Shown: positions 1-64,000 of the stretch, one piece after another | Layout of the letters: each line of letters opens with the position of its first letter | Numbering within the stretch: the first letter of the stretch is position 1 | Source: Ranitomeya imitator | Lineage: Eukaryota | Direction: 5' to 3' | Length of the DNA stretch: 64,000 nt | Assembly: GCF_032444005.1 (NCBI RefSeq) | Contig: NC_091288.1 | Location: forward strand, 40,858,001-40,922,000 | The notes under the pieces: model-generated | Databases searched by the model: none | The model's input: the letters and a program-made list of their open reading frames with translations, nothing else | What the model was told of the DNA's origin: nothing | Made by a program: the position numbers and the translations under genes

Positions 1-3000
1 TGGTGAAGGATTTCATGATCCAGGGGGGAGACTTTACTGAAGGTAAACTTCTCTAAACTTTTCTCCATTTATTGGGGTCCTGTTTAAACTTTTCATTATA
101 CTGAGCACAATTTTTCCCTTCAGGCAATGGACGAGGCGGAGAGTCTATATATGGAGGCTTTTTTGAAGGTATGTAAGAAACCCCCTGTGTAGTCTGCTCC
201 TGCAATCACCTGTTGCTGCTTTTCACTCTTTTCTTGCTAATATATTTTTCCTCCAGACGAGAACTTCACCGTTCAGCACACCAAGGAGTTCTTGCTGTCC
301 ATGGCCAATAGAGGCAAAGATACTAATGGTTCACAGTTTTTCATGTAAGTAGTTACTGATCAAGCCCACCGGCAAGCATGTACAGACCAGGACTGGGCAA
401 GTCAAACCTCCGACTCCACCAAAATGGACACCGACTCCACAGCCCTGGTGCAGACTTGGCATAATCGGCAGTTCTCCCCTCCAGGTTTTAGAGGACAAAC
501 CCTTTAATGGGCAGTAGGACATCGGCAGACTGTCTGTCTTATTTGGGCACTTACACATTACATATGGGCCTGCAGACTTAGGACGTGCCTCGTTAGTCAG
601 AGCAAATAATTGTTGCAAAGAGTCACTTATATAATGGGTAAGTCATGTCCGTTGGAGAAGATGAGTAAAACTTTTTTCAGGACCCTGGTCTAGTGGCCAC
701 ATGAGTTGGCCTTGGCTTCCAGATGGGGATCCCTGCAACCTTCATCCTACCTGCCAGGATCCCTGCAACCTTCCTCCTGCCTGCCGGGATCGCCAATGCT
801 TCTTCTCATTAGTAGGTCCAACGCAACATCATGTTCACATCACGCCCCAACAATGATGTCACACCAGGCGCACACACATCAGAAGAAGATGCCGGCTGAT
901 AGGATGTGGTTTGCATCGCTCCTGTCAAAATAATGTGACCGCTGGACCAAGGTCCTGCAGATCGAATCACTCATCGCTATTAACCCTGTATTATGTGGTC
1001 ACCTCTACAATAAAGTAATACCAGATCACTTCTGTAGATGCAGCTGCGGCCAAAGCCCTGTCCTCAGGACACACTATGCAAATAATAATCAGTTATGGGA
1101 CTTTTGTTATCTGCAAATTGTTAATGAAAACGATTAAAAAAAATATTTTCTAATATCATATGATTGTATTTATCTTGATTGTTTGTTTTTTCTTTCTCTT
1201 TTCGGTGTACTCCTCCCTATCAGAACAACAAAGCCAACTCCTCATCTGGACGGGTAACTAGTTTTGCATTTTGCTTCTACTACACAGCGTGTTGTCTTCT
1301 CTCTAAACTTGGCAACTGACTTCTGTCATTTTTTTTTCCTTAGTCTTCATGTTGTTTTTGGACAATTAATATCTGGACAGGATGTGGTAAGAGAGATTGA
1401 AAATCAGAAAACAGATGCTTCCAGCAAGCCATCAACGGAAGTCAGGATCCAGAATTGTGGAGAACTCGTCCATGTTCAGAAGTCAAAATGTGAGAATGTA
1501 TAATTATTATCCGCATTAACGGGATTCACACTGCGGAGTGTTTGGTTCCCAGATATCTTAAGACACTGTGATAAAGTTTGCATTATGTGCGGATTCTCAT
1601 AAGGATCGTCCAGAAAATAAATCCTAAACTGGCCCATCGGATACAACACTACTTGTCTAGAAGCATTGTTAGTACGGAACTCTTTTTGGATTGGATTAGT
1701 GCCCAAAAGTGTCATTTTTCAAGTAAAGTGGTTGCCCAGTAAAAACAAGTCGTCACTTATCCACAGGTGATAACTTATTGATCAGTGGTTCCGAATGCTG
1801 GAATCTGCACCGATTAGCAGAATGGGGAACTTTTTTCTTTGTTAGACTGGTGCTGACCACCGCTACTTTAATTTCCTATAGGGGCTCCTGAGGGCTACCC
1901 AATCCAATAGACAATGAATAAAGTGCTGGTCATCAGATACCCAACTTCCATTTTGTAGCTAGGATAAAGTTGTACTGTCGGGGTTCTGCAAATCGGTGCC
2001 GATCTCAGTTGTCAGAACTCTGCCGATCAGTAAGTTATCACACCCTTTAATGTATACACCATTTATACACCATTTATCCAAATTGCAGTTTGATTAAAGG
2101 ATGGGGGAGCAGGTTATGGGTGAGATCAAGAGAGAAGTGGCTGCAATCAAATTCTGTAAAGATTCTCTTATAGTGCAATGCATGTGTCAAGAGCCTTTTG
2201 GAGGAAAAGAAAGTGGCTTTAATGATCTGGTCTCAGAATGACAACCTCTGTCCATATACTCTATGTCCACTTGGGACTATGACCCAGGATTGCCACCAGA
2301 AGCAGGTTCTTCTTTTTGGAAAGGTTGTCCAGATAGGGCAAAAAACGTAAAATGACAGCAATCTAACTATGTGAATGAAGATATTGTATGAAAATAAGGA
2401 TTCTGCAATAACAAGTATCTTATGTATTAACCTTCCAACCTCATTAGCGAAGAAAGAGAAGAAAAGACACAAGTCTTCATCCAGCGACACCGATGGCTCC
2501 AGTGACACCGACTCTTCTAATTCATCTTCTGACTCTGGTGAAGAGGAGAAATCCAAGAAGAAAAAGAAGAAACATAAGAAAAATTCAAAGAAGCAAAAAA
2601 AGGAGAAGAAAAAACGGAAGAAGACTAAGAAGAGGTAATTCAGTGCTTGTGTATTGAGATCTGCTGGGGCATGTAAATGCATATAGCACAAATTTACTGC
2701 TAAGACCCCACCAGGAATCCCGTTCCCTCTGTTGCTTCTCAGCCACATGGGACTTTAAGACTTAAAGGGGTTGTCCAAGCTTGGATCTTAAGTTTGCAGT
2801 CATTCTGTGTGACTGCTGACTTATGAATCCTTACAGAGCGCACTGTTAGGATTCTTTGGCCCTGGGAATGGCAGTCACTTGGAATACAAGTGTGATTTGC
2901 ATCCGACTAGACGTATCACGCCTTGCTCAATTCACTTGAACCAGGCTGTGCACGTCTAGTTATAATGTAACCAAATCGCATACTTGAGGTCACGCGCCCA

Positions 3001-6000
3001 CTTGCCCCCAGCACCAAAGAATCTTGACTGTACACTGCGCTGTGAGGATTCACAAGTCTGCAGTCGCATACAATGACTGCAGATTTGAGCCCCAAGCCTG
3101 GACAACCCCTTTAAATGATTTTTCTACTTTTATGACACTCCGCATCCCTGCTGATTAGCTGTATCCATCAGTGTCCGGATGTTAGCAGTGTATGGAGTGG
3201 AACTCCGCAGCGCCATCACGTGATTTAGTGGCCTCTGCACAGTACTGTAGATCAGCTCCTATTCAGATGTGGTGTTATTCTGCTCCGTATCCTGTTTATA
3301 CCTGATTACTGCTGATCCATGGGGATCCCGGATCTGCACCTATTTGATATTAGCAACCTATCCTATAGATCTGTCATCAATATACCATAGTAGTGGAAAA
3401 CCTTTTGAAATGATGGATCATAGATGGAGTTAAAACAAACTAAAAGGACGTCACAATTTTGTTGTTTTCATACGTCTCCTTGGCTAAACTGTGTGGACCT
3501 TTAATTCACATATTGCAGCTGTTTGACATTATTATAGTATTGCTGATTAACACGATTTGACTTTTTTTTTTTTTTTACAGTTCTGAGAGTGAAAATGAAG
3601 ATCAAGAACTACAGGTGACATCCACCGTCCGTCCAGAAGAGATCCCCACTGTGCCCGAAAACAAGTTTTTGATGAGAAAAAGCCCTGAAAGAGCTGAGGT
3701 GATGGAAGCACGAGTAAACAGAGAACGCGAGAGGGAAAGGTATGCGCCTCACTCATCTACCTACCTCCAATAAATACCCAATTTGCTAATTGTCCGAGCA
3801 TCTGTACAGGGGGATGTCTTTTGGCAGGACCATATCGTGCCACTTACCTCTTGGCAAAATAAAGAGAAAAAAATATTATAGTTGTAATTTACCATGAAAA
3901 CATGTGGATCAGACCTGGCTTCCTTGCACTGCAATACATGTTTAGAATTTTGCCTGTTTAGTTAAACTTTACTTATAATATTTCTATAATGCTCCGATTT
4001 CTATGTTTTCATCTTCACAGTTCACTTTATCAGCGAAGACTCTTAGTGACGAGGTCTGGAAGGAAAATCAAGGGTAGAGGCCCAAGAGTATGCATTTCGT
4101 TTTTCTCTCCAATTGATTTGTACCTAATTCTCCCGTATTTATGTTCGTTGTTGATTGTGGGGATGTCTGAACTCCGCACATTACAGTCCCGCAATTCCCT
4201 AATGCAGTCTGCACTGAAAATGTACATCGCTGTATCGTGTGGGCTTCTGCTGTTTTTTTGTTTTATTTTTTTCTCTACAAATGGTTTTTAGGCTAGATCC
4301 ACACTTTTCGATAGGAGGCTTCTGCACCGCTTCCATCAATTGTCACCTGAAGAAGCCCAGTATGCAACCTTTTTTTTTTTTTTTTTATAGCACAAACCTA
4401 ATTGGCTTCATTATAGTCAGTGAGGTCCTTATGGGGCTGTTTTTGTTGGTCATGTGACACATTAGTTTCAGCCGAAATGATAGCTAGCGCTCGCGTGCTC
4501 TTAACAGAATTGCTTTATCGATCCAGTAGTATAAAAGACACAAAAAAGTGGTTGAACACAACAGCACAAAAATTAAATAGGCAGGAGAAAAATATCCGCT
4601 GCGCTCCCATGCAACATATTTCAGATCTACATGGTTTGACAAAGGACAATTTAGGTCTGAAACATGTTGACCTGGAAGCGCAGCGGATATTTCTTTTCTG
4701 CCTATTTAATTTTTGTGCTGTTGTGTTCAACCATTTTTGTGCCTTTTTTATATTTTGGTCTAACATGTTCTATTTAATTTTTAGCGCTACCGTACACCTT
4801 CAAGGTCTAGGTCTAGAGATCGTTTTAGGAGAAGTGAGACTCCTCCACACTGGAGACAGGAAATGCAAAGAACCCAGAGAATGAGATATTCGAGCGGAGA
4901 GCGCTGGATCAAGGGAGATAAGTACGTTGTACCGATACACGTGGCCATTACAGATTGGTCTGGTCCCGCAGTTGGACATTGAGCTCACGTGGTTTACAGA
5001 AGGCAACCAAGATTCTATAATGCCAGCTGTGCACAAACCCTACGCGCCTCCTTTTTGTCACCACCTACCTAATAATATTACCATTGTTTGAAAGTATAGA
5101 CTGTGTAGAGGTGCCAACACTTAACTTGGCATGTTCTTAAGAGGCAGAGCGTATTGGTGCTGTGTTTCGACAAGGCATGAGTTTTAATAAACTCTGAAAA
5201 TCTCCTGTTACCCATGATTAGAGTTGGAGTAAATCAATTTGCAGGACATGATCCATCGGCCATGTCAGTGGTCTTCAGCCGCTGGACGGGAGCCCTGAGA
5301 ACTGCCTCTTATCTGACCGCATCTTGGATCTTCTTGCCTAATGCAACATCTTCGTTGTGGCGTGATGTCTATGTGACATCACGCCTGGCTGGTTAATCGA
5401 AAGAAAAGCCATGAATGCCGTCGAATAAGAATTGATTCTTGTGGCTCCTATCCAGAAGCCACCGATCACTGATGTGGCCGATGGCCCCAGTCCTGCAAAT
5501 CGTTTTGCATCAACTCTACAACTCTTGGTGTGTGACATCCGTGCTATAAGCTTTAGAAAAGACTTCAATATTTTCAGATTTCTCTTTATTGGGATGCCCC
5601 CTGTAGAAATAGCTTATCTTTAGGTACTTATTGCTTTTTTTTTATATATATACAGAAGTGAATTAAATGACAAAGATGATCAGAAAAGTCCTGTTCGCGG
5701 AAGAGAGAGGAAAGAGTCCGGTCAACGAGAAGGTTCTGAGAGTCCGCACAAAAAAAGTGATCACAGGAAGAGAAGCAAAGACCGCAAGCCAAGCAGCAAG
5801 GACAGAGAGTCTAAGGATGTAGAAAATGAAGAAAAACAGGACAAGACCTCGCGGAGAAAAAGAACGTCAGAAAGGAGGAGTGAAAGCAAAGAGAATGTAA
5901 AAAATAGCCGACACGATAAGCAAAGCAGACGTGATGACAGGAGCCGTTCAAGAAGTAAGGAAAGGAGGCACGAGAGGGGAAAGGATAAAGAAAAGCACTC

Positions 6001-6784
6001 AAGTAACAAGGAAAAAGACAAAGAGAGGAACAGGAGTAAGGAGAGATCAAGGCACAGTACGTCAAAAAATGAGAAGGAAAGGAGTACAAGTAAAGAAAGG
6101 GGCAGAAGCAAAGAGCGAACTAAAAGCAGGGATCATCAGAAAAGCAAAGAGAGGCATGAAAAAGGCAAGAGCAAGGAGAGGGAATCTGAGAAGAAGCATA
6201 GATCTAGTAGTAAAACCAAGGAGCGGAGCAAAAGTAGAGAAGATGGCAGAAGAGCTCGCTCAAGAAGTAGGGACAATGACAGAACGAGGAGTGAAGACCA
6301 CACTAAAAGCAAGGAAAAAGACAACAGGAGAAGAGGCCGCTCAAGATCCAAAGAACGAAAGGGAACTCCAGAGAAGTCCAGAGATAAAAGAAGCAGAAGT
6401 AGGGGAGGCTCAAAATCTTCTGATAGGGAGGTTAGTCAGAGCAAAAGCAAAGATTCCTCCAGAAGGGAAGACAGTAGCTCTCAGAAAAAGACCACAGAGC
6501 GGGAAAGCCATAAGAGGAGGCAGTCTCGTAGCAGCAGTCCGGACAGTAAGCGGGTCCGGAGGACGAGCCGAAATCATGTAAGTCCAGATTCCAATACACA
6601 TAGTTCACACAAAGAAGACCGTTCATCCCACCGAAGGAGCCGAGACGAGGAGAAAAAGTCTTCACACGACAAGGAGACGAGCAGAAAGTCCCGCAGTCGT
6701 GAGAGGAGTTCTCCCCAAACTAAAGAAGCAAAATTAAATAACCAATCAAGTCCTACAAGCATTGAAGAGAAAAGTGAAAAATGA
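1..6784 (+). CDS. PPIG: Peptidyl-prolyl cis-trans isomerase G (SR-cyclophilin), 3' part of gene; 5' exons lie upstream of the window. Coding exons: <1-42, 124-168, 257-344, 1224-1253, 1344-1489, 2448-2634, 3581-3739, 4021-4087, 4785-4921, 5656-6784 (TGA 6782-6784)
   Basis: Spliced translation gives the cyclophilin core ([54 protein letters not shown]), a Ser/Lys-rich segment, [49 protein letters not shown] and a long RS/RE-rich last exon open to the stop. All introns are GT-AG and exon phases are consistent. Confidence 0.97.
2766..3110. mobile_element. TTAA-flanked MITE (Kolobok/T2-type) in a PPIG intron
   Basis: TTAA at 2762-2765 and 3111-3114; termini AGGGGTTGTCCA...TGGACAACCCCT are inverted repeats. 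Confidence 0.75.
4543..4740. repeat. Palindromic MITE-like inverted repeat in a PPIG intron
   Basis: Arms GTGGTTGAACACAACAGCACAAAAATTAAATAGGCAG...ATATCCGCTGCGCT and AGCGCAGCGGATAT...CTGCCTATTTAATTTTTGTGCTGTTGTGTTCAACCA are reverse complements. Confidence 0.7.
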
Positions 6785-8398
6785 AATATAAATCTACTGT
6801 TGGCCTGGAGGACATTCAGCTTTTTTTTTTTTAAGCATACATTTTAAGTTCTACATTTTTTTTTTTATATATATATATATTTCTTGGTCTGGATCATTTG
6901 TATTCTTGAGGTTTTTAGTAAACTTTCCCTGCCTGCCCTGAAAAAAAAAAAAAAATTTTAGATGGAAAACTGTGTCAACCAAGGATGATTCTCAGTTTTG
7001 TTCTACTTCTTTTGTTCTGCTTTTCCCCTCGGTAATTTGGCGGCTGAAAGAGAAAAGTATATATTTTCTGTGGGAATATAAAATAGTGCATGTTCTATGA
7101 TTAAACTGATCCTATTTGGCAATGCTTTCATTACCAGTACTCCTATATTGTCGGTCACAGTAGTAGGACGGCACCGTGCATTAACTACCTAATGTTTCCT
7201 TATTGCAGAATTATGGCTTGGAGTTACCCAGGAGTGGTTTTTAATTTTGTATTTTTTTTTCCCTGCAGACAGCAGGACTTCCATGAAAACTAGCACTCAT
7301 ATGGGAAAGTTTGTTGCAAGTGATTTAGCAAAAAAAATTCTTGCAATTCCCCCCCCCCTTATAGGTGCATATTAAAAGTTGAAGATTTTTAGAACCCTGA
7401 TCGTGCAGCCACATCAGTAATCTGTAGCCGCCGAAAATCTCCCTACCTGCAGGTCTACGGACTACCGATGCGACCAGGCCCCAGTCATCATTGCAGACCA
7501 GAGAATAAGATGGGCTCCCCTGTTTTTCACCCCTAAAAAATGAAGTTGATTGCTCATGAATATATGTGGCATGTCACGCCTGGGTTTAGATTTCCCCCCT
7601 AAAAAAAAAAAAAAAAAAAGCTTCACTGATGAATTTTGTTTTACGATCTTTATTTCTTTTTTCTTAATTGCTGGTGATATGTTTTTGTGAAGTATAAATC
7701 TTTTTGTTTTCTGTATCCAGTAACGTGTGTTCTTTATTACTGTACATAATCTGAATTAGCCGGTACCATTAAAGGTGAGACCTGCAGTCTTTTTTTTTTT
7801 TTTTTTCCACTCCCCCCATAATCCAGAGAGTATCTTGTCAGTAAGCCTAACCGCACACTGCATCGGTGTATTTAGCCCTCAGTATATGTCTGGATATATT
7901 CCTGACAAATGTTGCAATGTCTAATAAGTCTCCATTCACTAGATGCAGATCATACAAGTGGTCTTATGGCCCTTCATCTGGCTAGTATACATCTTCATAC
8001 CTTTGCTGTACAGGAAAGCACAGTGCGACAGTGGCTCTCTATGCTAATCCAGACTGTGGCTGCAGTATGACAGTGGCGATAAGCAGTGTTGTGTACGTGG
8101 CCTCATTGGTGGCTACACACGACCAACCCCAGAGATTCCTTTGCAGAAATTGTGCCAGTATAATTTGCTATACTTTGCATCTATGATAGTAGACCACAAA
8201 CTGTTTTTCTGATTTGCTTAACTAGTGAGATTTTTTTTTTTGCTTCATTTTCCCCAAAACAAGTTAATTTTTTATTAAAGATGCAAAGTTTTTTTTTTTT
8301 TTTTTTTAGTGCTCTCATAGGCTACTCATGGTTGATAGTTAATTGCCTAGACATGGTAAATGATATCAGTTAATGTAAGTGATTACCTTTTATAGGAA

Positions 8399-8539
8399 TT
8401 TCTTTATCGCCTCTCATTGGGGGACACAGGAACCATGGGTGTATGCTGCTGCCACTAGGAGGCTGACACTATGCAAATAAAAAAGTTAGCTCCTCCTCTG
8501 CAGTGTACACCCCACCGACTGGCATTAAACTCTTCAGTT
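8399..8539 (+). repeat. DIRS-A left inverted terminal repeat
   Basis: Starts TTTCTTTATCGCCTCTCATTGGGGGACACAGG; its inner part is an exact reverse complement of the right ITR at 14527-14651. Confidence 0.95.
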
Positions 8540-9860
8540 TAGCTTAGTGTCAGTAGGAGGTGGACACGGGTCTTTCTTTAGACCCTTATCTACCTCAATG
8601 TGCGTCGTTTCTTTTCAGGTTTTTTCCGGATGGGATACAGGGTGAGCTGTCACACCTGTAGTCCCTCAAGCGGACTATGAGTACGGCGTGTACTGCCACC
8701 CCGTATCCTCATAGATCCCTCAGCAGGACCAAGAGCCTGGCACACAAGCGTGCTCAGAAGTCCGGTCCTGGCCCGTCCCCCACCCACTCGCCCACCAGAG
8801 CCTGTCGGTCGGAGGAGACGAGGACGTCCATCAGCAGCTCCTATGGACGTCTGATACCTTCTCAAGGTTAGTAGCAGACGACGGGGGATTTTACTAGGTG
8901 AGTATTTCTAAAGGGGTTCCCAGGACTCAGCGCGGGTCATCGCTGCATTTGCAGCACTTTCCCCGTTCCCTGCGCGGTGGCTACCTTTCCATGCCCCACC
9001 GCGTTCCTCCAGCGGTCGCCGTTCTTCCTTCAGGCCCCGGCCTCCCGGGGCCTGCTTGCGGCACACTCCTGCCTGCAACTTTTCCTTCAGCGGTCGCTGG
9101 CTCCTAATTTAGGCCCCGGCCTTTCCCGGGGCCTACTTGCGGCGTACCAGCTGCCCTCAGCGTTCCCCCCTCAGCGTTCTATGCGGGCCTCTCCGGCGGC
9201 GCTCACCTCCACAGCCAGCTGGGGCCTACTCCGGCGATTCTTCACCGGCGGCAGCGCTCCCTCTCTTAAATGCGGCGGCTGCCGCGCCGCTCTGCCAGGC
9301 AGCGTCTGCGCCGCGGGGATCTTCTCTCCGGTCACCGGCTCCTAATTTAGGCCCCGGCTTTTCCGGGGCCTACTCCGGCAACTCTTTTCTGGCGGCAGCG
9401 CTCTCTCTCTTTCATGCGGCGGCAGTGTCTGCGCCGCGGGGGTTCTTCTCAGCGGGCACCGGCTTCTAATATAGGCCCCGGCTTTTCCCGGGGCCTACTT
9501 CCGGTGCCGCGCTCCGCCCACTTCCTTCTTCATCGGGCGGGCTTTTTTTCCCGCCCGACATACTGTGCCTGCTCATCGGCGCCCCCCTGTCTGGCTCCGC
9601 CCCCTTCCTCCAGGGACAGCGTCTGTGTGTGCTCACCGCTTCTTAGCTGCAGGAGCTCACGCAGCGCGCCCCACACCTTCGCCACTGCATCCTCCGTGGG
9701 CACAAAATCTGCACAGAATCCAGCACCTCAGGGCAGGAGTTCTCCTCCGGCAAGTGGGACATCTTCCAGGACGGGTCCGTAAGTAGCTGCACTGCAGACT
9801 GACACCCCCCTCTGCCCCACTGTCCCCTAACCCACTGGCATCTTCAGAGGACCTCTCAAA

Positions 9861-11351
9861 ATGTCTACCTCTAAAGGGGGCCGCTCTCTCCCCCCTACTT
9901 CTTCTTCTGCCTTAGTCACGTACTTTGCTTGTTCGTCCTGTAACAGCAAACTTACCTCAGGTCAGTCCTCCCCGCTGTGTCAGTCCTGCAGCAACCCGAT
10001 TGTTCCCACCGCCCAGGATCCCCCGGCTGTTCCGCCCGAGAGTGATCCCCCCATCCCAGGATGGGCCGCCTCTCTGTCACAATCGGTGGCCGATTTAACA
10101 CGGGTATCTCAAACCCTGGTGTCCGCGCTGGATCGGTTACCCCTGCAGACCCCGGCCGTAGCCAGTGGGTCACAGGAACCGCCGCCAGAGCTCTCCTTGA
10201 TAAGCCACAAAAGGTCCAGACAGGAACATCGGTCTGAGTCCTCTTCGCGCTCCATCTCGCCGCTCGGCCCTCCCCCGCGGTTGGTGTCCCACCGATCCTC
10301 CTCCCCTGAGTCAGGCGAGGCATTATCTGATGCGCCTTCGGAGGATACTTCGGAGCTGGATCCTAACCAAATCGCCACCATGAGTGAGACAGTCCAGAAC
10401 CTCATTGGGGCAATAAACCAAACATGTGGCATCAAGGATCCCTCTACGGGACCCGCAGATCAGGCGGTTTCGTTTAGACGGGCCAAACCACCTTCAAAAT
10501 TTTTCGCTCCTCATCCTGAATTCGAGGAAATCGTGTCCAGAGAGAGAGAGAACCCCACTAGGCGTTTTCAGAGGGGAAAACGCCTGGGTGTGTTATATCC
10601 TTTTCCTCCAGAACTTACCGCCAATTGGTCGGCCTCTCCCTCGGTGGACCCCCCTGTTTCCAGGCTGTCCACCAACACGGTGCTTCCTCTGTCCGGCGGA
10701 GCATCTCTGAAGGATTCTAACGATAGAGTTATAGAATCCTTCGCGAAATCTGCTTTTGAAGCGGCTTCAGCGGCTCTATGTCCAGCCTTTGCGTCCACTT
10801 GGGCTTCAAAATCCATCTCAAAATGGGCCAAGGATCTTCGGCGAGGTATCCTGGATGGGGCGCCTCCCGCGCAATTAGTGGAACTTGCCAACCAGATTTC
10901 CCACGCTGGTGAATACCTGGTTTCCGCCTCCCTGGATGTCGCGTCTTGTGCGGCTCAAGCTTCCAGCAATGCCGTTGCCATCCGCCGGACCGTTTGGCTC
11001 AAGGCCTGGCAGGCGGACTTGTCCTCCAAAAAGTCCCTCACTAGTCTGCCCTTCCAGGGCTCTCGCCTCTTTGGTTCCCAGCTGGACCAAATAATTAAGG
11101 ACGCCACCGGGGGTACAAGTTCTCTTCTCCCCCAGGCTAAGCCTCGTCGCCCTCCTCCTAGACGACAGTTTCGTCCTTTTCGGCATTTTCGTCGCTTGGC
11201 TGCGTCAAACTCCTTTTCCCAGCAGCAACAGAGGCCACAGGCACGTCAAGAGAAGAAGGTGGTGTCCTTTAGGCCCACTCCGTCCTGGCGTCCTCGTTTC
11301 TCCCAGGGTAGATCCTCCAGGCCCAGGACTGGAAGATCCACCTCGGCATGA
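9861..11351 (+). CDS. DIRS-A gag-like ORF1, 496 aa
   Basis: ATG start, N-terminal CxxC...CxxC (CSSC...CQSC), and conserved blocks shared with DIRS-B and DIRS-C (VSFRRAK...FAPHPEF, DPPVSRL, ASNAVAIRRTVWLKAW.AD.SSKKSLTSLPF). Confidence 0.9.
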   Translation: MSTSKGGRSLPPTSSSALVTYFACSSCNSKLTSGQSSPLCQSCSNPIVPTAQDPPAVPPESDPPIPGWAASLSQSVADLTRVSQTLVSALDRLPLQTPAVASGSQEPPPELSLISHKRSRQEHRSESSSRSISPLGPPPRLVSHRSSSPESGEALSDAPSEDTSELDPNQIATMSETVQNLIGAINQTCGIKDPSTGPADQAVSFRRAKPPSKFFAPHPEFEEIVSRERENPTRRFQRGKRLGVLYPFPPELTANWSASPSVDPPVSRLSTNTVLPLSGGASLKDSNDRVIESFAKSAFEAASAALCPAFASTWASKSISKWAKDLRRGILDGAPPAQLVELANQISHAGEYLVSASLDVASCAAQASSNAVAIRRTVWLKAWQADLSSKKSLTSLPFQGSRLFGSQLDQIIKDATGGTSSLLPQAKPRRPPPRRQFRPFRHFRRLAASNSFSQQQQRPQARQEKKVVSFRPTPSWRPRFSQGRSSRPRTGRSTSA

Positions 11352-11382
11352 CTCTCGGCAAGACTCCAGCCCAACTCCCAGA

Positions 11383-13257
11383 TTGGGCGGCCGTCTTCTC
11401 CTTTTCAGGGACGTCTGGATTTCCGCAGTAGAGGATGCATGGGTCAGGGAAGTTGTATCCTCGGGATACAAAATAGAGTTCGCTTCCCGACCTCGGGATC
11501 GTTTCTTCCAATCCCGTCCTCCAAGAGACCCCGCTCTAGTTCCGGGCTTCTTCTCAGCCATCGCTTCTCTGCTCAAATCCGGGGTAATCGTTCCCGTCCC
11601 AGAAAAAGAACGCTTCACGGGTTTCTACTCGAATCTTTTTGTGGTACCGAAAAAAGACTGCAAAGTTCGCCCCATTCTGGACCTCAAATTGCTGAACAGG
11701 AGAGTTCGCCTGAGACACTTCAGGATGGAATCCCTTCGTTCAGTAATTGCTTCCATGGAGGCTCAGGAGTTTCTATGCTCAATAGATATCCAGGACGCCT
11801 ACCTCCATGTCCCGATATTTCCCGGACATCACCGTTTCCTGCGCTTCGCAGTGCAACGAGATCATTTTCAGTTCGTTGCTCTGCCGTTCGGTCTTGCAAC
11901 CGCGCCAAGAGTGTTCACGAAGATCATGGCGGCGCTGATGGCCATCTTGAGAGTCAGAGGCTTGGTCCTATTTCCATATCTCGACGACATCCTCATCAAG
12001 GCTCCGTCCTTCGCTCAGGCCCACGAAAGCCTGTCCATTGTTCTCGACTCCTTAGCCCGTTTCGGGTGGCTGGTAAACCGGAAGAAGTCCTGCCTTATTC
12101 CTTCTCAGCGCATCATCTTTCTGGGCATGCTTTTCGATACTCGTCAGAGCAGAGTCTTCCTTCCCACAGACAAGAGATCCATTCTCTGTCGGGACATACA
12201 CTTGCTCCAGGGTCCTCGACCTCCCTCCCTCCGTTCGGCCATGAAGATTCTGGGGAGGATGGTAGCTACATTGGAAGCGATTCCCTTCGCCCAATTCCAT
12301 TCGCGACCCCTTCAGCAAGCCATTCTGTCTCAGTGGGACAGGTCGGTCTTCTCCCTGGATCAACCGATCAAACTCTCCTTTCGGGTCAGGCGGTCTCTCA
12401 ACTGGTGGCTGACGTCACCTCTCATCTCCCAGGGCAGGTCCTTCCTTCCGGTTCACTGGCAGGTGGTGACAACGGACGCCAGCCTGCTCGGCTGGGGTGC
12501 GTTTTTTCGCCACCTGACGGTTCAGGGCCGCTGGTCGCTGCAGGAGTCATCTCTGCCGATCAACGTCCTCGAAATTCGGGCCATCTTCCTGTCCCTCCGC
12601 CACTGGGAAAGGATCCTCAGGGGCCTTCCAGTCCGGATCCAGACGGACAACGCCACGGCTGTGGCATATGTCAACCATCAGGGGGGGACTCGGAGCTCCT
12701 TGGCCCTTGCCGAGGTATCCAAGATCCTCCTTTGGGCAGAGGCAACGGTTCCGGTGATATCCGCGGTGCATATCCCCGGCGTGGAAAACTGGGCCGCCGA
12801 CTTCCTCAGCCGCGAGGGCCTCGCGGCAGGGGAATGGTCCTTGCATCCGGAGGTCTTCCATCAGATTTGTCTTCGATGGGGAACTCCGGATGTGGATCTC
12901 ACGGCGTCCCGAGTCAACAGGAAGGCTCCGCAGTTCGTCTCCAGGTCCCGCGATCCTCTCGCAGTGGACGTCGATGCTCTGGCCATTCCTTGGTCACAGT
13001 TCGAGCTGCCCTACCTGTTCCCACCCCTTCCATTACTTCCCAAACTGTTGAAGAAGATCAAAGCGGAAGGGGTGCCGGTCATCCTGATCGCCCCGGATTG
13101 GCCCAGGAGAGCTTGGTTCGCGGAGCTCGTCAACCTTCTCGCGGACGCTCCCTGGCGCCTTCCAGACAGGCCCGATCTGCTGTCCCAGGGTCCGATCTGC
13201 CACCCGAATTCTCGGTCGCTCAGTTTAACGGCGTGGCTGTTGAGACCGCGGTTCTGA
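11383..13257 (+). CDS. DIRS-A pol: reverse transcriptase, RNase H and methyltransferase-like domain. The frame is open further upstream, across the gag stop, and has no ATG near its start
   Basis: GGRL...W N-terminus, RPILDL, LPFGLATAPRVFTK, YLDD; RNase H residues TTDAS, LEIRA, QTDNATAV, AADFLSR; C-terminal DLTAS...YLFPP methyltransferase-like segment. Confidence 0.95.
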   Translation: MGGRLLLFRDVWISAVEDAWVREVVSSGYKIEFASRPRDRFFQSRPPRDPALVPGFFSAIASLLKSGVIVPVPEKERFTGFYSNLFVVPKKDCKVRPILDLKLLNRRVRLRHFRMESLRSVIASMEAQEFLCSIDIQDAYLHVPIFPGHHRFLRFAVQRDHFQFVALPFGLATAPRVFTKIMAALMAILRVRGLVLFPYLDDILIKAPSFAQAHESLSIVLDSLARFGWLVNRKKSCLIPSQRIIFLGMLFDTRQSRVFLPTDKRSILCRDIHLLQGPRPPSLRSAMKILGRMVATLEAIPFAQFHSRPLQQAILSQWDRSVFSLDQPIKLSFRVRRSLNWWLTSPLISQGRSFLPVHWQVVTTDASLLGWGAFFRHLTVQGRWSLQESSLPINVLEIRAIFLSLRHWERILRGLPVRIQTDNATAVAYVNHQGGTRSSLALAEVSKILLWAEATVPVISAVHIPGVENWAADFLSREGLAAGEWSLHPEVFHQICLRWGTPDVDLTASRVNRKAPQFVSRSRDPLAVDVDALAIPWSQFELPYLFPPLPLLPKLLKKIKAEGVPVILIAPDWPRRAWFAELVNLLADAPWRLPDRPDLLSQGPICHPNSRSLSLTAWLLRPRF

Positions 13258-14270
13258 GAGCGTCTGGCCTTTCGGACCGGGTGATTCACACCATGATTCA
13301 GGCTCGGAAGCCTTCGTCTTCCAGGATCTACTACCGCACCTGGAAGGCCTACTTCCGGTGGTGCGAGTCCAACCGCGTTCCGCCTATGGTTTTTTCCCTG
13401 CCTTCTCTTTTGGCCTTCCTTCAGGAAGGACTGGATTCGGGCCTGGCTCTTAGTTCCCTGAAGGGTCAGGTCTCTGCGCTTTCCATCCTCTTTCAGAAGA
13501 CCTTGGCCTCTCGGCCACAGGTTAAGACCTTCTTTCAGGGGGTAGCCCACGCCGTCCCGCCGTACAGGGCCCCTGTGGAGGCATGGGACCTATACCTGGT
13601 ACTGGACGTTCTGAAGGTTTCTCCCTTTGAACCTCTTAGGGAGATTCCTCTATCAGTTTTATCATGGAAGGTAGCCTTTCTTGTGGCCATCACGTCCATT
13701 CGCCGCGTTTCCGAGCTGGCGGCCCTGTCTTGCCGTCCTCCGTTTTTGGTCATTCACCAGGACAAGGTGGTCTTCCGGCCCCCACCTTCTTTTCTTCCTA
13801 AGGTGGTTTCCACCTTCCACCTCAACGAGGACATCGTTCTACCTTCCTTTTGTCCAGCTCCGACTCATCCTCTGGAGCGATCATTGAACAAGCTGGACCT
13901 TGTCAGGGCTGTGAGGATCTATCTGGACAGAACGTCCACTTTCCGGAAGACGGATTCCTTTTTCGTCATTCCTGATGGCACGCGCAGAGGCCAGCCGGCT
14001 TCTAAAGCGACTATTGCTCGATGGATCAGAATGGCAATCTTGGAGGCTTACCGGGTCAAGAACAGAGTGCCCCCTCCTCACTCTACCCGGGCAGTCGGCG
14101 CCTCCTGGGCGGTGCACCACAGGGCTTCCGCCCTACAGCTGTGCAAAGCGGCAACTTGGTCTTCCATCCACACGTTCGCCAAATTTTACAAGGTCCATAC
14201 CTACGCATCGGCGGACGCCAGCCTAGGCAGAAGGATCCTGCAGGCGGCAGTGGTGAGTCCTCTGACCTGA
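11439..14270 (+). CDS. DIRS-A tyrosine recombinase ORF, 943 aa, with a ~600 aa N-terminal extension overlapping pol in another frame
   Basis: SAM-like/core segment YYRTWKAY...GLALSSLKGQVSALS; catalytic motifs SIRRVSEL (R), HSTR (H-x-x-R), WSSIHTFAKFY (W...Y). Confidence 0.93.
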   Translation: MGQGSCILGIQNRVRFPTSGSFLPIPSSKRPRSSSGLLLSHRFSAQIRGNRSRPRKRTLHGFLLESFCGTEKRLQSSPHSGPQIAEQESSPETLQDGIPSFSNCFHGGSGVSMLNRYPGRLPPCPDISRTSPFPALRSATRSFSVRCSAVRSCNRAKSVHEDHGGADGHLESQRLGPISISRRHPHQGSVLRSGPRKPVHCSRLLSPFRVAGKPEEVLPYSFSAHHLSGHAFRYSSEQSLPSHRQEIHSLSGHTLAPGSSTSLPPFGHEDSGEDGSYIGSDSLRPIPFATPSASHSVSVGQVGLLPGSTDQTLLSGQAVSQLVADVTSHLPGQVLPSGSLAGGDNGRQPARLGCVFSPPDGSGPLVAAGVISADQRPRNSGHLPVPPPLGKDPQGPSSPDPDGQRHGCGICQPSGGDSELLGPCRGIQDPPLGRGNGSGDIRGAYPRRGKLGRRLPQPRGPRGRGMVLASGGLPSDLSSMGNSGCGSHGVPSQQEGSAVRLQVPRSSRSGRRCSGHSLVTVRAALPVPTPSITSQTVEEDQSGRGAGHPDRPGLAQESLVRGARQPSRGRSLAPSRQARSAVPGSDLPPEFSVAQFNGVAVETAVLRASGLSDRVIHTMIQARKPSSSRIYYRTWKAYFRWCESNRVPPMVFSLPSLLAFLQEGLDSGLALSSLKGQVSALSILFQKTLASRPQVKTFFQGVAHAVPPYRAPVEAWDLYLVLDVLKVSPFEPLREIPLSVLSWKVAFLVAITSIRRVSELAALSCRPPFLVIHQDKVVFRPPPSFLPKVVSTFHLNEDIVLPSFCPAPTHPLERSLNKLDLVRAVRIYLDRTSTFRKTDSFFVIPDGTRRGQPASKATIARWIRMAILEAYRVKNRVPPPHSTRAVGASWAVHHRASALQLCKAATWSSIHTFAKFYKVHTYASADASLGRRILQAAVVSPLT

Positions 14271-14313
14271 TGGAAGTCTGTTTTTTCCCGCCCTTGGGAC
14301 TGCTTTGGGACGT

Positions 14314-14415
14314 CCCATGGTTCCTGTGTCCCCCAATGAGAGGCGATAGAGAAAACAGGATTTTTGGTTGCTTACCGTAAAATCTGTTTCTTGAAGCCTC
14401 CATTGGGGGACACAG
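14314..14415 (+). repeat. DIRS-A internal complementary region (ICR)
   Basis: The first half is complementary to 8399-8439 (one mismatch) and the second half to the right terminus up to 14700; together they spell the circle junction AATCCTG-TTTT-CTCTATCG. Confidence 0.93.
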
Positions 14416-14526
14416 CTCCCTCCCAATGTTTTTGTTATATGTTCTCTGACTGTTCTCACGTTTACAGTTCTCAAGTTTGTGGTTATGGTTTTTCAACCTT
14501 GTTCTTTCTCCTACTGCTTTCTCACT

Positions 14527-14700
14527 AACTGAAGAGTTTAATGCCAGTCGGTGGGGTGTACACTGCAGAGGAGGAGCTAACTTTTTTATTTGCATAGTGT
14601 CAGCCTCCTAGTGGCAGCAGCATACACCCATGGTTCCTGTGTCCCCCAATGGAGGCTTCAAGAAACAGATTTTACGGTAAGCAACCAAAAATCCTGTTTT
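14527..14700 (+). repeat. DIRS-A right ITR with 3' extension
   Basis: Reverse complement of the left ITR, followed by GAGGCTTCAAGAAACAGATTTTACGGTAAGCAACCAAAAATCCTGTTTT, which matches the ICR. Confidence 0.95.
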
Positions 14701-14833
14701 TCCCATCTGGGAGGTTATATTGTTGTCTGTATGTTGGGAAACACGCTGTTCTCATAATGCCCATCTATTGGAGTCATGAACCGAGGATAGTATACATCTA
14801 GACAATTACTCCCAGCTTAGCATAACGCCTTAA

Positions 14834-15176
14834 AGGGGTATTCCCATCTCCCAGATCCTATCCCAATATATAGTAGGTGTAATAATATTAGCAAATAGCT
14901 CCAATTAGAAATATAGTATAGTTCTGATCTGCTATGTAGCTTACCCCATGTGCAGGGCATTGTAGTAGCTTAGGTACCCATGGTGAAGACCTCAAATATA
15001 ATGAAAGTTGTTAGTGGTCGTAACTATGGATATCTAGGCTAATGCAATGCCCTGCGCATGGGGTAAGTAACATAGCTAATTAGAAGAACTATACATTTCT
15101 AATTGGCGGTCTTTGCTAATATTATTATTACACCTACTTCATACTGAAATAGGATCTCTGAGATGGGAATGCCCCT
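14834..15176. mobile_element. TTAA-flanked MITE (Kolobok/T2-type)
   Basis: TTAA at 14830-14833 and 15177-15180; termini AGGGGTATTCCCATCTC / GAGATGGGAATGCCCCT. Confidence 0.75.
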
Positions 15177-16023
15177 TTAACTCAAAAAGTCAGTTTTTGG
15201 CCAGGTTCAACCAGAATGTGCAGTCTGACTAATCAGTCAATACTGTGCCATATGACCATTTGAACCAAGCCTTAGTCCATTTACTTTTTACAAATGTTCC
15301 TCATTTAGCTACTGCAACAGATCGTAAGACAATGCTCTTGCTTGGAGCAAAGTACAAGAAATGGGTACAGCTGTAACAGAAACGGCTGCTATAAAATAAG
15401 TTAAATTTTGTTCTCAAGATCAATCATCTGAAATGCTCCCTGCCTCTTAATATCCTGCTGGCGGCCTGGGGATGGGATTGTGAGCTGCAGCCTCCTAAAG
15501 ATTGATAGTTCGGGTCATTATCATTGAGCCACTGGTCTGAAATGTGTTCTCTGATGCTGTTAGCAGAGGTTGCTTTGCCTCTGCAGCAGAGGTTGCTTTG
15601 CCTCTACAGCAGAGGTTGCTTTGCCAGAAAGAATAGCTCCTCCCCTGCAGTATACACCCTCCCACCCGTGATTCCTGGGGGGGACCAGCGGCCCTGAGCA
15701 GCGTGATGAAGGAACACCGCTCCCCAGCTTAGAAGACTGGCATCTGTTGTCAGAACTAACCAATGTACTGGAAGAAAGGACTTCCCTTGATTCAGGGAGG
15801 ATTTCAATGTCCACCACCTGAGAGACTGTGTGACTCGCTGGGGAAGGAGGAACTGACGAGGGAGAACGGGTTCCTGTCCCAAACAGCCAAGAGGGCATAC
15901 TGTAGGGGGCGAAGGTGTAATTGAGCAAATGAAACCGCCTCCAAGGCTGCTACCGTCCTGCCGAGAACTCTCATACTGAGGCGCAGAGAGTGAGTGCAGG
16001 GCTGAGAGAGCTTCTCACTGTAA

Positions 16024-16865
16024 GGCCATGTTCACACAGTGCGTTTTTTACTGCGGAACCGCTGCGATTTTGCCGCTGCGGCTCCGCAGCTGTTTTCCAT
16101 GCAGGGTACAGTACACTGTACCCTATGGAAAACAGGAACCACTGTGCACATGATGCGGGAATTAACTAAAAAAGCCGCGCTGAATAGCTGCGGTAAAAAA
16201 GAAGTACCATGTCACTTCTTTTTGCGGAACTGCAGCGGTTCTGCACCCATAGACCTCCATTGTGAGGTCAAACCCGCAGATGAAAAAAATATCTGCGGGT
16301 TTTCTGCGGTTTGTGGTGCAGAACCGCTGCAGTGTGACTGCCCCCCCCCCCCCCCCCCCCCCGTGCCCTCATCTCCCCCCCCCTTATACTTACCCAGCCT
16401 CCCGGTGTCCGTCCGTCCGTCTTCTCCCTGGGCGCCGCCATCTTCCAAAATGGCGGGCGCATGCGCAGTGCGCCCGCCGAATCTGCCGGCAGATTCGTTC
16501 CAAAGTGCATTTTGATCACTGAGATATAACCTATCTCAGTGATCAAAATAAAAAAAAATAGTAAATGACCCCCCCCCCCCCCCCTTTGTCACCCCCATAG
16601 GTAGGGACAATAAAAAAAATAAAGAATTTTTTTTTTTTCCCCACTAAGGTTAGAATAGGGGTAGGGTTAGGGTATTTTCAGCCATTTTAACCCTAAAAAA
16701 CTTCCTAGAAAACACACAGACTCTGCATAGAAAACTGCATTAAAAAAACGCACTAAAAAACGCATCAAAAAACGCACCAAAAACAGGACCTGCGTTTTCT
16801 GCCAAGAGCTGCGGTTTTTAGTGCAGAAAAAACAGCAGGGAAATCAGGAACGTGTGAACATGGCC
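16024..16865. mobile_element. TAA-flanked MITE (PIF/Harbinger, Tourist-like) inserted in DIRS-C pol
   Basis: TAA at 16021-16023 and 16866-16868; TIRs GGCCATGTTCACAC / GTGTGAACATGGCC. Confidence 0.8.
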
Positions 16866-17010
16866 TAAGGCTGGCGTCACACGCTCAGTATTTGGTCAGT
16901 ATTTTACATCAGTATTTGTAAGCCAAAACCAGGAGTGGAACAATTAGAGGAAAAGTATAATAGAAACACGTCACCACTTTTGCATTTATCACCCACTCCT
17001 GGTTTTCACT

Positions 17011-17216
17011 TAGGAGAAAAAAGGATCATCCCCGCGCTGCCGTAAGAAGAATTTCAAAAATTGTAGAGGTTTCAACATGGTTTATTCTAAAATATTTGTG
17101 GTATGTCCTGATGAAGGGGTCACCTGAACCCTGAAACGCGTAGAGTAAACCACGTTGAAACCTCTACAGTTTTTGAAATTCTTATGGCAGCGTGGGGATG
17201 ATCCTTTTTTCTCCTA
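17011..17216. repeat. Penelope-like terminal palindrome nested in the MITE
   Basis: Arms 17011-17089 and 17141-17216 are near-perfect reverse complements; the spacer carries a hammerhead core. Confidence 0.65.
17105..17145 (+). ncRNA. Minimal type I hammerhead ribozyme motif
   Basis: CTGATGA (17108-17114), stem II AGGG/CCCT, GAAA (17133-17136), palindromic ACGCGT stem III, GTA triplet (17140-17142). Stem I has only 2 bp (TC/GA). Confidence 0.6.
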
Positions 17217-18349
17217 TCTGTGCTTCAATCAGGTCCTGCACTGACCTGTGGATCTGCAGCAGCCGCCATTAATATATGTCCTTCCTTCAATCTCACCAGG
17301 TGAGTAGTTCTCTTGGTGGGCAACTTTGTGTAACGTTTGAGAAGACCCTATTCGTGCTTTTGTGTCTCCCTCTTTTCTCCCACTCCTGGTTTTGGCTTAC
17401 AAATACTGATGTAAAATACCAAATACTGCTAGTGTGACGGCAGCCTAAGACTGAGATCTTTTCCTGGGGAAGAAGAACCAACCCCCGGAATGAATCGAGT
17501 ATCATTCCTAGAAAGGAAATTCGCTGAGCCGATACTGGGGAAGATTTTTTGAAGTTTATCTTCCAACCCAGCGAGAAAGAGTATTGTGATGTTCACGGCC
17601 TCCTTGCAGGTGCGGAAAGAGGGGCCTTTGATGAGGATATCGTCTAGATACGGTAGCACCACCACGCCTCGGGTGTGTAGGATGGCCACGGCGGCCGCCA
17701 TGACCTTGGTGAATAACCTGGGAGTGGTGGCGAGGCTGAAGGGCAGAGCAACAAATTGAAAGTGACCTTCCTGAATTGCGAAGCGAAAAAACCTTTGGTG
17801 AGAAGGTAAAATAGGAATGTGGAGGTACGTGTCCTGGATGTCTATAGACGCCAGGAACTCGCCTTTTTCATTGGAGCCGATGACAAAACTAAGCGATTCC
17901 ATCCGGAACCATCGCGCCCTGACAAACTTGTTCAGCAGTTTTAGGTCCAGTATGGGCCGTACTGTACCGTCCTTTGGAACAATGAAGAGGTTTGAATAAA
18001 AACCTTGAAACCTTTCGTTTTGAGGGACCGGAATAATAACTTCGTCTTTTCTCAGGGAGTTATAGCTTGGAAGAACTCTGATGCTTTTGCCCTGGAAGGA
18101 GAAGACAGGAAAAAACGATTTGGTGGAAGAGAGGAGAATTTTATCTTGTATCCGGAGGACACTAGGTCGCGGACCCATTCATCGTGAACGACCGAGAGCC
18201 ACGCGTCGCTGAAGGAAAGCAGGCAGCCGCCTACTTTGAGGGTGTCCTCCGGATACCGCAGGGAGTCATTGTGTGGGAGACCTGCCCGGTCTGGACCCCT
18301 GGATCCTGACTGCCTAGGCCTGTCTCTCCATGAAGGGGAAGGTTTGTAA

Positions 18350-18737
18350 GGGTATGTGTCCACGATCAGGATGGCCGGCGGTATCGTCGGAGCGGCTTTG
18401 CCGCTCTGCGGTAAGCCCCGCCCCCTTCTGGGACGCGATGATGCCGGATGTGTTCACAGCACACATCCGGCATCATCGCACACCAGACATAGGGCCCTGT
18501 GCTATATCTTGCGGCGACGCAGCGTTGCCGCAAGATATACGGACATGCTGCTATCTGAAAAGACGCGCAGCATGTCCGGAGTCGCAGGGCCGCCGCGTGC
18601 GTGTTACCACGCATAGTGGAGACGGGATTTCATTAAATCCCCTCCACTATGCTGTAACATCTGGACGCTGCGTGTCTGACGCTGCGGCTCTATGCAGCAT
18701 CAGACACGCAGCGTTTCCTGCACGTGGAAACATACCC
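18350..18737. mobile_element. TAA-flanked MITE inserted in the 3' end of DIRS-C gag
   Basis: TAA at 18347-18349 and 18738-18740; TIRs GGGTATGTGTCCACG / CGTGGAAACATACCC; removing it restores the gag sequence QTSYKPSPSW. Confidence 0.82.
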
Positions 18738-19940
18738 TAAGAGGTCTGGGGACCTCTATCCCTACGTTGTGCCCGGCCGGGTCCGGAAGATGTGGAAGTA
18801 GAGGACCAATTTGAGTTGGACCGAAAAAATCGGGACTGAGCCTGCTGCTGCTGGTTCCGAAAGGTTCTCTGTTGTAGAAAAAATTTACTCTTCCCTCCAG
18901 TGGCGTCGGAAATTAATTGGTCGAGCTTTTCGCCAAAAAGGTGACCGCTCTGATATGGAAGAGAAGTCAATGACTTTTCTCCTTCGCCACATTGGGGGAC
19001 ACTGGACCACGGGGTGTTATGCTGCTGTCACTAGGAGGCTGACACTAAGCTGAGACAAAAAAAGGTTAGCTCCTCCCCTGCAGTATACACCCTCATGCTG
19101 GCTTCCAGAGACCCAGTTCAAGCTTAGTGTCCGTAGGAGGCACACTGATTTTTACTTTCTATCCGGACGAAGGGGGCGACGGATTCTTTCATGTTCCGAT
19201 CTCCCCCAAACCAACAACAGGCGAGCACGGGAGTTTCACCTCTCCGTATCCTCTCCTGCGACGAGGGAGCCACTGCCTGAGCTGACCCTTTTGGGCGACG
19301 GTCCCTTTCACGGGCGCCGATCTCCCCACGTAGTACAGACGAGCACTGGTGTTTTACCTCCAGTATCCTCTTCTGCAGCCAGGCCTTTTTATTGCCGGAC
19401 ATCAGCCCTGTCCACCAGGTTTCACCCTCGGCTGTACAGAGGCACTGTAAATTCGATGAAACAAGAAAAGGTTCTGCGGTTCGGAGGGCTCTCTCTTAGT
19501 GGTGGCACACATTTTTCCGGGCCCCTTATATTCCGGCCATCAGCGGCCGAGCGCCGGGCCGAAGCCGAAAATTTAGTCCCCGGCTTCGGCCTAGCACAGG
19601 CCGCATCCCGATAGGCTCCGCCCCCCATTTTGCGTCATTATACGGCGCCGCCCCCTGGTCCTGGCGCTTCTCGCTCTCTGCGAGATCTCCTCTCCCCACT
19701 CTCGGCGGCCATCTTGGATTTTCCCTCTGCACGCCGCAGCTCCTGCTCCAGCCGCAGCTACCCACACGTGCAGCGTTTTCTCCGTCAACTGTCGCCAGCA
19801 GGACCTGGTATGCCGCCGCCTCTTCTCTCTCTCTGCGGGACACAGGACCTCGGGTAAGGAGACCACGTTAGGTTCTCCCCTGCAGCGCCGCCCTAGCTTC
19901 CTTAGATTCAGACCCGGTCTATCTTACATTAGGGTGCACC

Positions 19941-21413
19941 ATGTCCCAGTCAAAGTCTAAAAAGTCCTCTAAGGTGCATACTACCTTCTTTTCTGCGTGT
20001 ACCACCTGCCAGGCTCCACTTCCTCGGCCTCAGAGTTCCTTCCTCTGCTCAGCCTGCGATGCCCCATGTGCCCAGGAGCCCTCCACCGACTCTGGCGTAC
20101 CTAGTCCCCCCGCGTGGGTCGCGTCACTTTCGCAATCCGTGGATTTTTTAGCTAATGCCATCAAATCCATTCAGAACCCTCCTGGGGAACAGGGCAACCC
20201 GTTACAGGTGTTAAGAGATCCCTCCGTAGCAGGGGAATCGTCGGCCACCAGGGGCCGCTCTCTCCGGAAAGAGGCACGGTCATCTAGAAAACGGATCCGC
20301 ACTACCTCTCCTGAGCGCTCACCTCGCCACTCAGCTTCTGGCAGCTCCACCTCTCGCTCACCCTCTTTGGGGGCTCGCAGCGTTCACGACTCTGAATATG
20401 AGTCTGATGTATCCTTAGACCCGGAGGCTCCGGAGTTTAGATCTACGGTTGACTCCCTCATTGTGGCAGTCAATCACGCACTTAAAGTGGACGATGACTC
20501 TAATTCTGCTCCGGACCACGCAGTCTCCTTTACTAGAACCAAACGTTCTCATAAAACTTTCGCCTCTCACCCTGATTTTCTGGATATAGTCAGGCGACAC
20601 AGGGAGCGTCCGGATAAGCGTTTCACGGGAAAAAAGGACCTTGTATCGAAATATCCTTTTTCAGCAGATCTCGTGAAAGACTGGACGGATCCCCCAATAG
20701 TAGATCCTCCGGTTTCGCGCCTTGCTTCCAAAATGCTCCTATCCGTCCCGGAGGGCGCTTCGATTAAGAGTCCCACTGAACGCCAGCTAGATTCCCTAGC
20801 TCGCTCAGTGTACGAAGCCTCAGGTTCTTCCCTATCTCCCTCTTTCGCCGCGGCTTGGGTGGCCAAGGCAATGGTTTCCTGGGCGGACGCTCTAGCGAAA
20901 TCCATTCATGAACAGGATCTCCTGTCTGAGATGGCGGACCTTGCTAAACAAATAGCCATGGCTGGTGATTACGTGATGTACGCATCTCTCGATGCAGCGA
21001 ATTGCGCAGCATCGGCGGCCTCAAACGCCATCACTATCAGAAGGGCTATTTGGCTCAGGGAGTGGCGCGCAGATTCCTCCTCTAAAAAATCTCTGATTTC
21101 TCTCCCTTTTTAGAGCGGGCGTCTTTTTGGTCAAAAGCTAGACCAGCTTATTTCCGACGCTACAGGGGGAAAGAGCAAGTTCCTTCCCCAACAGAGGCCC
21201 AAGGCGGCCTTCCAGCGCCAGCCATATTTTCGCTTTCGGCCCTTTCGTACCAGCCCAGCCTGGTCCAATCCTGCCGGTTTTTCCAGATCGGACCGTTCCG
21301 CTCGCTCAGACAGGGACGTTCGTCCCTCTTTCAGGCCGAATCCGTCCTGGCGAGGAAAGCCTAGGCAGCCCAGGACCAGAGGTTCCAGACCCCCCAGATT
21401 CCCTCCTCAATGA
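19941..21413 (+). pseudogene. DIRS-B gag; premature TAG at 21111-21113, natural TGA at 21411-21413
   Basis: The frame continues after the TAG with SGRLFGQKLDQLISDATGGKS, homologous to DIRS-A SRLFGSQLDQIIKDATGG. Confidence 0.9.
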
Positions 21414-23288
21414 CTCGGGAATGGCGCCAGTCGATACCACCAGAGTAGGCGGACGCCTACTTCTTTTTCAGCAAGCCTGGCTCTCCGTCATTCACGACGA
21501 ATGGGTCAGGGATCTGGTGTCGTCTGGCTACAAAATAGAGTTCTCCGCTCCTCCTCCAACTCGGTTTTTTCCCTCTCATCTCCCCAGTTCGGGAGCTCAG
21601 TCTCGCGCCCTCCTTTGCGCCATTCACTCCCTCCGCCAGAGCGGGGTCATTGTTCCGGTTCCGGAACACGAGAAGTTCAAAGGTTTCTACTCGAACCTCT
21701 TCGTCGTGCCAAAAAAGGACGGGAAAGTGCGCCCCATTTTGGATCTGAAGCTCCTGAACAAGTGCGTAAAAGTACGACACTTCAGGATGGAATCGCTCAG
21801 GTCGGTCATCTCGATGGAAAGAGGGGAATTCTTGGCATCGATAGATATCAAGGATGCCTATCTTCACATTCCAATATTCCCGCCACATCAAAGGTTCCTC
21901 CGCTTTGCCGTTCTAGAGGACCATTTCCAGTTCACGGCCTTACCCTTCGGTCTTGCCACGGCACCCAGGGTATTCACGAAGGTCATGGCGGCTGTCATGG
22001 CCATTCTTCATTCTCGAGGAGTCGTCGTGTTGCCTTACTTAGACGACCTCCTCATAAAGGGTCCGTTTTATCAGGCCTGCGAGGCAAGCGTCCACATTAC
22101 TTTGGATTCTCTTTCGCGCCTGGGCTGGTTGATCAACTTGGACAAGTCCTCTCCCGTTCCTGCCCGACGGATCTCCTTTCTGGGAATGATCCTGGACACT
22201 TCAAGGGGTCTGGTCTTGCTTCCTCGGTCCAAGGCCCAAGCGCGTCAGCAAGGAGCCCGAACGCTCTGCCATCCTCGCCCGCGAACCATTCGGTTTGCCA
22301 TGAAAATCCTGGGAAAGATGGTTGCAGCAATCAAAGCGGTTCCTTTCGCTCAACTCCATCTCCGCCCCTTGCAACAGGCTCTGCTGGACAACTGGGACAG
22401 GAGTCTCTCATCTCTCGACCGTCCTTGCCCGTTGTCTCCGCGGATCAGACAATCTCTTGTATGGTGGACCCTGGGTCCATCTCTTCTTCAGGGGAAGTCC
22501 TTTCTCCCGATCCGCTGGTTAGTGGTAACTACCGACGCCAGTCTCCTCGGCTGGGGTGCGGTGTTTCTTCACCACTCTGCCCAGGGCCGTTGGACAGTTC
22601 GGGAGTCAAGGCTCCCTATCAACATCCTGGAGATTCGTGCGATTAGACTTGCCCTGAGTCGCTTTCACGCCCTGCTCGCGGGTCACCCAATACGAGTCCA
22701 ATTGGACAACGTCACAGCGGTGGCTTACATAAACCACCAGGGGGGTACCCGCAGCAGGGCGGCGATGCAGGAAGTCTCCCGCATTCTTCGTTGGGCCGAA
22801 ACCAACCATTCCACCATTTCCGCGGTGCACATTCTGGGAGTCGAAAACTGGGCGGCGGACTTTGAGCCGCCAGGGCCTTGCCTCGGGGGAGTGTGAACTC
22901 CATCCAGAGGTTTTTCGACAGATCTGCCTTCGCTGGGGGACCAGATTGAACGCCAAGGTCCACAACTTCATTGCGCGTTCTCGGGATCCTCAGGCCATCG
23001 GAGTGGATGCGCTGATATTCCCTTGGAATCAGTTTCAACTCCCATATGTGTTTCCTCCACTTCCCTTACTGCCGAAGGTGATCCGAAAGATCAAGACGGA
23101 GGGAGTTTCGGTCATTCTGGTCGCCCCAGATTGGCCACGTCGCGCTTGGTACGTGGAGCTCGTTCAGCTCGTAGCCGACGCCCCCTGGCGGTTACCAGAC
23201 CGCCCAGACCTGCTTTGCCAAGGACCGATCTGCCACCAGAGCTCGGGCCCTACGTTTAACGGCGTGGCTGTTGAAACCTGGATTCTAA
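21412..23288 (+). pseudogene. DIRS-B pol (RT-RH-MT) with frameshifts near 22860 and 23245 and a short deletion
   Basis: VGGRLL, YLDD and TTDAS are present; homology shifts frame after NWAADF; the PDVDLxAS segment is partly deleted. Confidence 0.9.
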
Positions 23289-24307
23289 CTCGAGCTGGTT
23301 TCTCTCAGCAGGTCATTCCCACCATGCTAAGCGCTCGCAAGGCGTCTTCCGCTTCCATTTACCACCGCGCCTGGAAGACCTTCTTCTCATGGTGCAGACT
23401 CCGAGGTCACCCTCCGCTAGTCTTCTCAATCCCTTGCATCTTGGATTTCCTTCAGTCCGGTTTGGATTCCGGCTTGGCACTGAGTTCCCTCAAAGGTCAG
23501 ATCTCAGCGTTATCCGTGTTGTTTCAACGCAGGATTGCTGCCAACCTTCAAGTCAAGACTTTCATTCAGGGGGTCTCCCATGTGGTACCCCCCTACAGAA
23601 TGCCGTTAGAGACCTGGGATCTCAACTTGGTCCTGGGGGTTCTTCAGGAACCTCCATTCGAACCCCTTCAGGACGTTCCGCTTTCTGTCCTCTCCTGGAA
23701 GGTTGCCTTCCTCGTAGCCGTAACGTCTATCAGACGGGTCTCATAATTGGCCGCTTTATCCTGCCGGGCTCCTTTTCTTGCCTTCCATCAGGACAAGGTA
23801 GTCCTACGCCCTTCTCCGGCCTTTCTTCCTAAGGTGGTCTCATCTTTTCACCTTAACGAGGACATCATTCTTCCCTCTTTTTGCCCGCAGCCAAAACACA
23901 GAGTTGAAAAAGCCCTTCATACCCTGGACGTGGTACGGGCTCTTAAGAGGTACATTTCCAGAACGGCTCATTTCAGAAAATCGGACGCCCTTTTCGTGCT
24001 CCCGGAGGGTCACAGAAAGGGTTTGGCTGCGTCTAAAGCCACGATAGCCAGATGGATCCGATCTGCTATCCAGGAATCCTATCGGGTCAGGGGCACTCCT
24101 ATCCCGGCGGGGATTAGAGCACACTCCACTCGGTCGGTGGGTACTTCCTGGGCCATCCGGCACCAGGCTACAGCGGAGCAGGTGTGCAAGGCTGCTACGT
24201 GGTCCAGCCTGCATACTTTCACAAAGCACTACAATGTCCACATTCTCTCCTCTGCGGACGCGGCCCTTGGCAGACGTATTCTGCAAGCGGCCTTTGCGCA
24301 TTTGTAG
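21501..24307 (+). pseudogene. DIRS-B tyrosine recombinase ORF with in-frame stops (22644, 23744) and frameshifts
   Basis: N-terminal extension MGQGSGVVWLQNRV aligns with DIRS-A MGQGSCILGIQNRV; SIRRVS, GIRAHSTR and WSSLHTFTKHY are present. Confidence 0.88.
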
Positions 24308-27113
24308 TCAGATGGTACACGGAGTTATTTGGTTGTATTGTTTCCCTCCCAGGGACTGCTTTGGGACGTCCCATGGTCCTGTGTCCCCCAATGTGGCGAA
24401 GGAGAAATAGGGATTTTTGTGTGTACTCACCGTAAAATCCTTTTCTCCGAGCCACTCATTGGGGGACACAGCACCCACCCTGGTAGCCTTACGGCTCGTT
24501 ACCTTTTTTAGTTTTAGACTGTTTTGTTGACATGTTATACTCTAATGTTACTTGATATTTTGTTATTATCCTACTGCTTTTGCCCTGAACTGGGTCTCTG
24601 GAAGCCAGCATGAGGGTGTATACTGCAGGGGAGGAGCTAACCTTTTATTGTCTCAGCTGTCAGCCTCCTAGTGACAGCAGCATAACACCCCATGGTCCTG
24701 TGTCCCCCAATGAGTGGCTCGGAGAAAAGGATTTTACGGTGAGTACACACAAAAATCCCTATTTTGGAAGCAGAATCCGCACGCCAGTCCCTGAGCCATA
24801 AGGACCTCTGGATGGTGATGGCGTTTGCTGCTGCTTGCGAAGCACAGTTAGCAGCATCCAGGGATGCGGTCACTACAAAATCTCCAGCTCTGGCTATCTG
24901 AGTAGCGAGGTCTGCTATCTCGGGGGGGAAGATTGGTATCCAGCACCGCTGAAGACAAGATCTCAGCCCAGTGGGTCATAGCCTTAGCCACCCATGTAGC
25001 AACAAAAGATGGGAAGAGTGTGGCTGCTGAGGCTTCAAACGTTGTATTGTTGATCTGACGATCGGTTGGGTTTTTAATCGAGGCGCCCTCCGAAGAGGAT
25101 AAAACAGATTTAGTAGCCAGGTGAGATACCGGGGGAGAGTACGACCAATCTTTTCTTAGATCTTGGGCAAAGGGATATTTTGACTCCATGGGCTTCTGCC
25201 CTGTGAATCGTTTATCTGGACGGATCCTGTGAGATTCAACGATTTCCTTAAATTCGGGATGAGTGGCAAACACTCTATGAGCTCGCTTGGTCCTCTTAAA
25301 GGACACGGCATGATCCATTTTGGATAAAGGTTCCTCATCAAGCTTCAAAACCTTATTCACTGACTCAGAGAGTGGAGAGTCTCTTGATCGTGATGAAATT
25401 CCTGATCTAGGGACGTGTCAGAATCGTCCTCTGAAACAGGTTCTCTACTAGCCCCAATGGAAGGGGAGCGAGAAATGGAGCTCTCAGAACCCGAATCCCG
25501 GTGATGGTCTGGGGATATGGCATGAGTCCTTTTCCAGGAAGAGTGAGAACTCCTTGGCAAGGTACGACCCCTGGAATACGAGAGGTTCTGACGATCGGAA
25601 GTGTCGTCTGAAATCGTGCCCTTGTTACAGGAAGGGTCTCGGAACGAGTCTAACGCTTTTGCCAGGGATGCCATAGACCGGGTAAGGGAGGTAGCCCACT
25701 CAGGGGGACTAGGCTCACTGGGTTCGGTATCAGTAACAGGTGGTCCCTGAACAGTCACCGGTTCACAAGCTGTGCACAATGCAGTATTGTGACCCCTTTG
25801 TAAGGACACCTTACAAGAGGTACATGCAGCGAAGAACACAGTGTGGGTTTTCCCAGACTTTTTGTGAGGCTTTGATTGAGACATAGCATAGCCTTGAGGA
25901 GAGCGCTTACTAGCAGGAGAAGGGTTAAGCTATGTTTCTGCAGCTTACCTAGGTCCTGTGTCTTGAGTCCCCAGGGAAGGTCTGCGGTGTATGCCCAGAA
26001 AACGCTAGTCCTGAAGGCTGTGATTCAAAAGGCTGGAGCAGCATCAGCTCTGTGGGTGTCCCAAGATGGCCGCCGAGATCGGGAAGTGAGCGCTTCTCGG
26101 GGAAAAGCCGGGGCTAAATTTTAAACCTGCGGTTGCGGCTGCAGCGCCGCGACCGCTATTAGCGCCATCCTTAAGCCACACTCCTTCATTGAATTGCCGC
26201 ACTGCGGTCCACCCACGGACCTGGGCTTTAAGGTGTGGACCTCCCAAACCCCGGGGACTAGGACCCCCCAGCGCCTCGGCCCCCGCAGTGTACTCACGGT
26301 AGATGCAGTGGGCCGGTGCTCATTCCACTGTCGCCATAGTCAGGGAGGAGGTGGAGAGCTTCTGCCGCCTTCCATCATCCGCTATATCAGTGGTGATGCA
26401 GAGGGGGGCTGCATGGACGCCATACATATTATATCCGGCTATGCACCTGGCTCCAGGAGAGGTAGATGGAGGGCTACTCCATGTGGTCGCCTGCTATGGA
26501 GGGGGGAGATCGGAATGCGAAGGAACCGTCGCCCGTAAAGTGAGCTCAGGGCTGGCATCCAACGTTGCAGGAAAGGGTACGGGAGGGACGCTCCACGTAC
26601 TTGCCTGTTGATTCTGGGGAGATCGGAACCTAGAAAGGATCCGTCGCCCCCATTCGCTCTGTTGAGGGTAAAATAGAATAAAAAGTAAAAAACTAAAATA
26701 AAAACGGTGGGGTCTGAAAGCAGACCCAAGTGCCTCCTACAGACACTAAGCAAGAACTGGTTCACTTAGAGCCAGCAGGAGGGTGTATACTGCAGGGAGG
26801 AGCTATTCTTTGTGTTAATTAGAGTCCTCCTAGTGGCAGCAGCATAACACCCATGGTCCTGTGTCCCCCAATGAAGCATAGGAGAAACTACAACTCCCAG
26901 GATGTTGAATATGTGGGGGGTTGTAATTTTACAACAGCTTTGATCACACTTTGCGTTCCACTGATCTAAGGATTCCTTATAATATTGTTTTAAAAAAAAT
27001 AATCCAGTTAAACTAATTCAGGATTTATTCTAATAAATGTAATAAGGACATTGGTAAAAAGTGATGTCAGGATTATAGAATTCCCCCTGCTTCTACTGGG
27101 GCATAATGCCTCT

Positions 27114-30100
27114 TCAAAAGGTAAAGCCGAGTCTCCTCTTCCCTTGTTGTACATCCCCAGAATCGTATATTTCCTTTATTTGCTGGGTGGTGTCATTATA
27201 ATAAGCCGGTAACTGAACGCCGCTGGTGTCCTGCACTTGGTAGCTCGGTCGTATGCCTCCCCTGTTGGAGTACACCGGGCCGTGTCCTCCTCCGGTGCCG
27301 GTGTGCGCGGCTTTCTTCAATGCCAGTGGATTTCCTCCGGCTTTGGTGATGGAATCAATCACCCGTTTGGCGTACTCCTGAAACATCTCCTCTTCCTTGG
27401 TTATCAGTGCTTCGTTCTTCCTGGCATACTCAAACTCTGCTTCTCTTTCTGCTTCTGTCACTATTTTCTTTTCAGCCTGATAAAAAAAAGATATTACAGA
27501 ATGAACCATAGATTTAAAGGGACTCTGTCAGTACAAAATGACTGCTCAAACCAAGCACGGGGCTCGGTGCTCCATGACGGGACCAGTCCTTTATATACAC
27601 CTTGCCACCTACTTGTTTTCCATCTATCTCTTCCCCCGTCATCTTTGACGGCTCTGACTTCCTAGAGCCAGAGAAGGGTAGAGATAGATGGAAAACAAGC
27701 AGGTGGGAAGGTGTATGCAAAATGATTGGCCATGCCATGAAGCACCGAGCACCTGTGCTTGGTTTGAACAGTCATTATGTGCTGACAGTCCCTTTAAAGA
27801 GAGATGTCAGTACAAAATGACTGTTCAAACCAAGCACAAGCTCTATGTGCACCCCTGACTTGGCCAAACAGTTCAGTGCACCTACACATGTACTTATTTT
27901 GCATCTCTTTCTGCCTTCTGAGTTCTGTAAATGTACAGCTGTTAAGGAAGAGTAGGTTGGAGATAGGTAGGAAGGTAAACCGAGCGCCTGTGGTTGGTTT
28001 GAACAGTCATTTTGTGCTGATGAATTCACTTTAATTTAAAAACAAAATTACGTATGTTACTTTTTTTTTTTATATATAGGTGTCCTCAAACATTTTGTAA
28101 AGACTATGGACACCATTGGGGGAAGAGGAATTTTATTTTGTTAAAGAAAAAAAAAAAGGTTGAAAATTTTTAATAAAGACTCCTTTTCAGGCCTCCATTT
28201 TTCACATGTGTGTTCTACCCATGTTTTCAATGATCCAACACACTCCCATTATAGTCTATGGGACTGTTCAAATCTCCATGATTTTTGTGGACAAAGTGAC
28301 CGCAAAATAAATAAATCCATGGAGACATGTCGGTTCTCGATCCGAGTTATGGACCACACTCGCTGTCCTTTTCAAATGTGTCCACGAAAAAAAAAATGGC
28401 ACACGGCTCCAATCCTTATGTCACTGTAGTGCCGTCCGTTTTTTACTATTTCATGGGTTGAAGAATGGCGGGTATTTTTGTTTTGCATACAAGAAAAACA
28501 GATGAGCGTAAAGAACGACACATGGACCAAAGATGGATGAATATTGGGTGTTGGCAACTCTCGGAATTACCGTATGTGAAAAAAAAAGGTTTTCTTTTAA
28601 TATGGATCAAAATTCTGCAACAAAGTCTACAGAATGTGATTTTATCCTAAAAAAAGTCAATAATCTGGGAGTGAAGACCCACAAATTGTGTAAAGATGCC
28701 CACACACAAGCACCATAGCTGTAAGGTTGGTGACATCTGCCCGATGCCTGTGCTGCCTCATTTATGGCCGGGAAAAATGAAAAAATCCAATGTAGCAGAC
28801 TTATCTGAAAGGCTCTGTCGCCATCGGATCATCAGTGCACCCCACCGACCATGGGGCGTGACGGACTATTACGCAAACATTATGCAAACCCGTATTTCTA
28901 AAGCCTGGCTCGTGGCTCTGAACTCTCACCATCTGCTGGATCTGCAGGTTTTGGACTTTTTTACATTCATCTTCGACTCTCTTCATTTTCTCCCTTTGCT
29001 GTGCGACAAAGAAGTTATCGGCTTCTTTTATTTCGTAAAGAGCCTGGATTCCTTTTAGCTTCTCTCCCTTTTCTTCTTCCTCTTTCTTCTTCCTCTGATA
29101 GATAGAAATACACAATATATAGATATAACTGATTTTTAACAGCGATATTGCTGTAAACTCCTCCACCAGCCTGTGTATGACTCCAACTAAAGCAGGAGAT
29201 TTTTGCCCCAAAAGGACGGAGTGATCTGTCTTATTCCCCCAGTACAGTCATGCCTTTCTACTAATCCCAGGCTGCACAGAGGGGACGTGCCACGGTCTAT
29301 GAACGGACTGTCCGCGGGTCTCCTGGCTCGAATATAAGCTTACGACTACTATATGACTGCATTTCAGCTTCCAAATAACCCCCACAACACCTAGACCCCC
29401 TAATGGTTCCCCTGAATTTAGCTTGGCCTTATTAACGCTTGTAACCTTAGGCTACGTTGTTGGGCGCAGTGTCGGCGATGCAACGCAACCAACAACGCAA
29501 ATACACAACGCAGCGTTTTGCGACGCATGCGTTGCCATAAGACCCTACAGATCAAGAATTTCGGCGCAGGGAAAACGCTACAAGTAGCGTCCTCTGCGCC
29601 CTGTCTTGTGCGTCTATATGACGCATGCGTCGTAAAACGCAGTACAATGCATACCGGCGCATGTCCATGCGCCCCCCCATGTTAAAGATAGGGGCGCATG
29701 TCGCATGCGTCGGTATGCGCCGACGACGCTGCGCCCAGCAACGCAAATGTGAACGTAGCCTTACGCTGATATAAACTTGGCGCAGCAGAACTGTCAAAAA
29801 TCAGGGTGTTCGTATGAGTGACTAAAGGATTCAGAGTCATTACCTCTGATATTTCCAACTTTCTATCCTTTGTTACAAAAAAACCCTCCTGCCCCTCTAT
29901 GTGCCCAGTTTACAGTTACCTACAATATGGCCATGTCCATGAACCGTAGCAGTGAATCCTACATGGGTGAACAAGTTCTTCGGCCCAAATACTAGTCGCC
30001 CTGGTCGGCAGTAATTTGCTTGTTAGCTTAGCAGAATGGGAACAAGCACATATGTCAGAAGACCTGAGATGTGGGAAAATATGGCACCCAAGAGTATGTA

Positions 30101-33100
30101 GCATACCCAAGCGCCATAAGGAGCCATAGATGATTTTTCGTGTAATAATGGGCACAGGAATCTGCTACTCACCATGGCCATTCTGTGCTCTGCAATCTCT
30201 TTCAGATCTGCTTTTCTCTTGTCTTCTTTTTCCTCACTTTCTTTTTTGATCTTCGCTTCCATTTCATCCAGCGCTCTAGTTAGACGCTCTTCTTCATCAT
30301 CGAGCTTCTGCTTCATTTGTGCGGCCAGCAGTTCTGTGATTTTATCTCTGCGTTCCACTGTTTTCCTATTCCATGTTAAGGTGCAAATTCAATGTCACGT
30401 CCTCCTACATACAGGTATGGCATGCATGCTTTCATAATCACAACTATGAATATGATGTTCTAAGAAACTCTTCCTCAACAGCCAATCTGCTAATAACGCG
30501 ACCGGACAGCCGGAGAAGAATACATATACAGGAGCCTGTGTTTTGGCAATGGTCTGTTTAGAATTGCTGATATAGGTCAGGCCATTACAAAGGCTCTTTG
30601 AAAGGGTTGTCCTACTTGACCCAAAACATGTCGAAAAGACAAGGCATATGATAAACTAATAGGCAAAACTATGCTAAGTCCTATCCGATGGCATCCTGTC
30701 CTACCAGTGAACACGGAAGCAACCTCCAGTGGAGCGATGAGGGTTACAGTCAGGAAGTGCGGCTGCTTTTATTGTCCTATCCCATGAGTGTTTCGCCATT
30801 GCTTCATCAAGGATTATCCTTGACAATTCTACAGGGAACTGCGTTTTGTGGGGTGCAGGGTCCCTATCCTGGAAGTAATATGGCCTTTATTTTTACTTGC
30901 CATTTCCACCCACTTTGCCTTTGCATGTTTTGTACCGCCTTAATTCTCTTAAAGGGAATATCCAGAACTATTTAATTTTTTGTACTATTGGCCTAAGAAC
31001 TAACAGGCAAGTAGTTGCTCTCTACCTCCTAGGTGTGCTCAGCACTGATCTCAGCTGAGACAGGCCGGTCATAAACTGGTGACTCAGCGTCTTCTGTCAC
31101 GTCAACAGAGCGAAGTCTGCTCTTCTGCTTTGCTCTGTTGACGGGGCGTGACTGTTGACGTCATGATGATTGACAGCCAGTTCCGAACTGCCTGAGTCGA
31201 CGGTGTCCCTTCGAAACAGCAGCAGGGAAGAAGAAGGGCTGATCTGCTGACGTGGAGTAGCTGAATTGTCGGCAGGAGCGGTCGATGAAAGCTCTGAGCC
31301 ATCACTGGGTAGAACAGGTAGGTAGCCGCCTCTTAGCAAATACCTGCCTGTTAGTTTTTAGGCCCATAGTAAAAAAAAAAAAAAATAGTCCTAGACAACC
31401 CATTATAATATAGGCTGATCTGCAGCACCTGGCAGCAGCCGCTACACAATGAACGAAGCTGCGCAGCTGAGCTCCATCCATCCGCTGCTACCAAAGCGGA
31501 AACCAGCTGATCAGTGGCGGTACTAATAACTCATCATGATGTAAATGTTCTCACCTATGTAATTCCTCTTCTCTCTCCTTTTTCAGATTAGCCATTTTTC
31601 TCTTTGCCAGGACATAGCGTCTTGTCAGGTCATCGTTCTCTTCATCCATCTGTTTCTCAAGAGCTCGCAGGAGGTCTCTGTCAGCAATATGTGCCTACGA
31701 ATATTGATCGTGTCCATACATTAGATTCAGAATGTATTTTCTTCCATGCAGAGACGATACACTTGTAGGCTTTAATGTGATGGGATTGATGGTGCAGTGG
31801 ATTTATCATGGTTCCCACTACCAGGTTTAGGCCGGGGTCCCATCAGCGTACGGCATCTGATGCTTCTCTCATGTGAGACCATGGGATGCGATAAGCTAAT
31901 GACACTCGCCTCTTGTTCTGCTGCGACCGGGAGCCGAGTGTCAGTGCTCCGATCCTCTCACATGACGGGTGCGGAGGAGATGGAGAAATTTATACCTCCA
32001 TCCCCTCTGCTGCCGGCGACAGCGGGAATCAAACTGCACTCGCGTAATATCTGAGTGCAGTGCGATGTTTCACATAGACTTATATGGCTGGGCACGATCC
32101 AATTCTCTCATGAGAAAATAATCACAGATGTGAGCTGCCCCACAGAGAAACATTGGGGCGAGTGCATTCCGATTTTTTTATCTGATTACACTTGTCCGAT
32201 TACATCGTAAGTGGGAGCGAGCCCTTACACTCATCTGACCCGTTGGTAGGCCTATAATGTGAGGAAAGTGTAATGTGAGCAGAAATCGTTCAAACTATAA
32301 TTAATGTGGTTCTCTATTTTGAAGGAATATTTTTCAACCACACAAAGGTGCTTAAAGAAGCTCTCCTCCTCCCATCAAAGTTTTTCTCCTCTTAATATAT
32401 TGCAGTCATCATATTATATAGCACTGTGTACTTACAATTGCTCATTTTGCCTTTCTACCCAGCTAATTCTTCTATTTTCTCTGCTCTATGTACAAAAAGG
32501 AAGTCTCTTTCCCTGCATTTAACATTCCCCTCTTCAACTCCTGCCCCAGCTGTCCTTCCTCCCCCTGCCAGAGACTTTTGCAGGGATGACTCATACAGGG
32601 AAAATTGAACTCCTGTTTCTATCTAGAGCTTAGACGGATTCAGCTAGTCAGTTTTCAATCATTTGATGTCACAGACTTCATGGAAAACAGAACAATTAAC
32701 TGGGCAAAAGGACAAAATGAGCAATTGTAAGTACACAGTGCTAAATAACATGATTGCAATATATTAAGTAGAAAAAAACTCTGATGGGAGGAGGAGAGCT
32801 TCATTAAGAATTAAAAAATAGCCGATAGACAGTAACCGAACCAGTGCCTCTCCTCTGCCTGCATTGTCCACTAAGCTGGCTGCTTCTTCTAGCAGGGGGC
32901 ATCAGGCAACGGCTGCAGACAATCAGAAGCCACCGATCAGCTTCTGTTTGGACAGAATGTCAACTGCTGTAGCTGATTGTCAGCCACTGTTTGGCTGCAG
33001 CCATCATGTGACTTCACCTGCCGGAAGTGGAAGCCAGGAACCTGGAGGAGAACGCTAACGGCAGAATGTAAGAGCAGCACTATTTTTTTAATTCGTGTAC

Positions 33101-36100
33101 AACGCCTTTAAATGTATCCATTTGGACAAGTGGGATATTTTTCTACTAGACTCGCCTGTCAATGGGATTTCTATGCAGGTACAATACTTTTAATTATGTG
33201 ACAGACTGAGCTTTTTATAGAGTGACATGTAGCTTTTAGGTGACATATTTACATGCCCATAGATATTGTATGCAACTATTTACTATGATGAAAAAGAGAA
33301 AGAAGCGGAATGCACTCACCAATCTTCAAAAAAATAGCAGCTTTATTGAGTCTTCATAAGAAAAACTTCATGACCGGGGGAAGAGGAGTGGAGCTCAGGT
33401 GAGCAGCAGGAGACGACGGCCGTTTTGCGCAGTGCTAGTCAATCGAGATACATGTCTTTAGCGCAAAATACATGACTAAACGTTAATAAAAATTAAATTA
33501 GCCACCCAAGACATCCATATCATTTAAGCACAGTGCATGGCAAACAAAAGAGATTTTATATTATATATATGCAGACCCGTTGAAGCACTAGCACTGCGCG
33601 AAACGGCCGTCGTCTCCTCCTGCTCGCCTGAGCTCCACTCCTCTTCCCCCGGCCATGAAGTTTTTCTTATGAAGACTCAATAAAGCTGCTATTTTTTTGA
33701 AGATTGGTGAGTGCATTCCGCTTCTTTCTCTTTTTCATCATATGGAATACAATTGTTACAATGGAGTTGCACCCGTGATCTTTTTGGTTATGGCTGTTTT
33801 ACATTAAAGACTCATCACACACACCGGCTTCTTAACCAACAAGGTTTTTTGGACAGTGCCGTTCATTTTTTTCTTTTTTGTTGCAACTATTTACAATGTA
33901 ATCGTTTGGAAAACTTTGTAGACTCTTTACGGTTTGTTACCGATCAGAAGTAAAGGACGGCTTCCTCCTATGTTAGGGCTAGAGATTTGTAGATGGAACT
34001 ACACATTTCTCCCAACTAACCTGATGAGTTTTCATTATTTCTTTTTTCTCCTCCACTTTCAGCTTGGCTAGTTTATTCATCTCCCACTCATACAGCCGGG
34101 CCTGTCGCTGGATCTCTGCACTTTCTCGGTCGTTGGCTTGTTTCTCTAAGTCAGCAGCATGTCTGTGCTCCTCCATCCTGGGGACAAATATGATAAGTCG
34201 CTTTATGTAGAAACATGCTAACAACGTGCACCGATTTTAGGCAATGGATATGAGATGTAGCACAGATCAGCCTATTCTGTGGATTTTAGATTCAGATAGT
34301 TGATGCCGACACTACAAGGGCTCACCCACAAGGTGCATTATGGCGCCAAACAACTGCAGAGCTGCACCTAGCTGCTGTGATATAAAGTATCGATTTAGGG
34401 GAAGAAGCGCGCGGCGTCACATGGAGTGTTCTGTATAGTGGTACATGCGCATGGCTCTGCTGATTCCCCCTTCTTTCTTTCAATGTCTTGTTTTGTATGT
34501 GCTAAGATGCAAGAACACAACCTTTATAATAGTAACGTGGATGTTTTCTGATTTCGTGAACACCTACCGGACTTCATGTTCTTCTTTAGGTCTCATTCAC
34601 ACGTCAGTTTTTCTCACGTACAAGAAAAACGGAGCGATTATTTTGATCAGAGGGAGGACCCATAGGCTTGCAAAATTGGACATGTCTCTGCAATTTTCCA
34701 CGGATTGCTTGGCTGGCGAAAAATCACGGACATGTGAGTGGCCCCATAGACTATCAAAGACATGTGTAATTCATAAAAACCATAGACAGCACTCGTACAA
34801 GAAAATCGGACGTGTGAATGAGGCCTCACACTGAAGAATGGATCCTAATGACGATATCTCTTTTTTTTTTGGAGGGTCTTTGTTCTGCTGTAGAATAAAT
34901 TTGGAGCCAAACAGACGCCTCCCTGATGATATGACATGATGGATAAGTAGCTGCCTGTATTTAGTCAGGATTAATGGTGACTGGCAGATACTTATCCATC
35001 ATACAGCACCATCAAGGAGGCGTCTGATTGTCTCCAAGTTTATTCTAGAGCAGCAAAACAACCCTGAATATAAACCCAATGTCAAGAACTATGTTCATCT
35101 GAATGCTAAATTCCCATGATGAGTGTTTGACGCTGTGTATTTTCGCTAAGCAAAAACGCGGTATCTTACAGTTCCAGCAAAGTAGATGGGATTTCTAGAA
35201 ATCTTTGGCCCTCTGCGCTTTCTTTTACGCAGCGAAATAAGACCAGCGGTGCGGGTTTCAAATCCGCAATATGTCAATTTCTCTTGCGGATACGCTGAGT
35301 TTTATGTGCACATATTCCCCATAGAATTGCATTAGATGCTTAAAATCCACAGGTAAAAAAAAAACACGGAAAAACACACCAAAAACACATACAGCCAGGT
35401 GCAGATTGTATCACTAAACTTGTCAAACCAAAATACCAAGAAGAATAAAAAACAAAACAGCTTTATTTGAAACATGATGTACCAAAAAGAGAAACAGAAA
35501 ACCGCAGCATTAAGATCGTAATGGAAAAAACCCTGCAAGTAACCTAATTTACCGAATACGTGCAGAAAAGCTCATCGTGGGAACATAGCCTAAAGAAGAA
35601 GAACATGGAGTCCTGGAAGTGATGATCTAACCCCACAGAGCCCTGATCTCACATCATCCAGTCTGTCTGAGATCGCATGAAGGATTTACACATCCAGAAG
35701 ATCTGTGGTTCGTTCTCCAAGATGTTTGGAACAATCTCCCTGCCGAGTTTCTCCAAACATTGTGTACAAGTACCTAGAAGAACTGACGCTGTTTGGAAGG
35801 TAAAGGGCGGTCACCAAATATTGATCTGATTTAGTTTTCTCTTTTGTTAATTCCTTTTGCATTTTGTTAAAGGCCATCCTCCTAGTGACAGCAGCTTACC
35901 CCGAAGGTTTCCTGCGCCCCCCAATGAAACCATAGAGAAATAAATGATTAACACTTCTGTTTCTGGAAGCATTCTTCCATCCTGTACATACAGCTAGAAA
36001 TAAATATATTTGGGTACAAAACATAGATACAATCTGCCTGATGAAGGCTCCGTCAGACGTCTGTGATCTCGGATCACAATGCGCGGACTGGCCGCTCATC

Positions 36101-39100
36101 TCCCAACCCCGATCGTGCCATGTGCATAGAAGTATATGAAGATGTCGTCACACTCATGGTCGGAGGTGTGCGGCCAGTCCGCGCATTGTGACCCGAGATC
36201 GGACCGATGACCACGGACGTCTGAAGGACCCGGAGTGTCATAAAGGAAACCTTCACATACAGCTTCATGAGATCGCTTGCATTATTCTTCCTCCCAGTCG
36301 ACCTCTGTAGCGCCTTCTGCTGGTCAGAATACACAGTTTCCTCCAATTCCCTCTGCATCTTGGCCAAGGCGTCCGTGTCCTGCCTGCTGTTCATAGTCAT
36401 GCGTTTATTCTTCAGCTCCATCTGGGCGTCTCGTTCTCTGATGACTTCAGTAAGCAGCAGCGCGCTCTGTAATAATAAGGTAACACAATACCTAGTGAGA
36501 CTCACGCTGCCGATTACCTTACCTATAACGACTCAGAGCTCTTAAAGGGGTTGTCACATAAATAAAAGCTCCTCTATTAGGTCACACAAATGCCTGCCCT
36601 CATCCCCGGATCCTCTACTCCATAGCCGTCCTGGCCGGCAACTATAAAGAGAGGCTGAGGATGCCGTCAGGTAGGAGGCAGATCACAGGGCGCTTGTCCA
36701 GCGACCGTGGAGTACTGACCTGGTACAATTAGTAAGGTAGGGGCGTATTTTTAGTTTTCACTAGATTCCGACTATCTTACAGATTTCCTGCCTCCATGAG
36801 TGGATCCGTCACTAGATTTCACAATACAAACTGAATAAATGATCAAATAGATTTTAGACCAGATGAGGCTGGAGGACTTACCGTGAAAATCCATTTCAAA
36901 ATGGCCGTATAATCTTTTTTTTGTAATGTTTTCCTGCTTGATGTTTAAACAAGCATTTTATGAGCTATGAATTGCACAATGCATTTGCAGACAAGGAGCT
37001 CAATGACCGGTCTGATTCTGTATTCTACAGCCATCCCGGCATGGGTTTTTTTTTTATAATAAGTACACCAGCCTCATTAAGTCTAACAGATCTAGTTCAT
37101 ATTGTATGCAGTTGGTAATGTGGAATGTGGAAACAGGACCGCTTTGACCCTGTTCATGACCGGACAAAGTTTAGTTTTTGCGCTTTCTTTTTTCCCTCTC
37201 CTTGCAAGTGACATAACATTTTTTGTTTTCAATTTTTGTCTCTACATCGTCATAATTTTGAATGACACCATTCACTTCACTTATATAGAAAACACTGAAA
37301 AACAGAAAAAAAAATCTAAGTTGGATGAAATGGTACAAAAACCCACAATTCAGCCTTTGTTTTTTGGGGGGTCTTTCTTTTCCAGTGCTCATCATGCAGT
37401 AAAAATTCTTCATGCCAATACAATTATGGTGATGCTACTTATATAGTTTTTTTTTAATATTCCACTGGTTAAAAAACTGAACTAGGTAAAAAAAAAGCAA
37501 AAATTCAGTTTGTGTCGCTACTTTGGAGCTTGTATTTTGCGTGACGTACATTATATTATTGCCATTTTGGGGTACATATGTTTTTAGCGCTTTTTTATTG
37601 CATTTTTTGGCCGAGATGCAAAGAAAAAAGGCAATTCTGGAGTATTTTATTTGCTTTATGGCATTCACTTTCTTTAGGGAATTGGGGGGGGGGCGACTTA
37701 AATTTATTTTTATACTTTTCTTAGCTACGGTACTTTTTACACTATTTTTTGGGTCCCGCTCTGGGACTTGATCCTGCAATTATTTGATCACTTATACTAC
37801 ATAATGCAATACTTTATTTTAGTTTTATGAAGGGGGTGGGATCCATAGTTCTAAAATTTTAGGATTTTTCTATCCTAAGTAAAGACTATTTGCAAAAAGG
37901 CTATTTCTATCATTTCGATGCATTGTAGCAATAAATAAGGACGGCAGCAATATAATATAGAGTCAAACCAAGGCAGCTGGAATAATGAGACGTCTATGGC
38001 GGCGATGGACGACGTACGTGGAAGGTCTTCACTTTATCACTCTGATTGTATTGCTTGACTCTGGCGTCCTCTATGGCTTGTCTCCTCTTTTCGGCTTGGT
38101 ACAGGGCCTCCTCTAAATCGATCCTTTTTTTCTCCTCCTCTTCTTTCTCCTCCCGCAGTTTCTTTGCTTGTAGTTTTTCCCTCCTTAAACCCTGTGAGAA
38201 AGTTATATTTTCAGAAAAACAAATATTTATAAAACTATTTCATCTTACTTAACTCAATGTGTCATATGCCAAATTTATTAAAGGGGTCCTTATAGTTAGT
38301 GACCAATTTCGCCTATGTGAAGAAACGTATCAGCGGTGAATGCGGACGCGGCATCATCAGCCGATCTACTCACAGATATAGTGTTGGTCCAGTTCTTCAC
38401 CAGCTCCTTCGATCGTAGATGTAAGTCTTCCCTTTCTTTCCTTTCTTCATAAACTTTCCTTGCCTTTTTCTCCAGAGAATTCCCATGGTTGGTTATACGC
38501 TCCCACTCTGCCCTCGGAAGTACGGTAACTTCCCGGAGATCTACAGTTGTATCTGCTGCATCTGCCATGTTTCCTGGTAATCTCTCTAGTGCAATTTTAA
38601 TTAAAAAAAAATAAAAAATAAAAATATATAAAAGTATTTCAGATCATAACTAAAGTTTAGTCTAAATGTATGGTGTGCGATATGGGACTTTTTAAAGGGG
38701 TTTTCCAGATACAGAATAAAACCAAAAACTATCTTTTGGCTGCAATTTGTTTAAAACAAAACTTTGTTTTACTCACTCTTGCTGCTCCCGATGTCTGTGA
38801 TTGTCTGCAGCGCTGATGTAATGTTGACAGCGGGTGGCTAATAATAACTGAGCGGCTCAGGAGAGTTGATGGCCCGAGCCACTGATTGGCTGCAGCGCTG
38901 CTGACTTGACATCGGAGCTGTAGACAATATAGGACTGGACCCGGGGAGGGTATGTAAAGCATATTTGTTTGTTTGTTTGTTTCTTAAAGAAACTGCTAGC
39001 GGGAAACGGAGGTTTAAATTTGGGATTTTTGCCTAAAAAAAAAATCCATAATTGAGACAATTATAAGGAGCGGGTCAGTGAGATTTTTTGTGAGTAACGT

Positions 39101-42100
39101 GCTGCATATGGTTTGTGCATGGTGGTACGGAGGGGGGGGCACCAGTGTCGTCTCCCACACCAGTCACGTAATCATGGGGTGGTGAACAATTATTATAGAA
39201 GCTAGAGGACTTCTGAACACCCCCATTGTCGCCATCTTGGTGCATCTATAATGGACAACCAGGCCGGTACTTACATATTGCACTACACACTCCTGAGGCC
39301 TAAACAATAAGTCAAACGTAATAAAACATGTTTTAAAAATGTCTAAAAGGTACAAAAATATGTCATAAAAAAATAATAAATCCTATATGAAGCAGAAGTG
39401 TCTGTAACAGTCTGATCTATGAAACTATTGAATCAACAAATACAGCGAAGAACATAAAAAGAAAACGTAACCGCTGTTTTTCGCTCATTGCTTCTCCCCA
39501 AAAAAGGCAAATAGAAAACAATCAAAATGTCGTATCAATAAATATGACGGTTCGGCATGAGAAAAAAAGGCCGTCACTCCACTCCATGGACGGAAAAATA
39601 AAAAACTAACAACGTTTATAACAAAGTTCAGAATTGTTAACTAGTCTACTATATAATTGTCTAAGGGTCACTTCTGTCTGTCTGTCTGTCCTTCTGTCAT
39701 GGATATTCATTGGTCGCGGCCTCTGTCATGGAAATCCAAGTCGCTGATTGGTCGCGGCAAAACAGCCACGACCAATCAGCGACGGGCACAGAAGAAAATG
39801 GCCGCTCCTTCCTCCCCGCAGTCAGTGCCTGTCGCCCGCATACTCCCCTCCAGCCACCGCTCACACAGGGTTAATGCCGGCGGTAACGGACCACGTTATG
39901 CCGCGGGTAACGCACTCCGTAACCGCTGCTATTAACCCTGTGTGTCCTCAACTATTTACTATTGATGCTGCCTATGCGGCATCAATAATGAAAAAATTTA
40001 ATGTTAAAAATAATAAAAAAAAACAAAAAACCTGCTATACTCACCCTCCATAGTCCGCTGAGCCGCTCGCGCTTGCCGCCATCTTCCGTTCCCGGCGATG
40101 CATTGCAAAATTACCCAGAACACTTTGCGGTCTCGCGAGACCGCTAAGTCATCTGGGTAATTTCGCAATGCATCCTGGGAACGGAAGATGGCGGCCGCCG
40201 CGCGCGTATCGCCGGAGCTCCGCTGGATCCCAGGGGTGAGTATACAACTATTTTTTAATTTAAATATTTTTTAACAGGGATATGATGCCCACACTGCTGT
40301 ATACTACGTGGGCTGTGTTAGATACCACGTGGCTCTGTGCTGTATACTACGTCGCTGGGCAATATACTATGTGGCTGGATAATATACTACGTGTCTGGGC
40401 AATATACTACGTGGCTGGGCAATATACTACGTAACTGGGCAATATACTACGTGGCTGGGCAATATACTACGTCGCTGGGCAATATACTACGTGGTTGGGC
40501 AATATACTACGTGTCTGTGCTGTATACTACGTCACTGGGCAATATACTACGTCACTGGGCAATATACTACGTGGCTGGGCAATATACTACTTGTCTGGGC
40601 AATATACTACGTGTCTGGGCAATATACTACGTCACTGGGCAATATACTACGTCACTGGGCAATATACTACGTGGCTGGGCAATATACTACTTGTCTGGGC
40701 AATATACTACGTGTCTGGGCAATATACTACGTGGCTGGGCAATATACTTCGTGACTGGGCAATATACTACGTGACTGGGCAATATACTACGTCGTTGGGC
40801 AATATACTACGTGGTTGGGCAATATACTACGTGTCTGTGCTGTATACAACGTCACTGGGCAATATACTACGTGGCTGGCCAATATACTACTTGTCTGGGC
40901 AATATACTACGTGTCTGGGCAATATACTACGTGGCTGGGCAATATACTACGTGACTGGGCAATATACTACGTGGCTGGGGAATATACTACGTCGCTGGGC
41001 AATATACTACGTGGCTGGGCAATATAATACGTAACTGGGCAATATACTACGTGGCTGGGCAATATACTACGTGGCTGGGCAATATACTACGTGGCTGGGC
41101 AATATACTACGTCGCTGGGCAATATACTACGTGGCTGGGCAATATACTACATGGCTGGGCAATATACTACGTGGCTGGGCAATATACTACGTGACTGGGC
41201 AATATACTACGTCACTGGGCAATGTACTACGTCACTGGGCAATATACTACGTGACTGGGCAATATACTACGTGGCTGGGCAATATACTATGTGGCTGGGC
41301 AATATACTACGTGGCTGGGCAATATACTACGTGGCTGGGCAATATGCTACGTAACTGGGCAATATACTACGTGGCTGGGCAATATACTACGTGGCTGGGC
41401 AATATACTACGTGGTTGGGCAATATACTACATGGCTGGGCAATATACTACGTCGCTGGGCAATATACTACGTGGTTGGGAAATATACTACGTGTCTGTGC
41501 TGTATACTATGTCACTGGGCAATATACTACATCACTGGGCAATATACTACGTGGCTGGGCAATATACTACTTGTCTGGGCAATATACTACGTGTCTGGGC
41601 AGTATACTACGTGGCTGGGCAATATACTACGTGATTGGGCAATATACTACGTGGCTGGGCAATATACTACGTGGCTGGGCAATATACTACGTCGCTGGGC
41701 AATATACTACGTGGTTGGGCAATATACTACGTGTCTGTGCTGTATACTACGTCACTGGGCAATATACTACGTCACTGGGCAATATACTACGTCACTGGGC
41801 AATATACTACGTGGCTGGCCAATATACTACTTGTCTGGGCAATATACTACGTGTCTGGGCAATATACTACGTGGCTGGGCAATATACTTCGTGACTGGGC
41901 AATATACTACGTGACTGGGCAATATACTACGTCGCTGGGCAATATACTACGTGTCTGTGCTGTATACTACGTCACTGGGCAATATACTACGTCACTGGGC
42001 AATATACTACGTGGCTGGCCAATATACTACTTGTCTGGGCAATATACTACGTGTCTGGGCAATATACTACGTGATTGGGCAATATACTACTTGTCTAGGC

Positions 42101-43391
42101 AATATACTACGTGTCTGGGCAATATACTACGTGGCTGGGCAATATACTACGTGATTGGGCAATATACTACGTGACTGGGCAATATACTACGTCGCTGGGC
42201 AATATACTACGTGTCTGTGCTGTATACTACGTCACTGGGCAATATACTACGTCACTGGGCAATATACTACGTCACTGGGCAATATACTACGTGGCTGGCC
42301 AATATACTACTTGTCTGGGCAATATACTACGTGTCTGGGCAATATACTACGTGGCTGGGCAATATACTTCGTGACTGGGCAATATACTACGTGACTGGGC
42401 AATATACTACGTCGCTGGGCAATATACTACGTGTCTGTGCTGTATACTACGTCACTGGGCAATATACTACGTGGCTGGGCAATATACTACGTGGCTGGCC
42501 AATATACTACTTGTCTGGGCAATATACTACGTGTCTGGGCAATATACTACGTGTCTGGGCAATATACTACGTGGCTGGGCAATATACTACGTGACTGGGC
42601 AATATACTACGTCGCTGGGCAATATACTACGTCGCTGGGCAATATACTACGTGGCTGTGCTGTATACTACGTGGCTGGGCAATATACTACGTGGCTGGGC
42701 AATATACTACGTGGCTGGGCAATATATTACATGGCTGGGCAATATACTACGTGGACATGCATATTCTAGAATACCCGATGCGTTAGAATCCGGCCACCAT
42801 CTAGTAATATATAAGAAACTATACAAGTCTGGTCCGGCCACGATCGTCCCGACCCGGAGAATCACTTTACCGTGACGGTAATAAACAGCAATAAACACAA
42901 TAAACAGTGTAAAAACAAAGCCCATAAAAAACAATGTGGGAATTGCAAACATTTCACTATTTCTCCACACTTGGATTTTTTTTCCTTTTTTTCGGTACAA
43001 TAGATGGTAAAATAAATGGTGTTAAAACTACAACATCCACTAAAAAAATAAATAAATAAAAAGCCCTCGTGCGGCGGTGCTGGCGGAGATATATAGAAAA
43101 GTTATGAATCTCAGAATAAAAAATAACAAAAGTTGGAAATTGCTGGTCATGAAGGGGTTAAAGGGATCTCTTCCAATGACTGATTCCTAAAAAAAAAAAA
43201 AAACCTTCACATCAGTTGATCACTTTCGAAATATCTTGTTTTGACCACAGCTGAGGGTTTGCTACAATTGTATCCAGTCCATTCCCCATTAATAATGGCG
43301 CTGCCTTTTCCTCACCTGTCTGCTTCCTGCTGGACCCCTTCCTCCGGCCGTGCCGGACCACAGGGACGGGCGCCGCAGCCATCATCATCAT
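27114..43391 (-). CDS. CFAP210: Cilia- and flagella-associated protein 210 (CCDC173), about 561 aa. Coding exons (minus): 43391-43316, 38585-38374, 38191-38018, 36466-36261, 34177-34021, 31694-31555, 30365-30173, 29094-28930, 27476-27114
   Basis: Nine GT-AG exons with matching phases give one open frame. Recognisable segments: VVRHGRRKG, VDLREVTVLP..EWERI, LHLRSKELVKNWTNT, SALLLTEVIRERDAQ, and C-terminal GGGHGPV...RGGIRPSYQ..D.SGVQLP...KRRLGFTF. Confidence 0.93.
27518..28030. mobile_element. Two related TTAA-flanked MITEs in tandem sharing one TTAA (27518-27793 and 27798-28030), in the last CFAP210 intron
   Basis: TTAA at 27514, 27794 and 28031; both units begin with ...GTCAGTACAAAATGACTG and end with CAGTCAT...GTGCTGA. 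Confidence 0.7.
33301..33725. repeat. Penelope-like terminal palindrome with a degenerate hammerhead-like core at 33574-33614
   Basis: About 135 bp inverted arms; the right part reads GAC-CCGTTGA...GAAAC-GGCC-GTC-GTC, followed by AATAAA. Confidence 0.55.
39645..42804 (+). mobile_element. Non-autonomous Helitron-like element in CFAP210 intron 1
   Basis: 5' TCTACTATATAA, a (CTGT)n tract, an internal palindrome at ~40070-40200, a central minisatellite, an imperfect subterminal hairpin CCCGAT...ATCCGG and 3' CTAG followed by T. No TSD. The base before the 5' TC is G rather than the expected A. Confidence 0.7.
40331..42750 (+). repeat. 20-bp minisatellite (AATATACTACGTGGCTGGGC consensus), about 120 units
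   Basis: Register is kept for ~2.4 kb, with variants concentrated in positions 11-16 of the unit. Confidence 0.97.
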
Positions 43392-43399
43392 CACCTCCG

Positions 43400-43730
43400 C
43401 TGTACGGAGCCTGCCGCGTCCTCACGTTGCCGGGCAACCAGCAACTTTTCGTTGCCTAGTTACCAAACCGGAAGCGGACGTGAAAGTATGGGCGTCCTTT
43501 TCCGTCCGCTGTCCTCCACTGCGCATGTCCGGGTGTACTGAGGACTCTTGCTGTTCTTTATTTCTACATACCGATGTTATTTCCACAGCTCGTTAAAAAC
43601 ATCCCTAACCGCCGCCGCTTTTGGACTTTCGCCCTCATCAAAGATGGCTACCGGATGTTGCTGACGTCATTGAGACCGCGGACCAATCGCACAAGCGCTG
43701 CAAGGTGCTGTAGGCAGATTGTGTCTAAAG
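43400..43730. promoter_or_regulatory. Bidirectional CpG-rich promoter between CFAP210 and PHOSPHO2/KLHL23, including a probable plus-strand non-coding first exon ending at 43730
   Basis: X-boxes GTTGCCGGGCAAC (43426-43438) and GTTGCCTAGTTAC (43451-43463), ETS CCGGAAG (~43468), YY1-like AAGATGGC (43641), CRE TGACGTCA (43662-43669), CCAAT (~43683), and donor AAG/GTAAGA at 43730/43731. Confidence 0.75.
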
Positions 43731-43914
43731 GTAAGATAAGTAATAAATAGCCTGCACGGTAGGACAGACCTTCACACCCGCCGAGGAGCCGGCTAGTGCG
43801 GGCGGGAGGGCTCATCCATGGCAGCGGGGAGCTGTGTGCATTCGTAGTAAGTGCATGATCCCTACTGATCCCCATGGCTGCAGACGGAGGCGTCCCGGGG
43901 GGGAGATGACAGCT

Positions 43915-44322
43915 CCCATCATGCACCGGCCTGAGGATATGTTGGGCTCCCATCATGCACTGGCCTGAGGATATGTTGGGCTCCCATCATGCACCGGCCT
44001 GAGGATATGTTGGGCTCCCATCATGCACCGGCCTGAGGATATGTTGGGCTCCCATCATGCACCGGCCTGAGGATATGTTGGGCTCCCATCATGCACCGGC
44101 CTGAGGATATGTTGGGCCCCCATCATGCACCGGCCTGAGGATATGTTGGGCGCCCATCATGCACCGGCCTGAGGATATGTTGGGCGCCCATCATGCACTG
44201 GCCTGAGGATATGTTGGGCTCCCATCATGCACTGGCCTGAGGATATGTTGGGCTCCCATCATGCACCGGCCTGAGGATATGTTGGGCTCCCATCATGCAC
44301 TGGCCTGAGGATATGTTGGGGG
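43915..44322 (+). repeat. 34-bp VNTR, 12 units (CCCATCATGCACCGGCCTGAGGATATGTTGGGCT)
   Basis: Directly visible near-identical tandem units. Confidence 0.95.
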
Positions 44323-44924
44323 TTGTCATTAGGGACCCTCAGCTGTGGTTACACTGTAGAAATAGCGTCACCAGTGCTCGTCAGTCATTTCTTGTGTTCC
44401 ACATCTCATTGCCAAGGTTACCGGCCACCTCTGCAGACTAGCAGCAGCGTGCGAGCATGAGCAGTGCTTACAAGCTCTTTCCTATAGAGCGCTGCTCTGA
44501 AGCTGGCCGGATCGGGGCGGCTCTGTCGCTGGCCTCTCTGCTGGTGTCTGCGCGCAGGTGAGGTCGGTGGCACCATATTGCTGCTGGTCTCAACTGTCAG
44601 TCAAGCAGGAGCTGTGAGACAGATGTACACTCTTGTCGACGAAGATGGGACAACCCCTTTAAGAGACCTTTTTTTTGTTATTCTTTGCCTGCTCCTCCTC
44701 CAGATATACCAGAGTGCCCTCAAAAGTGCTAATCTCCCCTCGAAAATCCTGAACGGGCTAAAGGGCTAGTCCCATGCTATGAAGCAGGAGCGCAGCACTC
44801 CCTAGCCTCGCGGCTTCCTGCACGCTCAGAGGGTGAGCGCTGCTGCTTCACTGACAGTGCGGACTAGCAGCATTATTGCACAGTGCTTTGCCTCTGCAGA
44901 ATCAGAGGAGCGCAGTAGGACTAA

Positions 44925-45317
44925 GGCTGCCGTCACACTATCAGTATTTGGTCAGTATTTTACATCAGTATTTGTAGCCAAAACCAGGAGTGGGTGATAA
45001 ATCCAGAAGTGGTGCATATGTTTCTATTAGGCCAGGATCACACATGCGAGAAACACGTCCGTGTCTCGCATGTGAAATCCAAGCTCTGGTTCCGGCACTT
45101 CGGAGCAGAGCGTGCAGCCGCATAGGAACACATGGAGCCGCATGCTCCACTCTGGAGTGCCGGCGCCAGAGCTTGGATTTCACATGCGAGACACGGACGT
45201 GTTTCTCGCATGTGTGATCCCGGCCTTATACTTTTCCTCTGATTGTTCCACTCCTGATTTTGGCTTACAAATACTCATGTAAAATACTGACCAAATACTG
45301 CTAGTGTGACGGCAGCC
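44925..45317. mobile_element. TAA-type MITE (sister of 16869-17445) with a nested TTA-flanked palindromic MITE at 45030-45225
   Basis: TIRs GGCTGCCGTCACAC / GTGTGACGGCAGCC; the nested element is flanked by TTA at 45027 and 45226. Confidence 0.78.
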
Positions 45318-46320
45318 TGAGGATGGCCGTGATGTGGAGCTAAGCAAGCCGTCCACCTGTCTGGCCAGCTTCAGCACCGCGCTTACAAGCTCGATTGAAC
45401 AGTTTGTAAGCACTGCACATGTTTGGACACCACTTCTAGACTGCATCAATGGCCGGTCCCATCGGAAACAAAAAAAAGATAAAGCATTAATCCAAGACCT
45501 TTTTTTTTTTTTTAACTGTGGGCCTAAAAACTAACCGGCAGGTAAGTGCTCTGCCGCCACAGAGTTGTTGCAGACCACTACTGCCGGCGACTCAGCGGCT
45601 AACACTGACATCACGTTGACAGAGCAGCAACTTCTGCTCTGCTCTGTCAATGGGGGCATGACTGCTGACATCATGCTGATTGACATCTGGCTCCCCTCTG
45701 CCTAACTGCGCGGAGCCCGCTGTCAATCAGCATGACGTCACCTGTCACACCCCATTAACAGAGCAGCCCAGAAGAGGAAGAGCTGCTCTGTTGAGATGGA
45801 GCAGCTGAATCGCCAGCAGGAGCCTACAAATAACCGCTTTGTACAGGCGCCGGGTAGAACAGACAGGTAGTTGACTCTGTTAGCAACTACCTGCCTGCTT
45901 TATATTTGTCTTTTTATTTTTACTATGTGCTTAAAAATAAGTTTTGGATAAACCCTTTTAATTTTTAGGAGAGAGGGGTTTTTATAAGCACTCTATCATT
46001 ATACCTATCAATAAAGGTGGGAATAACTGTTGAAAGGGAATGTGGTCTAGAAAGCAACTATGTGCACCAAAAGTTTGGCACAACAATGGGCACAAAGTGA
46101 TCCAACTAATAGGTGGTGGAAAGTAAGATGCACCAGATTTATCAAACTGGCCACATTTGGTGCATTTTCTACCTTTCTAGTCTAAGATTGCACCTTGTAA
46201 CTCAGGCACAGAATTAGTAAATGCCCCAATATTTCCTGCTCCATCGATAACACAAGCGAGGAAATCGGTAACAGTCTCCAACCATTCTTCTCCTTAGGTG
46301 ACGACCATCGTCCTGCGGAC

Positions 46321-47037
46321 ATGAAGATCCTCCTGGTGTTTGACTTTGACCACACGATTGTGAATGATAACAGCGACACCTGGATTGTCCAATGCGCTCC
46401 AGATAAGAAGCTCCCGCGCCGATTACAAAACTCCTACGAAAAGGGGAAATGGACAGAGTACATGGGTCGGATTTTCCGCTACTTAGGAGAACAGGGAATT
46501 CGAGAGGATGACATGAAGAGAATCATGATCGCCATACCCTACACTCCCGGGATGACGGAGCTCCTCCACTTCATCGGCCAAAACAAGGATCGTTTTGATT
46601 GCATCATCATTTCCGATTCCAATACCATCTTCATTGATTGGATTCTCGCCCACGCCGACGTGAACAACGTTTTTGATCAGGTGTTCACGAACCCCGCAAC
46701 CTTCGACCGTTTGGGGAACCTCACGGTGCAGAATTTCCACGTCCACCATTGTGCAACCTGCCCGACGAACCTGTGCAAGAAAAAAGTGTTGGAAGAGTTT
46801 GTGGCCAAGCAGATGTCCAGTGGAGTGGACTACTCGAAAATCGTTTACATCGGGGATGGCAGCAATGACCTCTGTCCTGTAACCTTCCTGAAGAAGGGTG
46901 ACATCGCCATGCCTAGGGAGGGTTACACGCTGCAGAAGAAACTTGCCAAGGAGGTTGAGCTCATTGATTCTTCGATTAGCGTCTGGTCAACTGGGGCCGA
47001 GATCTTGTCTCATCTCAAGCGCTTGCTGGAAGGATAA
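46321..47037 (+). CDS. PHOSPHO2: Pyridoxal phosphate phosphatase PHOSPHO2, 238 aa, single coding exon (splice acceptor at 46297/46298)
   Basis: HAD motifs DFDHT, IISDSN, CKKK and YIGDGSND; synteny between CFAP210 and KLHL23. Confidence 0.96.
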   Translation: MKILLVFDFDHTIVNDNSDTWIVQCAPDKKLPRRLQNSYEKGKWTEYMGRIFRYLGEQGIREDDMKRIMIAIPYTPGMTELLHFIGQNKDRFDCIIISDSNTIFIDWILAHADVNNVFDQVFTNPATFDRLGNLTVQNFHVHHCATCPTNLCKKKVLEEFVAKQMSSGVDYSKIVYIGDGSNDLCPVTFLKKGDIAMPREGYTLQKKLAKEVELIDSSISVWSTGAEILSHLKRLLEG

Positions 47038-47129
47038 GCTTCTGCCATGAGATAAGACAGATCAGTAGATCGTTTTATCTTGTCCTTGTCGTAAATAAGC
47101 ACAAAATCTGCATATTTATCCTAAATGTC

Positions 47130-47135
47130 AATAAA
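47130..47135 (+). terminator. Probable PHOSPHO2 polyadenylation signal
   Basis: AATAAA about 90 nt after the stop, followed by GT/T-rich sequence. Confidence 0.55.
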
Positions 47136-47767
47136 TGTGTTTCCTAGTGATCCTTTACACAATAGTTGGGTTTTCAGGTCTAGCGCTGAGGTTCTGTTTC
47201 AGTGTTTTTTCTTCCGCCCTTTAGAGATTCGATGCGATACAAAAAGATTTTTCAATCCAAACGATCTCTCGATTGTTCCTCAGCTAGCCTCGATGGGGCA
47301 TGTTTTTTAAGAAATCCCTAATGTGGTACGGGATGTCAATGGGATAGCCTGAAATCTTGGCAAAAAGTGGCCATGCACATCAGATTAGGACCACCCAGTT
47401 GGATAAGGATTGTCCAAGTAGTGAACGGGCATCCGATTATGCCGCGCTCCAGGTTTCGGCCAATGGTCACCCGCCTCCATGGACCCCCTACTGCCATTAA
47501 CCTAAAGGGGGTCTGACGATTTAGATGCGATGGTCGCTTTTCATCCTGACATCCAAGGGGTTAAAGAGTTATCTCCAATATCAGCATCTGATGTGTAAAA
47601 AAGCCGGCACCTGTGAGCCCATTCCATACAAACTCTCCCGACTTCTGCCATACATAGAAGTCTTTAAATGCTGGCGAGAAGATGGGATCCCCAAACTTAT
47701 GGGCCCCATATCTTATTCATGGCCTGTCTCCGTTGATGGTACACCACTGGGTATGACACATTCTTAA

Positions 47768-48195
47768 AGGGAATCTGTCACCAGTTGTTTTTTTTTTTTT
47801 TGCTATGTAATCTGAGGGCAGCACAGTGTAGGGACAGAGACCTTGATTCCAACCATGTGTCACTTAGTGTACTGGGTGCAGCAGTTGTGATTGGATCAGA
47901 GTTTTCTCTGCTGCAGATCTAGCTGAGCTCTGTATAATCCCGCCCACACCACTGATTGGCTGGTTTTTGTGTATACTGCCCATGAACAGAAAGCTGCTAA
48001 TTACTGATGGAGGCGGGGTTACACAGAGCAGGAGGACTACATGGCACGAGAAAAATAGTCCTTTAGTAATAATTTCTGCTGATAACACTTTTACTGAAAC
48101 GGAAACATACAGCCGAGTAAGTGATATGTCATTGGAATCAGGGTCTCAGCCCCTACATCATGCTGACATAGCAAAAATCTGCTGACAAACTCCCT
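47768..48195. mobile_element. TTAA-flanked MITE (Kolobok/T2-type)
   Basis: TTAA at 47764 and 48196; termini AGGGAATCTGTCA / TGACAAACTCCCT. Confidence 0.7.
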
Positions 48196-49562
48196 TTAAG
48201 AAGATTTAACCATTGTTATTTCATACGCTGGCTCGTATTTGTTTTTACACCATATCTTGGCTAAAAGATGGAGCGTTTTCTACAGAAGGTTATCTCTCCA
48301 CCTGGGGTTTTGCTTTTGTTTTTACTCTCCAATAAATTATTTGTCAGGATAAAATCGGGAAACCAAAGATTGATAATTTTAAAGGAGCTTTTCCAGGACT
48401 TAAATGTTCATGACCTTTTTCTTTTTTTTTTTTTTTGGTCTTCAAATCCGATAAGTGAGTGTCCGGCACTTTCCAACCCTTCATTCTGCTGCTTGTAGTT
48501 CCCTCTGCAGCCAGCTATACAAAGCCAGAACAGCACCTCATAGTGGCCGTTCTCATGTATTGCAGCTCATCCCTGATTGACGTGAACAGTGTTACCTCCA
48601 CCCATCCAATAATAAGAGGTTATCCTATGATGAACAGGCTGTCAATATGTAAGTACTAGTAACCCCCTTTAAAGATGACAAAAACAAGGTCCAACAATTG
48701 GGACATTCCAAGTCAATCGAACCGAAAATGCATTTGGGATTTCCCTAAAAAAAATTGTTTTTAATATCAGTAACTGACAAATTGCCCAATTATATCCTAC
48801 TACTACTTGATTTATGTTTTCATATAAAGGGTGCATGACAAAGTTGGAGTAACTTAATAAATACTGTGCATTGGTTACTCTTGTCTGAGTTGTGCTGCAG
48901 AGCTGAAATCTCTAAGCATACTTTGCACATTGATTTATATACTGATTAGTTTTACATTGCGGCTTGTGTTGCCCATATAGCAGACACGGTATAGCCATCT
49001 AATGTAGGAATAACGAATTGTGCCCCTTACATCTAGGGAGCTCAGCTAATCCCTTAGGGTTGTGTCTGTGGACGAGCTTTAACAACTAAGAGAATTGTGA
49101 ATGCAGCTCTGGAGTATAATACAGGCAGGACAGGATAAGTAATGTAAGCGATCGTTTTGTACAAGATTCTATGAACTTGAAAATGGCGTTCAGAGGTCAC
49201 CATACATTGTAAAAGTCATGTATTTCTGCCCTGCGGTGAAAGTTCACTGTGTGATTGCGTTTCTTTGCATATGGTGAGGATTTATTGATGTAATTATGAC
49301 TCTGATCTTTACACTTTTCATATTCATTATGATTTGCATGTCCAGGACGCTGCTGCACCGATTTGAATGTAACTTGAATTCAAGTAACCTAGGTCTAATA
49401 AAAGAAAAAGAAAAAATGAAATCAGATCCTTACTGAGATAATAAAAAAAAAAGTTTACCGTGATGTATAAGATGATTTTTTTTATACCATACATTAATAA
49501 CCACTCTTATTAGGAGAAGGTCGGCGGCACCAGGGGATGTTGGTCGGATGGGCTAATATATA

Positions 49563-49630
49563 CAGGGGCTTCTCACAAAATTAGAATATCATCAAAAAGT
49601 TAATTTTATTTCAGTTCTCCAATACAAAAA
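49563..49630 (+). mobile_element. Truncated Tc1-type terminal repeat fragment
   Basis: TA-CAGGGGCTTCTCACAAAATTAGAATAT resembles the end of the Tc1 at 51400 (CAGGTCCTTCTCAAAAAATTAGCATAT); no partner end is seen. Confidence 0.5.
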
Positions 49631-50253
49631 GTGGTTAGCACAGTGGCTCAGTGGTTAGCACAGTGGCTCAGTGGTTAGCACAGTGGCTCAGTGGTTAGCA
49701 CAGTGGCTCAGTGGTTAGCACAGTGGTTAGCACAGTGGCTCAGTGGTTAGCACAGTGGCTCAGTGGTTAGCACAGTGGCTCAGTGGTTAGCATAGTGGCT
49801 CAGTGGTTAGCACAGTGGCTCAGTGGTTAGCACAGTGGCTCAGTGGTTGGCACAGTGGCTCAGTGGTTGGCACAGTGGCTCAGTGGTTGGCACAGTGGCT
49901 CAGTGGTTAGCACAGTGGCTCAGTGGTTAGCACAGTGGCTCAGTGGTTAGCACAGTGGCTCAGTGGTTAGCACAGTGGCTCAGTGGTTAGCACAGTGGCT
50001 CAGTGGTTAGCACAGTGGCTCAGTGGTTAGCACAGTGGCTCAGTGGTTAGCACAGTGGCTCAGTGGTTAGCACAGTGGCTCAGTGGTTGGCACAGTGGCT
50101 CAGTGGTTGGCACAGTGGCTCAGTGGTTGGCACAGTGGCTCAGTGGTTGGCACAGTGACTCAGTGGTTAGCACAGTGGCTTAGTGGTTAGCACAGTGGCT
50201 CAGTGGTTAGCACAGTGACTCAGTGGTTAGCACAGTGGCTCAGTGGTTAGCAC
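49631..50253 (+). repeat. 20-bp tandem array (GTGGTTAGCACAGTGGCTCA), about 30 units, derived from the SINE head
   Basis: The array runs directly into the tRNA-like SINE head; each unit contains TGGCTCAGTGG. Confidence 0.93.
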
Positions 50254-50439
50254 TGCAGCCTTGCAACCCTGGAGTCCTGGGTTCAAATCCCACCAAGGGC
50301 AACATCTGCAAGGATTTTGTATGTTCTCCCCGTATTTGCGTGGGTTTCCTCCCACATTCCAAAGACATACTGATAGGGAATGTAGATTGTAAAGCGCTGT
50401 GGAATTAATGGCGCTGTATAAATGAGTAAAATAAATAAA
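50229..50439 (+). mobile_element. tRNA-derived SINE (V-SINE-like)
   Basis: A box TGGCTCAGTGG (50236-50246), B box GGTTCAAATCC (50280-50290), central TGTATGTTCTCCCCGT...GCGTGGGTTTCCTCC block, and a GTAAAGCGCTG...ATAAAT tail ending in an AAAT repeat. Confidence 0.8.
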
Positions 50440-51399
50440 CCTGAGTATGCTTGCCTCGTGTAAGGAAGGTGATTTGTAACCCGATAACCTGCTCCCTGAC
50501 TTTATTCGGATGAGAACTGTGAGCTGGTTTCCTGGTGAAAAACTAAATAAAAGATGTTCTCTGTTTCCACGCAGTGAATGGGAATCTGATCCTGTACGGC
50601 CTCCCATCCTCACGCATGGCCACCTCTGATATAGCAAAAATGGATTCTTTAAAACTTAACCTTTACTTGGTTTAATAAAAATTACGACCAACAACAAAAT
50701 ACAAAAAAAATGATCACGTGGAGAAACAAAAAGTGCCCTTTACCCAATGGACAGTGGGGTGTATGGTAGCTAAAATGTCTTCAGTGCTGTTCTCCGCACA
50801 CAAAATCAGACACCAGTCTGAAAATGCCTATAGGACTTATTACTTATTAATTAAAGGGCACTTTTTGTTTCTACACGTGATCATTTTTTTGTTGGTCATC
50901 ATTTTTATTATACCTAGTAAAGGTTAAGTTTTAAAGAATCCAGGATTTTGCTATATCAGTACCTACATTTATGGGTTGGCCATTATTCCCTGCTGTGTAT
51001 ACTAAGTGGCCAAATAAACCACATCTATGGAATATGAAAAGGGAAAATAATTCACTTTTCTTTTTTTTTGTGTGTTAATCTTTAGAGATTTTTACAATAC
51101 ATATTTAAAGTCTGTCACCCCCAAAACTCCAGCGTTCTAGTAGTCATATAGGGGGCAAAGCCATTACATATCACTAGTAACGTGCCTTTCATTTATAATA
51201 ATCTCTGGAGGCGGATTCTTGGGGAGATCTTAACAGCTCATTTGCATATTAAGAAAAACGTTTATTTCTCAGGTATAAAACATCGGATCGCAGATATCAA
51301 GGTGTCATTTTAGTCATCTTTCTTTAACTTGCATGAACATATAGACGGCTTAGGAGGGTTGACATGTGACCTTTTAACAGATCTTTTCTCCATTTTATA

Positions 51400-53008
51400 C
51401 AGGTCCTTCTCAAAAAATTAGCATATAGTGTTAAATTTCATTATTTACCATAATGTAATGATTAGAATTAAACTTTCATATATTATAGATTCATTATCCA
51501 CCAACTGAAATTTGTCAGGTCTTTTATTGTTTTAATACTGATGATTTTGGCATACAACTCCTGATAACCCAAAAAACCTGTCTCAATAAATTAGCATATC
51601 AAGAAAAGGTTCTCTAAACGACCTATTACCCTAATCTTCTGAATCAACTAATTAACTCTAAACACATGCAAAAGATACCTGAGGCTTTTATAAACTCCCT
51701 GCCTGGTTCATTACTCAAAACCCCCATCATGGGTAAGACTAGCGACCTGACAGATGTCAAGAAGGCCATCATTGACACCCTCAAGCAAGAGGGTAAGACC
51801 CAGAAAGAAATTTCTCAACAAATAGGCTGTTCCCAGAGTGCTGTATCAAGGCACCTCAATGGTAAGTCTGTTGGAAGGAAACAATGTGGCAGAAAACGCT
51901 GTACAACGAGAAGAGGAGACCGGACCCTGAGGAAGATTGTGGAGAAGGACCGATTCCAGACCTTGGGGAACCTGAGGAAGCAGTGGACTGAGTCTGGTGT
52001 GGAAACATCCAGAGCCACCGTGCACAGGCGTGTGCAGGAAATGGGCTACAGGTGCCGCATTCCCCAGGTAAAGCCACTTTTGAACCATAAACAGCGGCAG
52101 AGGCGCCTGACCTGGGCTACAGAGAAGCAGCACTGGACTGTTGCTAAGTGGTCCCAAGTACTTTTTTCTGTTGAAAGCAAATTTTGCATGTCATTCGGAA
52201 ATCAAGGTGCCAGAGTCTGGAGGAAGACTGGGGAGAAGGAAATGCCAAAATGCCTGAAGTCCAGTGTCAAGTACCCACAGTCAGTGATGGTGTGGGGTGC
52301 CATGTCAGCTGCTGGTGTTGGTCCACTGTGTTTCATCAAGGGCAGGGTCAATGCAGCTAGCTATCAGGAGATTTTGGAGCACTTCATGCTTCCATCGGCT
52401 GAAATGCTTTATGGAGATGAAGATTTCATTTTTCAGCACGACCTGGCACCTGCTCACAGTGCCAAAACCACTGGTAAATGGTTTACTGACCATGGTATTA
52501 CTGTGCTCAATTGGCCTGCCAACTCTCCTGACCTGAACCCCATAGAGAATCTGTGGGATATTGTGAAGAGAAAGTTGAGAGACGCAAGACCCAACACTCT
52601 GGATGAGCTTAAGGCCGCTATTGAAGCATCCTGGGCCTCCATAACATCTCAGCAGTGTCACAGGCTGATTGCCTCCATGCCACGCCGCATTGAAGCAGTC
52701 ATTTCTGCCAAAGGATTCCCGACCAAGTATTGAGTGCATAACTGAACATTATTATTTGTTGGTTTTTTTGTTTGTTATTAAAAAACACTTTTATTTGATT
52801 GGATGGGTGAAATATGCTAATTTATTGAGACAGGTTTTTTGGGTTATCAGGAGTTGTATGCCAAAATCATCAGTATTAAAACAATAAAAGACCTGACAAA
52901 TTTCAGTTGGTGGATAATGAATCTATAATATATGAATGAATCTTAATCATTACATTATGGTAAATAATGAAATTTAACACTATATGCTAATTTTTTGAGA
53001 AGGACCTG
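51400..53008 (+). mobile_element. Full-length Tc1 transposon, Passport-like, 1609 bp
   Basis: TA at 51398-51399 and 53009-53010; ~200 bp TIRs (51400-51599 and 52812-53008) with an AAATTAGCATAT direct repeat at both ends of each TIR. Confidence 0.95.
51729..52733 (+). CDS. Tc1 transposase, 334 aa, open frame; the first catalytic Asp is replaced by Val
   Basis: Paired-like HTH N-terminus MGKTSDLT..., GRKR linker, FSVES in place of FSDES, FQHD-(34 aa)-E in SPDLNPIENLW, and C-terminal MPRR...KGFPTKY. Confidence 0.92.
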   Translation: MGKTSDLTDVKKAIIDTLKQEGKTQKEISQQIGCSQSAVSRHLNGKSVGRKQCGRKRCTTRRGDRTLRKIVEKDRFQTLGNLRKQWTESGVETSRATVHRRVQEMGYRCRIPQVKPLLNHKQRQRRLTWATEKQHWTVAKWSQVLFSVESKFCMSFGNQGARVWRKTGEKEMPKCLKSSVKYPQSVMVWGAMSAAGVGPLCFIKGRVNAASYQEILEHFMLPSAEMLYGDEDFIFQHDLAPAHSAKTTGKWFTDHGITVLNWPANSPDLNPIENLWDIVKRKLRDARPNTLDELKAAIEASWASITSQQCHRLIASMPRRIEAVISAKGFPTKY

Positions 53009-56000
53009 TAATCACAGAATAACTGCACATCTAATACCTGTACCTCATTAAATAGGACTTGAATTTAATTTTAAAATCGACTTTGATATGTGATATGGAT
53101 TAAAAAAAACCCGTGATTTAATAAATGTATTTGTTGAAACTGTTCGGTCTTTATGTGCTCTTTAACACATGGTCTCCTACTATTAGTGCACCAAATGTAC
53201 TTCTAGAATAAAAAATGTTGAGCGTTCAGCACTTGTTTCTTGGCATAGAACTTAAAAAAAAAACTAGGTTGGCAAAATTGGAACATAGAAGAATTCCATA
53301 TTTCCTTCTAGATTTTAATTTCGGACTGTCTTTATTTTCTGTTACATACTTTCCATGACCATCTATCTTACATAAAAGTGGTTTTCCCGTTTTTAGAAAA
53401 GTTGTCCCTAAATGTTTTCCGTCAAGTAAAATAACAAAGCCAGATGCTACTCACCTCTTAACCCCCACCACCAATGTGAGTTACTGGATTCTATAGCTGG
53501 AATCCTAAAGTGCTCAATTTAGTATTGAGATTATACAGCCATTCTGACATGGAATTTCAAAGTAAGTAAACCTGCCTCATCCGGTCCAAGATATTTATTT
53601 AATAATGTATGCAGTTTATACTGTGAAATTCGGTGCCAGATCCTCTTTAAATTACTTAGAAAAAAACAATGGTCACAAAGAAACATGAATTTCAAGCTTT
53701 TTATTTTATGGTTTTAATTAAATTTTTTTAATTTATATCATACACTTCTTTCCTGTATTTTTTTTTTTTTTAAGTTGTATAGGGAATTCTATGTGTAAAA
53801 CGCCATACCCAAGGCATACTGTTTTGATAAATGCCACACAAAAAAAACAGCACTATGAGCTTTTTAGTATTTCCTATAGGGTTTAGCATTTTGAGCCAGA
53901 AATTAAAATTTGCAAAATAATGTGGAATAATTCCGCTTTTTTCCTGTTACTATGGGAAGCAGAAAATCTTGAGTGTACCAAGAAAATTCAGGTTATCCTA
54001 GAGTGCAGCGGTTTACCATCCTTGAAAAAGGGGACAGTTTTTCAAGGGTGTACCCTATAGACAAGCGAATCGGTCAAAATTCAAATTTGCCTGTTCACAC
54101 AGATTTTCCTGGGAAATTTAATTCACAAAGAAGTTATTCTCTGTGTGTTACGCATCTGTCCCCTATCCATGTTTTGCTACCCTCACGGCAATACGCTAAA
54201 CTGTTGTGCTCAACATCGGGCTATGCAGATGGCCCAGCGTGCTCCCATGTGATCTTTTGCCTGTGCATATATAAGGCTCATCAAGACACACACTTATATC
54301 TCAGTATTAAAACTTTAGTGTTCCTAAGTTCTGTCTGCCTGCTGCCTTCAGTATCTCTGCAACTAGGCTATGGTCTCCAAAACGTCTCTTGGCTGCTGGC
54401 GGCGTCCAGTCCCTCAGTCTTCTGTCCACCAGCATTTCCAGTACCTCTGCCATCTGTCTCCCTTACCTGCTGTTATGATCATGCTCACACACACACACAC
54501 ACACACACACGGGCAACAGAAGAGGGAAAGAACTACTAAAAAGAGAAGCCGCACCTGTACCCAACTGGTCCTTGTACAGACTAGAAAAGGCCCTAACCAC
54601 ACAACTACAAGTAAATACATCTCAGGTCTGACTTCCTAAAAGGCCATCAAGGGGTTTATCATAGCTGCTGAGCAACTAAAGGGGAGGCTGCAACACAAAT
54701 CTAAAGGTACCTTCACACTGAGCAACTTTTGATATTTACCCTGTATGTAGTAAACACACATACTCACATTCCGGTGTCTGTCACGTCCCTCGCCGTCAGC
54801 TTCCCGCACTGACTGTGAGCGCCAGCCGTAAAGCACAGCGGTGACGTCACAGCTGTGCTCTGCTTTACGGCCGGCCCTCACAGTCAGTGCGGGAAGCTGA
54901 CGGCGAGGGACGTGACAGACACCGGAATGTGAGTATGTAGTGTTTTTTTTTTTTACATTTACAATGGTAACCAGGGTAAATATCAGGTTACTAAGCGCGG
55001 CCCTGCGCTTAGTAACCCGATGTTTACCCTGGTTACCCGGGAACTTCGGCATCGTTGGTCGCTGGAGAGCTGTCTGTGTGACAGCTCTCCAGCGACCACA
55101 CAACGACTTACCAACGATCACGTCGTATCGCTGGTCGTGATCGTTGGTAAATCGCTTAGTGTAACGGTATCTTAACAAAGAGGAAAGCGTGCAGGGAGAC
55201 AGGATAACACAGGGTGAGAAACAAACACGTTTACAAAGGATAGACAGTGGAGAACAAAGGAAAGGTGCTGGGGAGTAAAACTAACAGATTTGCAGCAGGA
55301 AAAACAACTGGGGCTTACCGGACCAGGTAAACCCCCTAGTTGAAGAGCTGGAACTAAAAACACCAATCTATATGGAAATATAGCCAGCAAGTGAGTTAAG
55401 TGAAAGGTGAACATATAAAGCCCATCCCAAAATGTGACAGGATAGAATCCAAAGGGAAAATACCTGGAAATAAGCCAATCAAGAAAGGAAAACCAAGACA
55501 AAAGAAACCAGCATTTGGACAGAGACGAAAAGGACTGTAGCCCAGCAGACAGAGAAACCGACCACGCAGCAAAAGTTCACTGGATTGGATACCAAAACCG
55601 AGCTATGACACCTGCTGCACTGATGCCCATGGCTCGTATGCCCACCCAGACCTTGGGCTTGGAGATTCAACCTCACCAGCTGAAATTAACACTGTGAACT
55701 TAATATCTATTGTGATGCTATGGGATCTCTTCAGACCTTAGAAAATAATAAATGTAATATGTAAAAAAAAAATATTTGTATTACCGCTCAACTTTCCAGC
55801 TTCCCCCAGCTCCTCATCATCACCCGGTCAGTCAACGCTGCTCGCGCTGATATCCGTGAGCCTCTCGTACTGGGTTGGACTTCCAGCTTTGATGTGGCCA
55901 AGGAGGGTTCTGTGCATGCAGATGTAATGTCACGGCGTACACCATAACATCATAACCTTTCATGCCCTTGCACAGAATCCTCATCAAAGCTAGAAGTACA

Positions 56001-57696
56001 GCCCAGCGTGGGAGGTCCGGGGACTTCAGCACGAGCAGTGGCGATCTGAAGATGCAGCGAGTACGAGAGGTGCCAGAGAGGTAAGAGGTGTATAAGAATT
56101 TTTTTAAGCATTTTTATGGCCATTTCTGGATCATAAAAATGGCCGCCAACAATTGCCACTTTTCTAAATCGAAGTAGGAGCGAATTGAATAAAATACATA
56201 TTTTGGTGAAAGAGGACGTTCATAAAATTAAATTCTACTTGAATTTATTTGCTCCTCTCTAAAAAAAAAAAATTCTGCAGACGCTGTTTGTTGTACTCAG
56301 GAACATTTCTCCTTAAGCTGTTCTCTCTGAGCTATTCCAGCCACATTTTATATGGCTATATGTGATTTTATGTGCATATATTTTTGCATTATTTTATGCA
56401 CTGCTGAATTTTATTTAGATATTTTATGTACCGTAATCATTGTTCTAATATAATTAATGCTAACAATAAAAAAAATCAGTAATTTATATGTATGTCATTA
56501 GTAATATAACAATATAGATACTATGAAGTAGTATTGCACAGTGGTGCAGGTTTGTGACAGTGTATCATCTGCTGGGTCAGACAGTCCCAGTGACCTTTGG
56601 CAGGGGATGGGGAGAGGGATACTGTGTATTCTTGCAGGGGATGGGGAGCAGCTGGGATACCAAAATAGGAGGTGCCATTTCCCTCCCCTCTGCAAAGCAA
56701 CTCTCTACAATTCCAAATCCCTGTGTGCAGCTGATGCCAAAGATGGTGAACAAGGAGGCGCTGTATCCAATGGCATCAGCCTGGGAAACACTGCAAAAGC
56801 CAGGCAGCTGACAAGCCATTAACACTTCGCAGCCCACGCTAGAGCTCTGCAGGTAAACAAAGCTCCAATGACAAGTGGTAATGGAGAGGCAGCAGGTATG
56901 TGGTGCATCCTCCTCACAGATGTGTCCTGCCAGGCTGGTCACTGCTCAATCCATTGACAATGCAAAAGACAAAGGGTTGGAATGAAATGCACAGGAGTGA
57001 ATGGGGTGACTGCATTGTTTGGGGGATCTTATTATCTCTTGGCCCATAGACCCTGTAGATAGGAAGTTATTGAGTGGATTTTGGATTTGCATGCTTGTGT
57101 TGCTCTGTGCCATAGATAATGATGGAGGGAGGTGCATTTATCCTAAGGCTGACAGCTCCCAGCTAATCCCAGTAATGGATGGTAATAGGTTTGCCGTAGT
57201 GTCTTCCATCCGTGGGCTTTATTTACAATAACACAACCGCAGATGCCGGCACAGAAGGCTGCGGCTGCCCACACAATAGCATTTCATTGTGGTGGTTATC
57301 ACTATGACATGCGGTAATCTGCAGGATGGGGGGTGGGGAGTATTATTTTGGGAAATAGTTGGGTAAATAGAAGATGCTGTTGAGCGATGTCTTCTGCTGA
57401 TTGAAGCTTAACCCATTAGGAAGCGAACCGAGAAACTCCACGAGGCTGAATCCGATTATTCCGTAGGCTTCATAAACAAGGGCGGTAATGTATCCGGAAT
57501 ATACTGTATCACACGTGTCTTTGTATTCCGAGGCATTGCTGCTGTGTAACCTTGTAACATATACACTTACACACAATGGTTCCTCCTTCGTTGGCTTTCA
57601 CCGATATATCCTGGTGTTAGGTGTCACGGATAAAAGTTTGTGTATTGCCATTCCCTTTATAGTGACTTTTCTTCATTGCCCTATTATTTTGCAGCC

Positions 57697-60600
57697 ATGT
57701 CACAAAGGGATCTTGAAGATTACTGCCTTTTATACAACGACCCGACCCACCATGTTGACTTCCTTGACTCGTTTAGGACATTTTATAAAGAAGGTCTATT
57801 CACCGATGTCACCTTGATGAGCTCCTCCGGTAAGATCTTCCAGTGCCATAAAGCTGCTTTGGCCGCGTGTAGCCACTACTTTAAGGTGATGTTTACAGCT
57901 GATATGAAGGAAAAGTCCAACAATCAGATCAAGTTGTCTGGTATTGACCACTCCATCTTGGAAACGTTACTGAACTACACATACACCGCACAGATCAAGA
58001 TCACAACCAAGAATGTCCAATGCCTTCTGCAAGCTGCAGACCAGCTCCACTTCGTCTCGGTCAAAGAAGCTTGCGAACAGTTCCTGGTGCGACATCTGGA
58101 TGTGGACAACTGTTTGGGAATGCATTCTTTTGCTGAATTTCATGTGTGTCCGGCTTTGGAAAAGGAATCTAGAAGAATCATTGTTTCCAGGTTTCAAGAA
58201 GTTTGGACTCAAGATGAGTTTGTGGACATTGGTTTTGAGAAGCTGCTCTACGTCTTCTCCCAGAAGAACCTCAACGTGTGGACAATTGAGGCTCTTCTCC
58301 AACCTCTGATCAGATGGATTGCACACGATTCCAGGACTCGGCTTCAACGTGTTTATGAACTACTGAAGTGTATTAAAGTTGATGTAGATGAAAATTATCT
58401 CAGGACCTCTTTGGAGCTGCACAAGAAGCACTTACTCAACGAAAATAAGATCCAGTCTTTGCTCTACTATGCTTTAAGGACCAAATCACAAGACATGCCC
58501 AAAAGATCAACGGCTAATATGTTTGTAGTTGGTGGCTACTACTGGCATCCCTTATCCGAAGTGCACATCTGGGATCCTGAAAGCAACAACTGGATCCAGG
58601 GAGCAGACATGCCTGATCACACCAGAGAGAGCTACAGTGCTACCAGTCTCGGACCCCACATCTATATCACTGGTGGATACAGGACAGATAACATCGAGGC
58701 ACTGAACACCATGTGGATTTATAATACCGAGAGCGATGAATGGACGGAGGGATGTCCTATGCTCCACGCAAGGTACTACCACTGCTCCGTCACCCTGGGT
58801 GGTTGCGTTTATGCTTTAGGTGGCTACAGAAAAGGTGCTCCTGCCCAAGAAGCGGAATTTTATGATCCATTAAAAAAGGCTTGGTTTTCCATTGCAAACA
58901 TGATTAAAGGTAAGTTCATGTGCACACAGTATTGTAGAGCATTCAGAACAAAAAAAACATCCATCTTGATGATATTTCATCTGTGTGTTGTGTGCAGTGT
59001 CAGACTGGAGTGCCAAGGGCCCACCAGTAACCAACTTCAGGGCCCCACTTTTCAACTACATGTAAATGTGACATTCACAAATCTATATAACAATGAACTG
59101 GGTAGATTGATAAATGAATAAGATGCCGCCTTTATCTGTACATAGTGATTGAAATATATTGTGCCAAGTACTGCTCATATAAGTGGTGGCCCACCAGAGG
59201 ATTCTCCTGTTCTCCTGTGGGCCAGTCCAAGCATGATTATGTGTGTACCCATTTTTTTTTTAATCCTGGGTAAGAGAGGGCACCAGTCTATGTAAAGGGA
59301 TCAACCAAATAAAAATAAAGAACAGACGGATGCAAAAAAGGATCATGTAAAATAATGAATGATTCGCACTAAGCACTTTGTTATTTTGATTACCTTCACC
59401 AACTTTTTGCTATTGGTCTCCTACAGTATGTGATTGTATAATAGGGTAGAATTAAACGTTGAACAAAGTCCAGCTCACCATGATCGACATCCTTGGAGAC
59501 TCGGAGCACGGAACCGCTGTGTCAGGGTGTAGGAAATCAAAGAAGAAATGAGGAATCCAGCTCAACGAGGTAGTGAAAAAAACTTCTTTCTTTATTCACT
59601 TGAAAATATATTCAGTGGAGGATAAAAACATCAGCAGTTACAAAAGATAAAAAGCGAAAGAAGTTTTTTTCACTACCTCGTTGAGCTGGATTCCTCATTT
59701 CTTCTAGAATTAAACGTTACCATGGGTTTATGTGATAATAGACATTCGGCTTTTTGAGCGTTTTTAATGTTTTTTCTTTCATGCACAATAAATATTAATT
59801 ATCTTAGGTAATCCCTTTTTGCATACTTCTTTTCTTTATTTTCATGCATTTTTTTTAATAATCCGTGTGACATTCATTTTTTAAGTTAAAAAAAGCCAAA
59901 TTCAGTTTACTGTGTCACTTCTACACTGGATTTACGTAACACAGATGCCACGTAGATAAAGTCTTTTATTGACTCATATTAGCCGCAGTATACTTTTATT
60001 ACGCCATCTTTTCCAGCTTTGGTTATGCTAACACACCACTGTGACTGTCAAACTGGTCGTGTTAATGGTTAATAAGGTTAGGTTCACACCACATTTGGAC
60101 AATACTGTTGAAATATTTAAAAAAGAAATGAATGCAATCACTCAAGGGGTTGTTCACCATACAGACAACCCTTTCTCAATTACTATATTCCCCGACATAA
60201 AATAAAAACAGCCTGTGCTGGCGCCGGTCCAGAGATGTCGGCGCTGGGTCTCCCGTGACATTGTAAAGACATGTAACTGACATCCTGAACAAGCCAGAAA
60301 GCAGCAGCAGTTCTCACGTCTTCTGGATGTCAGTTTCGTCCAAAGGAAGTGAGAGTGAAGCGGACCATTAGTGGCCTCTGATTGGCTACAGGGCTCATGT
60401 GACATTACGTCACGCAAACCACGGACAACCCAACGCCGACACTGCTGTAAAGGCGCTGGCATTGGAGAGGAGTACAGGCTGTTTTTAATTTACATTGAGA
60501 AATATAGTAATTGAGAAAGGGTTGTCAGAGTAGTGGACATCCCCTTTAAAGTATACGTGTCACCGCAGGTGATTTTTTTTCAGACTATGGCATCATACAG

Positions 60601-62948
60601 AGCACACACAGACAAAAGGGATTCCTGCTCTCCTGTTTCTATGTAGCACGTGTTCAAAAGCAGCAGCACCATGGAGGACATTATTCATCAGTACTGAGCA
60701 GTGTAGCTGTGAATTCTGCAATGAAGCGAGCTACATCACTTTCAAGAAGCTTGAATAGATCTATCAGTCTTTCTTTTTGGCTATTCTTTGACAGACGTTA
60801 AAGGGAATCTGTCCCCCTCCATTAGGTATATGACCTATTAACATGGGCATACAGGTGATAGAAATGTTACACTAGTCCTACCTGTAGGCTTTATATTAAT
60901 CCTCTTGTTGCTAAGAAATGTTATATTCTTTGCTAATGATTTCTTCCAGGCTCTGGAGTGTGCGGTGTCTGTAAGAAATCACTGCCTCCTGTACTAATTG
61001 TAATACTACCCCCCTCCCATCAGCGTCAGTTATGGCCCTGGAAGCCTGCGCCCTGCACTCCCTCAGAAATATATACCTCATCCTCCCTTCTGTGGGCGCT
61101 GCATTCAGGGATCTTCTGCTCAGACGCCGGCAAATTCTGCTCCAGTGACCTCCGGTGTGCACTCCGATAAGATGCTCGCTGAGCAGTGTAGCTGTGAATC
61201 CTGCAATGAAACATGCTAAATTACATTCAAGAAGCTTGAGTAGATATATCAGTCTCTTTTTGCCTGTGCTTACACTGTGTTCTCTCCCAGACTTTAATAC
61301 ACAGTTACAATTTAATCCCCTAGTGAACGGGGAGATCCTCCTATTATTTTCTTTGCCAAAAAAACAGACTAGCAATTTTTCAATGTAAATAATGAGTTTA
61401 GGAGGGAGGAGAAAAAGTGGCACATAAGTGGAGAAAGAAGCAAACTTCTCTGATAAGATACAGTGCCTTGCGAAAGTATTCAGCCCCCTGGAACTTTTCA
61501 ACCTTTTCCCACAGATCATGCTTCAAACATAAAGATACCAAATGTAAATTTTTGGTGAAGAATCAAGAACAAGTGGAACACAACTGTGAAGTTGAATGAA
61601 ATTTTTTACTTATTTTAAATTTTTGTGGAAATTAAAAAACTGAAAAGTGGGGAGTGCAATATTACAGTATTCGGCCTCTTTACCATAATACTTTGTTGCT
61701 CCACCTTTTGCTGCGATTACAGCTGCAGTCACTTGGGGTATGTCTCTATCAGTTTTGTACATCGAGAGACTGAAATTCTTGCCCATTCTTCCTTGGCAAT
61801 CAGCTCGAGCTCAGTGAGGTTTGATGGAGATCGTTTGTGATCAGCAGTTTTCAGCTCTTTCTACAGATTCTCGATTGGATTGAGGTCTGGACTCTGACTT
61901 GGCCATTCTAACACCTGGATACATTTATTTGTGAAGCATTCCATTGTAGATTTTGCTTTATGTTTGGGATCATTTTCTTGTTGGAAGACAAATCTCCGTC
62001 CCAGTCTCAGGTCTTTTGCCGACTCCAACAGGTTTTCTTCAAGAATGGTCCTGTATTTGTCTCCATCCATCTTCCCATCAATTTTATCCATCTTCCCTGT
62101 CCCTGCTGAAGAAAAGCAGGCCCAAACCATGATGCTGCCACCACGTTTGCCAGTGGGGATGGTGTTTTCAGGGTGATGAGCTGTGTTGCCTTTACGCCAA
62201 GCATATCGTCTGGCATTGTTGCCAAAAAGTTCGATTTTTGATTCATATGACCAGCGTAACGTCTTCCACATGTTTGGTGTGTCTCCCATTAAATTTCGTT
62301 CAACTTCACAATTGTGTTCCACTTGTCAATTCTTCACCAAAAATTTACATTTGGTATCTTTATGTTTGAAGCATGATATGTGGGAAAAGGTTGAAAAGTT
62401 CCAGGGGGCTGAATACTTTCGCAAGGCACTGTATATTACAAATGTTCCTATATTCCTTTTTTTTTATTGATTTTTGCAAAGTTTAATGAAAAAACAGTAA
62501 CTATTTAACAGCCTGTTATATGCAATGAGGCTGACAGATGGAAGCGCAATCACTTCATTGTTAATATTTGACTGTAATGAGCCACTAATACAAAACAAAA
62601 TGCATGAAACCTGTGTGACAAGGTATTGGTAAAGAGGTACAATTTTTCTTTTGCATAATTTGTTTCTAAACGGTTGCAGATTATTATATTTTATCTTTTT
62701 TTTTAATCCAGATTTTTCATTGAAACACACATACTCTTCCGTGCAGATTTATTTATTATGATACGTGTTCATATTTGACGTGATCCCTGTGATAGGTGTT
62801 GGGAACGCTACCGCCTGTGTGCTGCGCGAGGTGATCTACGTCAGCGGAGGGCATTATGGATACAGAGGAAGTTGTACTTACGATAAAATTCAGAGCTTCC
62901 ACTCTGATATAAATGAATGGAGCATCTTATCAGTCTGTCCACATCCAG
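57697..62948 (+). CDS. KLHL23: Kelch-like protein 23; coding exons 57697-58909 and 62796-62948; the last exon is beyond the window
   Basis: BTB (FTDVTL...CHKAALAACSHYFKVMFTADMKE), BACK and Kelch repeats (GGYYWHPLSEVHIWDP, GGYRTDNIEAL, GGYRKGAPA, GVGNATACVL, GYRGSCTYDK). Acceptor at 57694/57695, donors at 58909 and 62948, phases consistent. Confidence 0.96.
59541..59705. repeat. Short inverted repeat, probably a Penelope-like terminal fragment
   Basis: Arms AGAAGAAATGAGGAATCCAGCTCAACGAGGTAGTGAAAAAAACTTCTTT and its reverse complement; no ribozyme core is seen. Confidence 0.45.
61461..62431 (-). mobile_element. Internally deleted Tc1 element with a transposase catalytic-domain remnant on the minus strand
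   Basis: TA flanks; TIRs CAGTGCCTTGCGAAAGTATTCAGCCCCCTGG at both ends; remnant ESKIELFG...GGSIMVWACF...FQQENDPKH...SPDLNPIENL. Confidence 0.88.
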
Positions 62949-64000
62949 GTAAAGATTACATTTTACTCCTGGGGATATGTCATAATAAATAATACTGCAG
63001 TATTTACTTGCACAAAGACATGCAAACCCCCCAAAAACCCACCGATGTAAATGAATCCTTGCATGACCAGTAGTTGGTGGGGTTGGTATGGGAAACAAAA
63101 AAAGATTAACAAAGTGCATCCAATCCTATCTCTGCCAGAAAATCCATTTTAAAGCGGAGTGGTCACTAAATTTCAGGATACAAACTGCATACTTTATTCA
63201 GATCTGTCACACCTGATGAGGCCAGTGTACTTACTTTGAAAACATATGTGAAAGTGGCTGTATAATTATCGAATTGAGACAATGCCATTTTCTTATAAGG
63301 CAGGGAAACTGTCACTAATACAGCCAGTCTGACGTGGATTGTCAATGCCTATGACAGAAGCCAAAGTCAAATATGAGACTGGATCGGTTTTGTGCATTCA
63401 CATGGGGGACTTTTTGACCCCCGTTTTTGCAATGTGTAGGTGTTAAGTGGCTGACTTTCTAGCAATCACAATTTTATCACCTATTCTGCGATATCTCAGG
63501 TTTTCAAAAAATATTATATAGCTCTACAGCCGCAGGTAGGATAGAAAAATACGAAACTGATTATAAAAAGGGATCAACCTCTACGTACCAATAGTAGACC
63601 ACAAAAATGAAGAAAAAGGGGTACGTATAAGTTCGCTCATCACTAGTATGTATTAAATAGTGATTACCTTGAACTATTTCATATTTGACAAAAATAAAAA
63701 AACTTAAATGTTTTTCTAACCTTTTGTTTTTGCTTAAAAAAAGAGAAAAAAAAGAGAAATACTTCACAATTGTAATCTGGGTATTTGATGGAGTTGTCCA
63801 GTGAAAATAAGTTATTCCCTATTCAATGGATCTATGGGATCTGATCACTGGGATCCGCTATCGGAAGAACAGGGAACTTTTATTTCCATTAAAATGGAGC
63901 TACGGTGTTCATCCTCGACTATGGCGCCATTCACCCTCTATGGGGCTGCTGAGTCCTGCACTCGCCATTTTCCGGCGGCTTCATAGAGAATGAATGGAGG

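What the first reader, a model, noticed from the sequence alone, without database searches (positions are those of the whole stretch)
8632..8714. Covarying two-hairpin RNA module just inside the left ITR of all three DIRS families
Seen: DIRS-B has two tandem copies (19172-19258 and 19292-19375) and DIRS-C two (minus, 26650-26568 and 26534-26454) of a module. Hairpin 1 is GGG-CGA-CGG...CCG-ATCT-CCC with variable apical sequence. Hairpin 2 has a 1x3 internal loop: GAG-Y-ACG...CGT-AYC-CTC. DIRS-A has hairpin 2 as CTATGAG-T-ACGG...CCGT-ATC-CTCATAG (8675-8714), preceded by a different-sequence hairpin (8632-8665). Compensatory changes are visible: ACG/CGT becomes ACT/AGT in B2, and GAG/CTC becomes AAG/CTT in C1. 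The last C copy is degraded. Established: DIRS elements have no tRNA primer-binding site. Inference: this is a selected RNA structure, such as a packaging signal, RT-recruitment or priming element, translational control element, or an unrecognised self-cleaving motif.
Basis: partly seen in the sequence, partly recalled or inferred. Interest (0 to 1): 0.75.

Follow-up and report, generated by a model that had tools for sequence, protein, structure and literature searches.

The report
Conserved two-hairpin module in DIRS leaders
Three families of a poison-frog jumping gene (DIRS retrotransposons) carry, just inside their left end, a short non-coding stretch that folds into two imperfect hairpins and has been kept by selection, probably as a signal recognised by the element's own proteins, though its function is untested.

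Summary

- **Conservation:** Module 1 is the best conserved B-versus-C segment (81% identity; ITR 71%; flanks 47-50%), although the Gag proteins are only 43% identical.
- **Hairpin 1:** its two strands are two invariant runs of 9 and 11 nt (P<1e-5).
- **Covariation:** four base pairs changed on both sides and stayed paired (P about 0.003-0.02). With four sequences this is suggestive, not proof.
- **DIRS-A:** it shares only the hairpin-2 core (E about 0.02 within its leader). Its hairpin 1 is a different sequence.
- **What it is not:** there is no Rfam match, tRNA, ORF, right-end copy or ribozyme signal.
- **Strand:** the complementary strand folds equally well as RNA or DNA, so the strand is open.

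My reading is a selected, folded cis-element of the DIRS leader, most likely a protein-recognition signal for packaging or reverse-transcriptase recruitment. A role in the minus-strand cDNA is the main rival.

First readers of this scan noted similar hairpin-rich DIRS leaders on other pieces of this genome; those notes are unchecked.

The parts
8632..8665 (+). DIRS-A hairpin 1' (a different sequence from the B/C hairpin 1; about 14 bp with two bulged A on the 3' strand)
   Evidence: Folds. In other copies the differing letters fall in its apical loop (8646, 8648).
8675..8714 (+). DIRS-A hairpin 2 (7-bp lower stem, 2-nt bulge or 1x3 loop, ACGG/CCGU upper stem)
   Evidence: It is the top hit of the hairpin-2 model R2 in A's leader, E 0.02. 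No listed variant among hundreds of laid contigs.
19172..19207 (+). DIRS-B module 1, hairpin 1
19218..19258 (+). DIRS-B module 1, hairpin 2
19293..19327 (+). DIRS-B module 2, hairpin 1
19336..19375 (+). DIRS-B module 2, hairpin 2 (carries two of the compensatory pairs)
26616..26651 (-). DIRS-C module 1, hairpin 1
26568..26607 (-). DIRS-C module 1, hairpin 2 (GAG/CTC changed to AAG/CTT)
26504..26534 (-). DIRS-C module 2, hairpin 1
26454..26493 (-). DIRS-C module 2, hairpin 2 (lower half degraded, apical stem kept)
8415..8539 (+). Left ITR of DIRS-A (the exact inverted-repeat part). The module starts 93 nt inside it.
   Evidence: 100% complementary to 14527-14651.
19048..19120 (+). Left ITR of DIRS-B (the part found as an exact repeat). 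Module 1 starts 52 nt inside it.
   Evidence: 99% complementary to 24586-24658.

Best explanation
The module is a selected cis-acting element of the 5' leader of dendrobatid DIRS1-like retrotransposons, and it works as folded single-stranded nucleic acid.

Structure. It consists of two imperfect hairpins about 10 nt apart and is present once (A) or twice in tandem (B, C). Each hairpin has fixed unpaired nucleotides:
- Hairpin 1 has a C.U mismatch and a bulged A.
- Hairpin 2 has a C.U mismatch and a Y / A-Y-C internal loop.

Most likely mechanism (inferred). If transcription starts near the inner end of the left ITR, as it does in Dictyostelium DIRS-1, the module sits close to the 5' end of the genomic plus-strand RNA. 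There it would be the recognition site at which an element-encoded protein selects this RNA. The candidates are Gag, which has a conserved N-terminal CX2C-X13-CX2C motif, or the reverse transcriptase. The outcome would be packaging or RT recruitment.

What is shown and what is not. Shown: conservation, fold and compensatory changes. Inferred: the strand, the binding partner and the step of the life cycle.
For: Position. The module lies at the same place in three families, 52-93 nt inside the left ITR repeat, on the left side only, with no copy at the right end or elsewhere in the 64 kb window.

Selection.
- B-versus-C identity is 81% for module 1 and 71% for the ITR. The stretch from the ITR end to the module and the stretch after the modules are 47-50% identical.
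- Gag is 43% identical between B and C and 39% between A and B.
- The two strands of the hairpin-1 stem are the two longest invariant runs, 9 and 11 columns, with P<1e-5 by column permutation.

Structure.
- RNAalifold gives the same two hairpins on its own.
- Four pairs changed on both sides and stayed paired. In the tool's shuffle, 11 of 500 reach this. Under my re-pairing null, P is 0.003.
- Pairwise identity is 0.84 and 0.74 in the stems, 0.56 and 0.42 in the apical loops and 0.37 in the linker. The unpaired hairpin-1 nucleotides are invariant.
- In A the lower stem of hairpin 2 is a different but complementary sequence around the same core.

Other genomes. Contigs from two other coded species cover hairpin 2 of A with no listed variant. 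The differing letters fall in the hairpin-1' loop, and other families join at 8671-8673 with a different hairpin-1 3' strand.

Non-coding. A has stops in all three frames, and the copies differ by frame-breaking indels.

Literature. How DIRS RNA is chosen and primed is unknown (PMC7192593).
Against: - The sample is four B/C copies plus one partial match in A, all from one window. The copies are related, and the structure was derived from the same sequences, so the covariation statistics are optimistic.
- Hairpin 1 is invariant in B and C, so it says nothing about structure as opposed to plain sequence.
- The complementary strand folds as well or better, both as RNA and as DNA. The Y.A position of hairpin 2 is C.A on the plus strand but G.U on the minus strand in three copies.
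- No raw RNA reads were available, so the transcription start and even transcription of the module are not shown (contigs only, and the RNA label is a guess).
- Hairpin 1 is identical in B and C although their Gag N-termini are only 43% identical. That fits a more conserved partner (RT, 64% identical between A and B) or a host factor better than it fits Gag.
- A donor-like site lies downstream of the module in A (near 8898). If it is used, spliced RNAs would also carry the module, which would weaken a role as sole packaging signal.
Confidence: 0.4

Rival explanations
1. The fold acts in the minus-strand single-stranded cDNA. The complement of the RNA 5' leader is the 3' end of the linear single-stranded cDNA, which is a true DIRS intermediate. 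Hairpins there could prime or position second-strand synthesis, or help restore the ends on the right ITR and ICR.
For: - The minus strand folds into the same two hairpins with equal or lower energy as RNA. As DNA the z-scores are -5.5, -2.6 and -3.7.
- On the minus strand the hairpin-2 internal loop becomes a uniform 2-nt bulge, because C.A turns into G.U in B1, B2 and C2.
- DIRS-1 amplifies through linear single-stranded antisense cDNA that lacks the left ITR, and second-strand priming is unexplained (PMC7192593).
Against: - Two or three pairs are G.U on the plus strand (B2 at the top of hairpin 1; A at 8636-8661) and become A.C mismatches on the minus strand.
- No complementarity of the hairpin-1 arms to the ICR or right end was found.
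- The mechanism is hypothetical for any DIRS.
Confidence: 0.17
2. It is a double-stranded DNA element: a tandemly repeated internal enhancer or promoter, or a palindromic protein-binding site such as one for the tyrosine recombinase. On this view it is conserved for its sequence, not for a fold.
For: - The hairpin-1 arms are invariant in sequence in all four B/C copies.
- Tandem duplication of a unit of about 118 bp is typical of enhancers.
- A's hairpin 1' weakly resembles the boundary motif that flanks the ITRs and the ICR (P 0.03 and 0.013).
Against: - Compensatory double changes, including a paired transversion, are not expected for a protein-binding DNA site.
- The asymmetries of the hairpin-1 arms (the C.U mismatch and the extra A) are themselves invariant.
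- The gap between the hairpin-1 arms varies from 12 to 15 nt, unlike the fixed 6-8 bp spacer of recombinase core sites (my own knowledge).
- B/C hairpin 1 does not resemble the ITR boundary motif.
Confidence: 0.12
3. It is a translational control element of the leader, such as an IRES-like or ribosome-shunt structure or a 5'-proximal hairpin, and it tunes Gag synthesis.
For: The module lies in a long leader (570-1150 nt) upstream of the gag AUG. That leader is rich in hairpins and contains upstream AUGs.
Against: - The module is far from the gag AUG, 1150 nt away in A.
- The distance to gag is not conserved between families.
- No known IRES family matched.
Confidence: 0.08
4. It has no function of its own: an inherited tandem repeat whose stems are chance palindromes, with the similarity kept by recent exchange of 5' ends between families.
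For: - There are only five copies.
- C2 is decaying.
- Retroelements do recombine.
- A z-score near -2 to -3 for a single hairpin pair is not rare in GC-rich leaders.
Against: - The linker and flanks have diverged (37-50% identity) while the stems are 74-100% identical, so any exchange is not recent and selection is local.
- Invariant runs coincide exactly with the two strands of one stem (P<1e-5).
- Four compensated pairs are present.
Confidence: 0.08
5. It is an unrecognised self-cleaving ribozyme that processes the 5' end of the element's RNA, as hammerheads do in Penelope-like elements and HDV-like ribozymes do in some LINEs.
For: It has two helical domains with conserved internal-loop nucleotides, near the presumed RNA 5' end.
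Against: - No ribozyme family, and no Rfam family at all, matches the module even at E<=10.
- There is no junction or pseudoknot signal.
- The conserved core is small.
Confidence: 0.03

Closest known systems
Packaging (Psi) and leader stem-loops of retroviruses and LTR retrotransposons (my own knowledge of the family; not tested here)
   Same: Several stem-loops lie in the untranslated leader between the terminal repeat and gag. They are conserved in structure more than in sequence, sometimes duplicated, and carry unpaired nucleotides for protein contact.
   Different: DIRS elements have inverted repeats, no tRNA primer-binding site and a tyrosine recombinase. Gag here has a CX2C-X13-CX2C motif rather than CCHC knuckles. 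There is no sequence or model similarity to any Rfam leader element, and binding is untested.
HIV-1 TAR and hepadnavirus epsilon (5'-proximal bulged hairpins bound by a viral protein; my own knowledge)
   Same: Hairpin 2 has a lower stem, a small pyrimidine-containing bulge or internal loop with fixed sequence, an upper stem and a 5-6 nt apical loop. It sits near the presumed 5' end of the genomic RNA.
   Different: There is no sequence relation. No terminal-protein domain was seen in the RT ORFs by Pfam. Epsilon-type protein priming has never been shown for DIRS.
The 3' hairpin of Dictyostelium DIRS-1 (positions 4792-4805), proposed to self-prime reverse transcription (cited in PMC7192593)
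   Same: It is the only structured cis-element so far proposed for DIRS replication, and it is likewise inferred from sequence alone.
   Different: That hairpin is at the 3' end of the RNA. The module here is at the 5' side only, is much larger (two hairpins, about 87 nt), is repeated, and is conserved across families.
Hammerhead ribozymes in Penelope-like elements and retrozymes (PMC4918198, listed)
   Same: They are small structured RNA motifs embedded in the terminal regions of retroelements.
   Different: There is no match to hammerhead or any other ribozyme model, and no catalytic core is recognisable.

Membership tests
DIRS1-like tyrosine-recombinase retrotransposon (context of the module) | Inverted terminal repeats plus an internal complementary region that matches both outer termini | tested here: met
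   ITR pairs are 100% (A) and 99% (B) complementary. The ICR at 14322-14415 (A) and 24370-24475 (B) carries the complements of the left and right terminal extensions side by side.
DIRS1-like tyrosine-recombinase retrotransposon (context of the module) | Gag-like ORF, RT/RNase H ORF and a tyrosine recombinase instead of an integrase | tested here: met
   Pfam finds LAP2alpha (DIRS Gag-derived) in ORF1, and RVT_1 and RT_RNaseH in ORF2. Phage_integrase is found in B at E 3e-4, below Pfam's cut-off. Gag relatives are in Ranitomeya, Dendrobates and Xenopus.
Any described RNA family, including self-cleaving ribozymes (Rfam 15) | Match to the family covariance model at or near its gathering score | tested here: not met
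   There are 0 gathering hits in the whole window. No hit overlaps the module at E<=10 in the A or B leaders.
tRNA primer-binding site of LTR retroelements | A stretch of 10-18 nt next to the terminal repeat that starts with TGG and is complementary to a tRNA 3' end, conserved between copies | tested here: not met
   Only C1 has TGG in front of the G-run; B1, B2 and C2 do not. ARAGORN finds no tRNA or tRNA-like gene in the window. The frog tRNA set itself could not be compared.
Retroelement packaging or leader signal | Lies in the leader between the terminal repeat and gag, on the sense side only | tested here: met
   There is no copy at the right end or elsewhere.
Retroelement packaging or leader signal | Structure maintained by compensatory change | tested here: inconclusive
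   Four compensated pairs in four sequences: 11/500 shuffles and P 0.003. That is too few sequences for an R-scape-type test.
Retroelement packaging or leader signal | Present in the genomic RNA, bound by Gag/NC, and needed for encapsidation | not testable with these tools
   Only assembled contigs were available, and the RNA label of the runs is a guess.
Tyrosine-recombinase core site (lox/FRT type) | Two inverted binding arms around a short spacer of fixed length | tested here: not met
   The hairpin-1 arms are separated by 12-15 nt, which varies between copies, and are asymmetric. The fixed 6-8 bp spacer is from my own knowledge.

The most novel reading that the evidence does not exclude
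The module is the missing cis-acting start signal of DIRS replication, the functional counterpart of a primer-binding site or of hepadnaviral epsilon for tyrosine-recombinase retrotransposons. It would act in one of two ways. It could be the RNA site where the reverse transcriptase is loaded. Or it could be, as its complement at the 3' end of the single-stranded cDNA, the hairpin that starts second-strand synthesis.
Probability: 0.1. Interest if true: 0.85.

Novelty: new member of a known kind. Interest (0 to 1): 0.5.

Why it matters
DIRS elements are the least understood order of retrotransposons. Their primer, their packaging signal and the way the second strand is made are all unknown (PMC7192593).

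This module is short, sharply bounded and better conserved than the ITR, with fixed unpaired nucleotides. That gives experimenters a concrete candidate to probe, bind and mutate. It also gives annotators a covariance model to scan vertebrate genomes.

If the module proves to be confined to poison-frog families, it is a lineage-specific leader element of modest interest.

Tried and rejected
2. The hairpin-1 pattern was scanned in viral, metagenome and genome contigs. It returned only chance matches in high-GC bacteria. None of the 242 matches has hairpin 2 or an ITR motif nearby, and mean GC is 67%.
3. An ITR probe and an RT alignment against viral contigs found nothing.
4. Rfam gave nothing, and there are no tRNAs.
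5. I searched for pairing between the module and the element's 3' region with RNAduplex. The first run timed out. The second gave unconstrained long duplexes no better than shuffles.
6. I tested whether hairpin 1 copies the ITR boundary motif. The result is marginal for A (P 0.03 and 0.013) and absent for B/C.
7. Coding was rejected.
8. The Xenopus DIRS paper holds no supplementary sequences, and no DIRS paper found mentions leader hairpins.
9. The sharp fall in laid depth after 8832 is reported only as an observation. The tool warns that dips in contig depth are not findings.

Full report
**Setting.** The window comes from a dendrobatid poison frog. The first ORF of the element at 8.4-14.7 kb has its best relatives in Ranitomeya imitator (93%), Dendrobates tinctorius (67% and 45%) and Xenopus (about 40%). 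Three DIRS1-like elements are present.
- DIRS-A lies on the plus strand. Its inverted repeat 8415-8539 / 14527-14651 is 100% complementary.
- DIRS-B lies on the plus strand. Its repeat 19048-19120 / 24586-24658 is 99% complementary.
- DIRS-C lies on the minus strand from about 26887 downward.
- Their ORFs carry LAP2alpha (the DIRS Gag-derived domain), RVT_1 and RT_RNaseH. B also has a weak Phage_integrase match.
- Each of A and B has an internal complementary region holding the complements of both outer terminal extensions side by side.
- B sits inside C, and C's reverse transcriptase continues on the minus strand at 17429-18178.

**The observation.** The sequences at the stated coordinates are as described.
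- The hairpin-1 pattern occurs exactly four times, at B1, B2, C1 and C2, with none expected by chance.
- Each copy folds into two hairpins. Z-scores against dinucleotide shuffles are -4.85 (A), -2.76, -2.07, -3.21 and -0.45 for the decayed C2. The hairpins survive in 341-nt folds of each leader.
- RNAalifold, run without any structure from me, returns the same two hairpins. Hairpin 1 has a C.U mismatch and a bulged A. Hairpin 2 has a C.U mismatch and a one-by-three internal loop.

**Selection.** Between B and C the segment identities are as follows:

| Segment | Identity |
|---|---|
| ITR | 71% |
| ITR end to module 1 | 47% |
| Module 1 | 81% |
| Spacer between modules | 68% |
| Module 2 | 69% |
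| Next 120 nt | 50% |

- The same two families have Gag N-termini only 43% identical. A and B Gag are 39% identical and their RTs 64%.
- Within the module, mean pairwise identity is 0.84 and 0.74 in the stems, 0.56 and 0.42 in the apical loops and 0.37 in the linker. The three unpaired nucleotides of hairpin 1 never vary.
- The two longest invariant runs of the four-way alignment (9 and 11 columns) are exactly the two strands of the hairpin-1 stem. No column permutation out of 100,000 gave two runs as long.
- The module is therefore a locally constrained element, not a passenger.

**Structure.** Four pairs changed on both sides and remained paired:
- A-U to U-G at the top of hairpin 1 (B2);
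- G-C to A-U in the outer stem of hairpin 2 (B2);
- G-C to A-U in the GAG/CUC stem (C1);
- G-C to U-A, a double transversion, in the ACG/CGU stem (B2).

In the tool's shuffle, 11 of 500 reach four such pairs, and 5 of 500 reach the covariation score. Sliding the partners by one to three columns gives 0 to 3. In my own null, the 3' columns were re-paired at random, and four compensated cells were reached with P 0.003. With four related sequences, and a structure read from those same sequences, this is suggestive rather than conclusive.

**DIRS-A.** A model of the whole module finds only the four B/C copies (E 1e-14 to 1e-20) and scores A at 9-11 bits. A model of hairpin 2 alone scores A's 8675-8714 at 11.5 bits. 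That is E 0.95 across the window, but E 0.02 and the top hit within A's own leader. What A shares is the core around the internal loop, the two-hairpin layout and the position. Its outer stem is a different, complementary sequence, and its hairpin 1 is unrelated in sequence. So the claim that all three families share the module holds for hairpin 2 only.

**Other genomes.** Only Logan contigs could be laid.
- In runs of the source species, of a second coded species and of an unlabelled sample, the stretch 8419-8832 is covered by many contigs.
- Hairpin 2 has no listed variant. The letters that differ from the window fall in the apical loop of hairpin 1' (8646, 8648) and just outside the stems (8666, 8722-8739).
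- Contigs of other families join at 8671-8673 with a different hairpin-1 3' strand in front of the same hairpin 2. One of these comes from a fourth coded species.
- These tables cannot phase changes, so they add conservation but not covariation. Whether any of these runs is RNA is a guess, so transcription is not shown.

**What it is not.**
- No Rfam family reaches its threshold anywhere in the window, and none touches the module at E<=10.
- There is no tRNA and no consistent TGG-type primer site.
- There is no ORF: A has stops in all frames, and the copies differ by 1- and 2-nt indels.
- The hairpin-1 arms occur nowhere else in the elements.
- There is no copy at the right end.

**Which strand?** The complement folds into the mirror hairpins with equal or lower energy as RNA. 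As single-stranded DNA the z-scores are -5.5, -2.6 and -3.7. The Y.A position in hairpin 2 is U-A in A and C1 but C.A in B1, B2 and C2, and C.A becomes a G.U pair on the minus strand. Conversely, B2 and A each have a G.U pair that exists only on the plus strand. The strand is open.

**Mechanism.** In Dictyostelium DIRS-1 the left repeat lies upstream of the transcription start, so the RNA begins near its inner end. The primer of reverse transcription is unknown, the ICR is not needed for first-strand synthesis, and the product is a linear single-stranded antisense cDNA lacking the left repeat (PMC7192593).

If the frog elements behave alike, which is an inference, the module lies within the first 100-200 nt of the genomic RNA and at the 3' end of the cDNA. 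Fixed unpaired nucleotides set in conserved or compensated stems are what protein-recognition hairpins look like.

I therefore favour a recognition signal for an element protein on the plus-strand RNA, for packaging or RT recruitment (0.4). The cDNA-hairpin role is the main rival (0.17). A duplex DNA site (0.12), translational control (0.08), no function (0.08) and a ribozyme (0.03) follow.

**Limits.** My pattern scans of the large collections returned only bacterial chance matches. Viral contigs hold no relative. The phylogenetic breadth of the module is therefore untested.

**Earlier notes.** First readers of this scan described hairpin-rich, duplicated DIRS leaders on other pieces of the same genome. 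Those notes are unchecked and are not counted as evidence.

**Verdict.** This is a real, selected, probably folded cis-element with no described counterpart in DIRS elements. The evidence for structure is good but thin. The function and the acting strand are open.

Noticed in passing
window 18940-24764 within 15600-26887: DIRS-B is inserted inside DIRS-C. C's leader and gag lie at 26887-24770 on the minus strand, and its RT continues at 17429-18178 on the minus strand (Pfam RVT_1). This is a DIRS-into-DIRS nesting, as reported for Dictyostelium DIRS-1.
   Followed up: partly
window 8833-9730: Laid contig depth falls from hundreds or thousands to single or double figures after 8832 and rises again near 9730. 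Other copies continue differently after 8829, with a stretch that resembles B/C hairpin 1. This part of A's leader also holds internal repeats (about 9000-9500). The tool warns that dips in depth are not findings.
   Followed up: partly
window 9861-9990, 19941-20060, 25884-25770 (minus): The Gag N-termini of A, B and C all carry a CX2C-X13-CX2C motif, a possible zinc-binding nucleic-acid contact, although the proteins are only about 40% identical.
   Followed up: no
window 14681-14689 and 24733-24741; 8608-8619: The right terminal extension of A and B holds a conserved splice-donor-like ACG|GTRAGY. A strong acceptor-like pyrimidine tract plus CAG|G ends 12 nt before A's module, and a similar one precedes C1. 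No GT-AG joint was seen in the laid contigs.
   Followed up: partly
window 8632-8665 versus 8415-8433 and 14322-14337: The two strands of A's hairpin 1' weakly resemble the boundary motif that flanks both ITRs and the ICR (P 0.03 and 0.013). B/C hairpin 1 does not.
   Followed up: yes
window 8568-8585 and 26709-26726 (minus): A small hairpin (GGGTCT, 6-nt loop, AGACCC) sits at the inner end of the ITR homology in A and C but not in B.
   Followed up: no
window 51398-53010: An apparently intact Tc1-like DNA transposon. It has a 355-aa ORF with HTH_Tnp_Tc3_2 and DDE_3 domains between terminal inverted repeats of about 200 bp that are 97-100% complementary.
   Followed up: partly
window 40300-42754; 49630-50253; 43912-44320: Three tandem arrays: 20-nt unit x 123 copies, 20-nt unit x 32 copies, and 34-nt unit x 12 copies.
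   Followed up: no
window 57640-59121 and 46321-47037: Two uninterrupted host-like ORFs: a BTB-BACK-Kelch protein (493 aa) and a PHOSPHO-type phosphatase (238 aa).
   Followed up: no
window 11439-14270: A 943-aa ORF overlaps the RT ORF of A in another frame and has no Pfam match. The recombinase is expected in its 3' part.
   Followed up: no

Follow-up and report, generated by a model that had tools for sequence, protein, structure and literature searches.

Comparative analysis of a complete retrotransposon in the Ranitomeya imitator genome suggests that DIRS1-like retrotransposons use their gag stop codon for programmed recoding with three outcomes, namely termination, readthrough and a +1 shift, a reading to which we give a probability of about 0.5. 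The element, termed DIRS-A, lies in a 64,000 nucleotide stretch of DNA (the window), and in DIRS-A as well as in ~38 distant relatives this single stop probably shares ribosomes among three proteins. The argument draws on four features read from these sequences: the layout of the frames, the identity and context bias of the gag stop, the absence of a start codon for pol, and a gag frame that is selected for openness without amino-acid constraint. The comparison set comprised 38 intact families, with 68 other anchored loci used for the frame relation. Most of the comparison loci are metagenome contigs and, because the families share ancestry, the counts given below are not independent events.

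DIRS-A is a DIRS1-like element that has inverted terminal repeats together with an internal complementary region, a gag-like first ORF followed by reverse transcriptase (RT) plus RNase H, and a tyrosine recombinase instead of a DDE integrase (Table 1). Its gag product matches the Pfam family LAP2alpha (E=6.5e-13) and is 35-43% identical to the gag of three relatives (L082, L085 and L088), while pol matches RVT_1 (E=1.5e-18) as well as RT_RNaseH. A Pfam methyltransferase match was not found in pol of DIRS-A or of a second copy, DIRS-B, at E<=0.01, and residues 443-635 of DIRS-A pol have no assigned domain. The recombinase regions of DIRS-A and DIRS-B are 66% identical over 346 aa. That of DIRS-B matches Phage_integrase (E=3.3e-4), and sub-threshold integrase and SAM-like Pfam matches are present in DIRS-A plus five of the seven relatives that were scanned.

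Table 1. Features of the three DIRS copies, with positions counted from the first base of the window.
Feature	Position	Strand	Remarks
DIRS-A, complete DIRS1-like retrotransposon, ~6.3 kb	8399..14707	+	Inverted terminal repeats, internal complementary region, every ORF intact
DIRS-A inverted terminal repeats	8415-8539 and 14527-14651		125 nt, 100% complementary
DIRS-A internal complementary region	14314-14415		14314-14354 pairs with left end, 14345-14415 with right end
DIRS-A gag ORF, 496 aa	9861..11351	+	TGA 11349-11351; from ORF list
DIRS-A candidate recoding site GCA TGA CTC	11346..11354	+	P-site codon, leaky stop and 3' context
DIRS-A pol ORF (RT + RNase H), +1 frame	11350..13257	+	No ATG ahead of GGRL..W block; from frame map
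DIRS-A gag-frame 'bridge' overprinted on pol	11352..13257	+	Stop-free, without amino-acid constraint
DIRS-A gag-frame ATG, 87 nt past stop	11439..11441	+	By-product of pol Trp codon
DIRS-A tyrosine recombinase part, non-overlapping end of gag-frame ORF	13258..14270	+	Stop 14268-14270
DIRS-B gag stop in ATGACTC	21410..21416	+	TGA 21411-21413; decayed copy, gag frame already stopped at 21111, pol frame broken near 22862
DIRS-C gag stop in ATGACTC	18262..18268	-	TGA 18268-18266; heavily decayed copy

A sequence-only reading of the window had proposed that an invariant A-TGA-CTC at the gag stops of three related copies, DIRS-A, DIRS-B and DIRS-C, is a recoding switch, and much of what it described is borne out. 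Specifically, all three copies have ATGACTC at the gag stop, a +1 pol frame in which D-S and 10 further codons precede GGRL or GGCL, and a gag-frame ATG 87 nt past the stop. The interval up to this ATG is stop-free in DIRS-A and DIRS-B, and in DIRS-C a TGA immediately precedes the ATG. A pol-frame ATG ahead of GGRL is absent from DIRS-A and DIRS-C and present in DIRS-B at 21421, the distance from the PSW motif to the stop is 20 codons in DIRS-A and DIRS-B, and gag plus its extension in DIRS-A amounts to 496+1+972 = 1469 codons. What fails is the invariance of the motif beyond these three copies. Five related vertebrate-type families differ after the TGA, with gag-stop contexts of GCA TGA CGG in L001 (X. 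laevis), GCA TGA TGT in L082, GCA TGA AGG in both L085 and L088, and TTA TGA AGG in L087. In these families GGRL follows the stop by 37, 34 or 28 nt, and over the 38 families by 19 to 229 nt; PSW lies 17 codons from the stop in four families. The earlier reading had itself named variation of the +4 base or of the spacing among families as grounds for its rejection; both vary, and the strict version falls on its own terms. The broader proposal, in which Gag, a +1-shifted Gag-Pol and a readthrough Gag-recombinase all arise from one stop, survives as the best fit to the comparative data, shorn of the heptamer, the 10-codon spacing and the 87-nt ATG, none of which is general. Within the window copies alone, the stop-free spacer of 29 codons falls short of significance (0.8 stops expected, P(0)=0.43); across the families compared, what exceeds chance is the wider pattern in which a UGA(-C) stop is combined with a +1 pol and with a gag frame that stays open beyond the stop.

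Pol lies in +1 relative to the upstream ORF in 44 of the 68 other anchored loci. Between GGRL and a point 30 nt ahead of the stop, 31 of the 38 families lack a pol-frame ATG, and in 16 of the 38 the open pol frame upstream of GGRL is entirely devoid of ATG, as it is in DIRS-A where this open stretch covers 97 codons. These counts, together with the +1 relation to gag that is maintained in 44 loci, argue against the possibility that readthrough is real but that pol starts independently, from a non-AUG codon, by reinitiation after gag, at an internal entry site or on a separate RNA. A separate RNA is also weakly disfavored by the absence of any recurrent GT-AG joint across the gag stop in the contigs of four runs that cover the element, a result that pertains to contigs only, from runs whose RNA status was guessed. 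An independent pol start would nevertheless be congruent with the 7 of 38 families, including DIRS-B, in which a pol-frame ATG is found near the stop, and with the lack of conservation at the P-site codon, where 14 different codons (CAA, UCC, AAA, GCA and others) precede the gag stop. GCA is conserved only inside the vertebrate-type group, and the antizyme-like UCC_UGA and CCC_UGA occur in five and two of the 38 families, respectively. The variability of this codon indicates that there is no single shift-prone site. An independent pol start would also be congruent with the fact that no common 3' stimulator was found: the 100 nt past the gag stop fold with a mean z of -1.2 versus -0.8 and -0.7 in control windows, which is just a weak folding excess, and no consensus fold 3' of the stop was found across families, nor any match in Rfam. 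Hairpins begin 3-6 nt past the gag stop in L082 and L088, and in DIRS-A the sequence 3' of the stop folds no better than shuffles (z of +0.7 to +1.8). On balance we regard an independent start for pol as unlikely.

As to where a +1 shift might occur, the +1 frame is open for 35-145 codons upstream of the gag stop, so the frames do not fix the shift point, and sequence alone does not place it at the stop. The upstream openness of the pol frame was considered as a mark of an earlier shift site and was set aside: most of it can be put down to the hydrophilic gag tail, and the definition of that tail biases the test. Three annotated gag-RT fusion proteins (P0015, P0019 and P0027) were likewise discounted as evidence of a natural fusion, since they represent pol-frame translation of the gag tail that stems from frame-bridging gene models or mutated copies. 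A Pfam scan of the long upstream ORFs in the metagenome loci gave no matches.

In DIRS-A the gag frame contains one stop (11349) from 9828 to 14268, versus dozens in the third frame, and the part overprinted on pol, which we refer to as the bridge, has 0 stops versus 20.9 expected from a synonymous shuffle of pol and 22 in the third frame. The same is true of 33 of the 35 families that share less than 70% pol identity, where the whole pol overlap lacks a gag-frame stop and is open from the first codon past the gag stop; 12-40 stops are expected by synonymous pol-codon shuffling and the third frame shows 13-82. In nearly all intact families the gag frame extends ~960-1140 codons beyond its single stop. 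The protein encoded by the bridge does not appear to be what is preserved, as the bridges of DIRS-A and DIRS-B have only 32% identity versus 63% for pol, and the apparent omega of the bridge in related pairs is 1.1-2.4 versus 0.08-0.23 for pol. These comparisons indicate that the overlapped stretch is under selection for openness without amino-acid constraint.

The open bridge also bears on the idea that pol is made by a +1 shift while the recombinase is translated alone, from an internal AUG, a near-cognate start or by reinitiation after pol, with the open gag frame being incidental. This idea could draw on the +87 ATG in DIRS-A, DIRS-B and DIRS-C, and on a gag-frame ATG located 38-44 nt past the pol stop in four vertebrate-type families. 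However, we rejected the +87 ATG as a conserved recombinase start, since it consists of the base before a pol TGG (Trp) codon, as the sequence-only reading had itself cautioned, and it is replaced by CTG, TTG or GTG in L001, L082, L085, L087 and L088. Furthermore, the first gag-frame ATG past the stop is 21 to 1860 nt away, and ahead of it there are 0 stops versus 124 expected in 36 families. Along with the 33 of 35 families that are open from the first codon past the stop, this renders a separately translated recombinase quite improbable.

The identity of the gag stop provides a further line of evidence. This stop is TGA in 32 of the 38 intact families, TAG in six and TAA in none; it is TGA-C in 23 families and TGA-CTN in 15, and C occupies the +4 position in 25. 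In the same elements TAG or TAA predominates at the ends of pol and the recombinase, where TGA accounts for only 12 of 64 stops (Fisher p=7e-11 relative to the gag stop). In addition, A is frequent at -1 and -2 of the gag stop. At the six TGA-CTA sites the next base is T or C and never G, which would close the +1 frame. Contexts among the six TAG families include UAG-G, with one UAG-CAA-CCA. In reporter work, termination is weaker at UGA_C, with more +1 shifting as well as more readthrough, and CUA favors readthrough (PMC9841425). Judged by this bias toward TGA and TGA-C, which is absent from the other stops of these elements, the gag stop context is a leaky one, with that of DIRS-A being UGA-CUC. 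A decayed copy from Asterias (L089) has AAG TGA CTT at this position and pol in +1.

Since all of the families are related, their common features could be ancestral, and it is conceivable that no recoding occurs and that each of the three proteins is translated from a spliced or subgenomic RNA of its own; the RNA evidence consists of contigs alone, from runs of guessed RNA status. However, the pol and recombinase stops changed freely over the same divergence in which the gag stop stayed TGA, and keeping ~650 codons open where 12-40 stops are expected requires ongoing selection, so we deem this explanation very unlikely. Finally, ribosomes that shift by -1 while translating pol would end up in the downstream gag frame, as the gag frame is -1 relative to pol, but such entry is highly improbable given that it requires two shifts rather than one readthrough and that the gag frame is stop-free from the first codon past the stop, including 6-76 codons before GGRL where openness would be needless with later entry.

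Recoding at the gag stop, the reading that we prefer, would operate in DIRS-A as follows. Most ribosomes would terminate at GCA-UGA-CUC and release Gag. A fraction would decode the weak UGA as sense and stay in the gag frame over the ~650-codon bridge to the tyrosine recombinase, giving a predicted Gag-linker-recombinase of ~1469 aa. Another fraction would slip into the +1 frame at this stop or immediately ahead of it, producing Gag-Pol with its RT and RNase H. That ribosomes read through and shift here, the rates of both events, and the location of the shift at the stop itself are inferred. For animal DIRS1-like elements as a whole we propose more tentatively, at somewhat less than even odds, that a weak UGA gives rise to Gag, Gag-Pol and Gag-bridge-recombinase, with ~2 kb read in two frames, one of them only a translational bridge that is held clear of stops while its sequence can drift.

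Several known systems resemble this arrangement in part. Antizyme-type +1 frameshifting (vertebrate OAZ1 UCC_UGA_U, yeast OAZ1 GCG_UGA_C and bacterial RF2 CUU_UGA_C) shares with DIRS a +1 downstream ORF without a start codon (PMC5009743), an A-site UGA in a weak context and, as the first +1 codon, Asp (GAC or GAU). DIRS elements differ in that their P-site codon lacks conservation, a 3' pseudoknot or 5' stimulator is not demonstrated, there is no known link to polyamines or a release factor, and the zero frame also remains open past the stop. Readthrough systems (MuLV gag-pol with UAG-G, alphaviruses and plant viruses with UGA-CGG or UGA-CUA, and OPRL1 with UGA_CUAG) also place one in-frame stop before a long ORF, and their contexts are echoed by UGA-CUN, UGA-CGG and, among the six TAG families, UAG-G in DIRS. 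However, the predicted DIRS product is Gag plus ~650 unconstrained residues plus recombinase rather than Gag-Pol, and downstream of the stop no conserved structure emerged. Ty1 and Ty3 likewise have a retrotransposon pol in +1 of gag that is expressed as a fusion, which for DIRS is a prediction. In the Ty elements a slowly decoded sense codon (AGG or AGU) within an overlap is the shift site, whereas in DIRS the stop is the likely pause site and the zero frame would feed a second product.

The 'long ORF overlap' that Piednoel et al. 2011 (PMC3266345) described for DIRS1-like elements, in which the recombinase ORF overlaps pol and has its catalytic part in the 3' portion outside the overlap, is the same feature as the bridge and recombinase frame described here. 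The published DIRS descriptions that we examined report three ORFs, found by ATG-based ORF finders. In this literature there is no proposal of recoding or of a recombinase frame that is the gag frame broken by one stop, and no account of how DIRS expresses three overlapping ORFs from one RNA. Recoding would account for the ~2 kb overlap of the recombinase frame with pol and for the lack of amino-acid conservation there. It also has a bearing on annotation, as the gene models examined for these elements in frog genomes either bridge the frames by intron-like gaps or join element sequence to domains of host genes. If true, recoding would provide a natural case of the competition among termination, readthrough and frameshifting that has so far mainly been shown in reporters, and the recombinase of this protease-less element would be delivered fused to Gag. 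A single stop feeding both a +1 shift and readthrough would then be an unusually compact means of controlling the ratio of three proteins.

At each of the three DIRS1-like retrotransposon copies in the window, DIRS-A, DIRS-B and DIRS-C, the sequence at the gag stop matches its description in the sequence-only reading, which took an ATGACTC stop and fixed spacings around it as invariant and proposed that this one stop yields Gag by termination, Gag-Pol by a +1 shift and Gag-recombinase by readthrough. DIRS-A has an internal region complementary to both termini. The nearest database protein, at 97% identity, is from Ranitomeya imitator. Because its repeats are perfectly complementary and every ORF is intact, this copy looks young and is possibly active; DIRS-B and DIRS-C are decayed copies. 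A frame map of DIRS-A from 9828 to 14268 shows only one stop in the gag frame, at 11349, and dozens in the third frame. A fourth DIRS gag fragment at 24754-25839 (minus strand), with 40-48% identity to DIRS-A gag, adjoins the DIRS-B 3' end, so that at least four DIRS insertions are clustered here.

DIRS features in the window
Feature	Position	Strand	Basis or remark
DIRS-A, complete element	8399-14707	+	terminal repeats and internal region
DIRS-A inverted terminal repeats, 125 nt	8415-8539 and 14527-14651		100% complementary
DIRS-A gag, 496 aa	9861-11351	+	Pfam LAP2alpha match
DIRS-A gag stop, GCA TGA CTC	TGA 11349-11351	+	sequence
DIRS-A pol, +1 frame	11350-13257	+	RVT_1 and RNase H matches
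DIRS-A gag-frame ORF, 943 aa	11439-14270	+	recombinase is last ~340 residues
DIRS-B gag stop, CAA TGA CTC	TGA at 21411	+	sequence
DIRS-C gag stop, CAA TGA CTC	TGA 18268-18266	-	sequence

Five close relatives were compared: the X. laevis locus L001 and four families of Logan/ENA contigs whose pol is 55-65% identical (L082, L085, L087 and L088). A-TGA is preserved in all five, as is a gag tail of similar sequence (..STSA, ..PTSA, ..PPSA, ..QSSA). In the same order, the stop is followed by CGG, TGT, AGG, AGG and AGG, and the distance from the stop to the GGRL motif at the pol N-terminus is 37, 37, 34, 28 and 28 nt. The 20 codons between the gag PSW motif and the stop become 17 in four of the five. 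The ATG 87 nt past the stop, present in all three window copies, is replaced by CTG, TTG or GTG in these relatives, and is explained by the wobble base preceding a conserved pol Trp codon. By this comparison none of these features, whether heptamer, exact spacing or ATG, is a signal; they are traits of close kin or by-products. The earlier observation was accurate in the window but over-stated as "invariant". A different gag-frame ATG, 38-44 nt past the pol stop, occurs in four vertebrate-type families (window ~13295; L082, L085, L088), is absent from the other four families checked, and could be a conserved recombinase Met or a reinitiation start. A TAG at L082:3919-3921 breaks the N-terminal part of the recombinase; the assembly is identical from three runs, so a slightly defective copy may be transcribed.

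When metagenome contigs were scanned with aligned pol N-termini, 80 loci with 32-40% identity emerged, each of which was anchored on the GGRL..F...W block. Among 68 anchored loci outside the window, pol lies in the +1 frame of a long upstream ORF in 44, while 11 are unclear. With the same N-terminal block, pol is in the -1 frame in eight (L020, L038, L043, L070, L071, L073, L076, L077) and in the frame of the upstream ORF in five (L042, L044, L058, L059, L079), and thus the junction layout differs between lineages. Several metagenome loci have 860-1125 codons of gag-frame ORF before the stop (L006:575-3841, L007:43-3417, L011:1216-3969); these ORFs have no Pfam match and are unrelated to frog gag, and, counted together with the downstream part and with the single stop excepted, one frame is open for >2000 codons.

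Clustering at 70% pol identity, adding vertebrate-type loci and keeping intact ones gave 38 families. Their gag stops are TGA in 32, TAG in 6 and TAA in none, in contrast to the pol stops (TAG 21, TAA 9, TGA 6) and recombinase stops (TAG 13, TAA 9, TGA 6) of the same elements (Fisher p=7e-11 for TGA, among families of shared ancestry). The next base is C in 25/38, giving TGA-C in 23/38 and TGA-CTN in 15/38. At each of the six TGA-CTA sites the following base is T or C; a G would create TAG in the pol frame. The gag contexts UGA-CUN, UGA-CGG and UAG-G are known leaky contexts; in reporters UGA_C weakens termination and CUA favours readthrough (PMC9841425).

The gag frame is stop-free over the entire pol overlap (530-765 codons) in 33 of 35 families, although 12-40 stops are expected from synonymous-codon shuffling of pol and 13-82 occur in the third frame. 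The first gag-frame ATG lies 21 to 1860 nt past the stop, and before it 124 stops are expected and 0 observed across 36 families, so independent initiation at an ATG cannot explain a frame open from the first post-stop codon. In related pairs the overlapped stretch has an apparent omega of 1.1-2.4 (pol, 0.08-0.23), unlike the recombinase part, which is conserved. This stretch stays open while its sequence is free to change, as expected of a bridge to the recombinase that would need only translation.

For the +1 shift, 31/38 families have no pol ATG from 30 nt upstream of the gag stop to GGRL, 16/38 have none anywhere in the open upstream stretch of pol, and the conserved pol block begins just 6-76 codons past the stop. 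Weak UGA-C is a known site where +1 shifting competes with termination (PMC9841425; PMC5009743), and some families have UCC-UGA or CCC-UGA, but the codon before the stop varies widely, which counts against a precise shift-site assignment. The pol frame is also open for 35-145 codons upstream of the stop, which the hydrophilic gag tail probably accounts for in large part, and the shift point therefore cannot be located from the frames alone.

The 100 nt 3' of the stop fold only slightly better than control windows, and in DIRS-A no better than shuffles. Strong G/C hairpins of 11-13 bp begin 3-6 nt past the stop in L082 (1915-1947) and L088 (2738-2766), the pol Val-Gly-Gly codons forming their 3' arm, and the DIRS-A version has only 6 bp; no shared fold was found among the families compared, and Rfam gave no match. 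Contigs of four runs, which are only guessed to be RNA, cover the element, and no GT-AG joint recurs over the gag stop in them.

Papers on DIRS describe three ORFs that overlap, and the long overlap of pol with the recombinase ORF is already known (PMC3266345). The literature covered nowhere links DIRS to frameshifting or readthrough, though older papers by Goodwin and Poulter may mention it, and DIRS is absent from a major recoding review (PMC5009743). Many annotated frog proteins (P0007, P0010, P0019, P0025, P0027 and others) join DIRS reverse transcriptase to host-type Pfam domains or to gag, and some gene models span the gag-pol frame change by intron-like gaps; these look like annotation contamination by DIRS elements. 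Production of Gag, Gag-Pol and Gag-recombinase from one stop is the best available reading: the proposed readthrough of the DIRS gag stop is well supported by sequence comparison, and a +1 shift into pol at this candidate recoding stop is probable.
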